Part shown: one piece after another, positions 1-64,000 of the stretch
Numbering within the stretch: position 1 is the stretch's first letter
How the letters are laid out: each line of letters opens with the position of its first letter
Virus record (IMG/VR): IMGVR_UViG_3300030419_007499
Location: 1 to 64,000 of that record
Strand: one strand, 5' to 3'
Length of the DNA: 64,000 nt
Origin: an uncultured virus (IMG/VR IMGVR_UViG_3300030419_007499)
Lineage: Duplodnaviria > Heunggongvirae > Uroviricota > Caudoviricetes
Program-made: the position numbers and the translations under genes
The notes under the pieces: generated by a model
Databases searched by the model: none
Told to the model about the DNA's origin: nothing
The model's input: only the letters and a program-made list of their open reading frames with translations

Positions 1-3000
1 AGTGGCGATGCGAGTATAACAGGGCAACTATCTGTTGAATCATTACATGTTCATGATAGCAATGGCAATGCAGCAAATAGATTTAAAATTGAATATAATG
101 GAACTAATGGAAACGCAACAGTTGGACCTGATAGTGGCGGAGGCAACACTAATCTTCTTTTAGGCACTTCTAATGGTGGAAGCTATAGTACTAAAGTTGC
201 TATAAAAAATGACGGAAATGTTGGTATAGGAACAGACACTCCGCTATCACTGTTTAATGTTTTTGGTGGAGCAGGCCATTTTAATGTTGCAGGCGCTTCA
301 ACCACTGGGCATCATTTAATAGTTAGTGATGGAGATCCTACTGATTGGAGGCCATACGCAGGAAGCACTACTGCATCTGTACAAATTCAATCTTCTTCTT
401 CAAGAGGAATGTTGTTTGCCGCTAAAGATCAGGGAAATCAAGACCTTATTTTCACCAACGGACTTAATATCAGTGTTGGTGCAACTGTTGGTACAAATAG
501 GGGAACTGATATTATAAGTATTACCGAAGGTGGTGATGTTGGTATAACAGGAGAGTTGAAAATAGATGATAATGTTGGAATTGGAACAAGCACGCCAGAG
601 TCTTACAGTAATTATAAAGCTCTTACTATTTCTGACTCAGTGGGAGGACAAATTTACTTTAAGTCAACGTCTAGTTCTGTAACCGCTTATGCAGGTGCGG
701 ACAGTAACGGAGCTTATTTAGCTGCCAAGACTAACCACCCTTTAAGATTAAGAACTAATAACGGGGACAAGTTGGTCATAGCAGCGGGTGGCAATGTTGG
801 AATAGGAACAACAAGTCCAGATACACAATTAGACCTAAGTCAAAGCGTAGATGCCCCATTAGCAATAAACATCCACAATCAATCTACCAATGCTGCGGCA
901 GACTCGGCAATATCATTTGAAACGCAAGGACAAATTGATTTTTCAATAGGTCTTGATCGTTCTCTTTCTGCATTTACTATGTGCAGAAGCGCTACATTGG
1001 GAAGTAATGAAATAATTAGAATAGAGCCAGCTGGAACTATATCTGCTACTACAATGCTAATAGACGCAGATCAAGGAGATGTAAAGATCGCTGGCGATTT
1101 ACAAGTTTCTGGTGATCTTTCTGCTGTTACTTCGGGTATTGTTGCTGATGAAGGTGGATATGTTTCTGGAAGTAGTGGTTTCTTTGGAAAAGTTGGAATT
1201 GGTTATACTGAAAATGTTTCTGATGATATTGGATATGATGCTAGATTAAGAGTCGGCCAAAATCCAACCAACGGATGGGCAATTATTGCTGGATCTGATA
1301 ATGTTGGCGCAGCACCGCAATTAACAAACTCTTTAACGAAAGTTGTTAGAATTGGCATGCCTCATTATACTAATGCAGAAGAACCATTTACTTTATTAAC
1401 AGCAACAAGTGACTCTTCTAAAAATGATCTTCATCTTGGCGGTGGAACTTCGTACGGAAATGCTGCAGAAAATATATATCTTAGAACCGCTCCGCTGCAT
1501 GATTCCGTTAAGGGAATTACCGCTCTATATATTAACAAAGAAGGACAAGTATTAGCTGGTGCTGACGCTGGTCTTACTACTGCCGCGGGACTTGGTGCAA
1601 CGTTTACTGTTTCTGGTGATGCCAGTATAACAGGAGAAACAAGAATAGCTGGAAACGTTGGTATTGGCGTGGCGCCAAGTAATAAGCTGCACGTTGAGGG
1701 CTCCGCATCTAGTGCATATATGGCATATATCAAGAATACTCATGCATCTGCAGGATATGGTTTGCTAATTGACGCTGGAGACGATAATAATGTAAGTGCG
1801 CTTGCAGTGCGAGATAAAGACGGAACCGCGAGGATGGTTGTCAGGGGTGGCGGAAATGTTGGAATAGGAACAGGAAGTCCTGGTGTAAAGCTACATCTCT
1901 ATGGCGCTGGCTCTCCTCAATTTAGAATACAAGACTCAACAAACAATTGTATTCTAAAAGCTTACGCTCAAGATTCGGACGCTTTTCTTGGTACACATAG
2001 TAATCATAATTTAAACATAGGAACAAATAATGCCACAAATATTACTGTAGAAGCTGGTGGTAATGTCGGTATAGGAACAAGCGCTCCAGATCGTTACCTT
2101 CATGTTCACAGTGGCAGTGCTGGTTCGGTTACCGCACTTAGTAATTCGACCGCCGTTCTTGAAAGCAGTTCGCATGCTGCATTAGAGTTTCTTTCTCCTA
2201 ATGCTAAAAATTCAATTATTTATATGAGAGAAGTGGGTGGGGCATATGGTTATATAAACTATGTTCACTCAACTCCTGCAATGAATTTTAGTGTTGGTGG
2301 CGGCGCTAACATGATTACTTTAGACGCAGCTGGCCATGTTGGAATTGGAGAAGAGACTCCCGAGGCAACGCTTCAAGTTGATGGTGATGCTAGTATAACA
2401 GGAGAGTTAAAAACAAAAGAAATTGTTGTAAAAGATACTGTCCCTGTTATCAAGCTGGAATCTTCTAATAGTCAGAGCCGAATAGATTTCAAAGATGGAA
2501 CTAATACTCAAGCAACTATCGGATTAAACGACACTCATGGTGATTCGTTTAATATAGCACTTAGCTCCAGTTCAGCTTCCCTTACAAATGACGTTAAATT
2601 GATAGTAAAGCAAGATGGCAAAGTTGGTATCGGAACAACTGGTCCAGGCTCGTTATTAAACGTCAGCGGCTCAAATCCCACTGTACGAATAAACTGTAAT
2701 GGCGCTGAACTTGGTGACGGTAATGACACTGCGATGTATAGCTTCGGAATAGACAGCAATTTTGACTTTGCTGGAATAAAGTTTGATTATACTGACAGGG
2801 TCGCTAGTGGCTTAGCTCTATTTACTTCCCCTGCGTACGGTTACCCGATCAGTATTACTCCTAGCACCGACAAAGATATATTTTTAAATGTAACCGACGG
2901 TGGTCATGTTGGTGTAGCAACAGCAAGTCCAGAAGCAAAACTTCATGTTAATGGTGACGCCAGTATAACAGGAGAATTAAGAGTAAACGGTGAAATAGTA

Positions 3001-6000
3001 GTTGCAGACCATTTAGTTCATAAAGGTGACACGGATACTTATCTGGACTTTACTGTAGATAGGTTTAGATTTTTTGCGGGTGGTGTTCAATTGATTGACG
3101 CCCGAGAAGCTAGTACAGATTATGTTAAGATTGGTGATGGTGGTGAGGATGTAAACTTTGTCGTTACTAGTGCCTCAGCAGGAATAGATTATACTCTTGA
3201 GGTAGACGCAGGAAGTTCCACCGTGGGAATCAACTGTGATCCTTTAGATGCTAAAGGTGCTGCGCTTGTTGTTAGTGGAGATGCCAGCATAACGGGCCAA
3301 TTAAAAGCACATTTAGGCATGGGCTTGAAAAATGCCTATTCTCTACACTGGGATAATGAAAACACTAGAATTATAGCGAACCACTCTGCCGATTATATGA
3401 ATTTTGATGTTGGCGGTTACAGTGAAATTCTACATATAGAAGGTGACGGCAGAAAAGTTGGTATTGGTGGTCCATGGAATACAAATCCTGAAGCAAATTT
3501 ACAAGTAAGCGGTGATGCTAGTATAACAGGAGAATTAAAAGTAGCGGGTGGGCCGTTAGGCGTGGTTATAGGATCAAGCGCTAGTACTCCATCTGATACC
3601 TCCAGGACTTTGATGATGTATAGGCAAAATGCTGACTATTACCCTGGCACAGACACTCACTTTGCAGCTTATGTAAAACAGAATACTTTCGGCACTTATG
3701 AAGGGGTCCATTTTAGGTCTCGTGGATATAGATTTGAAAGGCACGATGGCAGTCATTTTGCGTCTATAAACAGAGACGGCGAAATGTTGATCGGTGAGGG
3801 TATTGGCCAGGCTGGCTCGATGCTCACAGTTAGCGGTGATGCTAGTATAACAGGAGAATTAAAAGTTGATGGTAATTTAGTTCTCGTTACCTCTGACCAA
3901 TATTTAGACAATAACTATTTTGTGCATGGGAAAGAAACGGGAGGTACTAACCGACAGCTAATCGGCTTAAATTCTAGCGACAAGGTTAGTATAGACGGAG
4001 CAGGAATTGGTGCTATTTTTGGTGGCTCGGTTGATTGTACGCATTTAACTGTAGACAGTAATCTTAATCATGATGGTGATGCTGATACTTATATTGGTTT
4101 TACAGAGGACAGAATTCGATTAAATGCTGGCGGACTCGAACTGATTGACGCTCGAGAGGCTGGCACAAATTATGTTGCAATCGGAGGGCTAGATGCTAAT
4201 CAAGATGTAAACTTCTTGGTTGGTAGCGCGGTAAACGGCATAGACTACGTTCTTGAAGTGGACGCAGGAAGTTCCACCGTGGGAATCAACTGTGATCCTT
4301 TGGATGCTAAAGGCTCTGCTCTTGTTGTTTCTGGTGACGCTAGTGTAACAGGCGAATTAAATATAGTTGGGCCTCTTACTGCATCTGTAGCAAATGCATC
4401 TCAATTTTATGCTTTAAAAGTTACGCGCTCTAGCTCTACTTTTGTTAGCCCAGATATTTGGGATGGAAACAGTCATGGTGTTGTAGTTGGCGCAAACAGT
4501 AGTCAGCCGACTTTAGTGGTTCACCATGGGGACGAATCAGCTCATGGTGGCCAAGTTGGTATAGGGGATTTTAGGGCTTCTGGTCCAGAGGCAAAATTTG
4601 TTGTAAGTGGCGATGCTAGTATAACAGGAGATTTGAGCATAGGTTCTACGAAAACTATTAAGCACGGTGGCGACGCTGATACTTATATACAATTTGGTAG
4701 TGATTATTTTGCTTTTATTGCTGGTGCTTCTAATTTATTTTCAATAGATGAAGATAATAGTGAGGTTGTTGTCAATGAAGCGGGTGGAAATTTTAATTTC
4801 CGCGTTGAAAGTGATAACGAGGATCATTCATTATATGTCAGGGGTGCGGATGGATATGTTGGAATTGGCACGTCGAATCCAGATGGATCCATGCTTCGAG
4901 TTAATGGTGATGTTGGTATATCGGGACAATTAAGGGTTTACTCAACTAACAACGATGCCGTAAAATTTCAAGGCGACGACCACTGTCGGGTTCAGATTGA
5001 CGGAACGGACAACTCGGAAAAATCTTTAATCTTTAGTGAGGCAGGTACTTATAGGTGGTTAGTGGGCATGGATAATGTAAACCCTGCTGCCGCTTTAGAC
5101 TCTTTTGTCATTAAGCAGGCTGCTGATGGAGCGGAAAGCTTTGTAATAGACACTTCAAATAATGTTGGAATTAGCAATGGCAAACTATTAGTAGGAGAAG
5201 GGAACGGCGCAGAAGCTTTGCTCACTGTTTCTGGCGATGCTAGCATATCAGGAGAACTTAGAACAAAAACTCCTCTTAAAGTTGAAGCAGATACTCCAAC
5301 TTCAGATGCTCATTATTTTAAAATGTCGTATGATAATTCTGTGGGCATTCTTGATGCAAATAGAGGAAAGATGCGGCTACAATCAAATGATGGAGTTATT
5401 TATACAGATGGTGATTCGATTGGGATTGGAACAGCAACTCCAACGCATGAGCTTCATGTCTCTGGCAATACTACTATTGGCAACGCTGACACAGCAAACA
5501 CAACTATAAAAATCGGCCCAGCTTTAGGTACATCAAACAATTATTTCGGCGGAGGAACATTAAGCACAGATTATAGATCGCAAATAACAATTGGTGGACC
5601 TAACCATACGCCAGGAATTAGATTTCAAAATGATCGCTTGAGCAGTTCATATGAAATTTATGCTGATAGCACCGCGTTACATTTTCAATCAATGAATAGT
5701 AACAGGGATTTTGCTTTTAATGGTCATCAAGATTTAAGTAATTCAGTTTGGATAACGCAAGGAGAAGGTCAATTAGGGCTTGGAGTTAGAGAGCCAGAGG
5801 CCAGATTGCATGTTAGCGGCGACGCTAGTATAACAGGAGCGCTAGATGTTGGCGGTGCAACTACTATTGATGATAATCTCACAATAACAGCTAGTAACCA
5901 TTTGTTTGTTAGTCAATATATCAAGCATCTCGGAGACGATGATACATTCATTAATTTTACTTCTGATGAAGTACGAATAGACGCTGGCGGCATTGAGATG

Positions 6001-6546
6001 ATAACATGCAAAGAAGCTGGCACAGATGCTGTTGTTATAAACTCGGCTGGTGTAGACATGGATTTCCGAGTTGAATCCCAAGGCAATGAGAACATGTTTT
6101 ATGTGGATGGCGGAAGCAATCTTGTTGGCTTTGGTACTTCTAGTCCAAGCGCGTCATACACAGTCACAGTAAGTGGTGGACTTGCGGCAGATTATAAGAG
6201 CTTTATTATTAGCCATCCAGACCCCGCAAAACCAGACAAAGATCTTGCATACGGATCATCAGAAACAGACGAACATAATGTATTTGTTCGTGGCAGAGCG
6301 CAAAGCAAAATTATTGACTTGCCAGATTACTGGCCACACTTAATACATGAAGAAAGTATAACGGTTCAATTAACTCCAATAGGAGAACATCAAGAACTAT
6401 ACGTCGAATCAATAAAAGATAATAGAATTTTAATAAATAATAAAAAAGAAAACAAGATAAACTGTTTTTATCTAGTACATGCAGAAAGAAAAGACATTGG
6501 CAAATTAGAAGTAGAACCAGACAAAGGAGGAAAAAGTGCCCAGTAA
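1..6546 (+). CDS. Giant tail-fibre-like protein 1 (5'-partial; frame is open from base 1, >2180 aa)
   Basis: Frame 1 reads SGDASITGQL... from base 1 without stops into the 409..6546 ORF. Many GNVGIGTxxP and VSGDASITGEL repeats typical of beta-rich phage fibres; distinct C-terminal KSFIISHP...AERKD domain. Confidence 0.8.
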   Translation, partial: SGDASITGQLSVESLHVHDSNGNAANRFKIEYNGTNGNATVGPDSGGGNTNLLLGTSNGGSYSTKVAIKNDGNVGIGTDTPLSLFNVFGGAGHFNVAGASTTGHHLIVSDGDPTDWRPYAGSTTASVQIQSSSSRGMLFAAKDQGNQDLIFTNGLNISVGATVGTNRGTDIISITEGGDVGITGELKIDDNVGIGTSTPESYSNYKALTISDSVGGQIYFKSTSSSVTAYAGADSNGAYLAAKTNHPLRLRTNNGDKLVIAAGGNVGIGTTSPDTQLDLSQSVDAPLAINIHNQSTNAAADSAISFETQGQIDFSIGLDRSLSAFTMCRSATLGSNEIIRIEPAGTISATTMLIDADQGDVKIAGDLQVSGDLSAVTSGIVADEGGYVSGSSGFFGKVGIGYTENVSDDIGYDARLRVGQNPTNGWAIIAGSDNVGAAPQLTNSLTKVVRIGMPHYTNAEEPFTLLTATSDSSKNDLHLGGGTSYGNAAENIYLRTAPLHDSVKGITALYINKEGQVLAGADAGLTTAAGLGATFTVSGDASITGETRIAGNVGIGVAPSNKLHVEGSASSAYMAYIKNTHASAGYGLLIDAGDDNNVSALAVRDKDGTARMVVRGGGNVGIGTGSPGVKLHLYGAGSPQFRIQDSTNNCILKAYAQDSDAFLGTHSNHNLNIGTNNATNITVEAGGNVGIGTSAPDRYLHVHSGSAGSVTALSNSTAVLESSSHAALEFLSPNAKNSIIYMREVGGAYGYINYVHSTPAMNFSVGGGANMITLDAAGHVGIGEETPEATLQVDGDASITGELKTKEIVVKDTVPVIKLESSNSQSRIDFKDGTNTQATIGLNDTHGDSFNIALSSSSASLTNDVKLIVKQDGKVGIGTTGPGSLLNVSGSNPTVRINCNGAELGDGNDTAMYSFGIDSNFDFAGIKFDYTDRVASGLALFTSPAYGYPISITPSTDKDIFLNVTDGGHVGVATASPEAKLHVNGDASITGELRVNGEIVVADHLVHKGDTDTYLDFTVDRFRFFAGGVQLIDAREASTDYVKIGDGGEDVNFVVTSASAGIDYTLEVDAGSSTVGINCDPLDAKGAALVVSGDASITGQLKAHLGMGLKNAYSLHWDNENTRIIANHSADYMNFDVGGYSEILHIEGDGRKVGIGGPWNTNPEANLQVSGDASITGELKVAGGPLGVVIGSSASTPSDTSRTLMMYRQNADYYPGTDTHFAAYVKQNTFGTYEGVHFRSRGYRFERHDGSHFASINRDGEMLIGEGIGQAGSMLTVSGDASITGELKVDGNLVLVTSDQYLDNNYFVHGKETGGTNRQLIGLNSSDKVSIDGAGIGAIFGGSVDCTHLTVDSNLNHDGDADTYIGFTEDRIRLNAGGLELIDAREAGTNYVAIGGLDANQDVNFLVGSAVNGIDYVLEVDAGSSTVGINCDPLDAKGSALVVSGDASVTGELNIVGPLTASVANASQFYALKVTRSSSTFVSPDIWDGNSHGVVVGANSSQPTLVVHHGDESAHGGQVGIGDFRASGPEAKFVVSGDASITGDLSIGSTKTIKHGGDADTYIQFGSDYFAFIAGASNLFSIDEDNSEVVVNEAGGNFNFRVESDNEDHSLYVRGADGYVGIGTSNPDGSMLRVNGDVGISGQLRVYSTNNDAVKFQGDDHCRVQIDGTDNSEKSLIFSEAGTYRWLVGMDNVNPAAALDSFVIKQAADGAESFVIDTSNNVGISNGKLLVGEGNGAEALLTVSGDASISGELRTKTPLKVEADTPTSDAHYFKMSYDNSVGILDANRGKMRLQSNDGVIYTDGDSIGIGTATPTHELHVSGNTTIGNADTANTTIKIGPALGTSNNYFGGGTLSTDYRSQITIGGPNHTPGIRFQNDRLSSSYEIYADSTALHFQSMNSNRDFAFNGHQDLSNSVWITQGEGQLGLGVREPEARLHVSGDASITGALDVGGATTIDDNLTITASNHLFVSQYIKHLGDDDTFINFTSDEVRIDAGGIEMITCKEAGTDAVVINSAGVDMDFRVESQGNENMFYVDGGSNLVGFGTSSPSASYTVTVSGGLAADYKSFIISHPDPAKPDKDLAYGSSETDEHNVFVRGRAQSKIIDLPDYWPHLIHEESITVQLTPIGEHQELYVESIKDNRILINNKKENKINCFYLVHAERKDIGKLEVEPDKGGKSAQ

Positions 6547-7336
6547 TATAGTATATGGACCTCAAGTGGTTGTAGATAGTGATTTAGCTTTATGGTATGA
6601 TATGGCAAGTCCAAAATGTTGGAATGGAAATTCTAATATAACTACTGAAATATATAATTTAGCTCCACAACGTGATACTTATCCCAAAATGGGATGGGAT
6701 GCTACAAGTACTGACAGAACAGGATTTGGATTTTATATAAGTCCAAATGTTCCTCTTAGCGGAAATACTTTTCAGACAATTTATGGTGCCACAGTTGCTA
6801 ATAATAATAATTATGTTGGAAACTTTATGGAAGGAGCAGGAAACTTAAGTTTGACTGTTAATAATAACTTCACAACAATGGCCTGGCATGCCAGCACGTT
6901 TCCTAGGCAATCAACATTACTAGCATACAGAAGAGCAAGTACTACGCTGCGATTTAGCGTCGACAGTGACAGCATGGATTTTTATCAAAGGCATACTTCG
7001 AGTCCTTATGCTACACAGAATGTCACTGTTAGTCATAGTCAGCCAAATAACGTTTTTGCTCATTATGCATTAGTAAAAGCTGGACTTCCTAATGCTCAAC
7101 AGGCAGATTTCTCTTTTTATAAAAACGGAGAACATATGGGCACAAGCAGCCTGACTTTGTCTGAACAAATAGCTGCTGGAAACTATTATGACATTGGGCA
7201 AGATTGGTCTGATGACGATTATTATAGTAATAACTCAGAAGGATTTTATGGGCCAACAATGCATTACACCAGAGCATTATCCCATGCAGAAATTAGGCAA
7301 AATTTTAACGCATTAAGAAGTAGATTCGACGTATGA
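6536..7336 (+). CDS. LamG/concanavalin A-like lectin-domain virion protein
   Basis: N-terminal GPQVVVDSDLALWYD motif; C-terminal HYALV..FYKNGE..YTRALSHAEIRQNFNA, typical of a LamG-like fold. GTG start overlaps the upstream stop. Confidence 0.7.
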   Translation: MPSNIVYGPQVVVDSDLALWYDMASPKCWNGNSNITTEIYNLAPQRDTYPKMGWDATSTDRTGFGFYISPNVPLSGNTFQTIYGATVANNNNYVGNFMEGAGNLSLTVNNNFTTMAWHASTFPRQSTLLAYRRASTTLRFSVDSDSMDFYQRHTSSPYATQNVTVSHSQPNNVFAHYALVKAGLPNAQQADFSFYKNGEHMGTSSLTLSEQIAAGNYYDIGQDWSDDDYYSNNSEGFYGPTMHYTRALSHAEIRQNFNALRSRFDV

Positions 7337-7352
7337 AAAAGAAAGGAAAAAT

Positions 7353-9269
7353 ATGGGCGTAAGTGTCGGGCCAAAAATGCCAGTCATTAGATCTCTTGGG
7401 CCTACATCAGCAGGAACCCAAGACGGAACATTTAATGATTCCACAAATTGGGGTGTAACTCCTGGCAGTTTGGGAGATAGCGATAATTGGGCTATCAGTG
7501 GAGGAGTGGCCTCTATAGATGGATCGCAAGACAATACGCGATGGTTAATAATTCAACTAACACAAAACAAATATTATAAAATTAAGTTGGATATAGTCAG
7601 TTACAGCAAAGGAACATTAAGCCTTTCTTACGCTACTGGCAACACTACTTCAGGCACAGAAATGTATAAAAAGGGCTCTTATGTTTTTACTGGGCAGGTT
7701 ACGGGAAATTCAATTTGTTATATTAGAGCTGCGGGTGGGAGTGGCGCTTTTATAGGTAGTATAGATAATGTTGAAATAGAAGAAGTTGACGAAAATGGCA
7801 ACCCAATATCTCCCCTTATATTATCTTTAGATGCAGCAAATGCTAAAAGCTATGCTGGCGAGCCTACCGTAAACTTCGCAGGTTATTATCGTGAAGCATT
7901 GTCCAGCGTTGGAACAGAAACTGCTTCAAGTGGTAAAGTCAGATCAGGAAAAGTAAGAGACGGATACAATGCTACTACTGATTATACTCAGGGTACTGCA
8001 GTATGGGATAACAATCATCCAAAAGCAAGAGTAGCTTATGAAATCCGAGGTACTCCCACTGCAGTCGCATCTTATATAAACAGTGGAGTTGATTCTGGCG
8101 GTTGGGAAGACGAAGCTCATGCTATTTATGTTTTTGATGAAATTTTAAAAAAACCTGTTATACAAGTGGCGCCAATAGATAGCACTTATGGAACATCTGG
8201 CTTTGGCGGCTGGCGAGCAAAATCTTTTAACATAGGAAGCACATGGACTCAAATGGGCATAGATGCTGGAAGCACTTACACGATTTCCTGGTTACAATGG
8301 TCAAATTATGTTGGAGCATATTGGAGGATCGGGCTTTATGATACCGTAGAAGGCGGCAGTTCAAACGGCTTTCAAGATGGCTTATCCGATTCTTCGAATG
8401 GTCAAATAGTAGCAGGAGTATGGGAAAGAAAAAGCCACACAGTCAGCTCTGCTGCGGATTGGACGCAAACTTCTGCTCCAAATATATATTGTTATGGACA
8501 TTATACTCCAGCGGTATACTCGACAATGAGAATTACTGACATTCAGGTAGAGGTAAAAGGATATCGAACTCCAATGGTCGAAGGGGTCGCAGTAACAAAT
8601 ACTTATGAAGGTGCTAGGTCTGCAACTAATGGATGGAAAGATCTTTCTAGAAAAGGCAATCACGGAACACTAACAAACATGGTTGGTACGGGAGTTGCAC
8701 ATTATAAAAAAGGAAAAACAATACATTTAGAAGGCAATAACACTTCTGCGTATTTAGATTTTGATGGAAGTAACGATTATGTCGCTGTAAGTCATACTAG
8801 CGATTTTACTACTGCTAAAACATGGGTCTGTTGGTTTAAATTAGATTCTATTCCAGCTAGCGGTACTTATGATAGTATATTTCAATCTTCTGACAACTGG
8901 AATAGTGCTGGTGGAATATCCTTGCAGATGATTTATGGCAATTTTACGTGGAGTTGGGGAAGTAGCTGGAGCGGGTCTTGCTCGATTGCAAATAGTACAT
9001 TGTCAACTGGAGTTTGGTATCATTTTGTAGGAACCAGCGGAGGAGATACTGAGTCTGGTGCAATTAAAATGTATCTTAATGGTGAACTTAAAGACACTGG
9101 CACAGCGAATCAAATACCTGATGACACTCCGACTTATGTGACGATTGGAAGTGGTGATGGAGGAGGATTTGATGGAAAAATTGCGGTCTTTCAAGTTTAC
9201 ACTGAAGAGTTAACGCATAAACAAATTAAAGAGATGTATGAATCTCAAAAATCAAGATTTGGATTATAA
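7353..9269 (+). CDS. Multi-domain carbohydrate-binding/LamG virion protein
   Basis: LILSLDAAN motif, LDFDGSNDYV, WYHFVGT, MYLNGEL, IAVFQVYTEELT; upstream CBM-like segments. Confidence 0.7.
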   Translation: MGVSVGPKMPVIRSLGPTSAGTQDGTFNDSTNWGVTPGSLGDSDNWAISGGVASIDGSQDNTRWLIIQLTQNKYYKIKLDIVSYSKGTLSLSYATGNTTSGTEMYKKGSYVFTGQVTGNSICYIRAAGGSGAFIGSIDNVEIEEVDENGNPISPLILSLDAANAKSYAGEPTVNFAGYYREALSSVGTETASSGKVRSGKVRDGYNATTDYTQGTAVWDNNHPKARVAYEIRGTPTAVASYINSGVDSGGWEDEAHAIYVFDEILKKPVIQVAPIDSTYGTSGFGGWRAKSFNIGSTWTQMGIDAGSTYTISWLQWSNYVGAYWRIGLYDTVEGGSSNGFQDGLSDSSNGQIVAGVWERKSHTVSSAADWTQTSAPNIYCYGHYTPAVYSTMRITDIQVEVKGYRTPMVEGVAVTNTYEGARSATNGWKDLSRKGNHGTLTNMVGTGVAHYKKGKTIHLEGNNTSAYLDFDGSNDYVAVSHTSDFTTAKTWVCWFKLDSIPASGTYDSIFQSSDNWNSAGGISLQMIYGNFTWSWGSSWSGSCSIANSTLSTGVWYHFVGTSGGDTESGAIKMYLNGELKDTGTANQIPDDTPTYVTIGSGDGGGFDGKIAVFQVYTEELTHKQIKEMYESQKSRFGL

Positions 9270-9303
9270 TGGAAAAAAATAAAAAAATTTAAAAAATAAT
9301 AGT

Positions 9304-9801
9304 ATGAAAAATAGATTTCCAAACAGAAGATGGTGCATTATCAATAGCGGTGATGCCGCAAATGTAAACTTTAATCAAGTTATGGAAAATAGTGTCGAAA
9401 CATTAAGATATTCGGTTGATAAAAGCAAAACCTTTGTAAAATATAACGTATCGACGCATCCAATTCCAAGAGGAACCAATGATCAAGGCGATATAATCTA
9501 CGGAGATAATGTTGATAGTCAAGGCAGAACATATACTTTATACTACGAAACAATAGAACAAGTTGTTGACTTTTATTCTGATCAACCTGGTCAGGGACAT
9601 GTTGTAACTGGCAGCGGAATAGTGAACTTTCCAACAGAAAATGTTACTGGGTCGGGAATATTGTATGAATCTGGTGTTACTGTTGGTAGGCCTGACATTT
9701 TTTCAAGCGCATTAACTGTATCAGGAAAAACTGAGTTTAATCATCCAGAAATTTTAGGGATATTGGCGACAGAAGAATGGTCGTCAACAGGAATATTTTA
9801 A
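9304..9801 (+). CDS. Hypothetical phage protein within LamG cluster
   Basis: Intact 165-aa ORF tightly packed between LamG genes. Confidence 0.55.
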   Translation: MKNRFPNRRWCIINSGDAANVNFNQVMENSVETLRYSVDKSKTFVKYNVSTHPIPRGTNDQGDIIYGDNVDSQGRTYTLYYETIEQVVDFYSDQPGQGHVVTGSGIVNFPTENVTGSGILYESGVTVGRPDIFSSALTVSGKTEFNHPEILGILATEEWSSTGIF

Positions 9802-9802
9802 T

Positions 9803-12043
9803 ATGGCGCAGAATATACAACCAAAAATTGTTACTGACGGTTTAGTTTACAATCTAGATACGTTGGGTGGTCGTGGTCCGAATAAAATTATTACAAAGCC
9901 TACACAGATTGACGACTGCGTGCTGTGGTTGGATGCAGCAGATGAATCAACAGTAACAGGAAGCGGAACAAATATATATACTTGGAATGATAAAAGTGGA
10001 AATGGTAATGATGCGTACAATCATGGAAGTGAGTATCCGCAATATGACGGAACAACTATAAACGGACGTAAGGTTGTTCATTTCATTGCAACTGGAAGTA
10101 GTGCTAATGGTGATGTTTTAAAAGGAGCTTTTGCAGCTGGATCACAACCGTTTTCTGGTTCCACGGGCGGAACTATTATTATAGTATTCAAGCAAAAATC
10201 TTTTGTTGGTACTGAATTTGCTGCAGTTTTAGAATTAGCTGAAGGAGCATACGCTTCTAGTAGTTATGGTGACAGACTTATTACTAACATCTTTGGTTCT
10301 GCTTATAGTGGCGGCGGCAGCATCAACGCAGTTAGGATGGCTAGTGGCGCAGGAACCACTAACTATACCGCAAGAATCGAAAACGGCGCAGCAATAATAA
10401 TGTCTTATACTAATGATGGCACCACAACAACAACATATGCAAATGGTAAAAAAGTTGGTACTGCTTCTGAAGATGAAGCAGATAATGCCCGAACACATTT
10501 TTGTTTAGGCGATGATATGACAAGTGGAGATCATTTTAACGGCTACATATGCGAAGTTATTGTCTTTAACAGGACTATTACAACAAATGAAAGACAGCAA
10601 GTTGATTTATATTTGTCGAGAAAGTGGAATATAGCTATTTACACAGCAACAAGAAACCAAACCACACCAAACAATCTATACAGCAGTAATCTTCCTGCAA
10701 CTGGACATAAAAACGGTGAGTTGTTTCAAGTTGGAAACGCTTTATATTTTAAAGGTGGGACAAATACACTAGTTAGCGGCAGTCAGGCTGATTGGATAAA
10801 TTGCGGCACTGTGCTAGGAAAGGGGAATACATATAACTCGGGAAACAACTTTACTCTTGAAGCTTGGGCATGTAGCAAATCTCCAACAAGAGACGGCTCA
10901 AACTGGAAAACTATTATAGGAAGCAGCAGTTTGGCACAAATAAATTTTTACGGCGCTAGCACTGTTTATCTTATAAAAAACGGAGGACAGCCAGGTGGTA
11001 ACGCACTTAGCTCGAGCTCAGTAACCCTGCATGATTGGCATCATATAGTTGGAACATACAACGGAGAAGGCTTAAGCCAAGGATTTAGCGGCAACAGAGA
11101 CACGGGCCCAGACAGAAGACAATTATATGTTGATGGTCAAATGGTTGCTAGCGACAAAGAAAGTATGTATGGAGGAAGCATTGATAACAGCTTTATAGCT
11201 TCATATCACGCAAACGGTCTTGAGCGTGGGCCTATGGAATTAGCTGTAGCGAGAATTTACAACAAAGAACTAAGCCGCGCAGAAATTCAGCAAAATTATA
11301 ATGCCCAAAAAGCTCGAATAGATGCGATACCAAAAATACCAGCACCAGCAAATTTGCAATTATATCTAGACGCTGGAAACTTTGAGAGCTATCGTGGAAC
11401 TGGCAGTGGGACAACTTTTAAGGATCTAAGCGGAAATAGTAAAGATGGAACAATATATGGCGCAACTTATGCTTCAACTTTGCCAGAAAATGACATGGGC
11501 AAGTTTTTCAGCTTTGACGGAACCGATGATTATGTGAATATAACAAGTATAGATCTAAGTGATAAGCCTTATATTAGTATGGCTGTTTGGTTTAGAACAA
11601 CACACTCGGATAGCACGATAAACTATGGACTGTTCATGATAGGAAACGCTGCCAATGAGGGTGGAGCAGGTATAAGCATTGATGCTTCGGATCGACTTTA
11701 TGTTTTTTACAGAGACGCTGCTTACAGTAGTGGTTCTTACCCAACGCTTACAGTAACAAGCCCTACTGTAACAGATGGCGAGTGGCATTTTGCTACGTTT
11801 ACATACGACTCAGTCGGAGCGTCATTATATTTAGACGGAGTAAAGCAGGCTTCAACTGCAAGATCATCTACTATGTCGGATCTCACAAGCGAGTTAGTTC
11901 ATCTTGGTCATTTAACTAATCATGATCCTGGAAACTATCATTGGGGCGGCGATATATCTGCTGCGATGATGTGGAATAAAGGGTTAAGCGAAAAAGAAGT
12001 ACAACAAGCATACGACTATTTTAAGCATAGATACGGAAAATAA
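9803..12043 (+). CDS. Protein with three LamG-like domains
   Basis: PKIVTDGLVYNLD, VLWLDAAD..WNDKSGNGN, LQLYLDAGN..FKDLSGN, FSFDGTDDYV, WHHIVGTY/WHFATFTY motifs. Confidence 0.75.
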   Translation: MAQNIQPKIVTDGLVYNLDTLGGRGPNKIITKPTQIDDCVLWLDAADESTVTGSGTNIYTWNDKSGNGNDAYNHGSEYPQYDGTTINGRKVVHFIATGSSANGDVLKGAFAAGSQPFSGSTGGTIIIVFKQKSFVGTEFAAVLELAEGAYASSSYGDRLITNIFGSAYSGGGSINAVRMASGAGTTNYTARIENGAAIIMSYTNDGTTTTTYANGKKVGTASEDEADNARTHFCLGDDMTSGDHFNGYICEVIVFNRTITTNERQQVDLYLSRKWNIAIYTATRNQTTPNNLYSSNLPATGHKNGELFQVGNALYFKGGTNTLVSGSQADWINCGTVLGKGNTYNSGNNFTLEAWACSKSPTRDGSNWKTIIGSSSLAQINFYGASTVYLIKNGGQPGGNALSSSSVTLHDWHHIVGTYNGEGLSQGFSGNRDTGPDRRQLYVDGQMVASDKESMYGGSIDNSFIASYHANGLERGPMELAVARIYNKELSRAEIQQNYNAQKARIDAIPKIPAPANLQLYLDAGNFESYRGTGSGTTFKDLSGNSKDGTIYGATYASTLPENDMGKFFSFDGTDDYVNITSIDLSDKPYISMAVWFRTTHSDSTINYGLFMIGNAANEGGAGISIDASDRLYVFYRDAAYSSGSYPTLTVTSPTVTDGEWHFATFTYDSVGASLYLDGVKQASTARSSTMSDLTSELVHLGHLTNHDPGNYHWGGDISAAMMWNKGLSEKEVQQAYDYFKHRYGK

Positions 12044-12046
12044 CAA

Positions 12047-12052
12047 GTGTAA
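12047..12052 (+). promoter_or_regulatory. GTGTAA box (type example; candidate phage-sigma promoter)
   Basis: The same hexamer lies 8-15 nt upstream of seven start codons in short intergenic gaps. Confidence 0.55.
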
Positions 12053-12067
12053 TATAATACAAGGCAT

Positions 12068-15000
12068 ATGGCAACTCCAGACATACTAATTACCCCAAGC
12101 AAAGGACTTATTGAGTTTACTGGCTCAAATACTGGAACTATAAGCTTAAGAGTCGCGGAAAGTGGCGATTTGCACTTCGAGGGCGACCAAGGATCTTTGT
12201 TGAGTATTTCAGATGACCTTTCAGATAGTTTATTCAGCGTAAATGATGCCGCGGGCATGCCTGTTTTTGAGGTTTTTTCAGATGATACCATAAGAGCTTA
12301 TCACCTAAATGAGCCAAAGCTTGAAATAGACCCAGAAAACCAACAAATAAGATTAAGAGATAATACATATGTTTCTGGTGACTTGTATGTTTCTGGATCA
12401 GTTATAACTGCTGATGGAACCAGTCCAGATCATGTTAGCGGGTTGAGCGGCTATTTTGGAAAAGTTGGAATTGGTACCTCGGTATATACCCATCCAGACC
12501 GACCATTAGTGATTCACGGAACAAATATGGGAGGAATGCCCCAGGGCGGGATAATCAGGCTTGCAGACGGGACTGCTGATGGAGCTGGGGCTATAGCTTA
12601 TCTAGAGTTTGGCGGAGCGGGCACCTCATGGAACAGGCATTCTTATATTGGAAATGCTGGTGGAGGCGACAGTCATTTGTGGATTGCAAATGAAGAAACG
12701 CACGGAGACGTTGTATTTCATGCTGGTAATAGTGAGAAGGCACGTATATATGCTGGTGGAGACTTTAGTATAACAGGAGAGCTTAAAGCAGCTGGCCCAA
12801 TTATTGTTACTTCTACTTCCAGAGTTCAAGCTGATACGCTTAACAATGCAGCTAACTCTGCAAATATAATTTATCGAAGCGATAATTTTACTATTGTTGG
12901 TAATCATGCTTCAGGGATTGTCATACAAGACGATGGCAGTATTGGAATAGGTACAGCGGCACCTAAGTATCCTTTCCATTGGCAGTCGGGAACTTATAGA
13001 AACATTAGATTTGAAAAACGTACATCTCCAGCAACATCTAGTAGCACATATACTCCATGTATAAACATTGGAAGAAATGATGCTACATCATATCTTGCTA
13101 TTGCATACGACTCACAAGGTACTGAACATGCATACATAACAAGAAATTATGCTAATGCCAGATTATTTTTTATGGGAGGTAGTGCTGGTGCTGATCATCA
13201 TATGCACATAGATAAAGAAGGCAAAGTATATATTGGGTCGTTGGTGTCATCAATGAGCGCGCAAGTTAACGAAGCTTTGTTTACTGTGAGCGGAGATGCC
13301 AGTATATCGGGACGATTGAATTGTAACAACAGCATACAGCTAACTGCTAATGACACTTCACTGCAATCTGCGGATGGAGATACGTACATTAGATTTTTAG
13401 ACGATAGAATGATTCATTATTGCGGCAATACTACAATGATTGATGCTCGAGAAATGGGCACGGATTATGTCGCTATCGGGGGAGTGGGCGATGACCCAGA
13501 TGTAAACTTATTAGTTGGTAGCGCTGCAGCTGGAATAGACTACGTTCTTGAGGTGGATGCTGGAACTTCCACCGTCGGGATTAACTGCGATCCTTTGGAT
13601 GCTAAAGGTTCTGCACTTGTTGTTAGTGGCGATGTTAGTGTAACGGGAAGCTTGAGGACTTCTGATTATGTTCAGACTGATCGTGTTTATTTTACTTCCT
13701 GGAGTAGTTCTGTTATTACTAATGACAGTTCTATACTTGGTCTTTACGGAGACGCGGGAATATCTATTAGGACTTATGATGGAGGATGGAAAGAGCATAT
13801 AGGTATTTCAGACGGAGGAGATGTTGCAATATACGGACCTAATCTTACTGTGAGTGGAGACACTAGTATAACAGGATTTACGCAAACAAAAACAATTTAT
13901 GCAAACACTACAAAAACGAATACTCTTCTAGTAGGCTCTGTGGTGGGTACGGCAACTCATAATATTATTGGTTCCGATGGCTATTGGGGTATTCGTACTG
14001 CAAATGGTGGAGACCGACTTGGAGCTTTTGATCTTGATGTTTATAATGGCGGTAGTATAAAAACCGCTTTCACTATCGCAAATAGTGGCAATGTTGGAAT
14101 TGGACAGACCACGCCAAAATCATATTTACATATCGGCGGAGATTTTAGTGATGCAGTCAACGATATAAACGGTACCCTTGCAATAGCAATAAAAGAAGCC
14201 ACTGCAGATTCTCGTTATGGAATATATATGGAGAGGGCTGGAGAACGCAGAGGTTATTACGTTGGAATTGGAGGGTCAAAGGACTCACTAACATTTGAAC
14301 GTAATAATGTTGGAACTAAGTCTGATGTAATGTCTCTGACGAGAGATGGATATGTTGGAATAGGGACAACAGATCCAAGTGGATTACTACAGGTGCATGG
14401 TGGTTCAAGTGCAGGAAGCTTGTATATTCAAGGCGCAGGAGCAAACGTTGCCGCAAATTTAAAATTTCGCCATAATGGTGGAGGTGGCAGAACTAATATC
14501 GATGGAGAGTGGAATATAAGCTTTGGCTCCGACCAAACTAATTTTGCAGATGGAATATCTTCAAGTATGGATGGAGGTTTGGTAGTTTGGCATCAAAAAG
14601 GAGATGGCTCGTATTTAGATCTTGTAAGATTTAAAGATGATGGAAGAACTATTTTTAACAACTATGGAGTTGGAATTGGCACATCGGTGTTTGCGGGTTC
14701 CATGCTGGGGGTTGGTGGTGATGTTGGTATATCAGGAGCATTAAGACTTAAGGCAAACGGAGCCTCCACTGCTCACGTTTTTGACACCCAAGATTCTGCT
14801 GGAAATCAAACTTTTTATATACAGGATGGAGGCAGAGTCGGGGTTCGGTATTATCCTTTTGTTGTGGGGGCCACTACGTCTACTGCGACAACATCGGCAT
14901 GTAGAATGGAGGTATTTGGCACCTCTTCTAAACTAACAATAAGTAATAGTGGTCATCTTGGAATTGATAAGGTTGACCCAATAGCGCTGTGGCATGTTGG

Positions 15001-18000
15001 CGCACCTACTAGAAATGCGGGAGCAGCCGTGCAAACGCAAGCTGGGTATTTTGCTGGAGCCAAAAGTGCATTTTCTAGTTCTTCGTATTTAGGGTTATGG
15101 CAAAATCAACTTCATATAGCTGATACTTCAGCCTGCGCTGCTGGCATAGGCGGTGCTATTACATTTGGCGCTACGCAGAATAATGCAGACGGAACCTTTT
15201 TAGCGTCAATTGAAGCTTACAGAGATAATGGCGAAACTTCAGAATATGGCGGAGGCATGGTTTTTAGAACCAGAACTCATGGAAGCGCAGTAATGGGCGC
15301 TCACATGTTTATTAGTTCTGTGGGTCAAGTTGGAATTGGCACAACAGGTTGTGATGGATCCAAGCTGCGCGTTAATGGTGATGTTGGTATATCAGGAGAG
15401 GTAAGCATCCAATATGCAGGCGGAGCACCAAACGGCCTTCGTGTTAAAGGAACTTCAAACAGATCAAAAATTGTAGTCAGTGATAATGATACTTCTGCTT
15501 ATATGATTGCTGAAGATGCCCTGGCAAGCTTCGGAAGGCAGGATCATTTAGACCCTGCTAACATTAATATAAGTAATGGCGGAAATGTTGGAATGGGAAC
15601 AACAAATCCAGACACCAAACTCCATTTATCTACTGCAACAGGAGCCGTTTTAAGGATTGAAAGAAATGACACATCTATTGCTGCGGATGATTTTTATGGA
15701 GAAATACAATTTGAAGGCCAAGACAATAGTGCCGCTTCATCTGCTGGCGTAAGAGGAAAAATAGTAGGCGTTGCAGAAGGCGGTGATGGAACCATGGGTT
15801 TAGCTTTATATCCTAGCGCTGGTTACAGTGAGCCCGCAGAGGCGATGCGAATTGCTGGTGGAGGAAATGTTGGAATAGGAACAACAGACCCCGACTATAG
15901 ATTGACTGTTAACGCAGGAACCACTAACGAGATAGCGCGTTTTAAATCTACTGATAACGATGCTTTGATATCTATATCAGATAATACTGATACTGTCTAT
16001 GTAGGTCTAGATGCTTCTGCTGACATAATGTCACTTGGCTTTAGCAACTCTTTTGCCTCTACAAATTTAAGTATAGATACGGCGGGTAATGTTGGCATTG
16101 GAACAACAAATCCTGATAGTGCGTTACATATTTATAAAACTGCGCCAATAATTTCTCTTACTGATACTAATAGTTTCAGTGATTCAGATGATAGATTTAT
16201 ATTTAGAGCTGGAACTCCAGACGGAGGATTTTTTCAGTGGTATGACGACAGCGCAAGTACTACTACAAATTTAATGTTTATTGGTGCTGATGGCAATGTT
16301 GGAATAGGAACAACGACTCCACACGCAAAATTTACAGTAAATGGCGAAGCTAGTATATCAGGAGAACTAAGAATTGAGCGATATATTTCGCATGGAGGAG
16401 ACACTGACACTTTTCTTGACTTTTCCACAGATCGAATACTGACATATGCTGGAAATACTGTAATGATTGATGCCCGAGAAGCTGGCACAAATTATGTTGC
16501 GATTGGGGGAGTGGGTGATAACCCAGATGTAAACTTGTTGGTTGGTAGTGCCGTAAACGGTATAGATTATACTCTTGAAGTAGACGCTGGAAGCTCTACA
16601 GTTGGCATCAACTGTGATCCTTTGAATGCTAAAGGTGCTGCGCTTGTTGTTAGTGGAGATGCCAGTATAACAGGAGAATTAGTAGTCGGGGAAGAAGCCG
16701 CTGGCGCTTCAATGACACTGCTGCGAAGTAATGACTCTCCATACATAGGATTTAACTCTGCAAGAGCTTCAAGAGAAGGTTATATACAAGCTACAACAAG
16801 CTATTTTTATGTTGTGAATGACAATGCTAGTGACATTCGATTCATGACAAATAATACCACCAACTTAAATCTTAATAACGCAGGGAGTATTACGAGTGCA
16901 AGAAGAGGTGATGTTGGGGCATATAACATGAGATGGGGACAAGTGTTTGCTAATAGTGGTAGTTTTGGAACAGATACTGTTCACCAACACGGAGCTTCTG
17001 GAGCTCTTCATGTAGATAGTAATGGCACAGGATTGATAGTAGCTAATAGATCAGTAACAGGAAACGTACTTGAGGTATTTGGCTCGCAAGGCAATCTTCT
17101 TACTGTAACAGATGATTTGTCTGATTCGTTATTTAGTGTTGGTGATGCTGCTGGTATGCCAGTATTTGAAGTTTTCTCAGATGATACAGTTAAAGCTTAT
17201 CATATGAACGAAGCCAAATTCGAAATTAATCCAGAAAATCAACAAATAAGACTAAGGGACAATGTAGATGTTTCTGGAAATTTAACGGTTAGTGGCCTAG
17301 TTGGAATTGGGATGAATGGACTTAATGGATCATTTACCCCATCAGGACTCTTACATGTAAAAGGCACTAATACAGCTAAAATCATTTTAGAAAATACTGA
17401 CAATGCTACCAGCATCGACATTGACTACTATAATAATGCAAACGCTGTCCAAAGTAGAATTCGCTATGATGAAGGACCAGGACAATTTAGTATTCAACCA
17501 AATGTATCGAGTACTAGTAGTCACACATATTTTAATTACGCTGGTCAGGTTGCTTTGGGAACAAGTACTACTAGTGGTAGACTTTATATCTTGGACCCTA
17601 CAGACGGAGGGGCAAGCTTGAGCACTGCTATAAGACTTGGTAGGCGTAATGGAAATCACACAAATGAATTCGAACTAAAAACCCTACACGACGGAAGTGA
17701 TGAAGTTGATGCGATTGCTTTTTTCTTTAACGATCATGAGTCTTTAAGATTTAATGACGCGACTGCCGCCTCTAAAGCTGTAATAGATATTGGATCAAAT
17801 AACTTAGACCTTGATTTAATCAGAGTAACTAGCAATGGATCAGGACCAAAGGCAACTGATTATTATGGCGGATCACTAAGGTACGTGGGGTCAAGAAGTG
17901 ACGATGGAAACTCTTTGTCGTTTTTTATGCATCAGGCATCTGCCGAACAGGCAAAGGAGATGTTCTCCATAAGCCAATACGGTAACGTGTTAGTTGGTGA

Positions 18001-18898
18001 AGGAGTTGGAACTAATCAAGGAGCATTATTTACCGTGAGTGGTGACGCTCAAGTAACAGGGAACTTGCAAGTTGGAAGTCAGATTGGAGTAAATACACCC
18101 GCAGATGGAACTATAACAGCTAAAGCTGCATCAGATGGAACTAATGTTCTAAATTTAGTATCCAGCGCTAGTGATGCACTATTTAACGTGCGGCAATCTG
18201 CTAATGACTGCTTAATTCGTGGTTATAAAGTTGGGGGAGCGCAAACTATTCAGATAGCTACAGACGCTGACACTACATATTTTAATGGCGGTAATGTTGG
18301 TATGGGAACTGCCACCCCATCATCGCGTCTTCATGTTGTTGGGGATGTGCAAGTAGAAGGAACTATAAGTGGTCATTTAGGAACGCATGCTTATGCAAGA
18401 TATGGACATATGGAAACTGCTGGAGGTGACGGCGGCTCTGCAACTGCAGATTCATACACTGATAAAGAAGTTAGTCATGCATTACATCTTGAGCAAACTG
18501 GATGTGCGTATTCTGGGTTTTCGTCTTTTAATAGTGCAAATTATATTATGACTTTGGACAAAGGACAATATTATGTCAAATGGACTTGTCCAGGTTGGAA
18601 TGTTGGGTATCATCATACAAGATTAAGAGATTCTGATGTATCAACCACTTACTTAGTTGGAACTACCGCAAAAAATAATTCATCTAGTTATTCGACCAAT
18701 AGCTATGGAGCTGGAACAATTTATTTAGAACGAGAAACAAATCTTAAAATGCAACACTTTACCACTAAAGGAGGCTATTCTTACAACTTTGGTTATTCTA
18801 TTGACACTGATGGTAGTGTTTCTGCTAGTGATTATGATGATGACATTTATTGGTGGATAGAATTTTGGAAGGTTTCAAGCGATGGAGTTGAACCATAA
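12068..18898 (+). CDS. Giant tail-fibre-like protein 2 (2276 aa)
   Basis: Repeated GNVGIGTTxP and VSGDASITGEL motifs, modules shared with fibre 1, distinct beta-sandwich-like C-terminus. Confidence 0.8.
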   Translation: MATPDILITPSKGLIEFTGSNTGTISLRVAESGDLHFEGDQGSLLSISDDLSDSLFSVNDAAGMPVFEVFSDDTIRAYHLNEPKLEIDPENQQIRLRDNTYVSGDLYVSGSVITADGTSPDHVSGLSGYFGKVGIGTSVYTHPDRPLVIHGTNMGGMPQGGIIRLADGTADGAGAIAYLEFGGAGTSWNRHSYIGNAGGGDSHLWIANEETHGDVVFHAGNSEKARIYAGGDFSITGELKAAGPIIVTSTSRVQADTLNNAANSANIIYRSDNFTIVGNHASGIVIQDDGSIGIGTAAPKYPFHWQSGTYRNIRFEKRTSPATSSSTYTPCINIGRNDATSYLAIAYDSQGTEHAYITRNYANARLFFMGGSAGADHHMHIDKEGKVYIGSLVSSMSAQVNEALFTVSGDASISGRLNCNNSIQLTANDTSLQSADGDTYIRFLDDRMIHYCGNTTMIDAREMGTDYVAIGGVGDDPDVNLLVGSAAAGIDYVLEVDAGTSTVGINCDPLDAKGSALVVSGDVSVTGSLRTSDYVQTDRVYFTSWSSSVITNDSSILGLYGDAGISIRTYDGGWKEHIGISDGGDVAIYGPNLTVSGDTSITGFTQTKTIYANTTKTNTLLVGSVVGTATHNIIGSDGYWGIRTANGGDRLGAFDLDVYNGGSIKTAFTIANSGNVGIGQTTPKSYLHIGGDFSDAVNDINGTLAIAIKEATADSRYGIYMERAGERRGYYVGIGGSKDSLTFERNNVGTKSDVMSLTRDGYVGIGTTDPSGLLQVHGGSSAGSLYIQGAGANVAANLKFRHNGGGGRTNIDGEWNISFGSDQTNFADGISSSMDGGLVVWHQKGDGSYLDLVRFKDDGRTIFNNYGVGIGTSVFAGSMLGVGGDVGISGALRLKANGASTAHVFDTQDSAGNQTFYIQDGGRVGVRYYPFVVGATTSTATTSACRMEVFGTSSKLTISNSGHLGIDKVDPIALWHVGAPTRNAGAAVQTQAGYFAGAKSAFSSSSYLGLWQNQLHIADTSACAAGIGGAITFGATQNNADGTFLASIEAYRDNGETSEYGGGMVFRTRTHGSAVMGAHMFISSVGQVGIGTTGCDGSKLRVNGDVGISGEVSIQYAGGAPNGLRVKGTSNRSKIVVSDNDTSAYMIAEDALASFGRQDHLDPANINISNGGNVGMGTTNPDTKLHLSTATGAVLRIERNDTSIAADDFYGEIQFEGQDNSAASSAGVRGKIVGVAEGGDGTMGLALYPSAGYSEPAEAMRIAGGGNVGIGTTDPDYRLTVNAGTTNEIARFKSTDNDALISISDNTDTVYVGLDASADIMSLGFSNSFASTNLSIDTAGNVGIGTTNPDSALHIYKTAPIISLTDTNSFSDSDDRFIFRAGTPDGGFFQWYDDSASTTTNLMFIGADGNVGIGTTTPHAKFTVNGEASISGELRIERYISHGGDTDTFLDFSTDRILTYAGNTVMIDAREAGTNYVAIGGVGDNPDVNLLVGSAVNGIDYTLEVDAGSSTVGINCDPLNAKGAALVVSGDASITGELVVGEEAAGASMTLLRSNDSPYIGFNSARASREGYIQATTSYFYVVNDNASDIRFMTNNTTNLNLNNAGSITSARRGDVGAYNMRWGQVFANSGSFGTDTVHQHGASGALHVDSNGTGLIVANRSVTGNVLEVFGSQGNLLTVTDDLSDSLFSVGDAAGMPVFEVFSDDTVKAYHMNEAKFEINPENQQIRLRDNVDVSGNLTVSGLVGIGMNGLNGSFTPSGLLHVKGTNTAKIILENTDNATSIDIDYYNNANAVQSRIRYDEGPGQFSIQPNVSSTSSHTYFNYAGQVALGTSTTSGRLYILDPTDGGASLSTAIRLGRRNGNHTNEFELKTLHDGSDEVDAIAFFFNDHESLRFNDATAASKAVIDIGSNNLDLDLIRVTSNGSGPKATDYYGGSLRYVGSRSDDGNSLSFFMHQASAEQAKEMFSISQYGNVLVGEGVGTNQGALFTVSGDAQVTGNLQVGSQIGVNTPADGTITAKAASDGTNVLNLVSSASDALFNVRQSANDCLIRGYKVGGAQTIQIATDADTTYFNGGNVGMGTATPSSRLHVVGDVQVEGTISGHLGTHAYARYGHMETAGGDGGSATADSYTDKEVSHALHLEQTGCAYSGFSSFNSANYIMTLDKGQYYVKWTCPGWNVGYHHTRLRDSDVSTTYLVGTTAKNNSSSYSTNSYGAGTIYLERETNLKMQHFTTKGGYSYNFGYSIDTDGSVSASDYDDDIYWWIEFWKVSSDGVEP

Positions 18899-18907
18899 GA
18901 ACATATT

Positions 18908-19282
18908 ATGAATTTAACAAGAGTATTAACAAAATTAGAGTATCCCGCGCGACAAAGAGAAAGTGGCTTGCCAGTCTTTGAAACTTGTTGTACTTGGAAA
19001 AGTACATACGAACAAATGTCTGGTGCTTGGGTGTCGACTAACGCCCCGCTTTTACCCAAATCTGTATTTGAAGCTGCTTGGGAGGAAATATTAATAGAAG
19101 ATGCCGCAACAGAATACGAAAAATACAGAACGCACGAAACTTCAGGATATGCGCCAATAGCGGATCAGTTAGACATGCTTTATTGGGATGTTGCTTCAGG
19201 AGTCTTTGGAGAACAGGCGAAAGAGTCTACTTGGTTTAAAAGTTGCAGCGGAACAAAAGCTGAGTTCCCAAAACCAAATTAA
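18908..19282 (+). CDS. Putative tail-fibre assembly chaperone
   Basis: Directly follows the fibre gene; R..GYAPIADQLDMLYWD...KAEFPKP motif resembles small phage fibre-associated proteins. Confidence 0.55.
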   Translation: MNLTRVLTKLEYPARQRESGLPVFETCCTWKSTYEQMSGAWVSTNAPLLPKSVFEAAWEEILIEDAATEYEKYRTHETSGYAPIADQLDMLYWDVASGVFGEQAKESTWFKSCSGTKAEFPKPN

Positions 19283-19677
19283 TCAAGCGATATTTTTACG
19301 TTTTTATTTTCGTATGTAGTCTTTTTGTCTGCGACATGCTTAACTCCATGTTTCTTTTCATAATTTTTAAAGTATTTTTGTTTAACTGGGTCTACTCCTC
19401 CGTTTGACTGAGCTCGTTTTTCACTAAGTTCTTTGCTATAATCTAGCATATCGCCAACACTGCCTTTCATTTTGCCCGTGCGCTCCACAAATTCATTTTG
19501 ACTGTATGGATCTAGCTTTGTGGCAGTCGAATTTCTCATACTTATTTGCGGTGCTTCATATACGCGTTCCCAGCAGTCTTCGTCTCCGTTTTTGCCGCGG
19601 TAGGGAGCATAATTTTTCATGCTCATTTCTACTTCTACGTATTCTTCAGTTTCTGTGTTGTAAAATAAATAAATCAT
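19279..19677 (-). CDS. Hypothetical protein with FmdB-like N-terminus lacking the zinc-binding cysteines
   Basis: MIYLFYNTETEEYVEVEMSM...ERVYEAPQI follows the FmdB ribbon pattern without CxxC pairs. Confidence 0.45.
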   Translation of the reverse strand: MIYLFYNTETEEYVEVEMSMKNYAPYRGKNGDEDCWERVYEAPQISMRNSTATKLDPYSQNEFVERTGKMKGSVGDMLDYSKELSEKRAQSNGGVDPVKQKYFKNYEKKHGVKHVADKKTTYENKNVKISLD

Positions 19678-20351
19678 GGTAATAGTATTTCTGTTTTTTC
19701 GTGACCCACTATAATATTTGGATCTATATAAGTTTCAAAGCCCTTTTCAGCTGCTCTATGCATAAACCCGCAGTCTGTGGTGGTCATTTCGTATATTCCG
19801 TCTTCATCAAACCATGTAGGCTGTACCCATGGATATTCTAAAGATTCAAACACTCCTTTTTTAACTAATAACCAACCAAAACCAGTATACGAAACTTTAA
19901 ATATGTCCTTTCTATTAGCTACACTTTCGGGAGTTAAAAATTTAAAATAACCGTTTTGTTTAAAAAAATCTTTATCCCAGTCTTCTACTGTTGCAAAATA
20001 TTGTCCTCCTTGCATTAAATATAGTCCAGACAGTATATCAACATTTGTTTCTTGGGCTTTTTTTAAAAGATTAAAAAAATCACTAGGATTGAATACTTGA
20101 TCGCTATCAATCCACATTAAGTAATCATAATCAACTTTGCCTTGGAATGGTTTTTGGTTTTTTCCTCCTCTTGAGCTTCCGCCAAGACACGCATTGCATA
20201 CAAAGTATCTGTTAACGTGATATTTTTGAGATAGTCCCCATTGTATGTTGTGCTTTGGCATTTCAACAAGCAAATCAGTCCAGCTTGTTAAAAAATTATT
20301 AGTAAAGCTTCGACCTGGTAAACAAAAAATTACTTTAGTTTTTTTACTCAC
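19674..20351 (-). CDS. GT-A fold glycosyltransferase (GT2-like)
   Basis: YDYLMWIDSD (DxD), TGFGWLLVKKGVFE, VGHEK motifs. Confidence 0.75.
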   Translation of the reverse strand: MSKKTKVIFCLPGRSFTNNFLTSWTDLLVEMPKHNIQWGLSQKYHVNRYFVCNACLGGSSRGGKNQKPFQGKVDYDYLMWIDSDQVFNPSDFFNLLKKAQETNVDILSGLYLMQGGQYFATVEDWDKDFFKQNGYFKFLTPESVANRKDIFKVSYTGFGWLLVKKGVFESLEYPWVQPTWFDEDGIYEMTTTDCGFMHRAAEKGFETYIDPNIIVGHEKTEILLP

Positions 20352-20617
20352 AAAATATCTTCTATGTCATCAAGCTCTTTTTCAAGTTTGTCGAAGTGTT
20401 CTTGCTCTATCTCTGTCCTTAGTAACACTTCTTTCATCTGTGCAATTATGTCTTTTACGTTGCTTTTAGACTCTGGTAACCACGTGTATTTTGAATAATA
20501 TTCTAATTTGTCCTCTAAGTCGGAAAAGCGTTCTCTGTAAAAGTCAATGCTTTCTTGGACAAGATCAAACTTTTCTGTTATTTTTTTTATTTTTTGATAT
20601 ATTTCGTCGTCAGTCAT
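20348..20617 (-). CDS. Small coiled-coil hypothetical protein
   Basis: ATG at 20617 (MTDDEIY); heptad-rich charged sequence. Confidence 0.55.
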   Translation of the reverse strand: MTDDEIYQKIKKITEKFDLVQESIDFYRERFSDLEDKLEYYSKYTWLPESKSNVKDIIAQMKEVLLRTEIEQEHFDKLEKELDDIEDIL

Positions 20618-20622
20618 TTTAT

Positions 20623-20657
20623 AAAAAAACCCGCACACTTTTTAGGTATGCGGGTTT
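20623..20657 (-). terminator. Intrinsic terminator after the secreted-protein gene
   Basis: AAACCCGCA...TGCGGGTTT inverted repeat followed by a T run on the minus strand. Confidence 0.75.
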
Positions 20658-20678
20658 ATGCTGTGTCCACCTTATACC

Positions 20679-21026
20679 TTACTTTTTGGACTTTTTCGTC
20701 TTCTTAGATTTGGATCCAGCTGCTTTAACTCCGTGAGCTCCAACGCTAACTTTAGCGCTTTTTACGCCAACTACGGCGTGTGGAAATGGAACGTTAACTG
20801 CAAAAAAAGGAATCTTGAAACCTACGCTTTTGGTTGATAGATTTGCGTCAACTCCTGTTCCTGCTTTTGTTCCTAGAGTTAAAGACGGGATTGGCCATGT
20901 AACCTTTTGGCCTAGTACTGTTGCTGTCGGGGCAGGTTTAATGCCTGCTCCAAACAATTCCGCTCTGGCGCTAGTGGTTACTAGTGCAAAGCATGCTGCC
21001 GCTGTAAGAATAATTAATTTCTTCAT
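20679..21026 (-). CDS. Secreted beta-rich protein with signal peptide and Lys-rich tail
   Basis: MKKLIILTAAACFALVTTSARA signal peptide (A-R-A cleavage site); C-terminal KSKKTKKSKK. Confidence 0.65.
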   Translation of the reverse strand: MKKLIILTAAACFALVTTSARAELFGAGIKPAPTATVLGQKVTWPIPSLTLGTKAGTGVDANLSTKSVGFKIPFFAVNVPFPHAVVGVKSAKVSVGAHGVKAAGSKSKKTKKSKK

Positions 21027-21051
21027 GGTTATATTATTACACTAATTATAC

Positions 21052-21441
21052 CTATTGAACCTTGATTTTTCTAGGTTTTGATATTTCTTTTTTAGGTAAC
21101 GTTAGTGTTAAAATTCCGTATTCTAGATTAGCTGTAATAGAGTTCGTGTCTACGTCGCTTTTTATAGAAAAAGTATTTTTATAGGCTGTTTTACCTTCTT
21201 TTTCGGCGTTAACAGTAAGAGAATTATTATTCACTTCTAGCTTAATGTCTCCTTTTTTGTATCCAGGTAGCTCGATTGATACTGTATAAACGTCTCCACT
21301 GTCTTTAACGTCTGTGATTCTGCGTTCATCGTCAAAAACTTTGCCGAATGTTGTAAAGAAATCCTTAAAAGGATCGTAATTTTCATTGTCTATTAAAAAC
21401 ATATTTCTAATTGGGTTTAAGTGTCTTGTTAAAGTACTCAT
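21052..21441 (-). CDS. Hsp20/alpha-crystallin small heat-shock protein
   Basis: IELPGYKKGDIKLEV..SLTV, ITANLEYGILTLTLPK motifs; ATG at 21441. Confidence 0.9.
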   Translation of the reverse strand: MSTLTRHLNPIRNMFLIDNENYDPFKDFFTTFGKVFDDERRITDVKDSGDVYTVSIELPGYKKGDIKLEVNNNSLTVNAEKEGKTAYKNTFSIKSDVDTNSITANLEYGILTLTLPKKEISKPRKIKVQ

Positions 21442-21452
21442 GCTTTTATTAA

Positions 21453-21469
21453 AGCACAAACCGTGCCAA
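21453..21469 (-). promoter_or_regulatory. sigma54 (-24/-12) promoter of hsp20
   Basis: Minus strand TTGGCACGGTTTGTGCT: GG-N10-GC, close to the YTGGCACG-N4-TTGCW consensus. Confidence 0.75.
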
Positions 21470-21522
21470 CTTCGATTTTGAGTATTTACACTGTGTTTTT
21501 TGATTATTAGTCCCAGGTAGGG

Positions 21523-22638
21523 TCAAGGTGTCTCACTAGGTGTGACATCTTGTGTGTCAGATTGTATCACTTCAAGGATTTTGTTTAAGCTTTTTTCGTA
21601 AGTAAATTCTTCTTGAAGTTTTAAACCTTCTGTATTCTCTGTTCCGACTTTTTCTTCAGCGGATTCCATTGCTGAAACGAGTTCATCGGTATCAAAGGTA
21701 TAAATATTCCCTTGATTAAATGGCCCACCTTGATTAAAGAATATTCCGTCTGCCGCTAATTCTTTACCGTTAGGTTCTAGGATTATTGAATTTTTTTCAT
21801 TCGCCCAATCTTTGTGTGATGAGCAGTTTAACACTATGCTCCACTTTCCTAGCGCTGTGGCATTGAAGCTTGGGAGATTCCAGCCTTCTGCTCCACTACA
21901 CCCACTAAGGTCGATTTGGATTGCGTTCATTAAATCATTTACTTCACCATTGGTTTTTAAGTATGGTAAAAAGTTTACGTTCCCAACTCTCTGGTCACCA
22001 AGGGTTTGTTGAATGACTTGCTGCATTTGTTCTCCTTTCATAAAAGGATTTACTACTAAGCAAGATAATTGATATTTATAATTGTTTCCATATTTCTTAA
22101 TCCAAGCTTTGATAATCTCAGAAGTATGTTTTCTTTTTTCAAACTTTCCAATTAATCCAAAATGGATTTTGTCTTTTAAGTACTCTTTATCTGTTTTATG
22201 AAAATCAGAGTCAAAGCCAAGTGGAACACTTTCCACATTATCACAATCAAAAAGTTTAAAAGACTTTCTAGCATAAGTGCTGCTAAAAATAGTTTTGTCT
22301 TGTAGTTTTACTATATTTTTTTCAACTTCAGTTGGAGAGTCTAGCTCATAAAAAGTATAAAGGTATTGCCTTGGTGTGATTCTTTTTTCTGCTCCGTTAA
22401 TGTGCCAAAATTTAAGCGTGGGAGTGTCTTTGTCGAGTTTTTTAAATCGATCATCTGATATAGATTGAAGCCATTTAAGAAAATCTTTATCTAGTTTATT
22501 AAAAGCTTCCAGATCCGCCTGTTCCCCAATGGGGAACAAGGCGATATCCATTTGCTTTTTATACATTTCTCGCAAAAAGTTTACAGAAACATTTCCGAAA
22601 CTTAGCGAGTTAATGGGCGCTTCGACTACTAATTTCAT
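21523..22638 (-). CDS. GT-B glycosyltransferase (GT4-like)
   Basis: VPLGFD, GKFEKRK, SGAEGWNLPSFNA motifs. Confidence 0.75.
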   Translation of the reverse strand: MKLVVEAPINSLSFGNVSVNFLREMYKKQMDIALFPIGEQADLEAFNKLDKDFLKWLQSISDDRFKKLDKDTPTLKFWHINGAEKRITPRQYLYTFYELDSPTEVEKNIVKLQDKTIFSSTYARKSFKLFDCDNVESVPLGFDSDFHKTDKEYLKDKIHFGLIGKFEKRKHTSEIIKAWIKKYGNNYKYQLSCLVVNPFMKGEQMQQVIQQTLGDQRVGNVNFLPYLKTNGEVNDLMNAIQIDLSGCSGAEGWNLPSFNATALGKWSIVLNCSSHKDWANEKNSIILEPNGKELAADGIFFNQGGPFNQGNIYTFDTDELVSAMESAEEKVGTENTEGLKLQEEFTYEKSLNKILEVIQSDTQDVTPSETP

Positions 22639-23066
22639 TAAAATGGAACGGAGTCGAATTCTTCAACCTCTTCTTCAACTTGAGATCGATTCTTTTGGGT
22701 TTTAGAGTTAACTTTAGGCATTGTGGTTGATCCTTGGTCGCTTTCGCCGCCTTCGTTAACTGGACTTAGAAACTGTACTGAGTTAGCAACAACATAAACT
22801 TTGCTGCGGGTATCTCCGTCTTTATTAGTCCAAGTGTTAGTCTTAAGTCTGCCTTCGACTAAAACTCTCTTGCCTTTAGTTAAGTACTTCGAGCAATTTT
22901 CTCCTACTTTGCCCCAAGCTTGAACGTCTGCAAAAAATACTTCGTCCTTGCTTAATGGGTTGTTTACTGCTACAGCTAGGTTAGTAACTGAGTCTCCCGA
23001 ATCATTCACGGGCTTGGTTTCTGGGTCTCTTGTAAGGTTTCCTACACAGATATATTTATTATACAT
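22638..23066 (-). CDS. ssb: Single-stranded DNA-binding protein
   Basis: NKYICVGNLTRDPE, LTKGKRVLVEGRL, acidic tail ending DSVPF. Confidence 0.95.
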   Translation of the reverse strand: MYNKYICVGNLTRDPETKPVNDSGDSVTNLAVAVNNPLSKDEVFFADVQAWGKVGENCSKYLTKGKRVLVEGRLKTNTWTNKDGDTRSKVYVVANSVQFLSPVNEGGESDQGSTTMPKVNSKTQKNRSQVEEEVEEFDSVPF

Positions 23067-23664
23067 AATCTTTATCCTTTAGTTCTATTTTAAATTTTTC
23101 TATCGCAGAGTTATGGATGTTTATACAGCCTTGTATGCTCATCTCAAGCTCTTCGCTTATTTTTTTCCACGGCATTACTTTATTCTTTTCTCCAGTAATA
23201 TATCTCATTTCAAATATTTTTTCAACTCGTTTATCTTTATGTTTTTTCGAAAACTTTATCGCCTCAGAGAAAATCTCAAAATCTTCTTTTTGGAACTTTT
23301 CGTTTTTTGACCGCAGAATATCTGTTTCTTTAATATCGTCGATATTGACTTGCGATTCTTTTTTTCTTTTGTTGTTCCTGTTTAAGCAAATCCATTTTGT
23401 TTCATTACCTAAGAATGTCGGGAACTTTGTTCCTTTATCACTTTTATACTTAAGTGCCGCTTGGTAGATATTATAGTCTTTTTCATCTATCAAGTCAAGC
23501 TTATTTGTTGTGCTTGCGCTTTGGGTGTACTTATTAACTATATCTAAGTAGATTCCTGTGTGCCTGTCAATCAATTCTTGTAAAGAAAAATCTGCTTCTT
23601 TGTCTTCTTGGATATTGTTGACTAGTTGATAGTCTTCTAAATTGTTAATTTTTTCTGACTTCAT
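23059..23664 (-). CDS. Phage-encoded sigma70-family RNA polymerase sigma factor
   Basis: Region 2-like AALKYKSDKGTKFPTFL and region 4 HTH IFEMRY...WKKISEELEMS...IHNSAIEKFK. Confidence 0.8.
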   Translation of the reverse strand: MKSEKINNLEDYQLVNNIQEDKEADFSLQELIDRHTGIYLDIVNKYTQSASTTNKLDLIDEKDYNIYQAALKYKSDKGTKFPTFLGNETKWICLNRNNKRKKESQVNIDDIKETDILRSKNEKFQKEDFEIFSEAIKFSKKHKDKRVEKIFEMRYITGEKNKVMPWKKISEELEMSIQGCINIHNSAIEKFKIELKDKDYV

Positions 23665-24208
23665 TTATAAAATTTTTTACTACGTTTTCTTGTTCGTCTG
23701 CTTGATCTTTTGTATAAGATTTCCAGTCTATTGGAAAATCTGAAGCTTCCCTTAAAAGTCCATCATTATGTTCTTCATTCTTATCAGCAGGAACTATGCC
23801 GTCTCTTTGTAGGTGGATCAATATTCCTCCGTTTCTTTTTAACCAAGAAGCTTCATTGACGAACCTAATGTCGCAAACGGCCGATATTATACCATGATTG
23901 TTGTTAATGTCAATAGTTTTTTGTAGCTTTTTAATCCAATATTCTGGATCTTTTTTTCTCATTAAATCTGTGCCGTAGCATATTAGTAGCGGCCTAATGA
24001 AGTTTTTTTCTTTTGGGTCTTCGGTAAAGGCAGAAATATCAAATTTTTGAGTCAAAAATGAGTCTAGGTCGCTTTTTAACTCAAAAGCCAACGATAGCTT
24101 TTTAGCAGAAAGTCCTACGTTTTTTAGCTCTTTTATTAAAATGCTACCAAACGTATCCTTACCAGTCCTTGCGTATCCCGCGATTCCAATTATATTTGGA
24201 AAAATCAT
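23645..24208 (-). CDS. Deoxynucleoside monophosphate kinase
   Basis: IIGIAGYARTGKDT P-loop, RPLLICYGTD, DIRFVNE motifs; ATG at 24208. Confidence 0.85.
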   Translation of the reverse strand: MIFPNIIGIAGYARTGKDTFGSILIKELKNVGLSAKKLSLAFELKSDLDSFLTQKFDISAFTEDPKEKNFIRPLLICYGTDLMRKKDPEYWIKKLQKTIDINNNHGIISAVCDIRFVNEASWLKRNGGILIHLQRDGIVPADKNEEHNDGLLREASDFPIDWKSYTKDQADEQENVVKNFINEVRKN

Positions 24209-24215
24209 GCATAGG

Positions 24216-24244
24216 ATTATAACACTAATAGGGATTATATTCAA
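24216..24244 (-). promoter_or_regulatory. sigma70 promoter, leaderless, for dNMP kinase-sigma-ssb operon
   Basis: TTGAAT-17-TATAAT with extended TG, 7 nt before the ATG. Confidence 0.75.
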
Positions 24245-24299
24245 GTATAATATTTGGTTGGTTATAATATACTTCCCAGAGAGATAATACTCCAATCAA

Positions 24300-24385
24300 A
24301 TAATATTAATAACATCTAATAATATTACCAATCTAATATTAATGTAGGGGTCAAAAAAGATCCGTAGTAGAGATCAAAAAAGATA
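24300..24385. repeat. AT-rich tract plus TCAAAAAAGAT direct repeats; candidate origin/operator
   Basis: TCAAAAAAGAT at 24351-24361 and 24374-24384; ATCTAATA and AATATTAAT each occur twice; lies at the strand divergence. Confidence 0.5.
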
Positions 24386-24389
24386 CTTC

Positions 24390-24418
24390 TTGACTTTGTG
24401 GTGGTCTAAGAATATAAT
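24390..24418 (+). promoter_or_regulatory. sigma70 promoter, leaderless, for HTH gene and glycan island
   Basis: TTGACT-17-TATAAT, 7 nt before the ATG at 24426. Confidence 0.8.
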
Positions 24419-24425
24419 TCTGCCC

Positions 24426-24689
24426 ATGAACTACTTCATAAAACTTCCAGGAGAAATGGTTGCGGATGTTGTTTCTGGGAACTTAAAAGATTGCGATTTA
24501 AAGGTCTACGCTTACGTAGTCTCTAAGATTGGAAATAAAGACTGTATGTACATGCCTGTAAAGAAAATGTCCGTTGAATTAAATGTCCAAGAAGCTACTA
24601 TTAAAAGAAGTATGTCTAGACTAGAAAAATGTAAGTATATTTCCCGAAGAAGAACTAAAAACTTTAGTCAGACGAAAATTTTAAAATAA
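24426..24689 (+). CDS. Small winged-HTH protein resembling phage replication-initiator N-termini
   Basis: DLKVYAYV...KKMSVELNVQEATIKRSMSRLEKCKYISRRR HTH pattern. Confidence 0.65.
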   Translation: MNYFIKLPGEMVADVVSGNLKDCDLKVYAYVVSKIGNKDCMYMPVKKMSVELNVQEATIKRSMSRLEKCKYISRRRTKNFSQTKILK

Positions 24690-24691
24690 TA

Positions 24692-25687
24692 ATGGACATT
24701 AGTTTTGTAATAATCACTGGAGGCCAAAAGCCAGAACACATAAATCGGCTTCTCAAAAGCATAAAAAAACAAAATATTAAAAATTTTGAATGCATCATTA
24801 TTGGCAACACAAAAGATTTAAAAATAGATTTGTTTTCAATGGGGTTAACAGCTCCGCAATCAAACAAGATTAAAACAATTGAGAACAACGAGGCCGCACA
24901 AAAAGGCGAACTAGGCGTTATGAGAAACACGGGCTGCAGTCACGCCCAGTTTGATCATATAGTGATATTAGATGACGACCTTCTCTTGACAAAAGATTGG
25001 TATAGTAATTTGTTAAAATTTAAAGAAAGCAACCCCGATTTTGATATTGTTACCTGTCAAGTTAGAGTTCCAGATGGTGGAAGATACTGGGATCACGCTT
25101 GCTATCAAAGCCCAAAAAGAGGACATGTAACCTTAGAGGCTAATGAAGATGATGACCATTTATATATGTCTGGAGGCTGCTCTTGGTTAATGAAAAAGCG
25201 TGTTTTTGAAAAAATCCAATACGATTCTTCTGAAATATACAATATGAGCAACTTAAAAGATTACTCAGAGGGTAAGCATAACGAAGATACGTACTTTTCA
25301 AAACGATGCAGAGACTCAGGATTTAAAATAGTACATAACCATGCTTCAGTTTCATTTCACGATGATCCCACATACACAAACTTAGGAAGGTTTGCTAGAC
25401 GAAGGGAAAACGGAAGAACTCAAGAATGGGTCAAGGCAATGGATTTAGATTTTCCGCCAGAAGTTATTGTTCAATTCTCTGCTGCGCTATACAATTCTGG
25501 ATTTCCAGCTGAAGCTGCGGATACACTAAGGATGGGGTTAGAAAGATATATTAAAAACCCCACGCTACAAGACAATTGGCAAAAGCTTTCAGATGCCCAC
25601 GGAGGGCAATTATCTGATTCCAGATGGTCAATGGACGCAGATCCATTGTTTAAAGAAACTTTAAAATGGTTAAAAGATGAGTCGTGA
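24692..25687 (+). CDS. GT2 glycosyltransferase
   Basis: ISFVIIT, RNTG, IVILDDD, EDTYFSKR motifs. Confidence 0.8.
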   Translation: MDISFVIITGGQKPEHINRLLKSIKKQNIKNFECIIIGNTKDLKIDLFSMGLTAPQSNKIKTIENNEAAQKGELGVMRNTGCSHAQFDHIVILDDDLLLTKDWYSNLLKFKESNPDFDIVTCQVRVPDGGRYWDHACYQSPKRGHVTLEANEDDDHLYMSGGCSWLMKKRVFEKIQYDSSEIYNMSNLKDYSEGKHNEDTYFSKRCRDSGFKIVHNHASVSFHDDPTYTNLGRFARRRENGRTQEWVKAMDLDFPPEVIVQFSAALYNSGFPAEAADTLRMGLERYIKNPTLQDNWQKLSDAHGGQLSDSRWSMDADPLFKETLKWLKDES

Positions 25688-26402
25688 AATAATTCAAAGC
25701 TTATGGATAGGAAGCGAGCTTTCCCCAGTCGAAAAGCTTTGTATATCTTCGTATATAAAAAACGATCATGAGTTCCACTTGTATTCCTATAACGATATAG
25801 ACGGTCTACCAGCAGACTGTATCGTTAAAGATGCCTCAGAAATCCTCCCAAGAGAAGATATTTTCTCGTATAACGTTGGATTAGGCAAAGGAAGTTATTC
25901 TGCTTTTTCAAATTATTTCCGCTACAAGCTATTAACCTTAAAAGGAAATTGGTGGACTGATACTGATATTGTTTGTTTAAAAAAGTTTGATTTTGAAGAC
26001 GAATATGTTTTTGCGAGCGAAAAAACATCCTCAGATGGACAACACATAACCTCTGGGATAATAAAAGCCCCCATATCAAGCAATTTCGCTGAGAGATGCT
26101 ACAATTTTTGCCGCGAACAAGATAAAAACACCTTACAATGGGGAGTTGTCGGCCCAAAACTAGTATCTAAAACAGTTAAAGAATTACAAATGGAAAATTT
26201 TGTCAAACCTTGGAAGTTTTTTAACCCTATTGGCTTTGAGCAATTAGGTATGATATTTGATGAAACTTTTGGCGACATGAAATTAAACGATTCATATACA
26301 ATTCATTTATGGAACGAGATGTGGAGAAGATATAACCTAGATAAGAATAAAAAGTATGAGGAAAACTGCTTATTCGAAAAACTTAAGAAAAAATATTTAT
26401 GA
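25677..26402 (+). CDS. GT32-like DxD glycosyltransferase
   Basis: IQSLWIG, FSNYFRY, GNWWTDTD, GPKL, IHLWN motifs. Confidence 0.8.
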   Translation: MSREIIQSLWIGSELSPVEKLCISSYIKNDHEFHLYSYNDIDGLPADCIVKDASEILPREDIFSYNVGLGKGSYSAFSNYFRYKLLTLKGNWWTDTDIVCLKKFDFEDEYVFASEKTSSDGQHITSGIIKAPISSNFAERCYNFCREQDKNTLQWGVVGPKLVSKTVKELQMENFVKPWKFFNPIGFEQLGMIFDETFGDMKLNDSYTIHLWNEMWRRYNLDKNKKYEENCLFEKLKKKYL

Positions 26403-27361
26403 AAATAGCTTATTTATGTGATAAAGAGCATTACTTAAAAAAGATGTCCAGAGTTCGCTTTCATTCAATGGAAGCAGTTCAGAAACTATGCGGCAAAGAT
26501 AATTTTTTATGGACAGGGCCAAATTGGGAAAACTGGGACGATGACCAAACAGTGGATGAAAACTTAAAACAAAACAGCTTTACGCCAGATTTAATCGTAG
26601 GATATAAACCGCTAGAAATTAAAGGATTTTCCGATTCAATATATACTAAATGCGTCAGGTACAATGAAATGTATGACGATGATTGGACTTTAAAAGAAAT
26701 TAATGAATCCGCAGCAGACATTGTTGTTTGCCACCACAAAAATGACTTAGAGGATTGGCAGGGCGTTAAATTTCGCAAACAAGTAAAGCTTATTAATATT
26801 CCCCACTGCGCAGAAAGAACAATTTTCAAAGATTATGAATTACCAAAAACTCATGACGTTTTATTAGTTGGAGCTATCAACGTAACAAGTAAATTAGGAC
26901 AACATTACCCACTACGTCAAAAAATGCTCGAGGTTCTCGCAGATATGTCAGATGACTACAAAGTTTCTGTTTACAGGCATCCAGGATATGTCCTAGGCGA
27001 TGCTCATGAAAATAGATATGCGATAGACTTTGCAAAAGCAATAAATTCTGCAAAAATTTGTGTTACATGTTCTGGCGCACCAAAAAGCAGATTCGGAAAA
27101 TACGTAGAGATACCCGCATGCAAGACAGCAATAGCAGCAGATATACCAAACGAAGAACAGGAAACTTTTAAGAAATTTGTTATTGAAATTAATGTTGACG
27201 ATTCAAATAATACAATTGTCAATAAGCTAAAGAAATATCTAGATAATCAAGAGGAGCTTAAGAAAGTTACAGACAGAGGTTGGCTTTTGATGAATAAGTA
27301 TACCCAAGATTGGTATGCTTCTGTTTTTATTAACAAAATTACAAAAATTTTAAACACATAA
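26399..27361 (+). CDS. GT-B glycosyltransferase
   Basis: YPLR, AINSAKI, KYVEIPAC motifs of glycosyltransferase group 1-like proteins. Confidence 0.7.
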   Translation: MKIAYLCDKEHYLKKMSRVRFHSMEAVQKLCGKDNFLWTGPNWENWDDDQTVDENLKQNSFTPDLIVGYKPLEIKGFSDSIYTKCVRYNEMYDDDWTLKEINESAADIVVCHHKNDLEDWQGVKFRKQVKLINIPHCAERTIFKDYELPKTHDVLLVGAINVTSKLGQHYPLRQKMLEVLADMSDDYKVSVYRHPGYVLGDAHENRYAIDFAKAINSAKICVTCSGAPKSRFGKYVEIPACKTAIAADIPNEEQETFKKFVIEINVDDSNNTIVNKLKKYLDNQEELKKVTDRGWLLMNKYTQDWYASVFINKITKILNT

Positions 27362-27362
27362 A

Positions 27363-28646
27363 ATGGAAAACTCGAAGACCACCAAAGAATCAATTAAGAA
27401 AAATATATACGCAAACGTTCAAAAGTACTTTGAAAATATCTCATTTGAAGAATTAAAGCCTTCTAAATGGAAAGTTCCTATTGGTGGTGGATTTTATGAC
27501 CATAATGAGGTTAATTCGGTTATCGAATGCTATCTTAATGGTTCATTATCAATACAAAAACCAGTAGCTAAATTTGAAGAAAATTTTTCTTCTTACATAG
27601 GATGTGAATATGGTATAGCTACCAACTCTGGAACGTCAGCAAATATCCTAGCACTAAACGCTTTGATTGAATCTGGGGAACTTGTGCCAGGAGACAAGGT
27701 CGCTATTCCAGCAACAACTTTTATTAGTGTAGTTACGCCAATTTTACAACTTGGGTTAGTTCCAGTTTATGTAGACATTAAAGAAGACCTAAATATGGAT
27801 ATGGAGGAGTTGCAAAGAGTTTTACTTTTCGAGGACAATATAAAATGCGTTATGGTTGTTCACACATTAGGTTTTCCCGCAGACGTTGAAACATTACTAA
27901 AGCTATCAAAAACTTATAGCTTTAAAATTATTGAAGACTGTTGTGAATCACACGGTGCGGCGATTAATGGAAAAAAAATTGGCAGCTACGGCGACATATC
28001 AACTTGGAGCTTTTATGTAGCACATCACATGACAACCGCTGAGGGCGGGATGGTTCTCACTAACTCAGAGAGGTATAAAACTATATTGTCAGAACTTAGA
28101 GAGTTTGGCAGGCTAAAGAGCTATGAAGGAGAACGCTTTGGTTACACCAAAGACAACCTAGTAGATTTTGATGAGAGATATGTGTTCCACAGAATTGGCT
28201 GGAATTTCAGGATGGCGGATGCTCCCGCTTCCTTCGGTATCGAGCAACTTAGAAAACTTGATAAAATGAACGCTACAAGAAAAAGCAATGCTAAATTCTT
28301 AATAGACAATTTAAAAAAACATAAAGATCTAATACTGCCAGATTACAGCAGCGACGAGCATGAAATTACTTACTACTCATTTCCGATCACGATTAAGCAG
28401 GGCAGTAGAATTAACAGAAAATCATTTGTTCAGCATTTAGAGTCTAATGGGATAGAAACAAGAGCCATAATGTGCGGAACTTTACCAGATCAACCAAGCT
28501 TAAAAAATTCTGTTCATATTATTGCTGGCGATTTAAAAATCAGCAGGCATGTTAGAGATAATGCTTTTTTTATTGGTTGTCATCCAATGTTAAAACAAGA
28601 AGACCTACAGCATGCAGTCGACATTATCGACGAATACTTAAAATAA
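27363..28646 (+). CDS. PLP-dependent DegT/DnrJ-family NDP-4-keto-6-deoxyhexose 3-dehydratase (ColD/RfbH-like)
   Basis: NSGTSAN, IEDCCESHGA, SFYVAHHMTTAEGG with His at the position of the aminotransferase Lys. Confidence 0.8.
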   Translation: MENSKTTKESIKKNIYANVQKYFENISFEELKPSKWKVPIGGGFYDHNEVNSVIECYLNGSLSIQKPVAKFEENFSSYIGCEYGIATNSGTSANILALNALIESGELVPGDKVAIPATTFISVVTPILQLGLVPVYVDIKEDLNMDMEELQRVLLFEDNIKCVMVVHTLGFPADVETLLKLSKTYSFKIIEDCCESHGAAINGKKIGSYGDISTWSFYVAHHMTTAEGGMVLTNSERYKTILSELREFGRLKSYEGERFGYTKDNLVDFDERYVFHRIGWNFRMADAPASFGIEQLRKLDKMNATRKSNAKFLIDNLKKHKDLILPDYSSDEHEITYYSFPITIKQGSRINRKSFVQHLESNGIETRAIMCGTLPDQPSLKNSVHIIAGDLKISRHVRDNAFFIGCHPMLKQEDLQHAVDIIDEYLK

Positions 28647-28653
28647 TTTAAAA

Positions 28654-29658
28654 ATGAAAAACATATTAGTTACAGGCGGCACAGGCGCTATTGGTTCAAA
28701 TTTAGTAAAAAAATTACTAACAAAAGAAGACACTAATAAATTAGTGATCCTCGATGACAATTCTTCTGGTTACCACAATAACCTAATACAAAATGATAAA
28801 ATAATTTTCGTAAAAGGTAATGTATGTGATAATTGGGTAGTTGAACAAGCTTTTTCTCATGATATTACTCATGTTTATCACCTAGCTGCAAATTTTGCAA
28901 ATCAAAGTTCTGTAGATTTTCCAGAAAAAGACTTAATGACAAACGGTATAGGAATCATTAAACTATTAGAAGCCTCTGTAAACAACAATGTTAAAAAGTT
29001 TTTGTATTCATCATCTTCATGTGTTTATAAGCCTGTCGACTCTCCATTTGTCGAACATGGGCCTATAGCCTTGACAACTCCATATGCAATAACCAAGCTT
29101 TTGTCCGAATATTATGTAACTTTTTATAATAAATTTAAAGGACTACCAGCAGTGGTAGTTAGATATTTCAATAATTATGGCCCTGGAGATTATCCAGGGA
29201 AATTCAGAAGCGTAATATGTAATTTTTTCTGGAAAGCGTTAAGAAATGAACCTCTCGTAATAACTGGAGATGGAAGTGAGACAAGGCCATTTACTTTTGT
29301 TGACGATATTGTGGACGGAACAATAACTGCGATGGAAAAAAGCAAAGACAAAGTTGTTGACAGTTTTTACTCCCACCCAATTGAAGAAGATGACAATTTA
29401 ATTTACAATATAGCTAATCCTGAAGTTATAAAAATTAAAGACTTGGCAGAAAAAGTTAACGATGTCTGCGGAAATACCGCTGGCATAGAGTATCAACCAA
29501 GAAGAAATTGGGACGTAATTCCCAATAGATCTGTTTGTGTAAAAAAAGCAAATGAAGAATTAGGCTTTAGTCCAAAAATCAACATAGACGAGGGATTAAA
29601 AAAGACTTTAGAGTGGTTCTCTAGTCAGGAATTTAAAAACGAAAACACAAGATTTTAA
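28654..29658 (+). CDS. NAD-dependent sugar epimerase/dehydratase (extended SDR)
   Basis: TGGTGAIG, YAITK, RYFNNYGP motifs. Confidence 0.9.
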   Translation: MKNILVTGGTGAIGSNLVKKLLTKEDTNKLVILDDNSSGYHNNLIQNDKIIFVKGNVCDNWVVEQAFSHDITHVYHLAANFANQSSVDFPEKDLMTNGIGIIKLLEASVNNNVKKFLYSSSSCVYKPVDSPFVEHGPIALTTPYAITKLLSEYYVTFYNKFKGLPAVVVRYFNNYGPGDYPGKFRSVICNFFWKALRNEPLVITGDGSETRPFTFVDDIVDGTITAMEKSKDKVVDSFYSHPIEEDDNLIYNIANPEVIKIKDLAEKVNDVCGNTAGIEYQPRRNWDVIPNRSVCVKKANEELGFSPKINIDEGLKKTLEWFSSQEFKNENTRF

Positions 29659-29661
29659 ATT

Positions 29662-30219
29662 ATGATTTGGAATGAAATTGTTTGTCTGGGTGACTCATTG
29701 ACATATGGGTCTCGAGATGATTTTGGCAGGTCTTACCCGTTAGAGCTTAATAACATACTTACAGAAAGAACTGGAGAGTATTACATATGCCATAATCATG
29801 GCGTACCCGCAGAAACAAGCTCTGAACTATTAAGGCGAACATGGCAAGCATTAAACTCCCATCAGGCGGCAAGATTATCCTTGATCATGATCGGCACTAA
29901 TGATACTCAAGCAAACATTCCTCCAGACATATACGAAGACAATTTAAAACAAATTATAACAATGTGTAAGATTTGCAAAACTAGACCTATTTTAGCGACG
30001 TTGCCCGATTTAGGATTTACTCCCCTATATTTAAACAACCCAAATAATATAAACTTATACAATAAAAAAATAAACTCTATAGCCGATAAAATGAATTTAG
30101 AAGTTTGTAACATGAGAGGAATGGAAAAATATTATATAGACAATGTCCACGTTAATCATAAAGGCAACTTAGAAATGGCAAAAAGATGGGCAGATACAAT
30201 ACTAAGTATAAATGCGTAA
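29662..30219 (+). CDS. SGNH/GDSL hydrolase (possible O-acetyl esterase/transferase)
   Basis: GDSLT, GTND, DNVH blocks. Confidence 0.85.
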   Translation: MIWNEIVCLGDSLTYGSRDDFGRSYPLELNNILTERTGEYYICHNHGVPAETSSELLRRTWQALNSHQAARLSLIMIGTNDTQANIPPDIYEDNLKQIITMCKICKTRPILATLPDLGFTPLYLNNPNNINLYNKKINSIADKMNLEVCNMRGMEKYYIDNVHVNHKGNLEMAKRWADTILSINA

Positions 30220-31330
30220 AATAGTACACATTATAGGGGCCAGACCTAATTTTATGAAGGCCGCTCCATTAATTTCTGAATTAAAAAAGAATCGCAAATT
30301 TCGACAAATAATAGTACATACTGGTCAGCATTTTGATAAAAAAATGTCTGATGTTTTTTTATCTGAATTAAAAATACCAAAACCAAAGTACAAATTTTCC
30401 TTAAAATCAAAAACAGGCAACGCTCAAATTGCTGAAATTATGATTAAGCTAGAGGAAATTTTACTAAAAGAAAAGCCTAAATTAGTTGTTGTTTATGGAG
30501 ACATAAACTCCACATTAGCAGCTTCACTTACAGCCAACAAATTAAAACTCAAACTTTGTCACATAGAGTCAGGACTAAGGAGTTTTGACAAAAATATGCC
30601 CGAAGAAATTAATCGAATAATTACAGACTCTTTGTCTGATTTTCATTTTGTCACAGAGAGGTCAGGCACCCAAAATTTATTAAGAGAAGGTCACAACAAA
30701 AACTCTATTTTTTTTGTTGGAAACACAATGATAGATTCTGTAAAAAAGTTTTTAGATAATAATTCTAGCTCAGATTTTAAGCCTCCGTTTTCGTCTGGTT
30801 GTGCACATGAACCCTTCTTCAAAAAAGATCCGTATGCCATCTGCACTTTCCACCGACCAAGTAACGTAGACACAAAACAAGCACTTTTAAAGATTACAGA
30901 AATCATAAAATGGCTATCACAAGATATAAACTTAGTTTTTCCAATCCACCCAAGAACAGAAAACGCACTCAAGAAGCATAAACTTTTAGAAAATTTGAAA
31001 AAAAATAAGAATATCCTTTTAAGTCCTCCTTGCGATTATGGTAATTTTTTGTTTTTAATAAAACATGCAAATTTAGTAGTTACAGATTCTGGAGGAATAC
31101 AAGAAGAATGCTCATACCTAAACACTCCTTGTCTAACACTAAGAAGAAATACAGAGAGACCTGTAACAATTTCTAGAGGCAGCAATATTTTAGTTGATTC
31201 TCTAGAAGAAATATGCGGGCATTTTGACTCGATAAAAAATGAAACTTTTAAAAAGTCAAAAAATATTAAATTTTGGGATGGCAAGGCTTCAGAACGCATA
31301 GCAAAAATTATATATGAAAAATTATCCTAA
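30212..31330 (+). CDS. wecB: UDP-N-acetylglucosamine 2-epimerase (non-hydrolysing)
   Basis: GARPNFMK, HTGQHFD, HIESGLRS, PEEINR, TDSGGIQEE, TERP motifs. Confidence 0.9.
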   Translation: MRKIVHIIGARPNFMKAAPLISELKKNRKFRQIIVHTGQHFDKKMSDVFLSELKIPKPKYKFSLKSKTGNAQIAEIMIKLEEILLKEKPKLVVVYGDINSTLAASLTANKLKLKLCHIESGLRSFDKNMPEEINRIITDSLSDFHFVTERSGTQNLLREGHNKNSIFFVGNTMIDSVKKFLDNNSSSDFKPPFSSGCAHEPFFKKDPYAICTFHRPSNVDTKQALLKITEIIKWLSQDINLVFPIHPRTENALKKHKLLENLKKNKNILLSPPCDYGNFLFLIKHANLVVTDSGGIQEECSYLNTPCLTLRRNTERPVTISRGSNILVDSLEEICGHFDSIKNETFKKSKNIKFWDGKASERIAKIIYEKLS

Positions 31331-32258
31331 AGTATCTTTTGGCATGGTTAATTGCAACAGGCTTTTTTACTTAAAAAGCTGTCTTGAATCATTACTTGAA
31401 TGTACGCAAGATTATCCAAACAAAGAAATTATCATAGTAGACAACGCCTCAACAGAGAAAGGAACTAAAGAATACTTAGATTCGATTAAAGACGAAAATA
31501 TTAAAATACACATCACAAAAGAAAGAGATCCGTCAAATGAATACGCTAGAGGCTTAAACACTATTTACGAACTAAGCGATGGAGATTATGTAATTCCGCT
31601 TGAAGGAGATTTACAATTTATAGTTAAAGGAGGATGGCTAAAGCAGTATGTAGATTTTTTTGAAAACAATAGAGAGCTAACTGGTTCCATGAGCTTAGAC
31701 GCACAGAGAACAATACGACTAAACCGCGGGAGATATCTTTTTCCTAAAAATCAGTCTAAGTATAAATTTGTTTACAATTTATCTAATCATCCTATTAGCG
31801 GAGCTGGAGACGCTGTATATTCTAGAGAAATCTTAGACAAAATGTACCCATGGGTAACCGAAAACTCAAGCCATGAAGGAGGAGGCGACTGTGAGACTAA
31901 AATGTTGGCGAAAATAGACAAGATTTTGGGTGACAAAAAATCTTCAACTTTCTTAGCGGTGCCATTATTCCCAGTATGTACTGCAATATATACAGATCCC
32001 AGGGGCACTAACGCTAGAATAAGAGGCAACAAAAGGTATGGCAAATATTGGGCGCCAAAAGATTCGTTTAAATATTATGAAATTCATGAATACGAAGAGG
32101 CTTTAAAACTCATCTCCGAAAGAGACACTCCTATCGGAATCGAAGTTGTCGCTAACCCAATCGGATGGGATAAACCCTTAGACAACAAAGGAAACTGGTT
32201 AAAAAATCCAATTAGACCAGAAAATTGCACTGAGGATGATTACGAGATTATAGATTAA
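31314..32258 (+). CDS. GT2 glycosyltransferase
   Basis: LKSCLESL, IIIVDNAS, ARGLN motifs. Confidence 0.75.
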   Translation: MKNYPKVSFGMVNCNRLFYLKSCLESLLECTQDYPNKEIIIVDNASTEKGTKEYLDSIKDENIKIHITKERDPSNEYARGLNTIYELSDGDYVIPLEGDLQFIVKGGWLKQYVDFFENNRELTGSMSLDAQRTIRLNRGRYLFPKNQSKYKFVYNLSNHPISGAGDAVYSREILDKMYPWVTENSSHEGGGDCETKMLAKIDKILGDKKSSTFLAVPLFPVCTAIYTDPRGTNARIRGNKRYGKYWAPKDSFKYYEIHEYEEALKLISERDTPIGIEVVANPIGWDKPLDNKGNWLKNPIRPENCTEDDYEIID

Positions 32259-32266
32259 ATTATATT

Positions 32267-33040
32267 ATGAATTGGTACGATGATCTATGTGAATATTATC
32301 AAGTTTCACCAGAAGAAGCTAATGAGCTTGGCACAAGAAAAAAAGGCAGAAGACCAAACTTGCCAGGCTCAGCAACCTGTCAACCTGTCTCAGGTTTAAC
32401 GTTTGAAGAAATATGGGACAGCAAACCAAGAGAGACGACTGCTCAAATTTTTGATTTTTATAAAGATATAGGCTCTTGGTCTTCATTTCGACAATGCAAA
32501 TATCACGAACATGGACCTGCGTACAATACTGGCCCAATAACAGCTCAACAAATTTCGATCAATCAATTAGATGGAAATATAAAAGTTTTAGAGTACGGCG
32601 CTGGAGTTGCACCAATATCAACTTGGCTGTATGATAACCTAGCCAACTGCAAGTTCGAGTTTTATATAAACGATGTTACATGCGAACATTTAACATTTGG
32701 ACATTGGAGACTAAAAAATAGGGAAGCAAACGTTAAAAAGTTTGAAATTCAGCCAGATGAATTTCCAGATTACGGAGACGTCAAATTTAATTTTATATAC
32801 ATGCTTGACGTGCTAGAACATTTAGATGATCCATTTGGAGCGGTAAATGAAGTAATTAAATATTCAGTTCCAAATGAAACTTTATTTTTTGAGACCTGGG
32901 TAAACCATGAAGAAGGTAAGTCTACCCATTGTGATTTAGACAGAGATAAACAAAAAACAATTAAACTTATTAAACAAAATTTTTCTTTAGTAGTCGACAC
33001 GGGCGGCATGAGAGTCTGGAAGAAGTTATTGCACTTTTAA
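32267..33040 (+). CDS. Class I SAM-dependent methyltransferase
   Basis: VLEYGAG and DVLEHLDDP motifs. Confidence 0.75.
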   Translation: MNWYDDLCEYYQVSPEEANELGTRKKGRRPNLPGSATCQPVSGLTFEEIWDSKPRETTAQIFDFYKDIGSWSSFRQCKYHEHGPAYNTGPITAQQISINQLDGNIKVLEYGAGVAPISTWLYDNLANCKFEFYINDVTCEHLTFGHWRLKNREANVKKFEIQPDEFPDYGDVKFNFIYMLDVLEHLDDPFGAVNEVIKYSVPNETLFFETWVNHEEGKSTHCDLDRDKQKTIKLIKQNFSLVVDTGGMRVWKKLLHF

Positions 33041-33957
33041 TGAAAATCTATATAAACAACTCAAATGAAAATTGGATTTGCGATCGCATGCGGCAAGAGT
33101 TTATTGATTATAATTCAGATTATATTACTACTAACGTTTTACAAGCTGATGTCCTATGGCTTTTTTCCAATTGGATCTGGAGAGAAATCCCAGTAGATCT
33201 ATTACATGATAAAAAAGTTATTGCAACGATACACCACATTGACCCAGAAAAACTAAATGTTGAAGATTTCTTATTAAGAGATAAGTTTTGCAATGCGTAT
33301 CATGTTTTTAGCGAAAAAACAATTCCGCACTTTCCAGAAGAAGTTAATAGAAGCAAGATTCACGTAGTCCCCTATTGGTACAACGAGGAGCTTTGGTTTA
33401 ACATGGAAGATAAAAATAGTTTACGTGAAAAGTTTTCTATACCCAAAGACAAACTTGTTATAGGCAGCTTCCAAAGAGACACCGAAGGATCTGATTTAAA
33501 AACCCCAAAACTATCAAAAGGACCAGACGTTTTTTGTGACATAGTTGAAAAAATTAACGAAAAACCACACGTATTATTGTCAGGATGGAGAAGGCAATAT
33601 ATTATATCAAGACTCGAAGCAGCGGGCATCACATATTCGTATTTTGAAATGGCTGATTTTAAAACTTTAAACGAGTTATATAATTGCTTAGATTTATATC
33701 TTGTGACATCAAGACAAGAAGGAGGCCCACAAGCCATCTTAGAATGTGCATCAAATATGACGCCAATACTGTCCACAGATGTCGGATTTGCCAGTAAAGT
33801 CCTTTCAGGCGACTCTATTATAAGCGATGCACAAAAGTTTATTGATAAGATTAATTCTTCAGACTTTGACTACACATTACAGAATCATGAAGCACTACAA
33901 GCCTACTCAATGCAAAATTCAATGCCAAAGTATATTAACGTTTTTAAAGGCTTATGA
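33040..33957 (+). CDS. GT4 glycosyltransferase
   Basis: SKGPD, SRQEGGPQAILE, STDVG motifs. Confidence 0.85.
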   Translation: MKIYINNSNENWICDRMRQEFIDYNSDYITTNVLQADVLWLFSNWIWREIPVDLLHDKKVIATIHHIDPEKLNVEDFLLRDKFCNAYHVFSEKTIPHFPEEVNRSKIHVVPYWYNEELWFNMEDKNSLREKFSIPKDKLVIGSFQRDTEGSDLKTPKLSKGPDVFCDIVEKINEKPHVLLSGWRRQYIISRLEAAGITYSYFEMADFKTLNELYNCLDLYLVTSRQEGGPQAILECASNMTPILSTDVGFASKVLSGDSIISDAQKFIDKINSSDFDYTLQNHEALQAYSMQNSMPKYINVFKGL

Positions 33958-34847
33958 AAATTTTTATTTCTTTTGGCATAACGGATTCGCCATGGGGCGG
34001 AGGCAATCAATTTTTAAAAAATTTAAAAAAGTGTTTCGCAGAAGAAGGATTGTATACTGAATCGCCAGAATATGCAGATATTATATTATATAACGGACAT
34101 CAATTCATTGAACAAACTTCATTGATTAAAAAAGCTCATCCCAATAAAATTTTTGTTCATAGGATGGACGGACTGCAAAAACTTTATAACAACGCCTCAG
34201 ACACAAGACAAGATTTAGCTATAGACTTTAATAAACTCTCTGATGCAACGATATTTCAGAGTCATTGGTCAAAAGATGAATTTAAAAAATTTAATTTTAA
34301 TCCAGAAAAATCAACAGTTATACCAAACGCCGCAGATCCTGAAATTTTCCATGATACAAACGAGGCGAAAAAAAACCAAAAAATCAATTTGTTGTGCACT
34401 AGTTTTTCAAACAACCTAAACAAAGGGTTTTTATTTTACAAGGAACTAGATGATGCATTAGATTTCGAACAATTTAACTTCACTTTTATAGGAAATAAAC
34501 CAGATGACATAACTTACAAAAATATAAAATGCTCACCACCGAAAACAACAACTGAAATTGCCAAAGAACTAAAACAAACAGATGTTTTTGTTTCTGCCAC
34601 AGTAAATGACTGTTGTTCCAACTCTATTATTGAAGCGTTGACATCTGGAGTCCCTGTTTTAGCTCAAAATAGCGGAGGAAACCCAGAAATAGTAAAAGAT
34701 GGAGGAGAATTATTTGAAGATATAGATGAATTTCTATTTAATCTTCAAAAAATAACATTGAACATTGATTTTTATAAGAAAATGATTAATATCAAAACAA
34801 TGAAACAAATTGCGTCAGATTATGTAGAATTTTTTCAATGTATTTAG
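33954..34847 (+). CDS. GT4 glycosyltransferase
   Basis: WGGGNQF, VIPNA, SNSIIEALTSGVPV, SGGNPE motifs. Confidence 0.85.
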   Translation: MKIFISFGITDSPWGGGNQFLKNLKKCFAEEGLYTESPEYADIILYNGHQFIEQTSLIKKAHPNKIFVHRMDGLQKLYNNASDTRQDLAIDFNKLSDATIFQSHWSKDEFKKFNFNPEKSTVIPNAADPEIFHDTNEAKKNQKINLLCTSFSNNLNKGFLFYKELDDALDFEQFNFTFIGNKPDDITYKNIKCSPPKTTTEIAKELKQTDVFVSATVNDCCSNSIIEALTSGVPVLAQNSGGNPEIVKDGGELFEDIDEFLFNLQKITLNIDFYKKMINIKTMKQIASDYVEFFQCI

Positions 34848-35569
34848 TTAACATTAGCATAGATGATATTTCTCCACACCCACAGTCTTCAACAAAGGTG
34901 CTTGATAGGTGTTATGAGCTCATCGATATTTTTCCAAGTATAAAGTTTACGCTTTTTATACCTTGCGCATATTGGAGAACCATGTCTAACAATCGAGGAG
35001 TAGAAGGATTGCTTACTTGCACAAGCCAACCGCTCTGCCTTGATGATTATCCTGAGTTTTGCCAGGAAATTCTTAGCATTAATAGCAAAAATTTTGAAAT
35101 CGGCTTTCACGGGTTATACCACGGAGTTCCCCATAAAAGCAATAATGATGAATTTAGGGGCGCAAGTTACAACGAGACAGTGAAAATTATAGAAGGCATG
35201 CGCGAGGTCGCGAAAAAAACAAAGATACCATTCAAAAACATACTGCGTCCCCCAGCTTGGAGAATGTCGCCAGAGTCAATAAAAGCGTGCGCGGACCACG
35301 GAATTGAGATATTAGCACTTTCGTCCGACATGTATCATGACGGATCATTAGACTATAAAGGTGAAGATAAAAAATTTAAAAACGTAGTCTATTATAATTG
35401 TTGCCCACCATCTAAAGAGTTAAAATTTTATAAAAAAACAGAAATAGTTTACCACGCATGTGAATGGGATTCAAACTTTTTAAATGAAAAGCTTAAAGAC
35501 GATCTAGTAGATTTCCTCAATAGCGAAAAAGAAAATGTCAAATTTGCATTTATGGACGCAATGCTATAA
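34838..35569 (+). CDS. Polysaccharide deacetylase-like protein (CE4/DUF2334-like)
   Basis: ISIDD, EIGFHGLYH, RPPAW motifs. Confidence 0.75.
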   Translation: MYLVNISIDDISPHPQSSTKVLDRCYELIDIFPSIKFTLFIPCAYWRTMSNNRGVEGLLTCTSQPLCLDDYPEFCQEILSINSKNFEIGFHGLYHGVPHKSNNDEFRGASYNETVKIIEGMREVAKKTKIPFKNILRPPAWRMSPESIKACADHGIEILALSSDMYHDGSLDYKGEDKKFKNVVYYNCCPPSKELKFYKKTEIVYHACEWDSNFLNEKLKDDLVDFLNSEKENVKFAFMDAML

Positions 35570-35572
35570 GCC

Positions 35573-36175
35573 ATGGGCAGATCAGATCCACACATTTTTA
35601 ATTTTTATAATAACAATATAAAACCTAGAGGTTCAACAGCTTTATTAGGTTTTACCAATAATAATGTTTACCAAGGTGACCTTTATGATTTAAGCTTAGA
35701 CAATTGGAATATAAATTCAGAATGGATGCTCAAAAAAAAGTATGACACAATAATCTGCACAAGGTGTGCTTATTTTGCAGAAGACCCATGGGACTTTACT
35801 GAAAGATGCCATGAGCACTTAAACAAAGATGGTATTTTATATGTTGATTGGGGCTTAGGAGACCATTGGAGGTTTGAAGATTATAAAATTGGCTGGGTTA
35901 AAAATGAACAACAAGAATATGCATACCAAGATAATAACTATTTATGGTCTACAGTTTGGGATAAGCGATTCAAAAGCAATGACCAGTATAAGCTTTTTTG
36001 TAAAAACGTAGAAAAGTTTGGTTACAATAATGTAGAAAAAGCGATAATAAAAGAAGTGCCAAGAGTACTGAAGTTAGATTACATAAAGCTATTTTTTAAC
36101 GTAGAATATGATATACTTTCACTATGGGAAGATTCACCTCAACTTTATATCTTAATTAAGGCAACAAAAAAATGA
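35573..36175 (+). CDS. Methyltransferase-like protein
   Basis: YDTIIC...HLNKDGILYV resembles the class I MTase core; motif I degenerate. Confidence 0.5.
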   Translation: MGRSDPHIFNFYNNNIKPRGSTALLGFTNNNVYQGDLYDLSLDNWNINSEWMLKKKYDTIICTRCAYFAEDPWDFTERCHEHLNKDGILYVDWGLGDHWRFEDYKIGWVKNEQQEYAYQDNNYLWSTVWDKRFKSNDQYKLFCKNVEKFGYNNVEKAIIKEVPRVLKLDYIKLFFNVEYDILSLWEDSPQLYILIKATKK

Positions 36176-37119
36176 ATTTTTTAGCCCTAGAAATGACTTT
36201 TTTGCGCTATTTTCTTCCACTTATTATTTGCGGAAATAAAAGAAACATAAAGTCAACAGTTTTAGTAGAGCGCAATAATAAGTATAACTGCCCGATAAAA
36301 AACGCAAAACACTTAGAATCTTTATCAGATAAATATAATTTTAATGTTCGGTATGCAAGCAAAGCAAACAAGGATATAACTTTCTTAATTGAAGGTGTTG
36401 GCGCCAACCTAACTAATGCCAAAAAAGTTTCAATGACCTACATGACAGACTATACACTTTCATGGAAAAAATATTGGAGCGACATAGACCACTGCATATT
36501 TCCATCAAAATGGTTTGCTGAATTTATTAAAAAAGAAAAAGATGAAAAATCATTGTTCCTAGGAAGTCCGAAGTATGATCTAAAACTCAACAAAGAGGAA
36601 CTTTTTAAAAAATACAACTTAAGTCACGAGTTCAAATACGCGTTTATACCTCTTCCAAGATCTAGAGATTTAAATTTAGTTAATTTATCTTTTGTTTATA
36701 ATTTTTTACGCAACAAAGGATACAAAATTATCACAAAGTCAAGAGGAAAAGATAATTATAAAGGAGATGGCGATTTTAATTTTTCTGATACATCATGGTT
36801 TCCTCATGATTCAATGGAGTTAATAAGCATATCAGACTTGGTAATAAACTTTGATTCTACCTGCATTAAAGAATGCGTAATGGCGAGAAAAAAAGTTATT
36901 AATTTTAACGTTAAGCCTTTTAAGCAATTGTTGCCAGAACTATACAATGAGAAATACTCCGCAAATATAAAATCCGACTTTTGGAACGAAGACAACTTAA
37001 ATAAGCATTATGAAAGAATTTCAACCTCCAACGCTTCAAGCTTTGATCCTGTCATTGAAAAATATTTATTTAAGACTGGAAGTTCTGCCAGAATATTAGA
37101 TTATTTTGGTATAAAGTGA
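36172..37119 (+). CDS. GT-B transferase, candidate CMP-nonulosonate transferase
   Basis: GSPKYD and SDLVINFDST..E motifs like CDP-glycerol/KpsS-type transferases; directly upstream of neuA-neuB. Confidence 0.5.
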   Translation: MNFLALEMTFLRYFLPLIICGNKRNIKSTVLVERNNKYNCPIKNAKHLESLSDKYNFNVRYASKANKDITFLIEGVGANLTNAKKVSMTYMTDYTLSWKKYWSDIDHCIFPSKWFAEFIKKEKDEKSLFLGSPKYDLKLNKEELFKKYNLSHEFKYAFIPLPRSRDLNLVNLSFVYNFLRNKGYKIITKSRGKDNYKGDGDFNFSDTSWFPHDSMELISISDLVINFDSTCIKECVMARKKVINFNVKPFKQLLPELYNEKYSANIKSDFWNEDNLNKHYERISTSNASSFDPVIEKYLFKTGSSARILDYFGIK

Positions 37120-37679
37120 ACATTTTAGCAATTATCCCCGCAAGAGGCGGAAGCCAAAGACTACGCAACAAAAATATATACCCCTTATGGGGAAAACCAA
37201 TGATTTACTGGGCAATACAAGCCTGTAAACAATCAAAATTTAACATTAAAGTATGTGTAAGCACCGAAAGCGAAGAAATATCGAATATATCTCAAGAACT
37301 TGGGGCTACAGTACATAAAAGAGACCCAAAGCTTGCGGATCACAAAACCTATAAACAGGCAGCGGTTAGATCTGCTGCAGAATGGTATGAAAAGGTAAAT
37401 GGCAAACAAGACATTTTTATATCCTTACAAGCCAATTCTCCACAAATAAAAAATAAAGATCTTGACAAAGGTATAGAGATTTTGCTAGAATACCAAAAAG
37501 ACGAAATATTTAGCGTCGATTCCAATTTAATGCAAAATGCTGCTTTTAGAGTCTTTAAAGGAGACTATGTATACCAAGAAGATCTAAGCACTAATTGTGG
37601 AGCCTGCGTTTGTGAATTACATGATGTGCACACTTTAGATGACATAAAGTATCTAGAGTCAGGCTTAGACACAATATAA
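37116..37679 (+). CDS. neuA: Acylneuraminate cytidylyltransferase (CMP-nonulosonate synthetase)
   Basis: AIIPARGGSQRLRNKN, GKPMI, LQANSP motifs; GTG start. Confidence 0.85.
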   Translation: MNILAIIPARGGSQRLRNKNIYPLWGKPMIYWAIQACKQSKFNIKVCVSTESEEISNISQELGATVHKRDPKLADHKTYKQAAVRSAAEWYEKVNGKQDIFISLQANSPQIKNKDLDKGIEILLEYQKDEIFSVDSNLMQNAAFRVFKGDYVYQEDLSTNCGACVCELHDVHTLDDIKYLESGLDTI

Positions 37680-37690
37680 CATAACAACAA

Positions 37691-38371
37691 ATGACAAAAA
37701 CTTACATCATATCAGAGCTTTGCGGACAATGGGGAGGCTCAATGAGTCGAGCTAAAGAAATGATTGACCAATCTAAAATCGGAGGAGCAAATGCGGTAAA
37801 GGTTCAATTATGGGATACTTATAAAATGCCAGGAGACAATAGAGAAAAATGGGAATACCTCGTGATGAGTAAAGATCAGTTTTTTGAATTAAAGGATTAT
37901 GCGGACAAAGTTGGTATTGATTTTTTTGCTTCACCTTTTGACTCCGAAAGGTTTAGTTGGGTGCTAGAAGCTAATCTTAAAATAAACAAAATAGCAAGTT
38001 CTGTATTAGAATGGAATTTTGATTTGTGCGAGAATATGGTTTCATCAGGATTAAGAACTTTTTGTTCACTTGGAAAATGGAATAAAGATAAATTACCGTT
38101 TAATAATGATAACGTAGAATACTTTCACTGTTTAGCTGAATACCCACATTCAGAAGAAAGAGCAATATCAAAAATGCCTACAAACCTAACAGGTTACAGC
38201 GACCATTCAATTGGGATTGGAGCCTGTATCGAAGCAGCGAGTCGTGGAGCTACTTTAATAGAAAAACACTTTACCCTAGATAAAAATTTACAATGTGAAA
38301 CAGAGTCTGCACATTCATGTTCTATGGACTTGGATGAATTAAAAAAACTAACTGAATTCTGTAAAACATGA
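37691..38371 (+). CDS. neuB: Nonulosonic acid synthase (NeuB family), lacking the C-terminal antifreeze-like domain
   Basis: AVKVQ, KIAS, HCLAEYP, GYSDHS, IEKHFTLD motifs. Confidence 0.85.
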   Translation: MTKTYIISELCGQWGGSMSRAKEMIDQSKIGGANAVKVQLWDTYKMPGDNREKWEYLVMSKDQFFELKDYADKVGIDFFASPFDSERFSWVLEANLKINKIASSVLEWNFDLCENMVSSGLRTFCSLGKWNKDKLPFNNDNVEYFHCLAEYPHSEERAISKMPTNLTGYSDHSIGIGACIEAASRGATLIEKHFTLDKNLQCETESAHSCSMDLDELKKLTEFCKT

Positions 38372-39105
38372 AAAACAAGCTAAACATAGCTTTGATCACA
38401 GCTGGCAATCCAAGACATCATTATTTTAAAAAAAAGATTTCTTCGGTAGTTGATGTCGGGCTAGTTATTGAAGAGCCAAAAAAATCAACGCCGCAAGAAA
38501 AAGAAATATCATTTTTTAAAAATTCCTTTTTAGATAATAACTGGAATTCCAAAAGAAACAAGCAAGTTAATATAAGTGATAAAACCCTAAACAACGTTGA
38601 AACACAAAAAATTTTAGAAGATTTTTCCCCTGATTATATTTTTACTTTTGGTTGCGGACTACTTAAAGACAATATTATAAAAACTGCGTCAAAATGCATA
38701 ATAAACATTCATACTGGGCTCACTCAACACCACAGAGGCGTTGAGGGGCCGCTATTTGCAATATATGAAGAAGATGCCAGCATAATAGGCGCGACAATTC
38801 ATCAAGTCACAACAGGAATAGATTCTGGCCAAGTTATTGCACAAGACAGGCCTAAACTAAGACTAGACGATAACTTAGATTTGTTATTTTATAGAGCCTG
38901 CAAATGCGGAATAGATCTTTTACAAAAAAATATTATTGATATAATTTTGGGTAAAGCTAAATTTCAAACCCTAGACAAAGGAAAGTTATACCAAAAGAAA
39001 GATGTCACAAATGAAGTGATGACTTCTGCAAATTCAAAAGTTGGCGCCGTACTCTATAATTATTATGATTTAGATGGCGCGGCAGATCGGTTTATATATT
39101 ATTAA
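38368..39105 (+). CDS. Formyltransferase (N10-formyl-THF dependent, sugar N-formylation)
   Basis: INIHTG..HRG, GATIH, IDSGQVIAQ motifs. Confidence 0.8.
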   Translation: MKNKLNIALITAGNPRHHYFKKKISSVVDVGLVIEEPKKSTPQEKEISFFKNSFLDNNWNSKRNKQVNISDKTLNNVETQKILEDFSPDYIFTFGCGLLKDNIIKTASKCIINIHTGLTQHHRGVEGPLFAIYEEDASIIGATIHQVTTGIDSGQVIAQDRPKLRLDDNLDLLFYRACKCGIDLLQKNIIDIILGKAKFQTLDKGKLYQKKDVTNEVMTSANSKVGAVLYNYYDLDGAADRFIYY

Positions 39106-39106
39106 A

Positions 39107-39961
39107 ATGAAAATTGGAATTTTTTTATCTTGTTATAATAGCGAAGACACAATTCAAGAATGTATTGACTCTATTCTTGAACAAACCTATTCAGATTTTA
39201 ATCTTTATATTTTTGATGATAACAGCAAGGACAATACTGTAGAAAAAATTAAAAAAAATCAAGACCAAAGAATTAATTTGATTTGTTCTAAAAAAAACAT
39301 GGGCACGTATGCATCTAAAAATTTCCTTTTTAAAAAGTATGGGCACCTACATAAGTATATAGCACTGCACGATTCAGATGACATCAGCATAATCAACAGG
39401 CTCGAAGAACAAATTGCTTTTTTAAAAGACAGTTGTGATAAAACTGCTTGCTGCGGAACGAATATTATAGAGTTTTGGAAAGACGATTATTTGCCCCATA
39501 CTGTTTCATCCGAAATGGTTAATAAAAAAAGCAGAAAGAACTTTTACCCAGAAGAACTCCAGAAGTCTATTTTAAAAGATGTTGTAAACTATTTAACTAA
39601 AGAAAGCTCATATCAAAATTATATGAAAACTAAGTTTTGCATGAATGGATCTCTCATGTTTAAAAGTAAGATTATAAAAGAGCTTGGCGGATGGGATGGC
39701 AAAACTCACATAGCAGCCGACACAGATATAATACTTAGAATTTTAGCTAAATATCGTATTTTTAATCTACAAAAGTTTTTATATAAGCGCAGATTCAGCA
39801 ATACATCATTAACTGGCAGCACGAAAGTAGGAGTATGCTCAGAAATCAGAAAACAATACAATTTAAAACGAGTAGACATTGCTCAGTCAGCTCTTGACGG
39901 AAAAGTGTCAAAACAAAATTTTTATTTTCCAGAATTTAATTACGAATGTGTGCAATTATAG
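39107..39961 (+). CDS. GT2 glycosyltransferase
   Basis: YNSE, SILEQT, DDNSKD, HDSDD, RLEEQ motifs; ATG at 39107. Confidence 0.85.
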   Translation: MKIGIFLSCYNSEDTIQECIDSILEQTYSDFNLYIFDDNSKDNTVEKIKKNQDQRINLICSKKNMGTYASKNFLFKKYGHLHKYIALHDSDDISIINRLEEQIAFLKDSCDKTACCGTNIIEFWKDDYLPHTVSSEMVNKKSRKNFYPEELQKSILKDVVNYLTKESSYQNYMKTKFCMNGSLMFKSKIIKELGGWDGKTHIAADTDIILRILAKYRIFNLQKFLYKRRFSNTSLTGSTKVGVCSEIRKQYNLKRVDIAQSALDGKVSKQNFYFPEFNYECVQL

Positions 39962-41550
39962 GTACAGTAAATCATGAGTTAAACAGACTTTGCTTATCAA
40001 AGTTATATTCGAGAGGTCCCGATTATAATAGTTTATATAAAAATAAAAACGTAAGTTTTGCTCATGCAAGGCTCTCAGTCATTGATGCAGAAGGAGGAAA
40101 CCAGCCTATGCATTCAATGTCTGGCAATTCAACCATTATCTTTAACGGGGAAATTTATAATGCCAGAGAGTTAGATGCTAGCCATAAGTCAGACACAAGA
40201 GTTCTTTTAGAGTATTATGAGAAACACGGAATTGAGAAGACTTTACAAGATATCAACGGTATGTTTTCTTTTGCAATTCTCGATAAAGAACAAAACAAAA
40301 TTTTTATAGCAAGAGACAGGCTAGGCGTTAAGCCTTTATTTTATTACAATAAAAATAATAAGTTAATTTTTTGCTCTGAAATTAATCCAATCAAAGATGA
40401 AGTAGGAATAAGCAACCTCTCAATTAATAGCACGGCACTTGGAGTTTATTTTAGACTATTTTTCATTCCATCCCCTATTACAATATGGAACGAAATCCAA
40501 AGTCTCAAACAGGGTAGCTATTTGACATACGACTTAAAGTCTAATCAGTTGCAACAAAAAACATATTGGAAGCTTTCTCAACCCGAGAGGTCTGAAACAA
40601 ATATAAATAGACTAGAAGAGTTAATTGAGAATGCGTCAACAATACGAACGAGAAGCGATGTGCCATATAGCGTTTTTCTTTCTGGAGGGATAGATTCAAC
40701 ATTAATTACGAAATATCTATCGACATTTAATCAAAATCTACAAACTTACACTGTTGAGGTACAAGACCCCAACTTAAATGAGGCTGAGTATTCAAGCATA
40801 GTTGCTACAAAATTCAAAACAAAACACTCTTCAATTAAATTAAAATATAAAAATATATTAATTAATCACCTCAGAGAAATGACTACTCATTTTGGCCAGC
40901 CATTTGCAGATTTATCTATAATACCATACGACTTAATTTCAAAACAGATAGGCTCACGTTCAATTGTTGCGCTGGGAGGAGACGGAGCAGACGAATCCTT
41001 TTGTGGCTACGATAGATACAATAACCCCACAGGAACTGTTGAAGATTTGTATAGAAACAAGCAATTTAATCTCATTCCCTCTGAAGATCCAAGAGACTTT
41101 ATGTTAAATAACTTGCCTTATATCCCAACAGATAAAAGCGAATTATTAAGGATTTTGGACATAAGCTATTTTTTAGAGGGCGATATTCTACAAAAAGTTG
41201 ATAGATTAAGCATGAGGCATTCATTAGAAGTGAGGTCGCCACTTTTAGATTATAGAATTGTTGAATTTTCCAATACTTTAGATTATAATCTGATGTTCAA
41301 GATGAGAAAAAAAGAGGCATTAAGGAGACTTTTAGAAAAAGACTTTTCGAAAGATTTTATTGATAGAAAAAAAATAGGCCTCACGCTTACGCCTGAAAAT
41401 CTTAAAGCGACCGTGGACAGCTATCTTGATCAATACAGCTTTAGTCATTCATTAGTTTGTCCAAATTGGCTTAAAAAAGTTGCCTCAAATTATTATTTAA
41501 AATTTGCAATGTTAATGTTTGTTTTATGGCACGAGGAAAACTATGTCTAA
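39946..41550 (+). CDS. Glutamine-hydrolysing asparagine synthase-like amidotransferase (likely sugar amidation)
   Basis: N-terminal Cys nucleophile (MCAI), RGPD, FNGEIYN, RDRLGVKPL, LSGGIDS, GDGADE, KVDRLSM, EVRSP. Confidence 0.9.
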   Translation: MCAIIGTVNHELNRLCLSKLYSRGPDYNSLYKNKNVSFAHARLSVIDAEGGNQPMHSMSGNSTIIFNGEIYNARELDASHKSDTRVLLEYYEKHGIEKTLQDINGMFSFAILDKEQNKIFIARDRLGVKPLFYYNKNNKLIFCSEINPIKDEVGISNLSINSTALGVYFRLFFIPSPITIWNEIQSLKQGSYLTYDLKSNQLQQKTYWKLSQPERSETNINRLEELIENASTIRTRSDVPYSVFLSGGIDSTLITKYLSTFNQNLQTYTVEVQDPNLNEAEYSSIVATKFKTKHSSIKLKYKNILINHLREMTTHFGQPFADLSIIPYDLISKQIGSRSIVALGGDGADESFCGYDRYNNPTGTVEDLYRNKQFNLIPSEDPRDFMLNNLPYIPTDKSELLRILDISYFLEGDILQKVDRLSMRHSLEVRSPLLDYRIVEFSNTLDYNLMFKMRKKEALRRLLEKDFSKDFIDRKKIGLTLTPENLKATVDSYLDQYSFSHSLVCPNWLKKVASNYYLKFAMLMFVLWHEENYV

Positions 41551-42172
41551 CCCAATAGTCTCAATTATAGTTACTAATTACAATTATGGAAAGTTTTTGC
41601 ATCGTTGCCTAAGAAGCTGTTTCTCGCAAAAATTTTTAAACTATGAGGTTTTAGTTGTTGACGACTGCAGTACGGATAATTCAATTGAAATACTTCAGCC
41701 CTTTTTACAATCAAACAACAATTTAAAGCTCATTAATAATCAAGAAAATCTTGGAGTCGCAGAATCCGCAAACCTTGCAATCAACGCCAGTAGAGGCCAA
41801 TTTTTTATCAGAGTTGACTCTGATGATTTTGTAGTATCAGATATGTCTTATATTATGTACAAGTTCCTCGAGGCAAATCATTATAGCTTTGGAGTTTCCT
41901 GTGACTATTATTTAGTCGATAACTATGAAGATAAAATAGAAAGAAAATCTGCCGAGGAATTTCCTATATCTTGCGGAATTATGTACAGAAGAGACCTGTT
42001 TTTAGAATTAGGAGGATATAATCCCAAAATGAGACATAGGGAAGAAGAGGAGTTGAGAAAAAGGCTTGGAGAAAAATATAGAGTAGACTATTTAAAAATG
42101 CCTTTTTACAGATACAGGATGCATGACTGCAATAAAACAAAAACAAAAGAATATTTAGAAACAAAAGTATGA
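41543..42172 (+). CDS. GT2 glycosyltransferase
   Basis: VSIIVTNYNY, VDDCSTD, RVDSDD motifs; ATG at 41543. Confidence 0.9.
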   Translation: MSNPIVSIIVTNYNYGKFLHRCLRSCFSQKFLNYEVLVVDDCSTDNSIEILQPFLQSNNNLKLINNQENLGVAESANLAINASRGQFFIRVDSDDFVVSDMSYIMYKFLEANHYSFGVSCDYYLVDNYEDKIERKSAEEFPISCGIMYRRDLFLELGGYNPKMRHREEEELRKRLGEKYRVDYLKMPFYRYRMHDCNKTKTKEYLETKV

Positions 42173-43008
42173 ATGTAGGAATTATAGGAAGAGGATTCGT
42201 TGGCAACGCCATATTTCAAGGATTAAACCATTATTATGATATTAAAGTTTATGATGTCGACCCCAAAAAGTCAACGCATAATTTCGACGAGGTAATTAAT
42301 TCTGATGTGGTTTTCTTATCCGTGCCAACCCCCATGCACAAAGACACTGGCGAATGCGACTTGTCTTATATAGAATCCGTCTTTGACAAAGTCAAAGAAA
42401 CAAACGGAAGAAATGAATCTTGCACTTTTGTCATCAAGTCTACCGTGCCAGTTGGAACTACCGAACAGCTAAATGAAAAGTATGATCAAAAGATTAAAAT
42501 TATACACTCTCCAGAGTTTTTAACCGCAAGAACCGCAATAACAGATTTCATATGTCCGTCTCGACATATTATTGGCGGACACCCCGCAAGAGGCACAGAG
42601 AAGTTGAAAGAAATTTATGAGTCGAGATTTCCAGGAGTGCCCTGCTACGTAATGACAAGTAAAGAGTCTGAATTTGTAAAATATTTTGCAAATTGTTTTT
42701 TTGCTACAAAAGTTTCATATTTTAATGAAATGGCTATTTTTGCGAAAGCTCATGGCCTAAATTGGGAAAATGTCATTGAAGGAGTTATGTCTGATGGAAG
42801 AATTGGAATTAGCCATTATCAAGTTCCTGGCCACGACGGAAATCCTGGATTTGGTGGAACCTGTTTCCCCAAAGATATCAATGCTCTAATTAAAAGCTTT
42901 GAAAATGTGGGAACTGAGCCATTACTGTTAAAAGCGGCATGGGAAAGAAATCTTTTAGTAAGAAATGAGAAGGACTGGGAAAGTTCAAAGTCGGCAGTCA
43001 GCGAATAA
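42169..43008 (+). CDS. ugd: UDP-glucose/GDP-mannose 6-dehydrogenase family (short form, no C-terminal domain)
   Basis: [30 protein letters not shown] motifs. Confidence 0.85.
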
Positions 43009-43018
43009 AAAAATAATC

Positions 43019-43885
43019 ATGAAACATTTAGTAACAGGCGGAGCAGGATTCATAGGTAGTCATTTAGTGGATAAGTTAATATCCGAAGGTCACGAAGTCA
43101 CGATTGTCGATGNNNNNNNNNNTGAATTATGCCAAGCAATGGATGAAGTAGATACTGTTTTTCATTGTGCCGCGCTAGCTCGAGTTCAACCATCTATTGA
43201 GAATCCACAAAAATATCACAAAGCAAATGTAGATGGAACATTTAACGTTCTTTTGTCCGCAAGAGATAGCAGAGTTCGCAGAGTTGTGTATAGTGCCTCT
43301 TCGTCAGCGTATGGAGATCAATCCCAAAGTCCACAGGTAGAGACTATGCCTACTGCCCCAATAAGCCCATATGGATTACAAAAACTCATAGGAGAACAAT
43401 ACTGTTTTGTTTTTTCAAAATGTTATGGATTAGAAACTGTAAGTTTAAGATATTTTAATGTGTACGGAGAGAGACAAGTTGTTGGTGGAGCCTATTCTAC
43501 AGTTGTTGGTATATTTTTAAAACAAAAAGAAGATGGCCAAAAATTAACCATTACGAACGATGGAGAACAAAGAAGAGACTTTACTTATGTCGGAGACGTC
43601 GTAGAAGCTAATTTTTTAGCCTCTCAAAGCGATAAAGTTGGACAGGGAGAAGTAATTAATATAGGAAAAGGGAGCAACTATTCAGTTAATGAAATCGCAG
43701 AAATTATCGGAGGAGAAACAGAAAATATAGGCGAAAGATTTGAGCCCAGGCAAACACTAGCAGATAATTCTCGCGCAAAAGAGCTTTTAGGATGGACGCC
43801 CAAAACCGATATTAAAGATTGGATAAATTCGGCTTTTTTCGTGCCTTTCGAATCTGAAGATTCCATCCTTCCAATTGGGCAATAA
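43019..43885 (+). CDS. NAD-dependent epimerase/dehydratase (spans assembly gap)
   Basis: [31 protein letters not shown] motifs; N run at 43113-43122. Confidence 0.85.
43113..43122. other. Scaffold gap (10 N)
   Basis: Literal N run. Confidence 1.
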
Positions 43886-43890
43886 ATGTG

Positions 43891-43919
43891 TTGACTTTGT
43901 CTTAGATTTGATATATCAT
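43891..43919 (+). promoter_or_regulatory. sigma70 promoter upstream of nrdA
   Basis: TTGACT-17-TATCAT; a GTGTAA box follows at 43948-43953. Confidence 0.65.
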
Positions 43920-43965
43920 TTCTATCTTCAGTTAGCTTAAACTGCAAGTGTAAATACTTGAGCAT

Positions 43966-46407
43966 ATGAATATCAACGTAAAAAAACGCAACAATAGACT
44001 AGTCCCCTTCGAAGTAGAAAAAATTAACAGATCAGCAGAGAGAGCCTGCGAAAATTTAGAAAACGTTTCAGCCAGTGAAATCGTCTTAGACGCAAAAATA
44101 AAGCTTTACGACAAGGTAAAGACGTCAGAAATTGACAAATCTTTGATTTCTTCAGCTAGTTCAAAGATAGAAAAAGAGCCAAATTATAATTACGTAGCCG
44201 CAAGACTACTTCTTAATACAATTTACAAAGAAGTTTTTGGAGAGGGTGTAGATAGTCAAGCGTTTGAACTACAATATCATAAGTCTTTTATTACAAATCT
44301 CAAAAAGCTTATAAAAGAAGGAATTGTTGATCCAAAGTTAGCCGAGTTTGATCTTAAGAAAATTTCGGAGTCAATAGACACACAAAGAGATTTAAGTTGG
44401 AAATATTTAGGCATCCAAACTATTTATGATAGATATTTACTTCACATAGATGGACGCAGAATGGAAAGTCCTCAAGGCTTTTTTATGAGAGTCGCTATGG
44501 GATTAGCGTTAGCTGAAAAAGAAAATAGAGAAGATTGGGCAATTAAGTTTTACAATACCCTTTCTTCTTTTGACTTAATGTCTAGCACTCCAACTTTATT
44601 CAATAGCGGTACAGTGCATCCGCAACTTTCTTCATGCTACCTAAATACATTTGAAGATTCTATTGATGGAATTTTTGATGGTCTCTGGCAAGAAGCTCGT
44701 AAAAGCAAGTTTGCTGGCGGCTTAGGCATGGATGTCACCCCATACAGGGCAAGAGGATCTTATATTAAGGGCACAAACGGCGAAAATCAAGGTCCAGTAT
44801 ATTTTTGGAAACTCTATGGAGATATGCTTGTTGCAGTCAACCAAGGGGGTAAAAGAAAAGGTGCGGGATGCGCATATTTAGAAACTTGGCATGCAGACAT
44901 AGAAGACTTCCTAGAGCTTCGCAAAAATGTGGGCGACGAAAGGATGAGATCTCACGATATGAATACTGCTAATTGGATTCCTGATCTTTTTCTTAAGCAA
45001 GTCGAACAAGATAAAGATTGGTATTTGTTTAGCCCAAATGAAACTCCAGAACTTCATGAAATCTATGGAGAAGATTTTGAATCTAAATATTGGGAATATG
45101 TCGAAAAAGGCAAAAACGGAGAGCTTAGAGTTTTTAAAGAAGTACGAGCAAAAGAGCTTTGGAAAAAAATGCTAAAAGCTTTATTTGAAACTGGCCATCC
45201 ATGGATGACATTTAAAGATCCATCAAATATTAGATACTCAAACCAACACGTGGGCACTGTCCACTCGAGTAATTTGTGCACCGAAATACTTTTACATACA
45301 AAACCCACAAAATACAGCGATGGCAATTTACGAGGAGTTGAAGAACACGGAGAAACTGCGGTTTGCAATCTTGCGTCGATTAATTTAAAAAATCATCTCA
45401 AAAAAAGAACTCTAGATTTCGACAAAATACAAAAAACAGCGGAAATAGGAATGAGAATGTTGGACAATGTTGTAGACATTAATTTTTATCCAACAAAAGA
45501 ATCGGAAAACGCGAACGTACGCCATCGTCCAGTTGGATTAGGCAGTATGGGTTGGCATGACGTATTTTATGCTCTTGATGTAGACTACTCAAGCAATGAA
45601 GCTGTTGAATGGTCAGATAAAATTTATGAGCACATAAGCTATTCAGCTATTTTAGCCTCTAGCAAATTAGCAAAGGAAAGAGGTAAATACTCCACGTATC
45701 AAGGTTCTTTGTGGGACCAAGGAGTGTTACCTATTGATACATATAAAAATTTATTTAAAACAAGAGGCCAAAGACCTAGAACCACAACAAGCTTAGATTG
45801 GGATGCTGTTAGAAAGCATATCTCAGAGCACGGCATGAGGAATAGCAACACAATGGCCATCGCGCCAACAGCAACAATTTCCTACATTTGCGGTTGTTCA
45901 CAATCTATTGAGCCTAATTTTGGAGTTATTTTTGTGTACTCTACTCTTTCTGGAGAGTTTACTCAAATTAATGAATATTTTGTAGAAGATATTAAAAAAG
46001 CTGGATTATGGAGTCAAGAATTTATAGATGCGATCAAATCAGTTGATGGGGACTTATCCAAACTAGAGAATACTATCCCAGACAAAATCAAGGAAAAGTA
46101 TAAAACCGCATTCCATCAAGATCAGTTAAAGCTAATAGATTGTGCCGCAGCAAGACAAAAATGGATTGACCAAGGGCAAAGTCTAAATTTGTATAATAAC
46201 AAAACCAGCTTAAAGTTTTTAAATGATATGTACATGCATGCATGGAAATCTGGACTTAAAACAACTTATTACTTAAGAAGCACCGCTGCAAGTGTAGTAG
46301 AGAAATCAACAGTTTCTAACCAAAAAAAAGAATACACGGAAGAGGAAGTTATGGCCTGTTCTATTGAGGCAATGAAAAATGGCGAAGAGTGCGAAGCCTG
46401 TCAGTAG
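43966..46407 (+). CDS. nrdA: Class I ribonucleotide reductase alpha subunit with N-terminal ATP-cone
   Basis: VKKRN ATP-cone, STPTLFNSG, LSSCY, SSNLCTEI, IAPTATIS, GLKTTYY, C-terminal CEACQ. Confidence 0.95.
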   Translation: MNINVKKRNNRLVPFEVEKINRSAERACENLENVSASEIVLDAKIKLYDKVKTSEIDKSLISSASSKIEKEPNYNYVAARLLLNTIYKEVFGEGVDSQAFELQYHKSFITNLKKLIKEGIVDPKLAEFDLKKISESIDTQRDLSWKYLGIQTIYDRYLLHIDGRRMESPQGFFMRVAMGLALAEKENREDWAIKFYNTLSSFDLMSSTPTLFNSGTVHPQLSSCYLNTFEDSIDGIFDGLWQEARKSKFAGGLGMDVTPYRARGSYIKGTNGENQGPVYFWKLYGDMLVAVNQGGKRKGAGCAYLETWHADIEDFLELRKNVGDERMRSHDMNTANWIPDLFLKQVEQDKDWYLFSPNETPELHEIYGEDFESKYWEYVEKGKNGELRVFKEVRAKELWKKMLKALFETGHPWMTFKDPSNIRYSNQHVGTVHSSNLCTEILLHTKPTKYSDGNLRGVEEHGETAVCNLASINLKNHLKKRTLDFDKIQKTAEIGMRMLDNVVDINFYPTKESENANVRHRPVGLGSMGWHDVFYALDVDYSSNEAVEWSDKIYEHISYSAILASSKLAKERGKYSTYQGSLWDQGVLPIDTYKNLFKTRGQRPRTTTSLDWDAVRKHISEHGMRNSNTMAIAPTATISYICGCSQSIEPNFGVIFVYSTLSGEFTQINEYFVEDIKKAGLWSQEFIDAIKSVDGDLSKLENTIPDKIKEKYKTAFHQDQLKLIDCAAARQKWIDQGQSLNLYNNKTSLKFLNDMYMHAWKSGLKTTYYLRSTAASVVEKSTVSNQKKEYTEEEVMACSIEAMKNGEECEACQ

Positions 46408-46433
46408 ATTATAGGTGTAATATTATCTTACCT

Positions 46434-46856
46434 ATGAACATAGAAATTAAAAAGCTACATGACGATGCTTATCTTCCGTCGAGAAATAGCTCTGGCGATG
46501 CTGGGTACGATTTGTACGCAATTGGCCACGATGTTGTTAGAGCTGGAGAAAGAAAACTTGTAAACACAGGGGTTAGCATTGCCATTCCCCATGGGTATTA
46601 TGGCAGAATTGCCCCTAGATCAGGTTTGGCCCTTAATCATGGGATAGATATTTTAGCTGGAGTTGTTGATTCTGGATACAGAGGGGAAATTTGCGCGCTT
46701 TTAGTCAACCTAGGGGACAAAAACTTTGCTTACAGAAAAGGAGATAGAATAGCCCAACTTATTATCGAAAAATGCCACGACGTTAGTTGGAAGCAAGTTC
46801 AAGAACTTAATGGTACGCATAGAGGCGACGATGGATTTGGAAGTTCTGGGGATTGA
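46434..46856 (+). CDS. dut: dUTPase (trimeric)
   Basis: AGYDL, PRSGLA, GVVDSGYRGE, GDRIAQL, RGDDGFGSSG motifs; ATG at 46434. Confidence 0.95.
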   Translation: MNIEIKKLHDDAYLPSRNSSGDAGYDLYAIGHDVVRAGERKLVNTGVSIAIPHGYYGRIAPRSGLALNHGIDILAGVVDSGYRGEICALLVNLGDKNFAYRKGDRIAQLIIEKCHDVSWKQVQELNGTHRGDDGFGSSGD

Positions 46857-46881
46857 CATACAAACCAATATCTGTTATAAT
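46853..46881 (+). promoter_or_regulatory. sigma70 promoter, leaderless, for nrdB
   Basis: Perfect TTGACA-17-TATAAT, 6 nt before the ATG; the -35 contains the dut stop codon. Confidence 0.85.
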
Positions 46882-46887
46882 ATTTAA

Positions 46888-47892
46888 ATGAAGAGCGGAA
46901 ATCTCCTAGAAAAAGAAACTGCAGGCGTTAACCAAATCTTGCCCCACAAACACAAATGGGCTTGGGAATTGTACGAACAGGCAATAAAAAACAATTGGGT
47001 TCCAACTGAAGTCCCAATGGCTAAAGATGTCCAAAATTGGAAAAACTCCAAATCAGATTTAAGCGAAGACGAAAGATTAGTAATCAAAAGATGTTTAGGT
47101 TTTTTTGCTGGCAGCGAATCTCTAGTCGCCAACAATTTAATGACTCTTGCCAAGTTTATTACTGATCCAGAATGCAGGCAGTATATGGCTCGACAAATGT
47201 ATGAGGAGTGTTTACATAATCATACTATTGTTTATATATGCGACAGTTTAAGTTTAGATATTAAAGAGGTTTACGAAGCTTATGCGAGCATTCCTTCCAT
47301 CAAGGAAAAAGACGAGTTTTTAATGGAGGTTACAAGCGACCTCAATAGGCAAGAATTTTCAACACAAACGCTAGAAGGCAAAAGAGAGCTTATAAAAGCT
47401 GCGTTTACCTACTGGATTGTTTGCGAAGGAACTTTCTTTTTTAGTGGTTTTGCTATGCTTTTAGCATTATCAGATAAAATCCCAGGAATTGCCGAACAAA
47501 TTCAATACACCCTCAGAGATGAAAGTTTGCACATTAAATTCGGTACAAATCTTCTCAATAAACTTAAAGAGCAATATCCATCAACTTGGACCAAATCTTT
47601 TGAAAAAGAACTAACAAAGATAGTGCAAAAAGCGGTAGAGTTAGAAATCAAATATGCCGAAGATGTTTTGCCTAGAGGGATTTTAGGCTTAAATTCTTCA
47701 ATGTTTGTTAGTTATATGCAGTTTATAGCCAACAGAAGACTTGAAGCGCTAGATATGGAGTTTAGATACGAAAGCGATTCTAACCCGTTCCCTTGGTTAA
47801 GTGAGGTGATTGATCTTAAAAAGCAAAAGAATTTCTTTGAAACTAGAGTGATCGACTACCAAGATCATTCTGCACTAGAAGATGATTTTTAA
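46888..47892 (+). CDS. nrdB: Ribonucleotide reductase beta subunit, class Ic (R2c)-type signature
   Basis: FFAGSESLV (Glu first ligand), EECLHNHTI (no radical Tyr), EGTFFFSGF, RDESLH, NFFETRVIDYQ. Confidence 0.9.
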   Translation: MKSGNLLEKETAGVNQILPHKHKWAWELYEQAIKNNWVPTEVPMAKDVQNWKNSKSDLSEDERLVIKRCLGFFAGSESLVANNLMTLAKFITDPECRQYMARQMYEECLHNHTIVYICDSLSLDIKEVYEAYASIPSIKEKDEFLMEVTSDLNRQEFSTQTLEGKRELIKAAFTYWIVCEGTFFFSGFAMLLALSDKIPGIAEQIQYTLRDESLHIKFGTNLLNKLKEQYPSTWTKSFEKELTKIVQKAVELEIKYAEDVLPRGILGLNSSMFVSYMQFIANRRLEALDMEFRYESDSNPFPWLSEVIDLKKQKNFFETRVIDYQDHSALEDDF

Positions 47893-47941
47893 TTTTTTTT
47901 AAAAAAAATAGATAAATTTAATTTTATGTGTAATATATGAT

Positions 47942-48409
47942 ATGGCATTACAAGTAACAGTTACAGGAGATAATGGGCTAGATATTAGCTATTGGAAGAT
48001 TTCAGACATATCTAATCAATTTGACGGGAATAAGATAGACCTCAGATTTAGCATGAATGGCTATAAAGACGCAGATTGGAGAGCTAAAGATGCATCAGCA
48101 AAAACTTTGACATTTCATGTTTTAAGTCAATTTGACGGAAGCCCAGCCGTTCTTTATAACGACTCAGACGAATCCAATGGCGACATTCCAGTGGGAAAAA
48201 GCGTTGGAGACGTAAAGACGGCGGCAGTTCCTGCAGGCACCAACCCTGCAGACAGGTCGGCTACAATCTTAAATAATACAAGCGGAGATCTCAGGGCACC
48301 ATTGTACGCATGGCTTAAAACGCACAACGCCACCGCAACAGACGGCCCAGCAGATGATTACGGAAACGGTTCTCAGGTCGTAAACTGGTCTTCTGCCACA
48401 GACGTTTAA
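47942..48409 (+). CDS. Hypothetical protein, possibly virion-associated
   Basis: Stand-alone ORF with upstream GTGTAA box and downstream terminator; composition resembles the structural genes. Confidence 0.5.
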   Translation: MALQVTVTGDNGLDISYWKISDISNQFDGNKIDLRFSMNGYKDADWRAKDASAKTLTFHVLSQFDGSPAVLYNDSDESNGDIPVGKSVGDVKTAAVPAGTNPADRSATILNNTSGDLRAPLYAWLKTHNATATDGPADDYGNGSQVVNWSSATDV

Positions 48410-48423
48410 TAACCCTTAAAACT

Positions 48424-48460
48424 AAATGCCCCAGTTAACTGTTGCTGGGGTATTTTTTTA
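48424..48460 (+). terminator. Intrinsic terminator
   Basis: ATGCCCCAG...CTGGGGTAT stem followed by a T run. Confidence 0.8.
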
Positions 48461-48562
48461 TCGGACTGGGCAATAATTCCCAAATTTTTTGTAAATATTT
48501 CCCATAAATATTTTTTTTAAAAAAGTTTTAATAAAAACACTAGTAAGCAGCTAAATTTCACA

Positions 48563-48579
48563 TTGGTATGGTTTTTGCT
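48563..48579 (+). promoter_or_regulatory. sigma54 (-24/-12) promoter
   Basis: TTGGTATGGTTTTTGCT: GG-N10-GC with TTGCT -12 box, 15 nt before the ATG at 48595. Confidence 0.6.
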
Positions 48580-48594
48580 GTAATATTAATTACC

Positions 48595-49113
48595 ATGAAC
48601 ATTATTCATCGTATATCTAAAGTCGGACTAGTCGCAATTATTGCGTCAGTACTATCAACAGTCGAGGCTGGCCCTAAAAAGGGCAAAGAAAAGCCCGATA
48701 AACCTCGCCCCGAAAAGAAAATTGATAGGGAGAAAGTCAAAGAGCGCTTAAAAGCTGCATTTGACAAGCGCAAAAAGCGCCGCGGAGACGCAAAAAAGAG
48801 AGGTAGCGAGGTTCGAAGCAAAGGCAGAGCATGGGGCAAGCTAGTCAGAAATGACGAGAAAATAAAAGAGCTTAAAAAAGATTTTGAAAAAGCCTCTGAA
48901 AAAATCAAGTTAGGTTTTGACAAGTCAAAGTGGAAAGATGCCACGGACGAACAAAAAGAAGCCTTACGCGAAAAAATGAGAGCTGCTCGTAAAGAGTGGG
49001 AAGTATTAGCTAAAAAGCACAGAGAAGAAGTTCGCAAGCGTATGGTCGAAATCAGAAAAGAATTTGCTAATAAACGCGACAAAGTTATTGATGGCAACAA
49101 GCCAGGAGAATAA
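48595..49113 (+). CDS. Secreted Lys/Arg/Glu-rich helical protein
   Basis: Signal-like hydrophobic N-terminus ending VEA, followed by highly charged coiled-coil sequence. Confidence 0.6.
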   Translation: MNIIHRISKVGLVAIIASVLSTVEAGPKKGKEKPDKPRPEKKIDREKVKERLKAAFDKRKKRRGDAKKRGSEVRSKGRAWGKLVRNDEKIKELKKDFEKASEKIKLGFDKSKWKDATDEQKEALREKMRAARKEWEVLAKKHREEVRKRMVEIRKEFANKRDKVIDGNKPGE

Positions 49114-49116
49114 TAC

Positions 49117-49144
49117 TTGACATATATTGTCAATCTGCTATAAT
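49117..49144 (+). promoter_or_regulatory. sigma70 promoter, leaderless, with palindromic -35 region
   Basis: TTGACA-16-TATAAT with extended TG, 7 nt before the ATG; TTGACA-N5-TGTCAA inverted repeat. Confidence 0.75.
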
Positions 49145-49151
49145 ATTCCGC

Positions 49152-49385
49152 ATGAAAGCATTCTTAAACTATGAGTACATGATTACTCCAGGAGTCCTTA
49201 AGATTCTATCTTACATCGGAATGGTATTAGCAGTCATTATTGGCTTGTTTACCGCGTTTACAGCTGAGCTATTTACTGGACTCGGCACAGCAGTTCTCGG
49301 GCCAATCGTTGTGCGTATTTACGCAGAACTAATGCTTGTTATTTTTGAAGTACATAAAGAACTTAAGAAAATAGCAAATAAGTAG
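49152..49385 (+). CDS. Small two-TM membrane protein (DUF4282-like)
   Basis: FLNYEYMITPGVLKILSYIG...VRIYAELMLVIF pattern. Confidence 0.7.
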   Translation: MKAFLNYEYMITPGVLKILSYIGMVLAVIIGLFTAFTAELFTGLGTAVLGPIVVRIYAELMLVIFEVHKELKKIANK

Positions 49386-49395
49386 TAAAAAATGA

Positions 49396-49424
49396 TTGAC
49401 TATCGGCTGGGTAGTTGGTATAAT
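49396..49424 (+). promoter_or_regulatory. sigma70 promoter for thyX operon
   Basis: TTGACT-17-TATAAT, 9 nt before the ATG. Confidence 0.8.
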
Positions 49425-49433
49425 AACTAGCAC

Positions 49434-50069
49434 ATGAACGTTAGTTTAGTATCAGTTACCCAGCCTTTTCTTTCAGAACTCAAAAGCCCAGAAGACATAA
49501 TTGCGTATTGCGCTAGAGTTTCGAACCCTTCAAACCAATTAAACACAGAAACTGCCCCGAAACTATTAAAATTTTTAGTAAAACATAAACATTGGTCACC
49601 ATTTGAGATGGTGGATATGACCATGGAAATTAAAACAAGCCGAGCTATCGCGGCTCAAGTTTTAAGACACCGTAGCTTTTCTTTTCAAGAATTTAGTCAA
49701 AGATATTCTCAGGCGCAAGTTTTAGAAAAACTAGAATTGCGAAAACAGGCAGAGAAAAACAGGCAAAGCAGTGTTGATAAATACGAAAATCCAGTTTTAC
49801 AAACGAAGGTCAGAGAGCACATAGCCAAAGGAGTCAGCTTATACAATAATTTAATTGAAGACGGAGTAGCAAAAGAGTCTGCAAGAATGATTCTGCCTCT
49901 CACAACAGAAACAACAATGTACATGAAGGGCAGTATAAGAAGTTGGGCTCATTATATAGATTTAAGAACGGAACAAAATACACAAAAAGAACATAGGGAA
50001 ATAGCACAAGCTTGCAAGCAAATTTTTCAAGAAAACTTCCCAGCAGTAAGTGAAGCATTATGGACTTAA
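49434..50069 (+). CDS. thyX: Flavin-dependent thymidylate synthase
   Basis: HWSPFE, RHRSFSFQEFSQRY, ESARMILP, QKEHR motifs. Confidence 0.95.
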   Translation: MNVSLVSVTQPFLSELKSPEDIIAYCARVSNPSNQLNTETAPKLLKFLVKHKHWSPFEMVDMTMEIKTSRAIAAQVLRHRSFSFQEFSQRYSQAQVLEKLELRKQAEKNRQSSVDKYENPVLQTKVREHIAKGVSLYNNLIEDGVAKESARMILPLTTETTMYMKGSIRSWAHYIDLRTEQNTQKEHREIAQACKQIFQENFPAVSEALWT

Positions 50070-50863
50070 AAGAAGAAATAATGTCAGAAATCCATAGATT
50101 ATATGGAAAAGATGGATATCAAGGCGTAGATAATTGGCATTCAGTCAGGAGGGAGCAAGCCTGGAACAATCTACACCTAAAAAAAGAAAAAAAGCAAGAA
50201 ATGTATGAGGCCTTACAGGCTTCAAGAGGGTTAAATTTATCCGCATTAATGTCATTTGAAGAAAATATTAATTTAACAAAAAAAGAAATGAGCCTTCCGT
50301 TTGAAGGCAGAGAACAATTTAGGTTAGATTTACTAGCCACTGCAATAAAGTACGATTCTAAAAACGACATCTGCGTACTAGATGAAGTGGACACTGTCTA
50401 TGAGCTTGGTTTTCGCTGGCCAAGATTATTAAAACACTACCAAGAAGCAGGAAAAAAAGCTGTTGGTTATGATGTAGTAAAATTAAATGTTTTAATAGGG
50501 CAGTACTTAGGATATGATTGTCAATTTCACGATCTATCATCTGATGAGCCTTTATTTTTCGAAGAAAACAGCCTCATAATCGCTTATGACGTTTTTGAGC
50601 ACTTGCCAGATCCGCGCAAGGCAATTAAAAAAGTTTATGATGGAATGCAGGAAAATTCTTTTTTCCACATAGAAGTTCCAACCGAAAGTTTTAATAATAT
50701 TCGCTTGGGTCATTTTTATGCATTTAAAAATGGAGAATTAAGAAAAGTTATAGAAGACTTTGACAAAGGCAGAAGCAGATTTGAGATTTTGCTATCTAAT
50801 CCATATAGACCTCAAGGCATAGCCACCGCAGTCCCCCAATCAATTTTATGCACAAAACCATAA
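50060..50863 (+). CDS. SAM-dependent methyltransferase-like protein
   Basis: VYELG, VGYDV, DVFEHLPDP, HIEVP motifs. Confidence 0.65.
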   Translation: MDLKEEIMSEIHRLYGKDGYQGVDNWHSVRREQAWNNLHLKKEKKQEMYEALQASRGLNLSALMSFEENINLTKKEMSLPFEGREQFRLDLLATAIKYDSKNDICVLDEVDTVYELGFRWPRLLKHYQEAGKKAVGYDVVKLNVLIGQYLGYDCQFHDLSSDEPLFFEENSLIIAYDVFEHLPDPRKAIKKVYDGMQENSFFHIEVPTESFNNIRLGHFYAFKNGELRKVIEDFDKGRSRFEILLSNPYRPQGIATAVPQSILCTKP

Positions 50864-50866
50864 TAT

Positions 50867-51922
50867 ATGAATAATCAACCCAAAAAAACACTAATAACAG
50901 GAATACTCGGCCAAGATGGAGCAAACATGGCTGAGTACTTATTGTCTCTCGACGAACAAATAGAAGTTTACGGAATGATGCGTAGATCATCGAACGTAAA
51001 CGAAACTAACATACTATCGTTTAAAGATAACCCAAGATTTTCTTTGGTATATGGAGATTTAACAGATGAAATATCTGTAGATAGGCTCGTCAAAGATATA
51101 CAGCCAGATTATTTTATTAATTTTGGCGCAAATTCATTTGTTGGTTGTAGCTGGGACATGCCCTTACAAGTCTTCGATGTAAACACGCTTGGAGTGATTA
51201 GAGCCCTCGAGGCAATTAGAAAATTTAAACCTGATTGTAGATTTTATAGTGCAGGAAGCTCTGAAGAGCTTGGAGACGTTGATTATTCACCACAAGACAT
51301 AAACCACCCAATCAAGCCAAGAAGTCCATACGGAGCATCTAAAGCCGCAGCAAGGCACATTGTAAAAGTATACAGAGAATCTTATAGCTTATATGCGATA
51401 CATAGCATACTATTCAACCACGAAGGGCTACGTCGTGGAGAGGAGTTTGTTACGCGCAAAATTACAAAAGCTGTAGCAAAAATAGCCACCGCAATAGCGA
51501 ATAACGAAGATTTTGAGCCTATAAAATTAGGAAATGTAAATTCACAAAGAGATTGGTCGGACTCCGAAGACTTTGTAAAAGCTATCTGGCTAATGCTTAA
51601 TCAAGAACAGCCAAAAGAATATGTTTTATCAAGCAATGAAACGCATAGCATTAGAGAATTTGTCGAAAAGGCATTTGGATATGCTTACATATCTGGAGAT
51701 TGGCACGGCGAAGGCCTTGATGAAAAGTTCTTACATGAAGGCAACAACGTTCCACTAGTTGAAATTAGTAAAGACTTTTATCGCCCAGCTGAAGTGGAAC
51801 TACTTTATGGAGACTCTACTCCCGCAAGGAGAGAACTCAAGTGGGCACCAGAAGTTTCTTTTGACAATTTAGTGCAGCGTATGGTAGAATATGACTTGGA
51901 ATTAGAGCATGCCAAAAGGTAG
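50867..51922 (+). CDS. gmd: GDP-mannose 4,6-dehydratase
   Basis: LITGILGQDG, PRSPYGASK, LFNHE..RRGEEFVTRKIT, RDW, YRPAEVELL motifs. Confidence 0.95.
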   Translation: MNNQPKKTLITGILGQDGANMAEYLLSLDEQIEVYGMMRRSSNVNETNILSFKDNPRFSLVYGDLTDEISVDRLVKDIQPDYFINFGANSFVGCSWDMPLQVFDVNTLGVIRALEAIRKFKPDCRFYSAGSSEELGDVDYSPQDINHPIKPRSPYGASKAAARHIVKVYRESYSLYAIHSILFNHEGLRRGEEFVTRKITKAVAKIATAIANNEDFEPIKLGNVNSQRDWSDSEDFVKAIWLMLNQEQPKEYVLSSNETHSIREFVEKAFGYAYISGDWHGEGLDEKFLHEGNNVPLVEISKDFYRPAEVELLYGDSTPARRELKWAPEVSFDNLVQRMVEYDLELEHAKR

Positions 51923-52274
51923 AAAAAAAACATTCGAGCAAAAACTAATTGAAAAATTAGTAGTTTGCCCACATCCAAACTCTCCAAGCTCTGAGATCAA
52001 CTCATTTTGGGGCAGGGAGATGAAGATACTGAAGTCAGTTTTACAACAATTTCCAAATAAAGAGTTTTGGGAAAAAGTAACATTTGAAAAAAAATTCAAA
52101 AGTTTGGCTACAGTTTTAGGAGATGTTGGAAAAATTTTCATAAAGAGAAAATACAGTGAGTTTCATTATAAGCCTAAGGAATTTAATATGCCAAAAATTT
52201 ATGATGAGACTTTTGGAGAGGATTTAGAAATAGAAAAGAAAAAAAGATCAATAAAGGATTATTTTAATGAGTAA
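51909..52274 (+). CDS. Hypothetical protein
   Basis: Intact basic ORF overlapping both neighbours in the operon. Confidence 0.55.
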   Translation: MPKGRKKTFEQKLIEKLVVCPHPNSPSSEINSFWGREMKILKSVLQQFPNKEFWEKVTFEKKFKSLATVLGDVGKIFIKRKYSEFHYKPKEFNMPKIYDETFGEDLEIEKKKRSIKDYFNE

Positions 52275-53361
52275 AGACGTATTAACAGCAGAAGAACAGA
52301 TTGAGAGTTTTTTAAATGATAAAAAAAATCGACAGTACCACTATAACCACCTAAAAGAAGAAGATTATAAGATTTCTTCTGGCAGTCTTAATTTGGACTT
52401 AGCTATGGATGGTGGTCTAGGCTGTGGAATACACAGGTTCACAGGAGTTAATGAGGGCGGGAAAACTAGTTGCGCATTAGCTTTTGCAAAGCACTTTCAA
52501 AGTCACTTTGGAGACATAGGAAAGATAATTTACTTTAAAGCCGAGGGAAGATTATCAAGCGATATGGTAAAAAGAGCAGGAGTAAACACTGACGAGAGAA
52601 ACTGGTGCGTTATTGCTTGTAATATTTTTGAGAAAGTTTTTGATCTCATTCGTGACTTAGTTCAAAACAATCAAGAAAAGCGTAAGTATATGTTCATAAT
52701 AGACAGTATGGATGGTTTATGTCGCCAAGCAGATTATGACAAAGCTTTTGGAGATGCAGAACAAGTTGCGGGAGGAAGTTTAATATCTTCAGTTTTTCTT
52801 AAAAAACAATCGCTACCAATAGCTATGAACGGACATATCGCAATCATAACAAGTCAAGTTCGCGTAGAGATACCTACTGGTTTTAGCAGGACTGGAGCTA
52901 AGCCAAAATCTGCTGGAGGACACGCGGTTAAGCATTATGCCAACAATATATTAGAATTTGAAGAAAGATACAACGCTGACATTTTCTGGGAGAATCCAAA
53001 TGCAGAAACGGCAGATAAAAAAGGAAACCCAACTGGACACACATGCAAAATAACTTTCAAAAAGAGCGTGAACGAAAAAACTGGGGCAAAAGTTAGATAT
53101 CCAATTAAGTACGGAAGAAGCAACGGAAATTCAATATGGATCGAAAGAGAACTTATAGATATGATGCTTCTTTGGGGATACTTCGACAAAAGCGGGGCAT
53201 GGATTAAGTTCTCAGAAGATATTTATGAAAAATACAAAGATCTAGGATTACCAGAAAAAATACAAGGAGAACCCAAACTATTAAATCTTTTACAAGAGAA
53301 CAAAGAGTTGTCTAAAGCTTTAATTGACGAGTTTAAAGAAGATATTTTAAAAAATGAATAA
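52267..53361 (+). CDS. recA: RecA/UvsX-like recombinase
   Basis: ISSGSLNLDLAM, GVNEGGKT Walker A, IIDS Walker B, SQVR, GGHAVKHYA, KSGAW. Confidence 0.9.
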   Translation: MSKDVLTAEEQIESFLNDKKNRQYHYNHLKEEDYKISSGSLNLDLAMDGGLGCGIHRFTGVNEGGKTSCALAFAKHFQSHFGDIGKIIYFKAEGRLSSDMVKRAGVNTDERNWCVIACNIFEKVFDLIRDLVQNNQEKRKYMFIIDSMDGLCRQADYDKAFGDAEQVAGGSLISSVFLKKQSLPIAMNGHIAIITSQVRVEIPTGFSRTGAKPKSAGGHAVKHYANNILEFEERYNADIFWENPNAETADKKGNPTGHTCKITFKKSVNEKTGAKVRYPIKYGRSNGNSIWIERELIDMMLLWGYFDKSGAWIKFSEDIYEKYKDLGLPEKIQGEPKLLNLLQENKELSKALIDEFKEDILKNE

Positions 53362-54016
53362 CCTCCAAAGACATGATTTGTTTATTTCATCTGTTTGGAC
53401 TAAAAAAATTCCCGACTCTCAAGAAATTAATAAAAATTTATTAAAAGATATATTTGAGAATAAATCAGAAAGCTCTGATCCAAATGTGTACGGAGGAAGA
53501 GAGACTGCCTTAAAATCAACAGAGCACCTTACTAAACTTTTTAATTACGCTGAATTGTTAGCTAAAGAAATTGCTGATTTTATGGGGGTTATCAGCGAAA
53601 CAGGAAGGCGACCAGAGGTTTCTTGTTTTTGGGGAAATATAAATAAAGAAAAAGAATTTAATCCACCACATGTTCACGCGAACAGCAGTTTATCTGGAGC
53701 TTATTATGTAAAAGTGCCAGATAGTGCTGAGCAAACTGAAGATCAATGCGTGCCAGCGGGGAATATTTGTTTTCACGATACTAGATTGGAAAAGTGTGCA
53801 ACAACACCTCTTTACGAAGAGAGTTTAGGATACTTAGATTTAGCCAATTATTCTTTTCAAAAGGGTAAAAAACACAATCCTTGGCTAGATAATGTCGCTA
53901 AATTTAAGCCAGAAGAAGGATTAATGATAATCTTTCCATCATGGCTTTTACATTATGTAGAGCCAAACTTATCAAGCGAAGACAGAATCGCTATATCTTT
54001 TAATATTTCTTTTTAA
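53354..54016 (+). CDS. Putative 2OG-Fe(II) oxygenase (TIGR02466-like)
   Basis: HVHANSSLSGAYYV, IFPSWLLHYVEPN, RIAISFN motifs. Confidence 0.8.
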   Translation: MNNLQRHDLFISSVWTKKIPDSQEINKNLLKDIFENKSESSDPNVYGGRETALKSTEHLTKLFNYAELLAKEIADFMGVISETGRRPEVSCFWGNINKEKEFNPPHVHANSSLSGAYYVKVPDSAEQTEDQCVPAGNICFHDTRLEKCATTPLYEESLGYLDLANYSFQKGKKHNPWLDNVAKFKPEEGLMIIFPSWLLHYVEPNLSSEDRIAISFNISF

Positions 54017-54020
54017 TAAA

Positions 54021-54431
54021 ATGGAATTTAAAACAATATCTGGCTCAATCAAACGAGTCAAAAATATAAGAAAAAGAATCATAGACTGGGACTCGCCCAG
54101 TAAAAGTAAACGACAAAGAGAAGTAAAAAAATTTTTAAAAAAATTCTGGCAGAGCCATGTTGTCTTTGAAGAATTTCCAGTTGCAGGCACTAGGCTCAGC
54201 ATTGACTTTTACAACGCTAATAAAAGAATAGCCATAGAAGTTCAAGGATCGCAACATACAAAGTATAATAAATTTTTTCATGGAGGTCATAAAAACAACT
54301 ATTTAGAACAACTTAAAAGAGATGAAATAAAATTTAAATTTTGTGAATTAAATGAAATTTCATTAATCGAGATATATGATTCAGATGAAATTAACCTTTC
54401 TTTATTTAAAAAGTTTGACATCACACTATAA
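54021..54431 (+). CDS. PD-(D/E)xK endonuclease (DUF559/Vsr-like)
   Basis: DFYNANKRIAIEVQGSQH...RDEIK motifs. Confidence 0.75.
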   Translation: MEFKTISGSIKRVKNIRKRIIDWDSPSKSKRQREVKKFLKKFWQSHVVFEEFPVAGTRLSIDFYNANKRIAIEVQGSQHTKYNKFFHGGHKNNYLEQLKRDEIKFKFCELNEISLIEIYDSDEINLSLFKKFDITL

Positions 54432-54449
54432 ATAGTGTAAAATATATGT

Positions 54450-54719
54450 ATGAACGCAGAAGATATTGATCCAGATAATTTGCCACTATTTCAAATACCA
54501 GAGTCTTTTTTGAAAAAAATTTTCGAATTGACTGGAAGTGGCTCTGAAGGCAGGGGATTTGTGTTGTCTTATGTGGCGCAAGACGGCAGACCATTAGTTT
54601 ATGCAAGAGCGGACACACAAATAATTGAAATGGGCCTTCGTAAAACCTTAGAAAAATATTTGGCAGAAGTAGAAAGAGCCGAAGATGCGCAAAATTTAAA
54701 TTCAGAAAACGAAGAATAA
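54450..54719 (+). CDS. Hypothetical protein
   Basis: Intact acidic 89-aa ORF with upstream GTGTAA box. Confidence 0.55.
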   Translation: MNAEDIDPDNLPLFQIPESFLKKIFELTGSGSEGRGFVLSYVAQDGRPLVYARADTQIIEMGLRKTLEKYLAEVERAEDAQNLNSENEE

Positions 54720-54722
54720 GTC

Positions 54723-54751
54723 TTGACGGTAGCTAAAATTTAGTCTATAAT
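54723..54751 (+). promoter_or_regulatory. sigma70 promoter, leaderless, for dnaB
   Basis: TTGACG-17-TATAAT, 6 nt before the ATG. Confidence 0.8.
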
Positions 54752-54757
54752 CAGTTC

Positions 54758-56248
54758 ATGATTTTTTCGCTAGAGCTAGAAAGACAATTGCTTGCTGGTT
54801 TAATTAAATACCCTCACAAATATTCGGATATTTCAACACTTACTACTTCCGAGGATTTTTATTCAGAAGATTCAGTTGTTCATAAAACAATCTTTAATAC
54901 TCTCGCCCAAGCTATAGAAAATGGCGAAAATGTAAATGAGGCTACGGTCGCCCACAGAGTATTATCTTTAGGGATTTCGTTTGAAGATAATATAGGTATC
55001 GGCGATTATATTAATTCTTTAGGATTAATAAAAATAAGCGAAAACTCTATTTTACATGTAGCAAAAGAATTAAAAAAGATGACCGTAAGAAGGCAGCTTG
55101 CTTCTTGTGGAGAGAGAATTTCAAAAACCATGCATAAACTAGATTCTTCGGAATCTTTTAATGACATAGTGTCTAAAGCCGATAAGCTTTACAACGGACA
55201 AGTTAATTTATATGATGTTGGCGATAGAAAGCCAGAAAACATTTTTGATGAAATGAAAGAATGGATTGAGTTTAGGGGGGAAAATCCAATTGAAGAGTTT
55301 GGCATGATGGGACCTCATAAAAGAGTCAATGAACTATATGGCTCTTTATTGAGGCCTGGCAATATTACAGTAATATGCGCCCGAGCTGGAGTTGGAAAAA
55401 CGCAATTCTGCATGGACTTTGCAACAAAAATAAGCGCAGATTATAGTGTTCCAGTTCTACATTTTGACAATGGAGAAATGAGTAAAGAAGAATTGATAGT
55501 GAGGCAATGTGCTGCATTATCAAAAATACCAGTTCATCTACTTGAAACAGGCTTGTGGCGCCAAGCTGGCAACGATATAGTTAAAAAAGTAAGAGAAGTC
55601 TGGAATAAAGTTAAGGACATGAAGTTTTTCTATTACAATGTTGCGGGAATGAGCTCGGAAGATATGATCAACTTATTAAAAAGATTTTATTTTTCCGAAG
55701 TTGGCAGAGGAAAGCAAATGATATTTTCTTTTGATTATATTAAAACCACTTCCGAGTCAAACGAAAAAAACAGATCCGAATGGGAGCTAGTTGGGAACAT
55801 GGTTCAAAGATTTAAAGATTGTATTCATAGAGATATAAAGTTCGATGGAGAGCCAGTAATATCTATGATTACAAGTGTTCAAAGCAATCGACAGGGAATT
55901 GTGAACAATCGTCGTGCAGAAAATATTGTTGATGATGAATCTATATTTTCTTTGTCAGATCGAATTATTCAGTTTGCATCACACGCATTTATATTACGCA
56001 AAAAGACTGAAGATGAAATGGAACAAGAACCAAATTTTGGTACCCACAAGTTTAAATGTGTTAAGTATAGGCATCTTGGACAAGATGTAAACGGCGCGGT
56101 TAATCCAATTAGAATGCCAGACGGTTCGTTACAACAAAATTATATTCATCTTGATTTTAATAATTTTCACATTACAGAAAAAGGCGATCTCCGAGACTTA
56201 GTGAGATACCTAAACCAAAACCCACAAATTGTCGAAGATGGAAACTAA
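54758..56248 (+). CDS. dnaB: Replicative DNA helicase
   Basis: ERQLLAGL..EDFY..HKTIF N-domain, ARAGVGKT Walker A, EMSKEE, DYI, QSNR. Confidence 0.9.
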   Translation: MIFSLELERQLLAGLIKYPHKYSDISTLTTSEDFYSEDSVVHKTIFNTLAQAIENGENVNEATVAHRVLSLGISFEDNIGIGDYINSLGLIKISENSILHVAKELKKMTVRRQLASCGERISKTMHKLDSSESFNDIVSKADKLYNGQVNLYDVGDRKPENIFDEMKEWIEFRGENPIEEFGMMGPHKRVNELYGSLLRPGNITVICARAGVGKTQFCMDFATKISADYSVPVLHFDNGEMSKEELIVRQCAALSKIPVHLLETGLWRQAGNDIVKKVREVWNKVKDMKFFYYNVAGMSSEDMINLLKRFYFSEVGRGKQMIFSFDYIKTTSESNEKNRSEWELVGNMVQRFKDCIHRDIKFDGEPVISMITSVQSNRQGIVNNRRAENIVDDESIFSLSDRIIQFASHAFILRKKTEDEMEQEPNFGTHKFKCVKYRHLGQDVNGAVNPIRMPDGSLQQNYIHLDFNNFHITEKGDLRDLVRYLNQNPQIVEDGN

Positions 56249-57293
56249 CACCACAGATGTTAAATCAGTCCTAGAAAAATTAGGCTATAGATTGTCCGAC
56301 TTTGGAGATTCATGGCGCACAAGCGCATTATATAGAGGCGGAGATAATCCAACTGCTTTAAAAATATATAAAAACTCAGGAGTCTGGACAGATTATGTAG
56401 ATGGCAATAAGAGTATGCCGTTAGCGGCATTAGTGCAAAAAACTTTAGGAACAACTGATACGAAAATAATAAGCGAATACATTAACACAGAAAAAGATAA
56501 TAATTTTACATATAATAAAAGGAGCTCGAAAATACAAATGGAAGAAACTTACCCAGAAGAAGTATTAGACAGGTTATTACCTCATTATAAATTTTATAAT
56601 TCAAAAAAGATTAGCGACGAAACACTAAAATTTTATAAATGTGGCTTAGCAACCACAGGCGCAATGAATAATAGGTATGTTTTTCCAATATACAATGATG
56701 CGGGCAAAATATGTGGATTTTCTGGTAGGAACGCCTCCAACAATGTTAATCGCGCAAAATGGAAACACATGGGCAGAAAGACTAACTGGAGCTATCCTCT
56801 TTACCTCGGCGCAGGAGCAAAGTTAGAAATACTAGAGTCCATAGATCAAAAAAAAGAAGTTATCCTTGTTGAGAGTATTGGAGACTCAATGGCCTTGTTT
56901 GAAAATGGTTATAAAAATAACTTAGTAACTTTTGGGCTAGATGCTTCTCCAAAATTAATGACGACTTTAATTACGCTAAATCCAGAAAAAATTATTATTG
57001 CTACAAATAATGATTCGTCATCAGACAAAAACCGCGGACTAGAAAGCGCAGTTAAAATCTTTATAAAACTATTAAAATATTTTGACATTAACTCTTTAAT
57101 CATAAAACCCCCAAGCAGAAATGATTTTGGAGCCATGCAGGAACTAGAAATAAGCTTTGATAATTGGTATAATAGATCTCCAGACAAAAATAAAATGTAT
57201 AAATACATATTAAATTGTGCACAAAAATTTGGTAAAACAGTTTTTTCTCCAACGAAGCAAAAGCTTATTGAATCTAGAATCCTAAATGAATAA
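56238..57293 (+). CDS. dnaG: DNA primase (Toprim) with degenerate zinc-binding domain
   Basis: RYVFPIY..GKICGFSGR, VILVESIGD, TNND motifs; ATG at 56238. Confidence 0.85.
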   Translation: METNTTDVKSVLEKLGYRLSDFGDSWRTSALYRGGDNPTALKIYKNSGVWTDYVDGNKSMPLAALVQKTLGTTDTKIISEYINTEKDNNFTYNKRSSKIQMEETYPEEVLDRLLPHYKFYNSKKISDETLKFYKCGLATTGAMNNRYVFPIYNDAGKICGFSGRNASNNVNRAKWKHMGRKTNWSYPLYLGAGAKLEILESIDQKKEVILVESIGDSMALFENGYKNNLVTFGLDASPKLMTTLITLNPEKIIIATNNDSSSDKNRGLESAVKIFIKLLKYFDINSLIIKPPSRNDFGAMQELEISFDNWYNRSPDKNKMYKYILNCAQKFGKTVFSPTKQKLIESRILNE

Positions 57294-58335
57294 ACTTTCT
57301 GCAAGCAGAATTAAAGTCGCCCAAACTTGTTCTTGGCAGTATTGGGCTAAGTATATATTAAAGCTACCAGACAAATCAAACGACGGCGCTAAAAGGGGAA
57401 GTATATGCCATTTAGTATTTGAATGCCTAGGAAATCCTAGGCATAAAAAACATTATACAAAAATTTTAAAAAATAAAAATATATTTGCGTCAAGAGCGGT
57501 AGAGAGATTAGTCATGAGACATGCGGTTAGAGAGAAAGTCGACGATAAGGAGAATATCTCTTTGATTAAAGATATGACACTAAATGGCCTACAATATGAT
57601 TTCTTCGGAAAAGAAAACGGAAAGCCGACCGAATCAATTTCAGAAAAAGAATTTAATATAAAGATAGATAAGGATGGGAAAAAATATGCGATTAGAGGCT
57701 TTATAGATAAGTTGTTCTTGTACAAGAGAAAAAGCTTAGCAATAATTCGTGACTTCAAGAGTAGTAAACAAATATTCAAAGGCAAAGAAGTTACAAACAA
57801 CTTACAAGACTTAATGTATTGTCTTGCGGTTAAGCACTTATATCCAGATTACTTAAAAAGGCGCTCTGAATTTGTCTTTTTGAAGTTTGATCTTTCTAAA
57901 GATATGTTTGGAAAGGCTGGAAAAGGGCTATTAGAAATGAGCGCTATTGATGGAGACGAGCTAGAAGGATTTGAATATGAACTTACCGAAATACAAAAAT
58001 ATTTAGATAATTTTAACATTGCCTGTGCGAAAAGCAGTTTTGCTGCAGACCAAGATTATCCAAAAGACGGAACTTTTGGCGGACCATTAGTATGCGGAAA
58101 GGAGGGACATAAAAAGCGCAGAGGAGAGTTTTTGTTAGATGCTCAAGGGAGCAAAATAGAAAATTACATTTGTCCCGTTCGAAAACCAATGGAGTATTAT
58201 GTTTTGTTAGACAAAGATGGAAAAATCTTAGCTTCAAGTTTTAAAAAAGATAAAAAAAACTTGCAACTTAAAAAACAAAAAGGCCAAAGAATAGAACTCA
58301 GAAAATACGGCGGCTGTCCCAGATGGGAAAAATAG
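57286..58335 (+). CDS. PD-(D/E)xK exonuclease (RecB/AddB/Cas4-like)
   Basis: LSASRI..C, RGSICH, E..F, RGFIDK, IRDFKSS, QDLMY motifs. Confidence 0.85.
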   Translation: MNKLSASRIKVAQTCSWQYWAKYILKLPDKSNDGAKRGSICHLVFECLGNPRHKKHYTKILKNKNIFASRAVERLVMRHAVREKVDDKENISLIKDMTLNGLQYDFFGKENGKPTESISEKEFNIKIDKDGKKYAIRGFIDKLFLYKRKSLAIIRDFKSSKQIFKGKEVTNNLQDLMYCLAVKHLYPDYLKRRSEFVFLKFDLSKDMFGKAGKGLLEMSAIDGDELEGFEYELTEIQKYLDNFNIACAKSSFAADQDYPKDGTFGGPLVCGKEGHKKRRGEFLLDAQGSKIENYICPVRKPMEYYVLLDKDGKILASSFKKDKKNLQLKKQKGQRIELRKYGGCPRWEK

Positions 58336-58337
58336 TA

Positions 58338-58366
58338 TTGACTTCAATTGTTATTTGTGGTAACAT
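58338..58366 (+). promoter_or_regulatory. sigma70 promoter, leaderless, for PHP gene
   Basis: TTGACT-17-TAACAT with extended TG, 6 nt before the ATG. Confidence 0.7.
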
Positions 58367-58372
58367 ATTCTT

Positions 58373-59137
58373 ATGTTGCCTTTATTCAAAAGCCACTTTT
58401 CTATTGGTAAATCAATATTAACTTTAAATTTACCGTCACAATGTACCGACGGAGGACCAGACAGCATATTTAAAATAGCTAACGACAATAATCTCGACGA
58501 ACTCATTTTAGTAGAAGACTCCTTTAATGGCTTTTTACAAGCAAAGAAAAATGCAGAGGAATTAGAGATTCAGCTAATATTTGGCATAAGATTTGTAATT
58601 GCTGAAGATATCGACGAAAAACTAAGCAAAGATAACAACAACCAACACAAAATTATTATCTTTGCAAAAAACGACGAAGGGATAAAGTCTTTATATAAAA
58701 TATACAACAGGGCCTTTGCGAGAGGATTTGGTCATTTAGATTACAAATCTCTTAAAGAGCTTTGGAACAAAAATCTAAAGTTGGCAGTTCCATTTTATGA
58801 TTCTTTTTTATTTGCAAATTTAATTTCTTTTTCTAACTGCGTTCCAGACTTTACTTTTTGTAAACCAACTTTTTTTATTGAGAGCAATAACTTACCTTTT
58901 GACTTTTTAGTCGAACCAATAGTAAAGAAGTACTGCAAAGAAAATAAGTTTTCAATACAAAAAGTAAAGACAATTTATTATAACAAAAAAAGAGACGCAA
59001 AAGCCTTTCAAACATACAAATGCTTATGCTCTAGAGGTTTTGGTAGGCAAAAAACTTTAGAGGAACCAAACTTAGACCACTTTGGTAGTGATGAGTTTTG
59101 TTTCGAAAGCTGGCAAAAAGAAAATGAAAATAGATAA
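58373..59137 (+). CDS. Stand-alone PHP domain of DNA polymerase III alpha
   Basis: KSHFSIGKS, IQLIFGI, IIIFAKNDEGIKSLYKI match the DnaE PHP pattern. Confidence 0.75.
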   Translation: MLPLFKSHFSIGKSILTLNLPSQCTDGGPDSIFKIANDNNLDELILVEDSFNGFLQAKKNAEELEIQLIFGIRFVIAEDIDEKLSKDNNNQHKIIIFAKNDEGIKSLYKIYNRAFARGFGHLDYKSLKELWNKNLKLAVPFYDSFLFANLISFSNCVPDFTFCKPTFFIESNNLPFDFLVEPIVKKYCKENKFSIQKVKTIYYNKKRDAKAFQTYKCLCSRGFGRQKTLEEPNLDHFGSDEFCFESWQKENENR

Positions 59138-59504
59138 ACCAAAATACGTAGAAAAAGATTGGGGATCAGAAACTTGGTTCGCTAATAATCTAGAACATAA
59201 TTACTGCGGTAAAATTCTAGAAATTAAAAAGGGGCATTCGACGTCAATGCATTTTCACATTAATAAGCACGAAGTTTTTTATATCCTTGAAGGAATACTA
59301 GAAGTAATCTGGATAGATACAGAATCTGCCGAAGAACACATTATATATGTTCCACAAGGCATGTCAATGGAAATGCCTCAAGGTGTACCACATAGCTTAA
59401 TTGCAAGCGAAACAGATGTAAAACTCATAGAAGCAAGCACATTCCACCGTGATGAAGATAGTTACCGCTTGTGGAAAACAAGCAAGCCAATAACCAAAGC
59501 ATGA
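59124..59504 (+). CDS. Cupin (mannose-6-phosphate isomerase-like)
   Basis: VEKDWGSE, SMHFH..KHEVFYILEG, PHSL, IEAST motifs; ATG at 59124. Confidence 0.75.
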   Translation: MKIDKPKYVEKDWGSETWFANNLEHNYCGKILEIKKGHSTSMHFHINKHEVFYILEGILEVIWIDTESAEEHIIYVPQGMSMEMPQGVPHSLIASETDVKLIEASTFHRDEDSYRLWKTSKPITKA

Positions 59505-60142
59505 AAGACGAATTATTAAGATACAACAACAAGCAAAAATATTTAATTTTTGATTTTGAAACTTGCAATTTAAACCTAGTCAACCCAAGTAATCGCCCAT
59601 GGCAGTTATCATTTATCATTGCAACAAAAGATAAAGTTTTGGAAAAGCATGACCACTTCTTAAAATGGAAAGACTTAAAGGTTTCCGAGGGAGCTAAAGC
59701 TGCAACTAGATTTGATTATACAAAATATAAGATTAAGTCAGAAGAGCCATTACCAATACTTAGAAAATTTGATAAAGTGCTTTACGATAAAAAATATAAA
59801 ATTGTTGGGCACAACTTATTAGGCTTTGACATTTATGTGCATAATGCTTTAAGAAAGACATTAGGATTAAAAAGTGATTTTTCGTATTTACACAGACTAA
59901 TAGATACAAACTGTCTTGCCAAAGCATACAGAGAAGATATTAAATTCGATGTAAAGGATTCTTTTTTAAGTTGGCAGTTTAGGTTGGATGGATATATAAA
60001 AAGAGGCTTAAAGACTAATTTAGCAGCAATGCTTAAGGAATTTGATATAAACTTCGATAAAGACAAACTACATGATTCAATGTACGATATTCAAATGAAT
60101 TTAGAAGTGTTTAAAAAGCTTCTTTGGAAGATTGACATTTGA
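59501..60142 (+). CDS. DEDDh 3'-5' exonuclease (DnaQ/epsilon-like)
   Basis: FDFET, GHNLLGFD, IDT, LHDSMYD motifs; ATG at 59501. Confidence 0.85.
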   Translation: MKDELLRYNNKQKYLIFDFETCNLNLVNPSNRPWQLSFIIATKDKVLEKHDHFLKWKDLKVSEGAKAATRFDYTKYKIKSEEPLPILRKFDKVLYDKKYKIVGHNLLGFDIYVHNALRKTLGLKSDFSYLHRLIDTNCLAKAYREDIKFDVKDSFLSWQFRLDGYIKRGLKTNLAAMLKEFDINFDKDKLHDSMYDIQMNLEVFKKLLWKIDI

Positions 60143-60160
60143 GTTTTTTTATGTTACTAT
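60132..60160 (+). promoter_or_regulatory. sigma70 promoter, leaderless, for dnaE
   Basis: TTGACA-17-TACTAT with extended TG, 7 nt before the ATG at 60168. Confidence 0.8.
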
Positions 60161-60167
60161 TATTTTT

Positions 60168-62753
60168 ATGAGCTTCACTAAAGACTTTTCTACATATCAA
60201 GATTGCGCACCACCTGGGGTGAGGTTGCCAAAAATCGAAATTGAGAGTAGGTATTATAACGAGTTAAATCTCTCAGAAGATACTTCTAATTATGATTTTT
60301 TAAGAGCTCTTTGCCTAGATGGAGTAAAGAAAAAAGGGATTGACAAAAAGAAAAATTCAAAAGAATATTACGCCAGAGTTCGAATGGAGCTCAAAATTTT
60401 AAAAGATTTAGGATTTATTGATTACATACTTTTAAATTGGGACATATTACATTTTTGTCAAGAACAAGATATTCCCACTGGACCAGGCCGTGGTAGTGCA
60501 GCGGGTTCTCTTGTGTTATTTTTAATTGGTGTTACACAAGTAGACCCAATTAAATACGATCTTTTCTTTGAGAGATTTGTGAGTAAATCTAGAGCCAGAA
60601 AAATAGAAAAAGACGGAGTTACTTTCCTAGATGGATCACTACTTGCTGATGTAGACAATGATATCGCATACGAAAGACGCGCAGAAGTAATTGACTATAT
60701 AAAAAGAAAACATCCAAATCGAACATGTAAAATTTTAACCCTTAATACGTTAAGTGGCAAATTATGTATAAAAGAATGCGGCAAGATCGTTGGATCTTAC
60801 TCAGAACAAGAAGTTAATGAGGTAAGCGATACTATACCCAAAAAATTTGGAAAAGTTGCACCATTAACTCAAGCTTATAATGAAAGTGAACAATTCAAAG
60901 AATGGGTAGACCAGAACCAAGAGATTTTTGAAGTCGCTAAAAAGTTAGAGGGTTTAAATAAAAACACTGGGGTTCACCCATCTGGTATTGCAATTTCATA
61001 TTATCCATTAGACGAGATTTGCCCATTACAGCAAACTAATGATGGTGAGTTGGTAAGTGGATATGATATGAATTGGGTTGCAGAGCTCATGGTCAAGTTC
61101 GATATTTTAGGTCTCAGAACATTGAGTGTCATTTATGATGTTTGTAAACAATTAAACTTCGACATGAACGAAGTAAACCTAGAAGACAAAAATATATATA
61201 AGAATTTAAGAAATGAATTTAGGCATCCACAAGGCTTGTTCCAGATAGAAGCTTATACAAACTTTAATGTTTGTAAAAAGATTGCCCCTAAAAACTTGGA
61301 GCAGCTTAGTGCTGTAGTCGCAATAGCTAGGCCAGGTGCATTGGAATTTACAGACAGCTATGTTGAATACGCTAAGTCTGGCGATTTTCAAAGCGTGCAT
61401 CCAGTGTTTGATGAAATCTTGGATTATACTGGAGGGATTCCATTATATCAAGAACAGTTAATGAAGATGGCTGTAAAGGTTGGTTTTACACTCGACGAAG
61501 CGGAACAGTTAAGAAGGATTGTCGGTAAAAAGAAAGTCGACCAAATGCCCGCATGGAAAGAAAAGATCTTTGAAAAAGTTGAACAAAACAGATTAACCAA
61601 TGCTTGGACAGGCCATCGTGGAGATGAAGTCGCCGATGTTTTATGGCAAGTTGCAGAAGATAGCGCAAATTATTCATTTAACAAATCCCATTCAATAGCA
61701 TATGCAACTCTAGCAGCATGGACAACTTATTTAAAATTTAAACACCCCAAAGAGTTTTTCTTAAGTCTACTTAAGATGACCCAGTTTGAGCCTGCTCCGC
61801 ATGAGGAGATAGCTAAAATAACCACAGAGCTTCCTTATTTTGGAATTGAGTTACTCCCGCCAGATTTAGGCAGGTCGGATATGGACTTTAAGATAGAAGG
61901 CGACAACATTAGATATGGGCTTAATAGCATAAAAGGAGTTAGCCAGAAGACTTTACAAGCGTTAAAAGATTTTAGAGAATCAGAAACGCCAACAAAGTAC
62001 GATATTTTTATAAGCGCAAAACAAGCGGGAATCAATATTGGAGTTTTATCTGCTTTAATACAAGCTGGAGCGCTAAATGCATATAAAACTAAACGCTCAC
62101 GACTCGTGTTAGAAGCACAATCATTTAATTTACTCACCGATAGAGAAAAGAGAAATTTTGTACAATTGGGAGAAAAATTTAAATATGACGTGTTAAAGAC
62201 GATAGAGGCAGCGACAAAAGGAGAATTACTTGCAGATGACAACAGGAGACTAATGTCTGACAGCAGGTTTGTAACTTTTAAAAAGAAGTATAGCAAGTAT
62301 AAAGAAATTTGGGAAAAGAACAGGCTATATGAAGACTTTGCCAATTGGTTTTTTGAGAAAAAACTTTTAGGCTACTCTTATAGCGTGAAATTAAAAACTG
62401 TTTTCTCAAAAGAAAAGCCTCTCATGAATACCTATGAAGTTCAAGCGTCTGAAAATAATGAAAGAGTATACATGGTAGGAGTAGTAGAGGATTGTTTCAA
62501 GAGACAAAGTAGAAATGGCAATAAATATGCCAAGCTAGAAGTCTCCGACGAATTAGGTTTTATAAACGGTATGTTGCTAGATACAGCTAGACAAACAAAG
62601 CTAACAGAATATCTTAATCAGAATGATAACAAATTACCAAAAAAAGAAAGCGTTGTATATCTTGAAGGACGCAAAGGAGATGACATAATCTTTTTAGATA
62701 AAGTTGTTATATACGATGACAAAATCTACATGAAATTAAGTGATTTAAAATAG
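60168..62753 (+). CDS. dnaE: DNA polymerase III alpha catalytic core lacking PHP domain
   Basis: GPGRGSAAGS, LFFERF, ADVDND, GVHPSG, KFDILGL, YQEQLM, YSFNKSH motifs, C-terminal OB fold. Confidence 0.95.
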   Translation: MSFTKDFSTYQDCAPPGVRLPKIEIESRYYNELNLSEDTSNYDFLRALCLDGVKKKGIDKKKNSKEYYARVRMELKILKDLGFIDYILLNWDILHFCQEQDIPTGPGRGSAAGSLVLFLIGVTQVDPIKYDLFFERFVSKSRARKIEKDGVTFLDGSLLADVDNDIAYERRAEVIDYIKRKHPNRTCKILTLNTLSGKLCIKECGKIVGSYSEQEVNEVSDTIPKKFGKVAPLTQAYNESEQFKEWVDQNQEIFEVAKKLEGLNKNTGVHPSGIAISYYPLDEICPLQQTNDGELVSGYDMNWVAELMVKFDILGLRTLSVIYDVCKQLNFDMNEVNLEDKNIYKNLRNEFRHPQGLFQIEAYTNFNVCKKIAPKNLEQLSAVVAIARPGALEFTDSYVEYAKSGDFQSVHPVFDEILDYTGGIPLYQEQLMKMAVKVGFTLDEAEQLRRIVGKKKVDQMPAWKEKIFEKVEQNRLTNAWTGHRGDEVADVLWQVAEDSANYSFNKSHSIAYATLAAWTTYLKFKHPKEFFLSLLKMTQFEPAPHEEIAKITTELPYFGIELLPPDLGRSDMDFKIEGDNIRYGLNSIKGVSQKTLQALKDFRESETPTKYDIFISAKQAGINIGVLSALIQAGALNAYKTKRSRLVLEAQSFNLLTDREKRNFVQLGEKFKYDVLKTIEAATKGELLADDNRRLMSDSRFVTFKKKYSKYKEIWEKNRLYEDFANWFFEKKLLGYSYSVKLKTVFSKEKPLMNTYEVQASENNERVYMVGVVEDCFKRQSRNGNKYAKLEVSDELGFINGMLLDTARQTKLTEYLNQNDNKLPKKESVVYLEGRKGDDIIFLDKVVIYDDKIYMKLSDLK

Positions 62754-62767
62754 TGTAATTTTTAATA

Positions 62768-64000
62768 ATGGATAAAAATCAAATCAATTTTACGCCAAAA
62801 GCGCAAAAAATAGTGAAAAAAGCCAAAGCCGAAGCTTTTTCACTCAATACCAAGTCTGCTGATTTGGAACATCTTTTTCTTGCGTTTCTTGATTTAGAAA
62901 ATTCTATAATCAACGATATCCTCGAAGACGTCGAACTTAACAAAGATGAATTAAGACAATTAGTCATTAAAGAATTTAAAAAAGACACAATACAGCTAGA
63001 GCCCAACGAAAAGATAACATATAGTGTGAACATTAAAAACGCGCTAACTAACGCTAGAAAGCTTGCATTAAAATTAGGGCATTCATATGTAAGTTGTGAA
63101 CATTTATTTTATAGTTTTTTAAAAATTGAACAGTGCCCCGCAATTGAATTTTTTGAAACACTAGGCATCGACACCAACGAAGTTCTAAATAAACTTGAAA
63201 AATATTTCGACATTGAAGAGTTGGAGCAAGAAGAAACGGAGCCCCCACAGGCAAATGATAAAGCTCCTATTGCATTATCTTCCTTTGCAGTAAACTGTAA
63301 CGCTGTCGCTTACGAGCAAGGCTATGACCCTATGATTGGCAGAGAAAAAGAAGTTGAAGAGCTTGCCGAAATTTTATGCAGAAGAAATAAAAATAATCCA
63401 ATTTTGCTCGGTGAAGCAGGCGTAGGAAAGACCGCTTTGGTTGAAGCTCTAGCTCAAAAAATAGTAGCCCGAGAAGCTCCAGAGTTTCTGCTAAGTAAAC
63501 AAATTTTTTCTTTAGACTTGGGCTCCTTAATAGCTGGTACGAAATATCGCGGACAGTTCGAAGAAAGACTTAAAAAAATTATCGAAGAACTCTCAACAAA
63601 TGAAGAGTTTATTATTTTTATCGACGAGATACATACTTTGATTGGAGCTGGCGGAGCCGAAGGAACTATGGATGCAGCAAATATGCTAAAACCCTTGCTT
63701 GCGAGGGGAAAAGTTAGATGCATAGGAGCGACAACAATTTCTGAATATAGAAAAACAATCGCAAAAGATGGAGGCCTAGACAGAAGGTTTGAAAAACTAC
63801 ATATATCTGAGCCAACAAAAACCCATGCAATAAAAATACTAGAAGGGTTAAAGTCAAAATACCAAGAGTTTCATAACGTTGTTTATAAAGACCATCACTG
63901 TGAACTTGCAGTTAATTTATCTAGTAGGTATATTACTGACAGATATTTGCCAGACAAAGCGTTGGACGTTATTGACCAAGCTGGAGCTAAAACTAAAACA
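62768..64000 (+). CDS. clpC: ClpA/ClpC-family AAA+ chaperone (3'-partial; absent from the ORF track)
   Basis: Manual translation MDKNQINFTPKAQKIV.. with two Clp-N repeats (EHLF), DPMIGRE, RRNKNNPILLGEAGVGKT, GTKYRGQFEERL, FIDEIH, RYLPDKALDVID. Confidence 0.9.
   Translation, partial: MDKNQINFTPKAQKIVKKAKAEAFSLNTKSADLEHLFLAFLDLENSIINDILEDVELNKDELRQLVIKEFKKDTIQLEPNEKITYSVNIKNALTNARKLALKLGHSYVSCEHLFYSFLKIEQCPAIEFFETLGIDTNEVLNKLEKYFDIEELEQEETEPPQANDKAPIALSSFAVNCNAVAYEQGYDPMIGREKEVEELAEILCRRNKNNPILLGEAGVGKTALVEALAQKIVAREAPEFLLSKQIFSLDLGSLIAGTKYRGQFEERLKKIIEELSTNEEFIIFIDEIHTLIGAGGAEGTMDAANMLKPLLARGKVRCIGATTISEYRKTIAKDGGLDRRFEKLHISEPTKTHAIKILEGLKSKYQEFHNVVYKDHHCELAVNLSSRYITDRYLPDKALDVIDQAGAKTKT

Follow-up and report, generated by a model that had tools for sequence, protein, structure and literature searches.

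The gene at positions 46888-47892 (plus strand) of the window, i.e., of the 64,000-nucleotide stretch of viral DNA analyzed here, is an open frame encoding a 334-aa NrdB, which on its sequence and setting is assigned as a functional beta subunit of a class I ribonucleotide reductase (RNR) that the phage itself encodes, of the NrdAz/Bz lineage. The protein has no radical tyrosine and is predicted to store its oxidizing equivalent on the metal cluster, and by analogy with its characterized relatives Mn(IV)/Fe(III) is probably the cofactor. Family model NF005550 (441.9 bits, cut-off 309), together with homology and structural matches, places it among NrdBz-type class I beta subunits, in a lineage with Ile or Val at the radical-tyrosine site (Ile/Val lineage).

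Among PDB sequences, the best phmmer match was the R2 of Chlamydia trachomatis (Ct; 1SYY, 373.5 bits, E 6.8e-111), followed by 6Y2N (348 bits), presumably the R2c of Saccharopolyspora erythraea, while the next family reached only 126 bits; both top matches are R2c and speak for Mn/Fe. The alignment to 1SYY runs through both motifs without gaps, with a one-residue gap between them, and sets E77, I114, Y116, Y207 and Y324 on E89, F127, Y129, Y222 and Y338, respectively; the Tyr of the mutant chain 2ANI (F127Y) falls in the I114 column. The initial annotation had read a Glu as first metal ligand and a residue other than Tyr four positions after the His of the ExxH motif, and the alignment to the chlamydial protein bears out both, with no Tyr in the radical-site column: Glu77 (GAA, 47116-47118) takes the place of Ct E89, where classes Ia and Ib have Asp, and Ile114 (ATT, 47227-47229) that of Ct F127 and E. 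coli Y122. The ligands Glu107-x-x-His110 and the clade-specific Asn111 (47206-47220) are directly preceded by the second-sphere Glu106 (Ct E119); ligand Glu180 lies with Phe184 (Ct F197, replaced by Ala in R2lox) at 47425-47439, and Tyr207 (Ct Y222), Thr208, Asp211 and the ligands Glu212 and His215 at 47506-47532. The electron relay Trp37 (46996-46998; Ct W51, E. coli W48) and the C-terminal radical-transfer Tyr324 (TAC, 47857-47859; Ct Y338) are present as well, all on the plus strand, and a codon check found E107, H110, E180, E212, H215, W37 and Y324 in frame. Assembly or sequencing error as the source of the signature was ruled out by contigs X2, X3 and X5: X2, 552 nt long and from another sequencing run, spans 46897-47448 with four differences, none of them in the Glu77 or Ile114 codons, and X3 and X5 carry the same Glu77 codon.

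A Glu as first ligand and a missing Tyr are also common to R2lox, and an R2lox-like oxidase, or a decayed and non-functional R2, was weighed as an explanation. It is very improbable. R2lox HMMs scored 43-65 bits against cut-offs of 194-315, and R2lox has a small residue at the F197 position, no Y222 and no alpha partner, while here Phe184, Tyr207 and a nearby nrdA are found, the first two being the markers that separate R2c from R2lox (Ct Y222 and F197; PMC4118035). R2lox identity was rejected on these model scores and markers. The six ligands, relay Trp37, C-terminal Tyr324 and an nrdA with intact residues nearby are those of a class I R2, and with them the earlier claim of a true R2 holds: NrdB is, on these features, a genuine R2 partnered with nrdA. 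The Asp ligand and radical Tyr of classes Ia and Ib are replaced by E77 and I114. Decay is further opposed by the presence of nrdA in 40 of 42 loci, the remaining two being cut inside nrdB, and by strong purifying selection, indicated by synonymous sites saturated against 15/15 relatives compared with dN at 0.155-0.32.

The signature is strictly conserved. In the closest set (the query and the best 120 of 4455 matches) E77 is found in 121/121 proteins and residue 114 is Ile in 101 and Val in 20; among the best 80 of at least 509 IMG/VR loci, E77 with Ile or Val at 114 occurs in 80/80 (Val114 in 53, Ile114 in 27), and N111, T208, Y207, W37, E106, D211 and F184 are each present in all 80. The IMG/VR stretches with NrdB relatives were found by patterns from the family alignment, and about 16 of the 80 contigs also appear in another IMG/VR relative set of the same analysis. 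This conservation, together with the saturated synonymous sites and low dN, indicates that the signature is not due to chance. Tyr116, which aligns to Ct Y129, was considered and rejected as a displaced radical site: although Tyr in 121/121 of the closest proteins, the residue is Tyr in just 28 of the best 80 of at least 509 viral loci, with Thr in 43 and His in 9, and is therefore not a replacement radical site. No substitute radical Tyr lies close by, in favor of a tyrosine-free enzyme.

The initial annotation went on to read a class Ic signature, a claim that stands for the Glu ligand, the absent radical Tyr and the nearest characterized relative, a Mn/Fe R2c, and does not for the residue at the radical site (Ile, not Phe), the clade (its own) and the pocket (different). 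In its favor, the ligands E,E,H,E,E,H and the second-sphere pair E106 and D211 reproduce the NrdBzc (Ic) row in Table 4 of PMC6370689, where class Id has Cys or Ser, and Cyano SP Asp, in place of the Ic second-sphere residue; the Y222 and F197 markers are kept, and T113 is common to 5/5 Glu/Phe references and absent from 3/3 Asp/Tyr references. An AlphaFold model built on a 62-row alignment (pLDDT 86.8) has the ferritin-like fold of an R2 and ends in a disordered tail. Its Foldseek top hit was the Ct Mn/Fe NrdB 4M1I (TM 0.88, rmsd 1.5), and VIA-align Z reached 44.3 with Ct and 42.4 with 6Y2N, compared with 38 in class Ia and 33 in the class Id R2 of Flavobacterium johnsoniae (Fj), also favoring Mn/Fe. 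The radical-site residue fits less well. Class Ic has been given as a Phe/Glu pair (PMC8463856, where class Id is Tyr/Glu with Lys71 and Thr191), as Phe or Leu (PMC12918982) and as Phe/Leu/Val (PMC6370689); Ile114 is in none of these three lists, and Val114, carried by 53 of the best 80 of at least 509 viral relatives, fits just the widest. The present evidence suggests that NrdB acts as a class Ic enzyme does; with Ile outside the Phe/Leu(/Val) set, it is filed here under an 'Ic-like' lineage and not as proven class Ic. Both structurally characterized R2c have Phe, and 119/119 Planctomycete-type relatives have the Glu/Phe pair, against a Mn/Fe cofactor here, and PMC4118035 holds that sequence or structure does not assign metal identity, the ligand sphere being shared.

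If the cofactor is Mn/Fe, the metals would be bound by E77, E107, H110, E180, E212 and H215, and Mn(II)/Fe(II) would react with O2 to give Mn(IV)/Fe(III), as in Chlamydia R2c; the extra electron would arrive via Y207/W37, and the radical would pass from Y324 through NrdA Y769/Y768 to C438. A lower iron need, with a benefit in iron-poor water, and resistance to NO and peroxide may follow, as a hypothesis extrapolated from Chlamydia, where NO resistance itself is put forward as a hypothesis (PMC4118035).

The pocket around the metals differs from that of canonical Ic. Comparison of 90 clade rows with 8 outgroup rows located the clade-specific, invariant or nearly invariant residues N111, V115, C179, I205, T208 and I216, with I/V114, on the metal-site helices; read from the sequence register rather than from coordinates, the site-1 pocket is remodeled through Asn111, Ile/Val114, Ile205 and Thr208. 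Such a pocket, more open and polar through Ile/Val replacing Phe, Thr replacing Ile, Ile replacing Tyr/Phe and Asn replacing Thr, would help a tyrosine-free R2 with another high-valent cofactor, most plausibly Mn2(IV/III) with Id-like chemistry, which would make a new subclass; we regard this as rather unlikely. Evidence for it comes from Thr208, present in 90/90 clade rows and 0/8 outgroup rows, Ile in Ct and Ile in 118 of 119 Planctomycete-type R2c (one gap), and located at E212-4, the putative position of Fj Thr191 by the register taken from E195 in Table 3 of PMC6370689; the Fj T191I chain scored 49.1 bits against NrdB and the wild type 51.8, the 2.7-bit loss agreeing with this register. 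In the 50%-cluster representatives that keep E107 and H110, Thr208 is found in 14 Glu rows whose residue 114 is Val, Leu, Ala or Ile, in no Glu/Phe row and in one Asp/Tyr row. However, class Id Thr191 acts by binding a Tyr that is missing here (its role is described in PMC8463856), and class Id keeps an essential Tyr104 and a cone-less alpha (PMC8463856), whereas NrdB has I114 and an alpha with a cone. Furthermore, the Id Lys71 position, four after the first ligand, is Ala, Gly or Ser (position 81), the second-sphere residue is Glu and not Cys/Ser, the fold match to Fj is weaker than to Ct (Z 33 vs. 44), and helix 60-90 is predicted unbroken, an apo model nonetheless compatible with unwinding on metal loading. 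With the Id Lys and Tyr absent, NrdB is, as judged from its residues, not class Id. A further tyrosine-free group of NrdBz-like proteins, which combines Glu with a radical-site Leu and Thr208 (P0158, a long branch in the tree, and P0215), apparently lies outside the Ile/Val clade, and Glu/Tyr/Ile forms (P0142, P0173, P0180, P0190, P0200, P0253) are unlike class Id in overall sequence.

A diiron enzyme lacking a stable tyrosyl radical, its oxidant an Fe(IV)/Fe(III) pair or a radical at another site, or else a cambialistic one using host-offered metals, is distinctly unlikely, even if the ligand set also binds Fe2 and the oxidized Ct structure is diiron (PMC4118035). Mismetallation is known for the R2 scaffold (PMC8463856), no R2c has been shown with Mn/Fe in vivo according to the available text of PMC4118035, and a clade-specific Cys179 stands beside ligand E180 in 89 of 90 rows. 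On the other hand, R2c is highly active only with the heterodinuclear cofactor (PMC4118035), Y116 is not conserved, and the invariant Tyr and Trp of the clade are those common to other NrdBz proteins. Mn(IV)/Fe(III) stays the likeliest cofactor.

The partner gene nrdA (43966-46407, plus strand; NF005544, 1097 bits, cut-off 965) is intact, encodes an 813-aa alpha subunit and ends 480 bp upstream of nrdB. Its product has one ATP cone (PF03477, residues 3-88) and keeps C224, N436/C438/E440, C467, Y768/Y769 and the C-terminal C798/C809/C812. A dUTPase gene (46434-46856, plus strand; TIGR00576 above cut-off) lies between the two, and nrdA and nrdB match the window in GC content. A candidate sigma-70 promoter (46853-46881, plus strand; 12/12 consensus, 17-nt spacer, TG extension) stops 6 nt short of the nrdB ATG, and 46853-46888 contains no Shine-Dalgarno sequence; from this consensus match, nrdB may possibly have its own promoter and a leaderless transcript. 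None of the 16 relatives tested has a full -35/-10 promoter ahead of nrdB; in nine close relatives (L001-L022) an AT-rich -10-like word stands at a similar place, with no -35 match. Coverage by the RNA run X20 is limited to part of dut and 35 nt of nrdB, too little to bear on expression. Similarly strong sigma-70 consensus sites occur at 49117-49144, at 49396-49424 before thyX and at 43891-43919 before nrdA. The word GTGTAAWWA, a candidate late-promoter element, was not enriched (6 vs. 4.1 expected).

The source record is a 71.7-kb linear virus, about 37% complete, and its genes include tail-fiber and virion proteins, a UvsX-like recombinase, DnaB, primase, DNA polymerase III alpha and ThyX. 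Sequencing runs of named source holding the stretch were marine, seawater or estuary metagenomes, with the exception of one synthetic metagenome. No capsid gene was found in the 60 window ORFs scanned, and a T4-type Gp23 capsid with terminase was present in four of five large relatives tested (152-222 kb). No PF00258 match, as for a NrdI-like flavodoxin, was found in the contig, an absence that is uninformative at about 37% completeness. The replicative polymerase is of the bacterial DNA polymerase III alpha type (60132-62753, within the polymerase region 58373-62753); a separate ORF (58373-59137) matches the N-terminal part of the polymerase's PHROG family, and a cupin gene lies between it and an exonuclease ORF (59471-60142). 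A sugar-modification cluster of about 19 kb (window ~24700-43900 and 50867-51922) holds several glycosyltransferases, an aminotransferase, a UDP-GlcNAc 2-epimerase, a cytidylyltransferase, a NeuB-family synthase, a formyltransferase-like gene, a UDP-glucose dehydrogenase and epimerases; a 10-base N gap at 43113-43122, in the nucleotide-sugar epimerase ORF (42965-43885), is an assembly gap and not biology. A full-length ClpA/ClpB-family AAA+ chaperone gene runs from 62768 to the end of the window (64000) and on to 65158 of the contig, and an Hsp20 gene lies at 21052-21459 (minus strand). Beyond the window, at contig 68716-70385, a gene for a prepilin-type N-methylation protein is followed by one for a PulC-like secreted protein; the prepilin start has what we take to be a PVC/Verrucomicrobiota-like look, a hint of the host that finds no backing in the adjoining gene, whose Atlas look-alikes are viral clusters, or in the 120 homologues listed, none of which carries an organism name.

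The initial annotation considered this RNR type unusual for a phage. This is not supported, given at least 509 IMG/VR stretches with NrdB relatives, the best 80 of which all carry the signature, and a 2026 preprint that had already flagged what is very probably the same tyrosine-free lineage (Harrison et al., bioRxiv 2026, PMC12918982); the lineage is widespread in T4-like marine phages. Identity to NrdB in cultured phage records is at most 44%, the closest being the NrdBz class Ia type of Pseudomonas phage vB_PpuM-SKa-4, and the one cultured-phage match inspected was an Asp/Tyr form. In the preprint, 269 alpha sequences of GOV 2.0, 1.44% of the GOV 2.0 RNRs, form a viral and marine clade nearest NrdAz, stated to be without an RNRdb reference and named 'subclass Ic-like', with Ile or Val at the Tyr site of the beta subunit. 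The Ile/Val lineage is very probably the same clade, matched by description: its radical-site residue and its viral, marine origin agree. In an alpha tree of our references, without the preprint sequences, the NrdA of the lineage groups in a clade of its own (100/100), separate from five references of NrdAz type. According to the preprint, its clade is biochemically uncharacterized, with Mn/Fe, another cofactor or none all considered, which weakens a firm Mn/Fe assignment, and is anti-correlated with predicted iron in a pattern not explained by any single trace metal. Many Ic-like betas have also been placed among NrdAz/Aq (PMC9669993). New here are the description of the remodeled site-1 pocket and the chromosomal copies in cells. 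Our literature search, with most subscription literature outside its coverage, returned no assay of the Ile/Val lineage and no mention of cellular members; searches on RNR horizontal transfer in Micavibrio, on Ct F127/Y129 and on T191 returned no paper, nothing relevant and no paper with the term, respectively.

The NrdB tree, built on 84 of 130 aligned rows (46 left out) with the four signature columns removed, gathered the rows with Asn and Ile/Val into one clade of 38 rows (99/91). The clade falls inside an NrdBz group (95/95) that is poorly resolved and also holds Asp/Tyr and Glu/Phe forms, C. trachomatis not being in the tree; within this polytomy it is not sister to the Planctomycete R2c or to the P0124/Methylocella R2c group, which, with the pocket differences, counts against Mn/Fe. 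Its weakly supported sister is a pair of long-branch Glu/Phe rows (88/95), and deep nodes of the 84-row tree are limited by long branches. The annotated NrdB of a hot-spring virus, Aquificae Joseph's Coat Spring virus (BK013346.1, L055), pairs a Glu first ligand with Phe in the radical-site column. This viral protein, of class Ic type by its Phe/Glu signature, falls outside the NrdBz group in the tree.

The lineage is not restricted to viruses. Scanning GTDB with the single protein, which reaches close relatives only, returned eight loci of 69-74% identity in MAGs titled Alphaproteobacteria (6) and Bdellovibrionales (2). All eight (L035-L042) belong to one GTDB order, which we take to be Micavibrionales, and carry nrdA too where the contig reaches. 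The surrounding genes are of cellular type and include yaaA, uvrB and genes for cytidine deaminase, a DsbD-like protein and transporters, and the L035 locus lies on the 1.65-Mb chromosome of G001, at about 415000-418700. The peroxide-stress gene yaaA was found 1-3 kb upstream of nrdA (L035:19-687, L041:1442-2218; NCBIfam above cut-off), with yaaA look-alike ORFs in L036 and L038. In 5/5 genomes tested the Ile/Val type is the only beta locus, which also opposes an R2lox-like or decayed protein, and G030 likewise has one match; a single class I/II alpha, and no match to class III, was found in each of G001, G002, G003 and G030, and G005 holds further RNRs. With no other class I/II RNR found in these four genomes, the tyrosine-free enzyme appears to sustain cells, as expected of a working RNR. 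Of 151 genomes sampled from the order (not an unbiased sample) 142 have a beta match, eight of them of the Ile/Val type; the other matches are of at most 35% identity, and the six aligned are Asp/Tyr.

Nesting of the cellular copies, already visible in the 84-row tree, was recovered in separate NrdA and NrdB trees with rows of known origin, where the five full-length copies form a clade inside viral diversity. Viral monophyly was rejected (p-AU 0.0012 for NrdA, 0.010 for NrdB, and 0.0022 with 41 viral rows). These topologies suggest phage-to-cell RNR replacement as the simplest reading, the alternative being repeated cell-to-phage transfer from unsampled lineages. The cellular copies indicate that the Ile/Val enzyme can serve a cell as its sole RNR, and they may record the replacement of an essential gene from phage to bacterium. 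A broader reading, which we find unlikely, joins these observations: the lineage would be a separate class I subclass, its pocket (N111, I/V114, C179, I205, T208, I216) rebuilt for a non-Mn/Fe cofactor or activation, e.g., Tyr-less Mn2(IV/III), that diversified in T4-like aquatic phages and passed from phage to one alphaproteobacterial lineage, taking over there from the native Asp/Tyr form as sole RNR. A Mn/Fe cofactor would add widespread ocean phages to the pathogens and extremophiles with class Ic chemistry and allow a concrete test of whether the cofactors of viral RNRs follow the supply of trace metals, and a different cofactor would make a new RNR subclass; the nrdA/nrdB pair is complete and expressible.

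Compared with known systems, the Ile/Val lineage resembles the clade of PMC12918982 in its marine viral origin, its proximity to NrdAz and the Ile/Val in place of the radical Tyr of the beta subunit, and differs in being found also in cellular genomes and in the N111/I205/T208 pocket signature added here. With the class Id R2 of F. johnsoniae (6CWO, Mn2(IV/III)) NrdB shares the Glu first ligand, an expected metal-centered oxidant and Thr at the Thr191 position, but identity is about 20%, equivalents of Tyr104 and Lys71 are missing, the second-sphere residue is Glu instead of Cys/Ser and alpha bears a cone. The NrdBz class Ia R2 of Pseudomonas aeruginosa and of phage vB_PpuM-SKa-4 belong to the same broad lineage (41-45% identity), but carry a radical-site Tyr and an Asp as first ligand. 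The closest likeness is to the Ct R2c (1SYY, 4D8F, 4M1I) and 6Y2N, with about 49% identity over the structural alignment and an rmsd of 1.5 A, all six ligands kept, the pairs E89/E77, E119/E106, D226/D211, W51/W37, Y222/Y207, F197/F184 and Y338/Y324 (Ct/NrdB), and an alpha subunit in the same NCBIfam family. In contrast to Ct, NrdB has Ile in place of F127, Y220 and L231, Thr in place of I223, Asn in place of T124 and Cys in place of M192, its lineage is a clade separate from the Glu/Phe R2c groups, and its alpha subunit has one ATP cone where Ct has three (PMC9669993).
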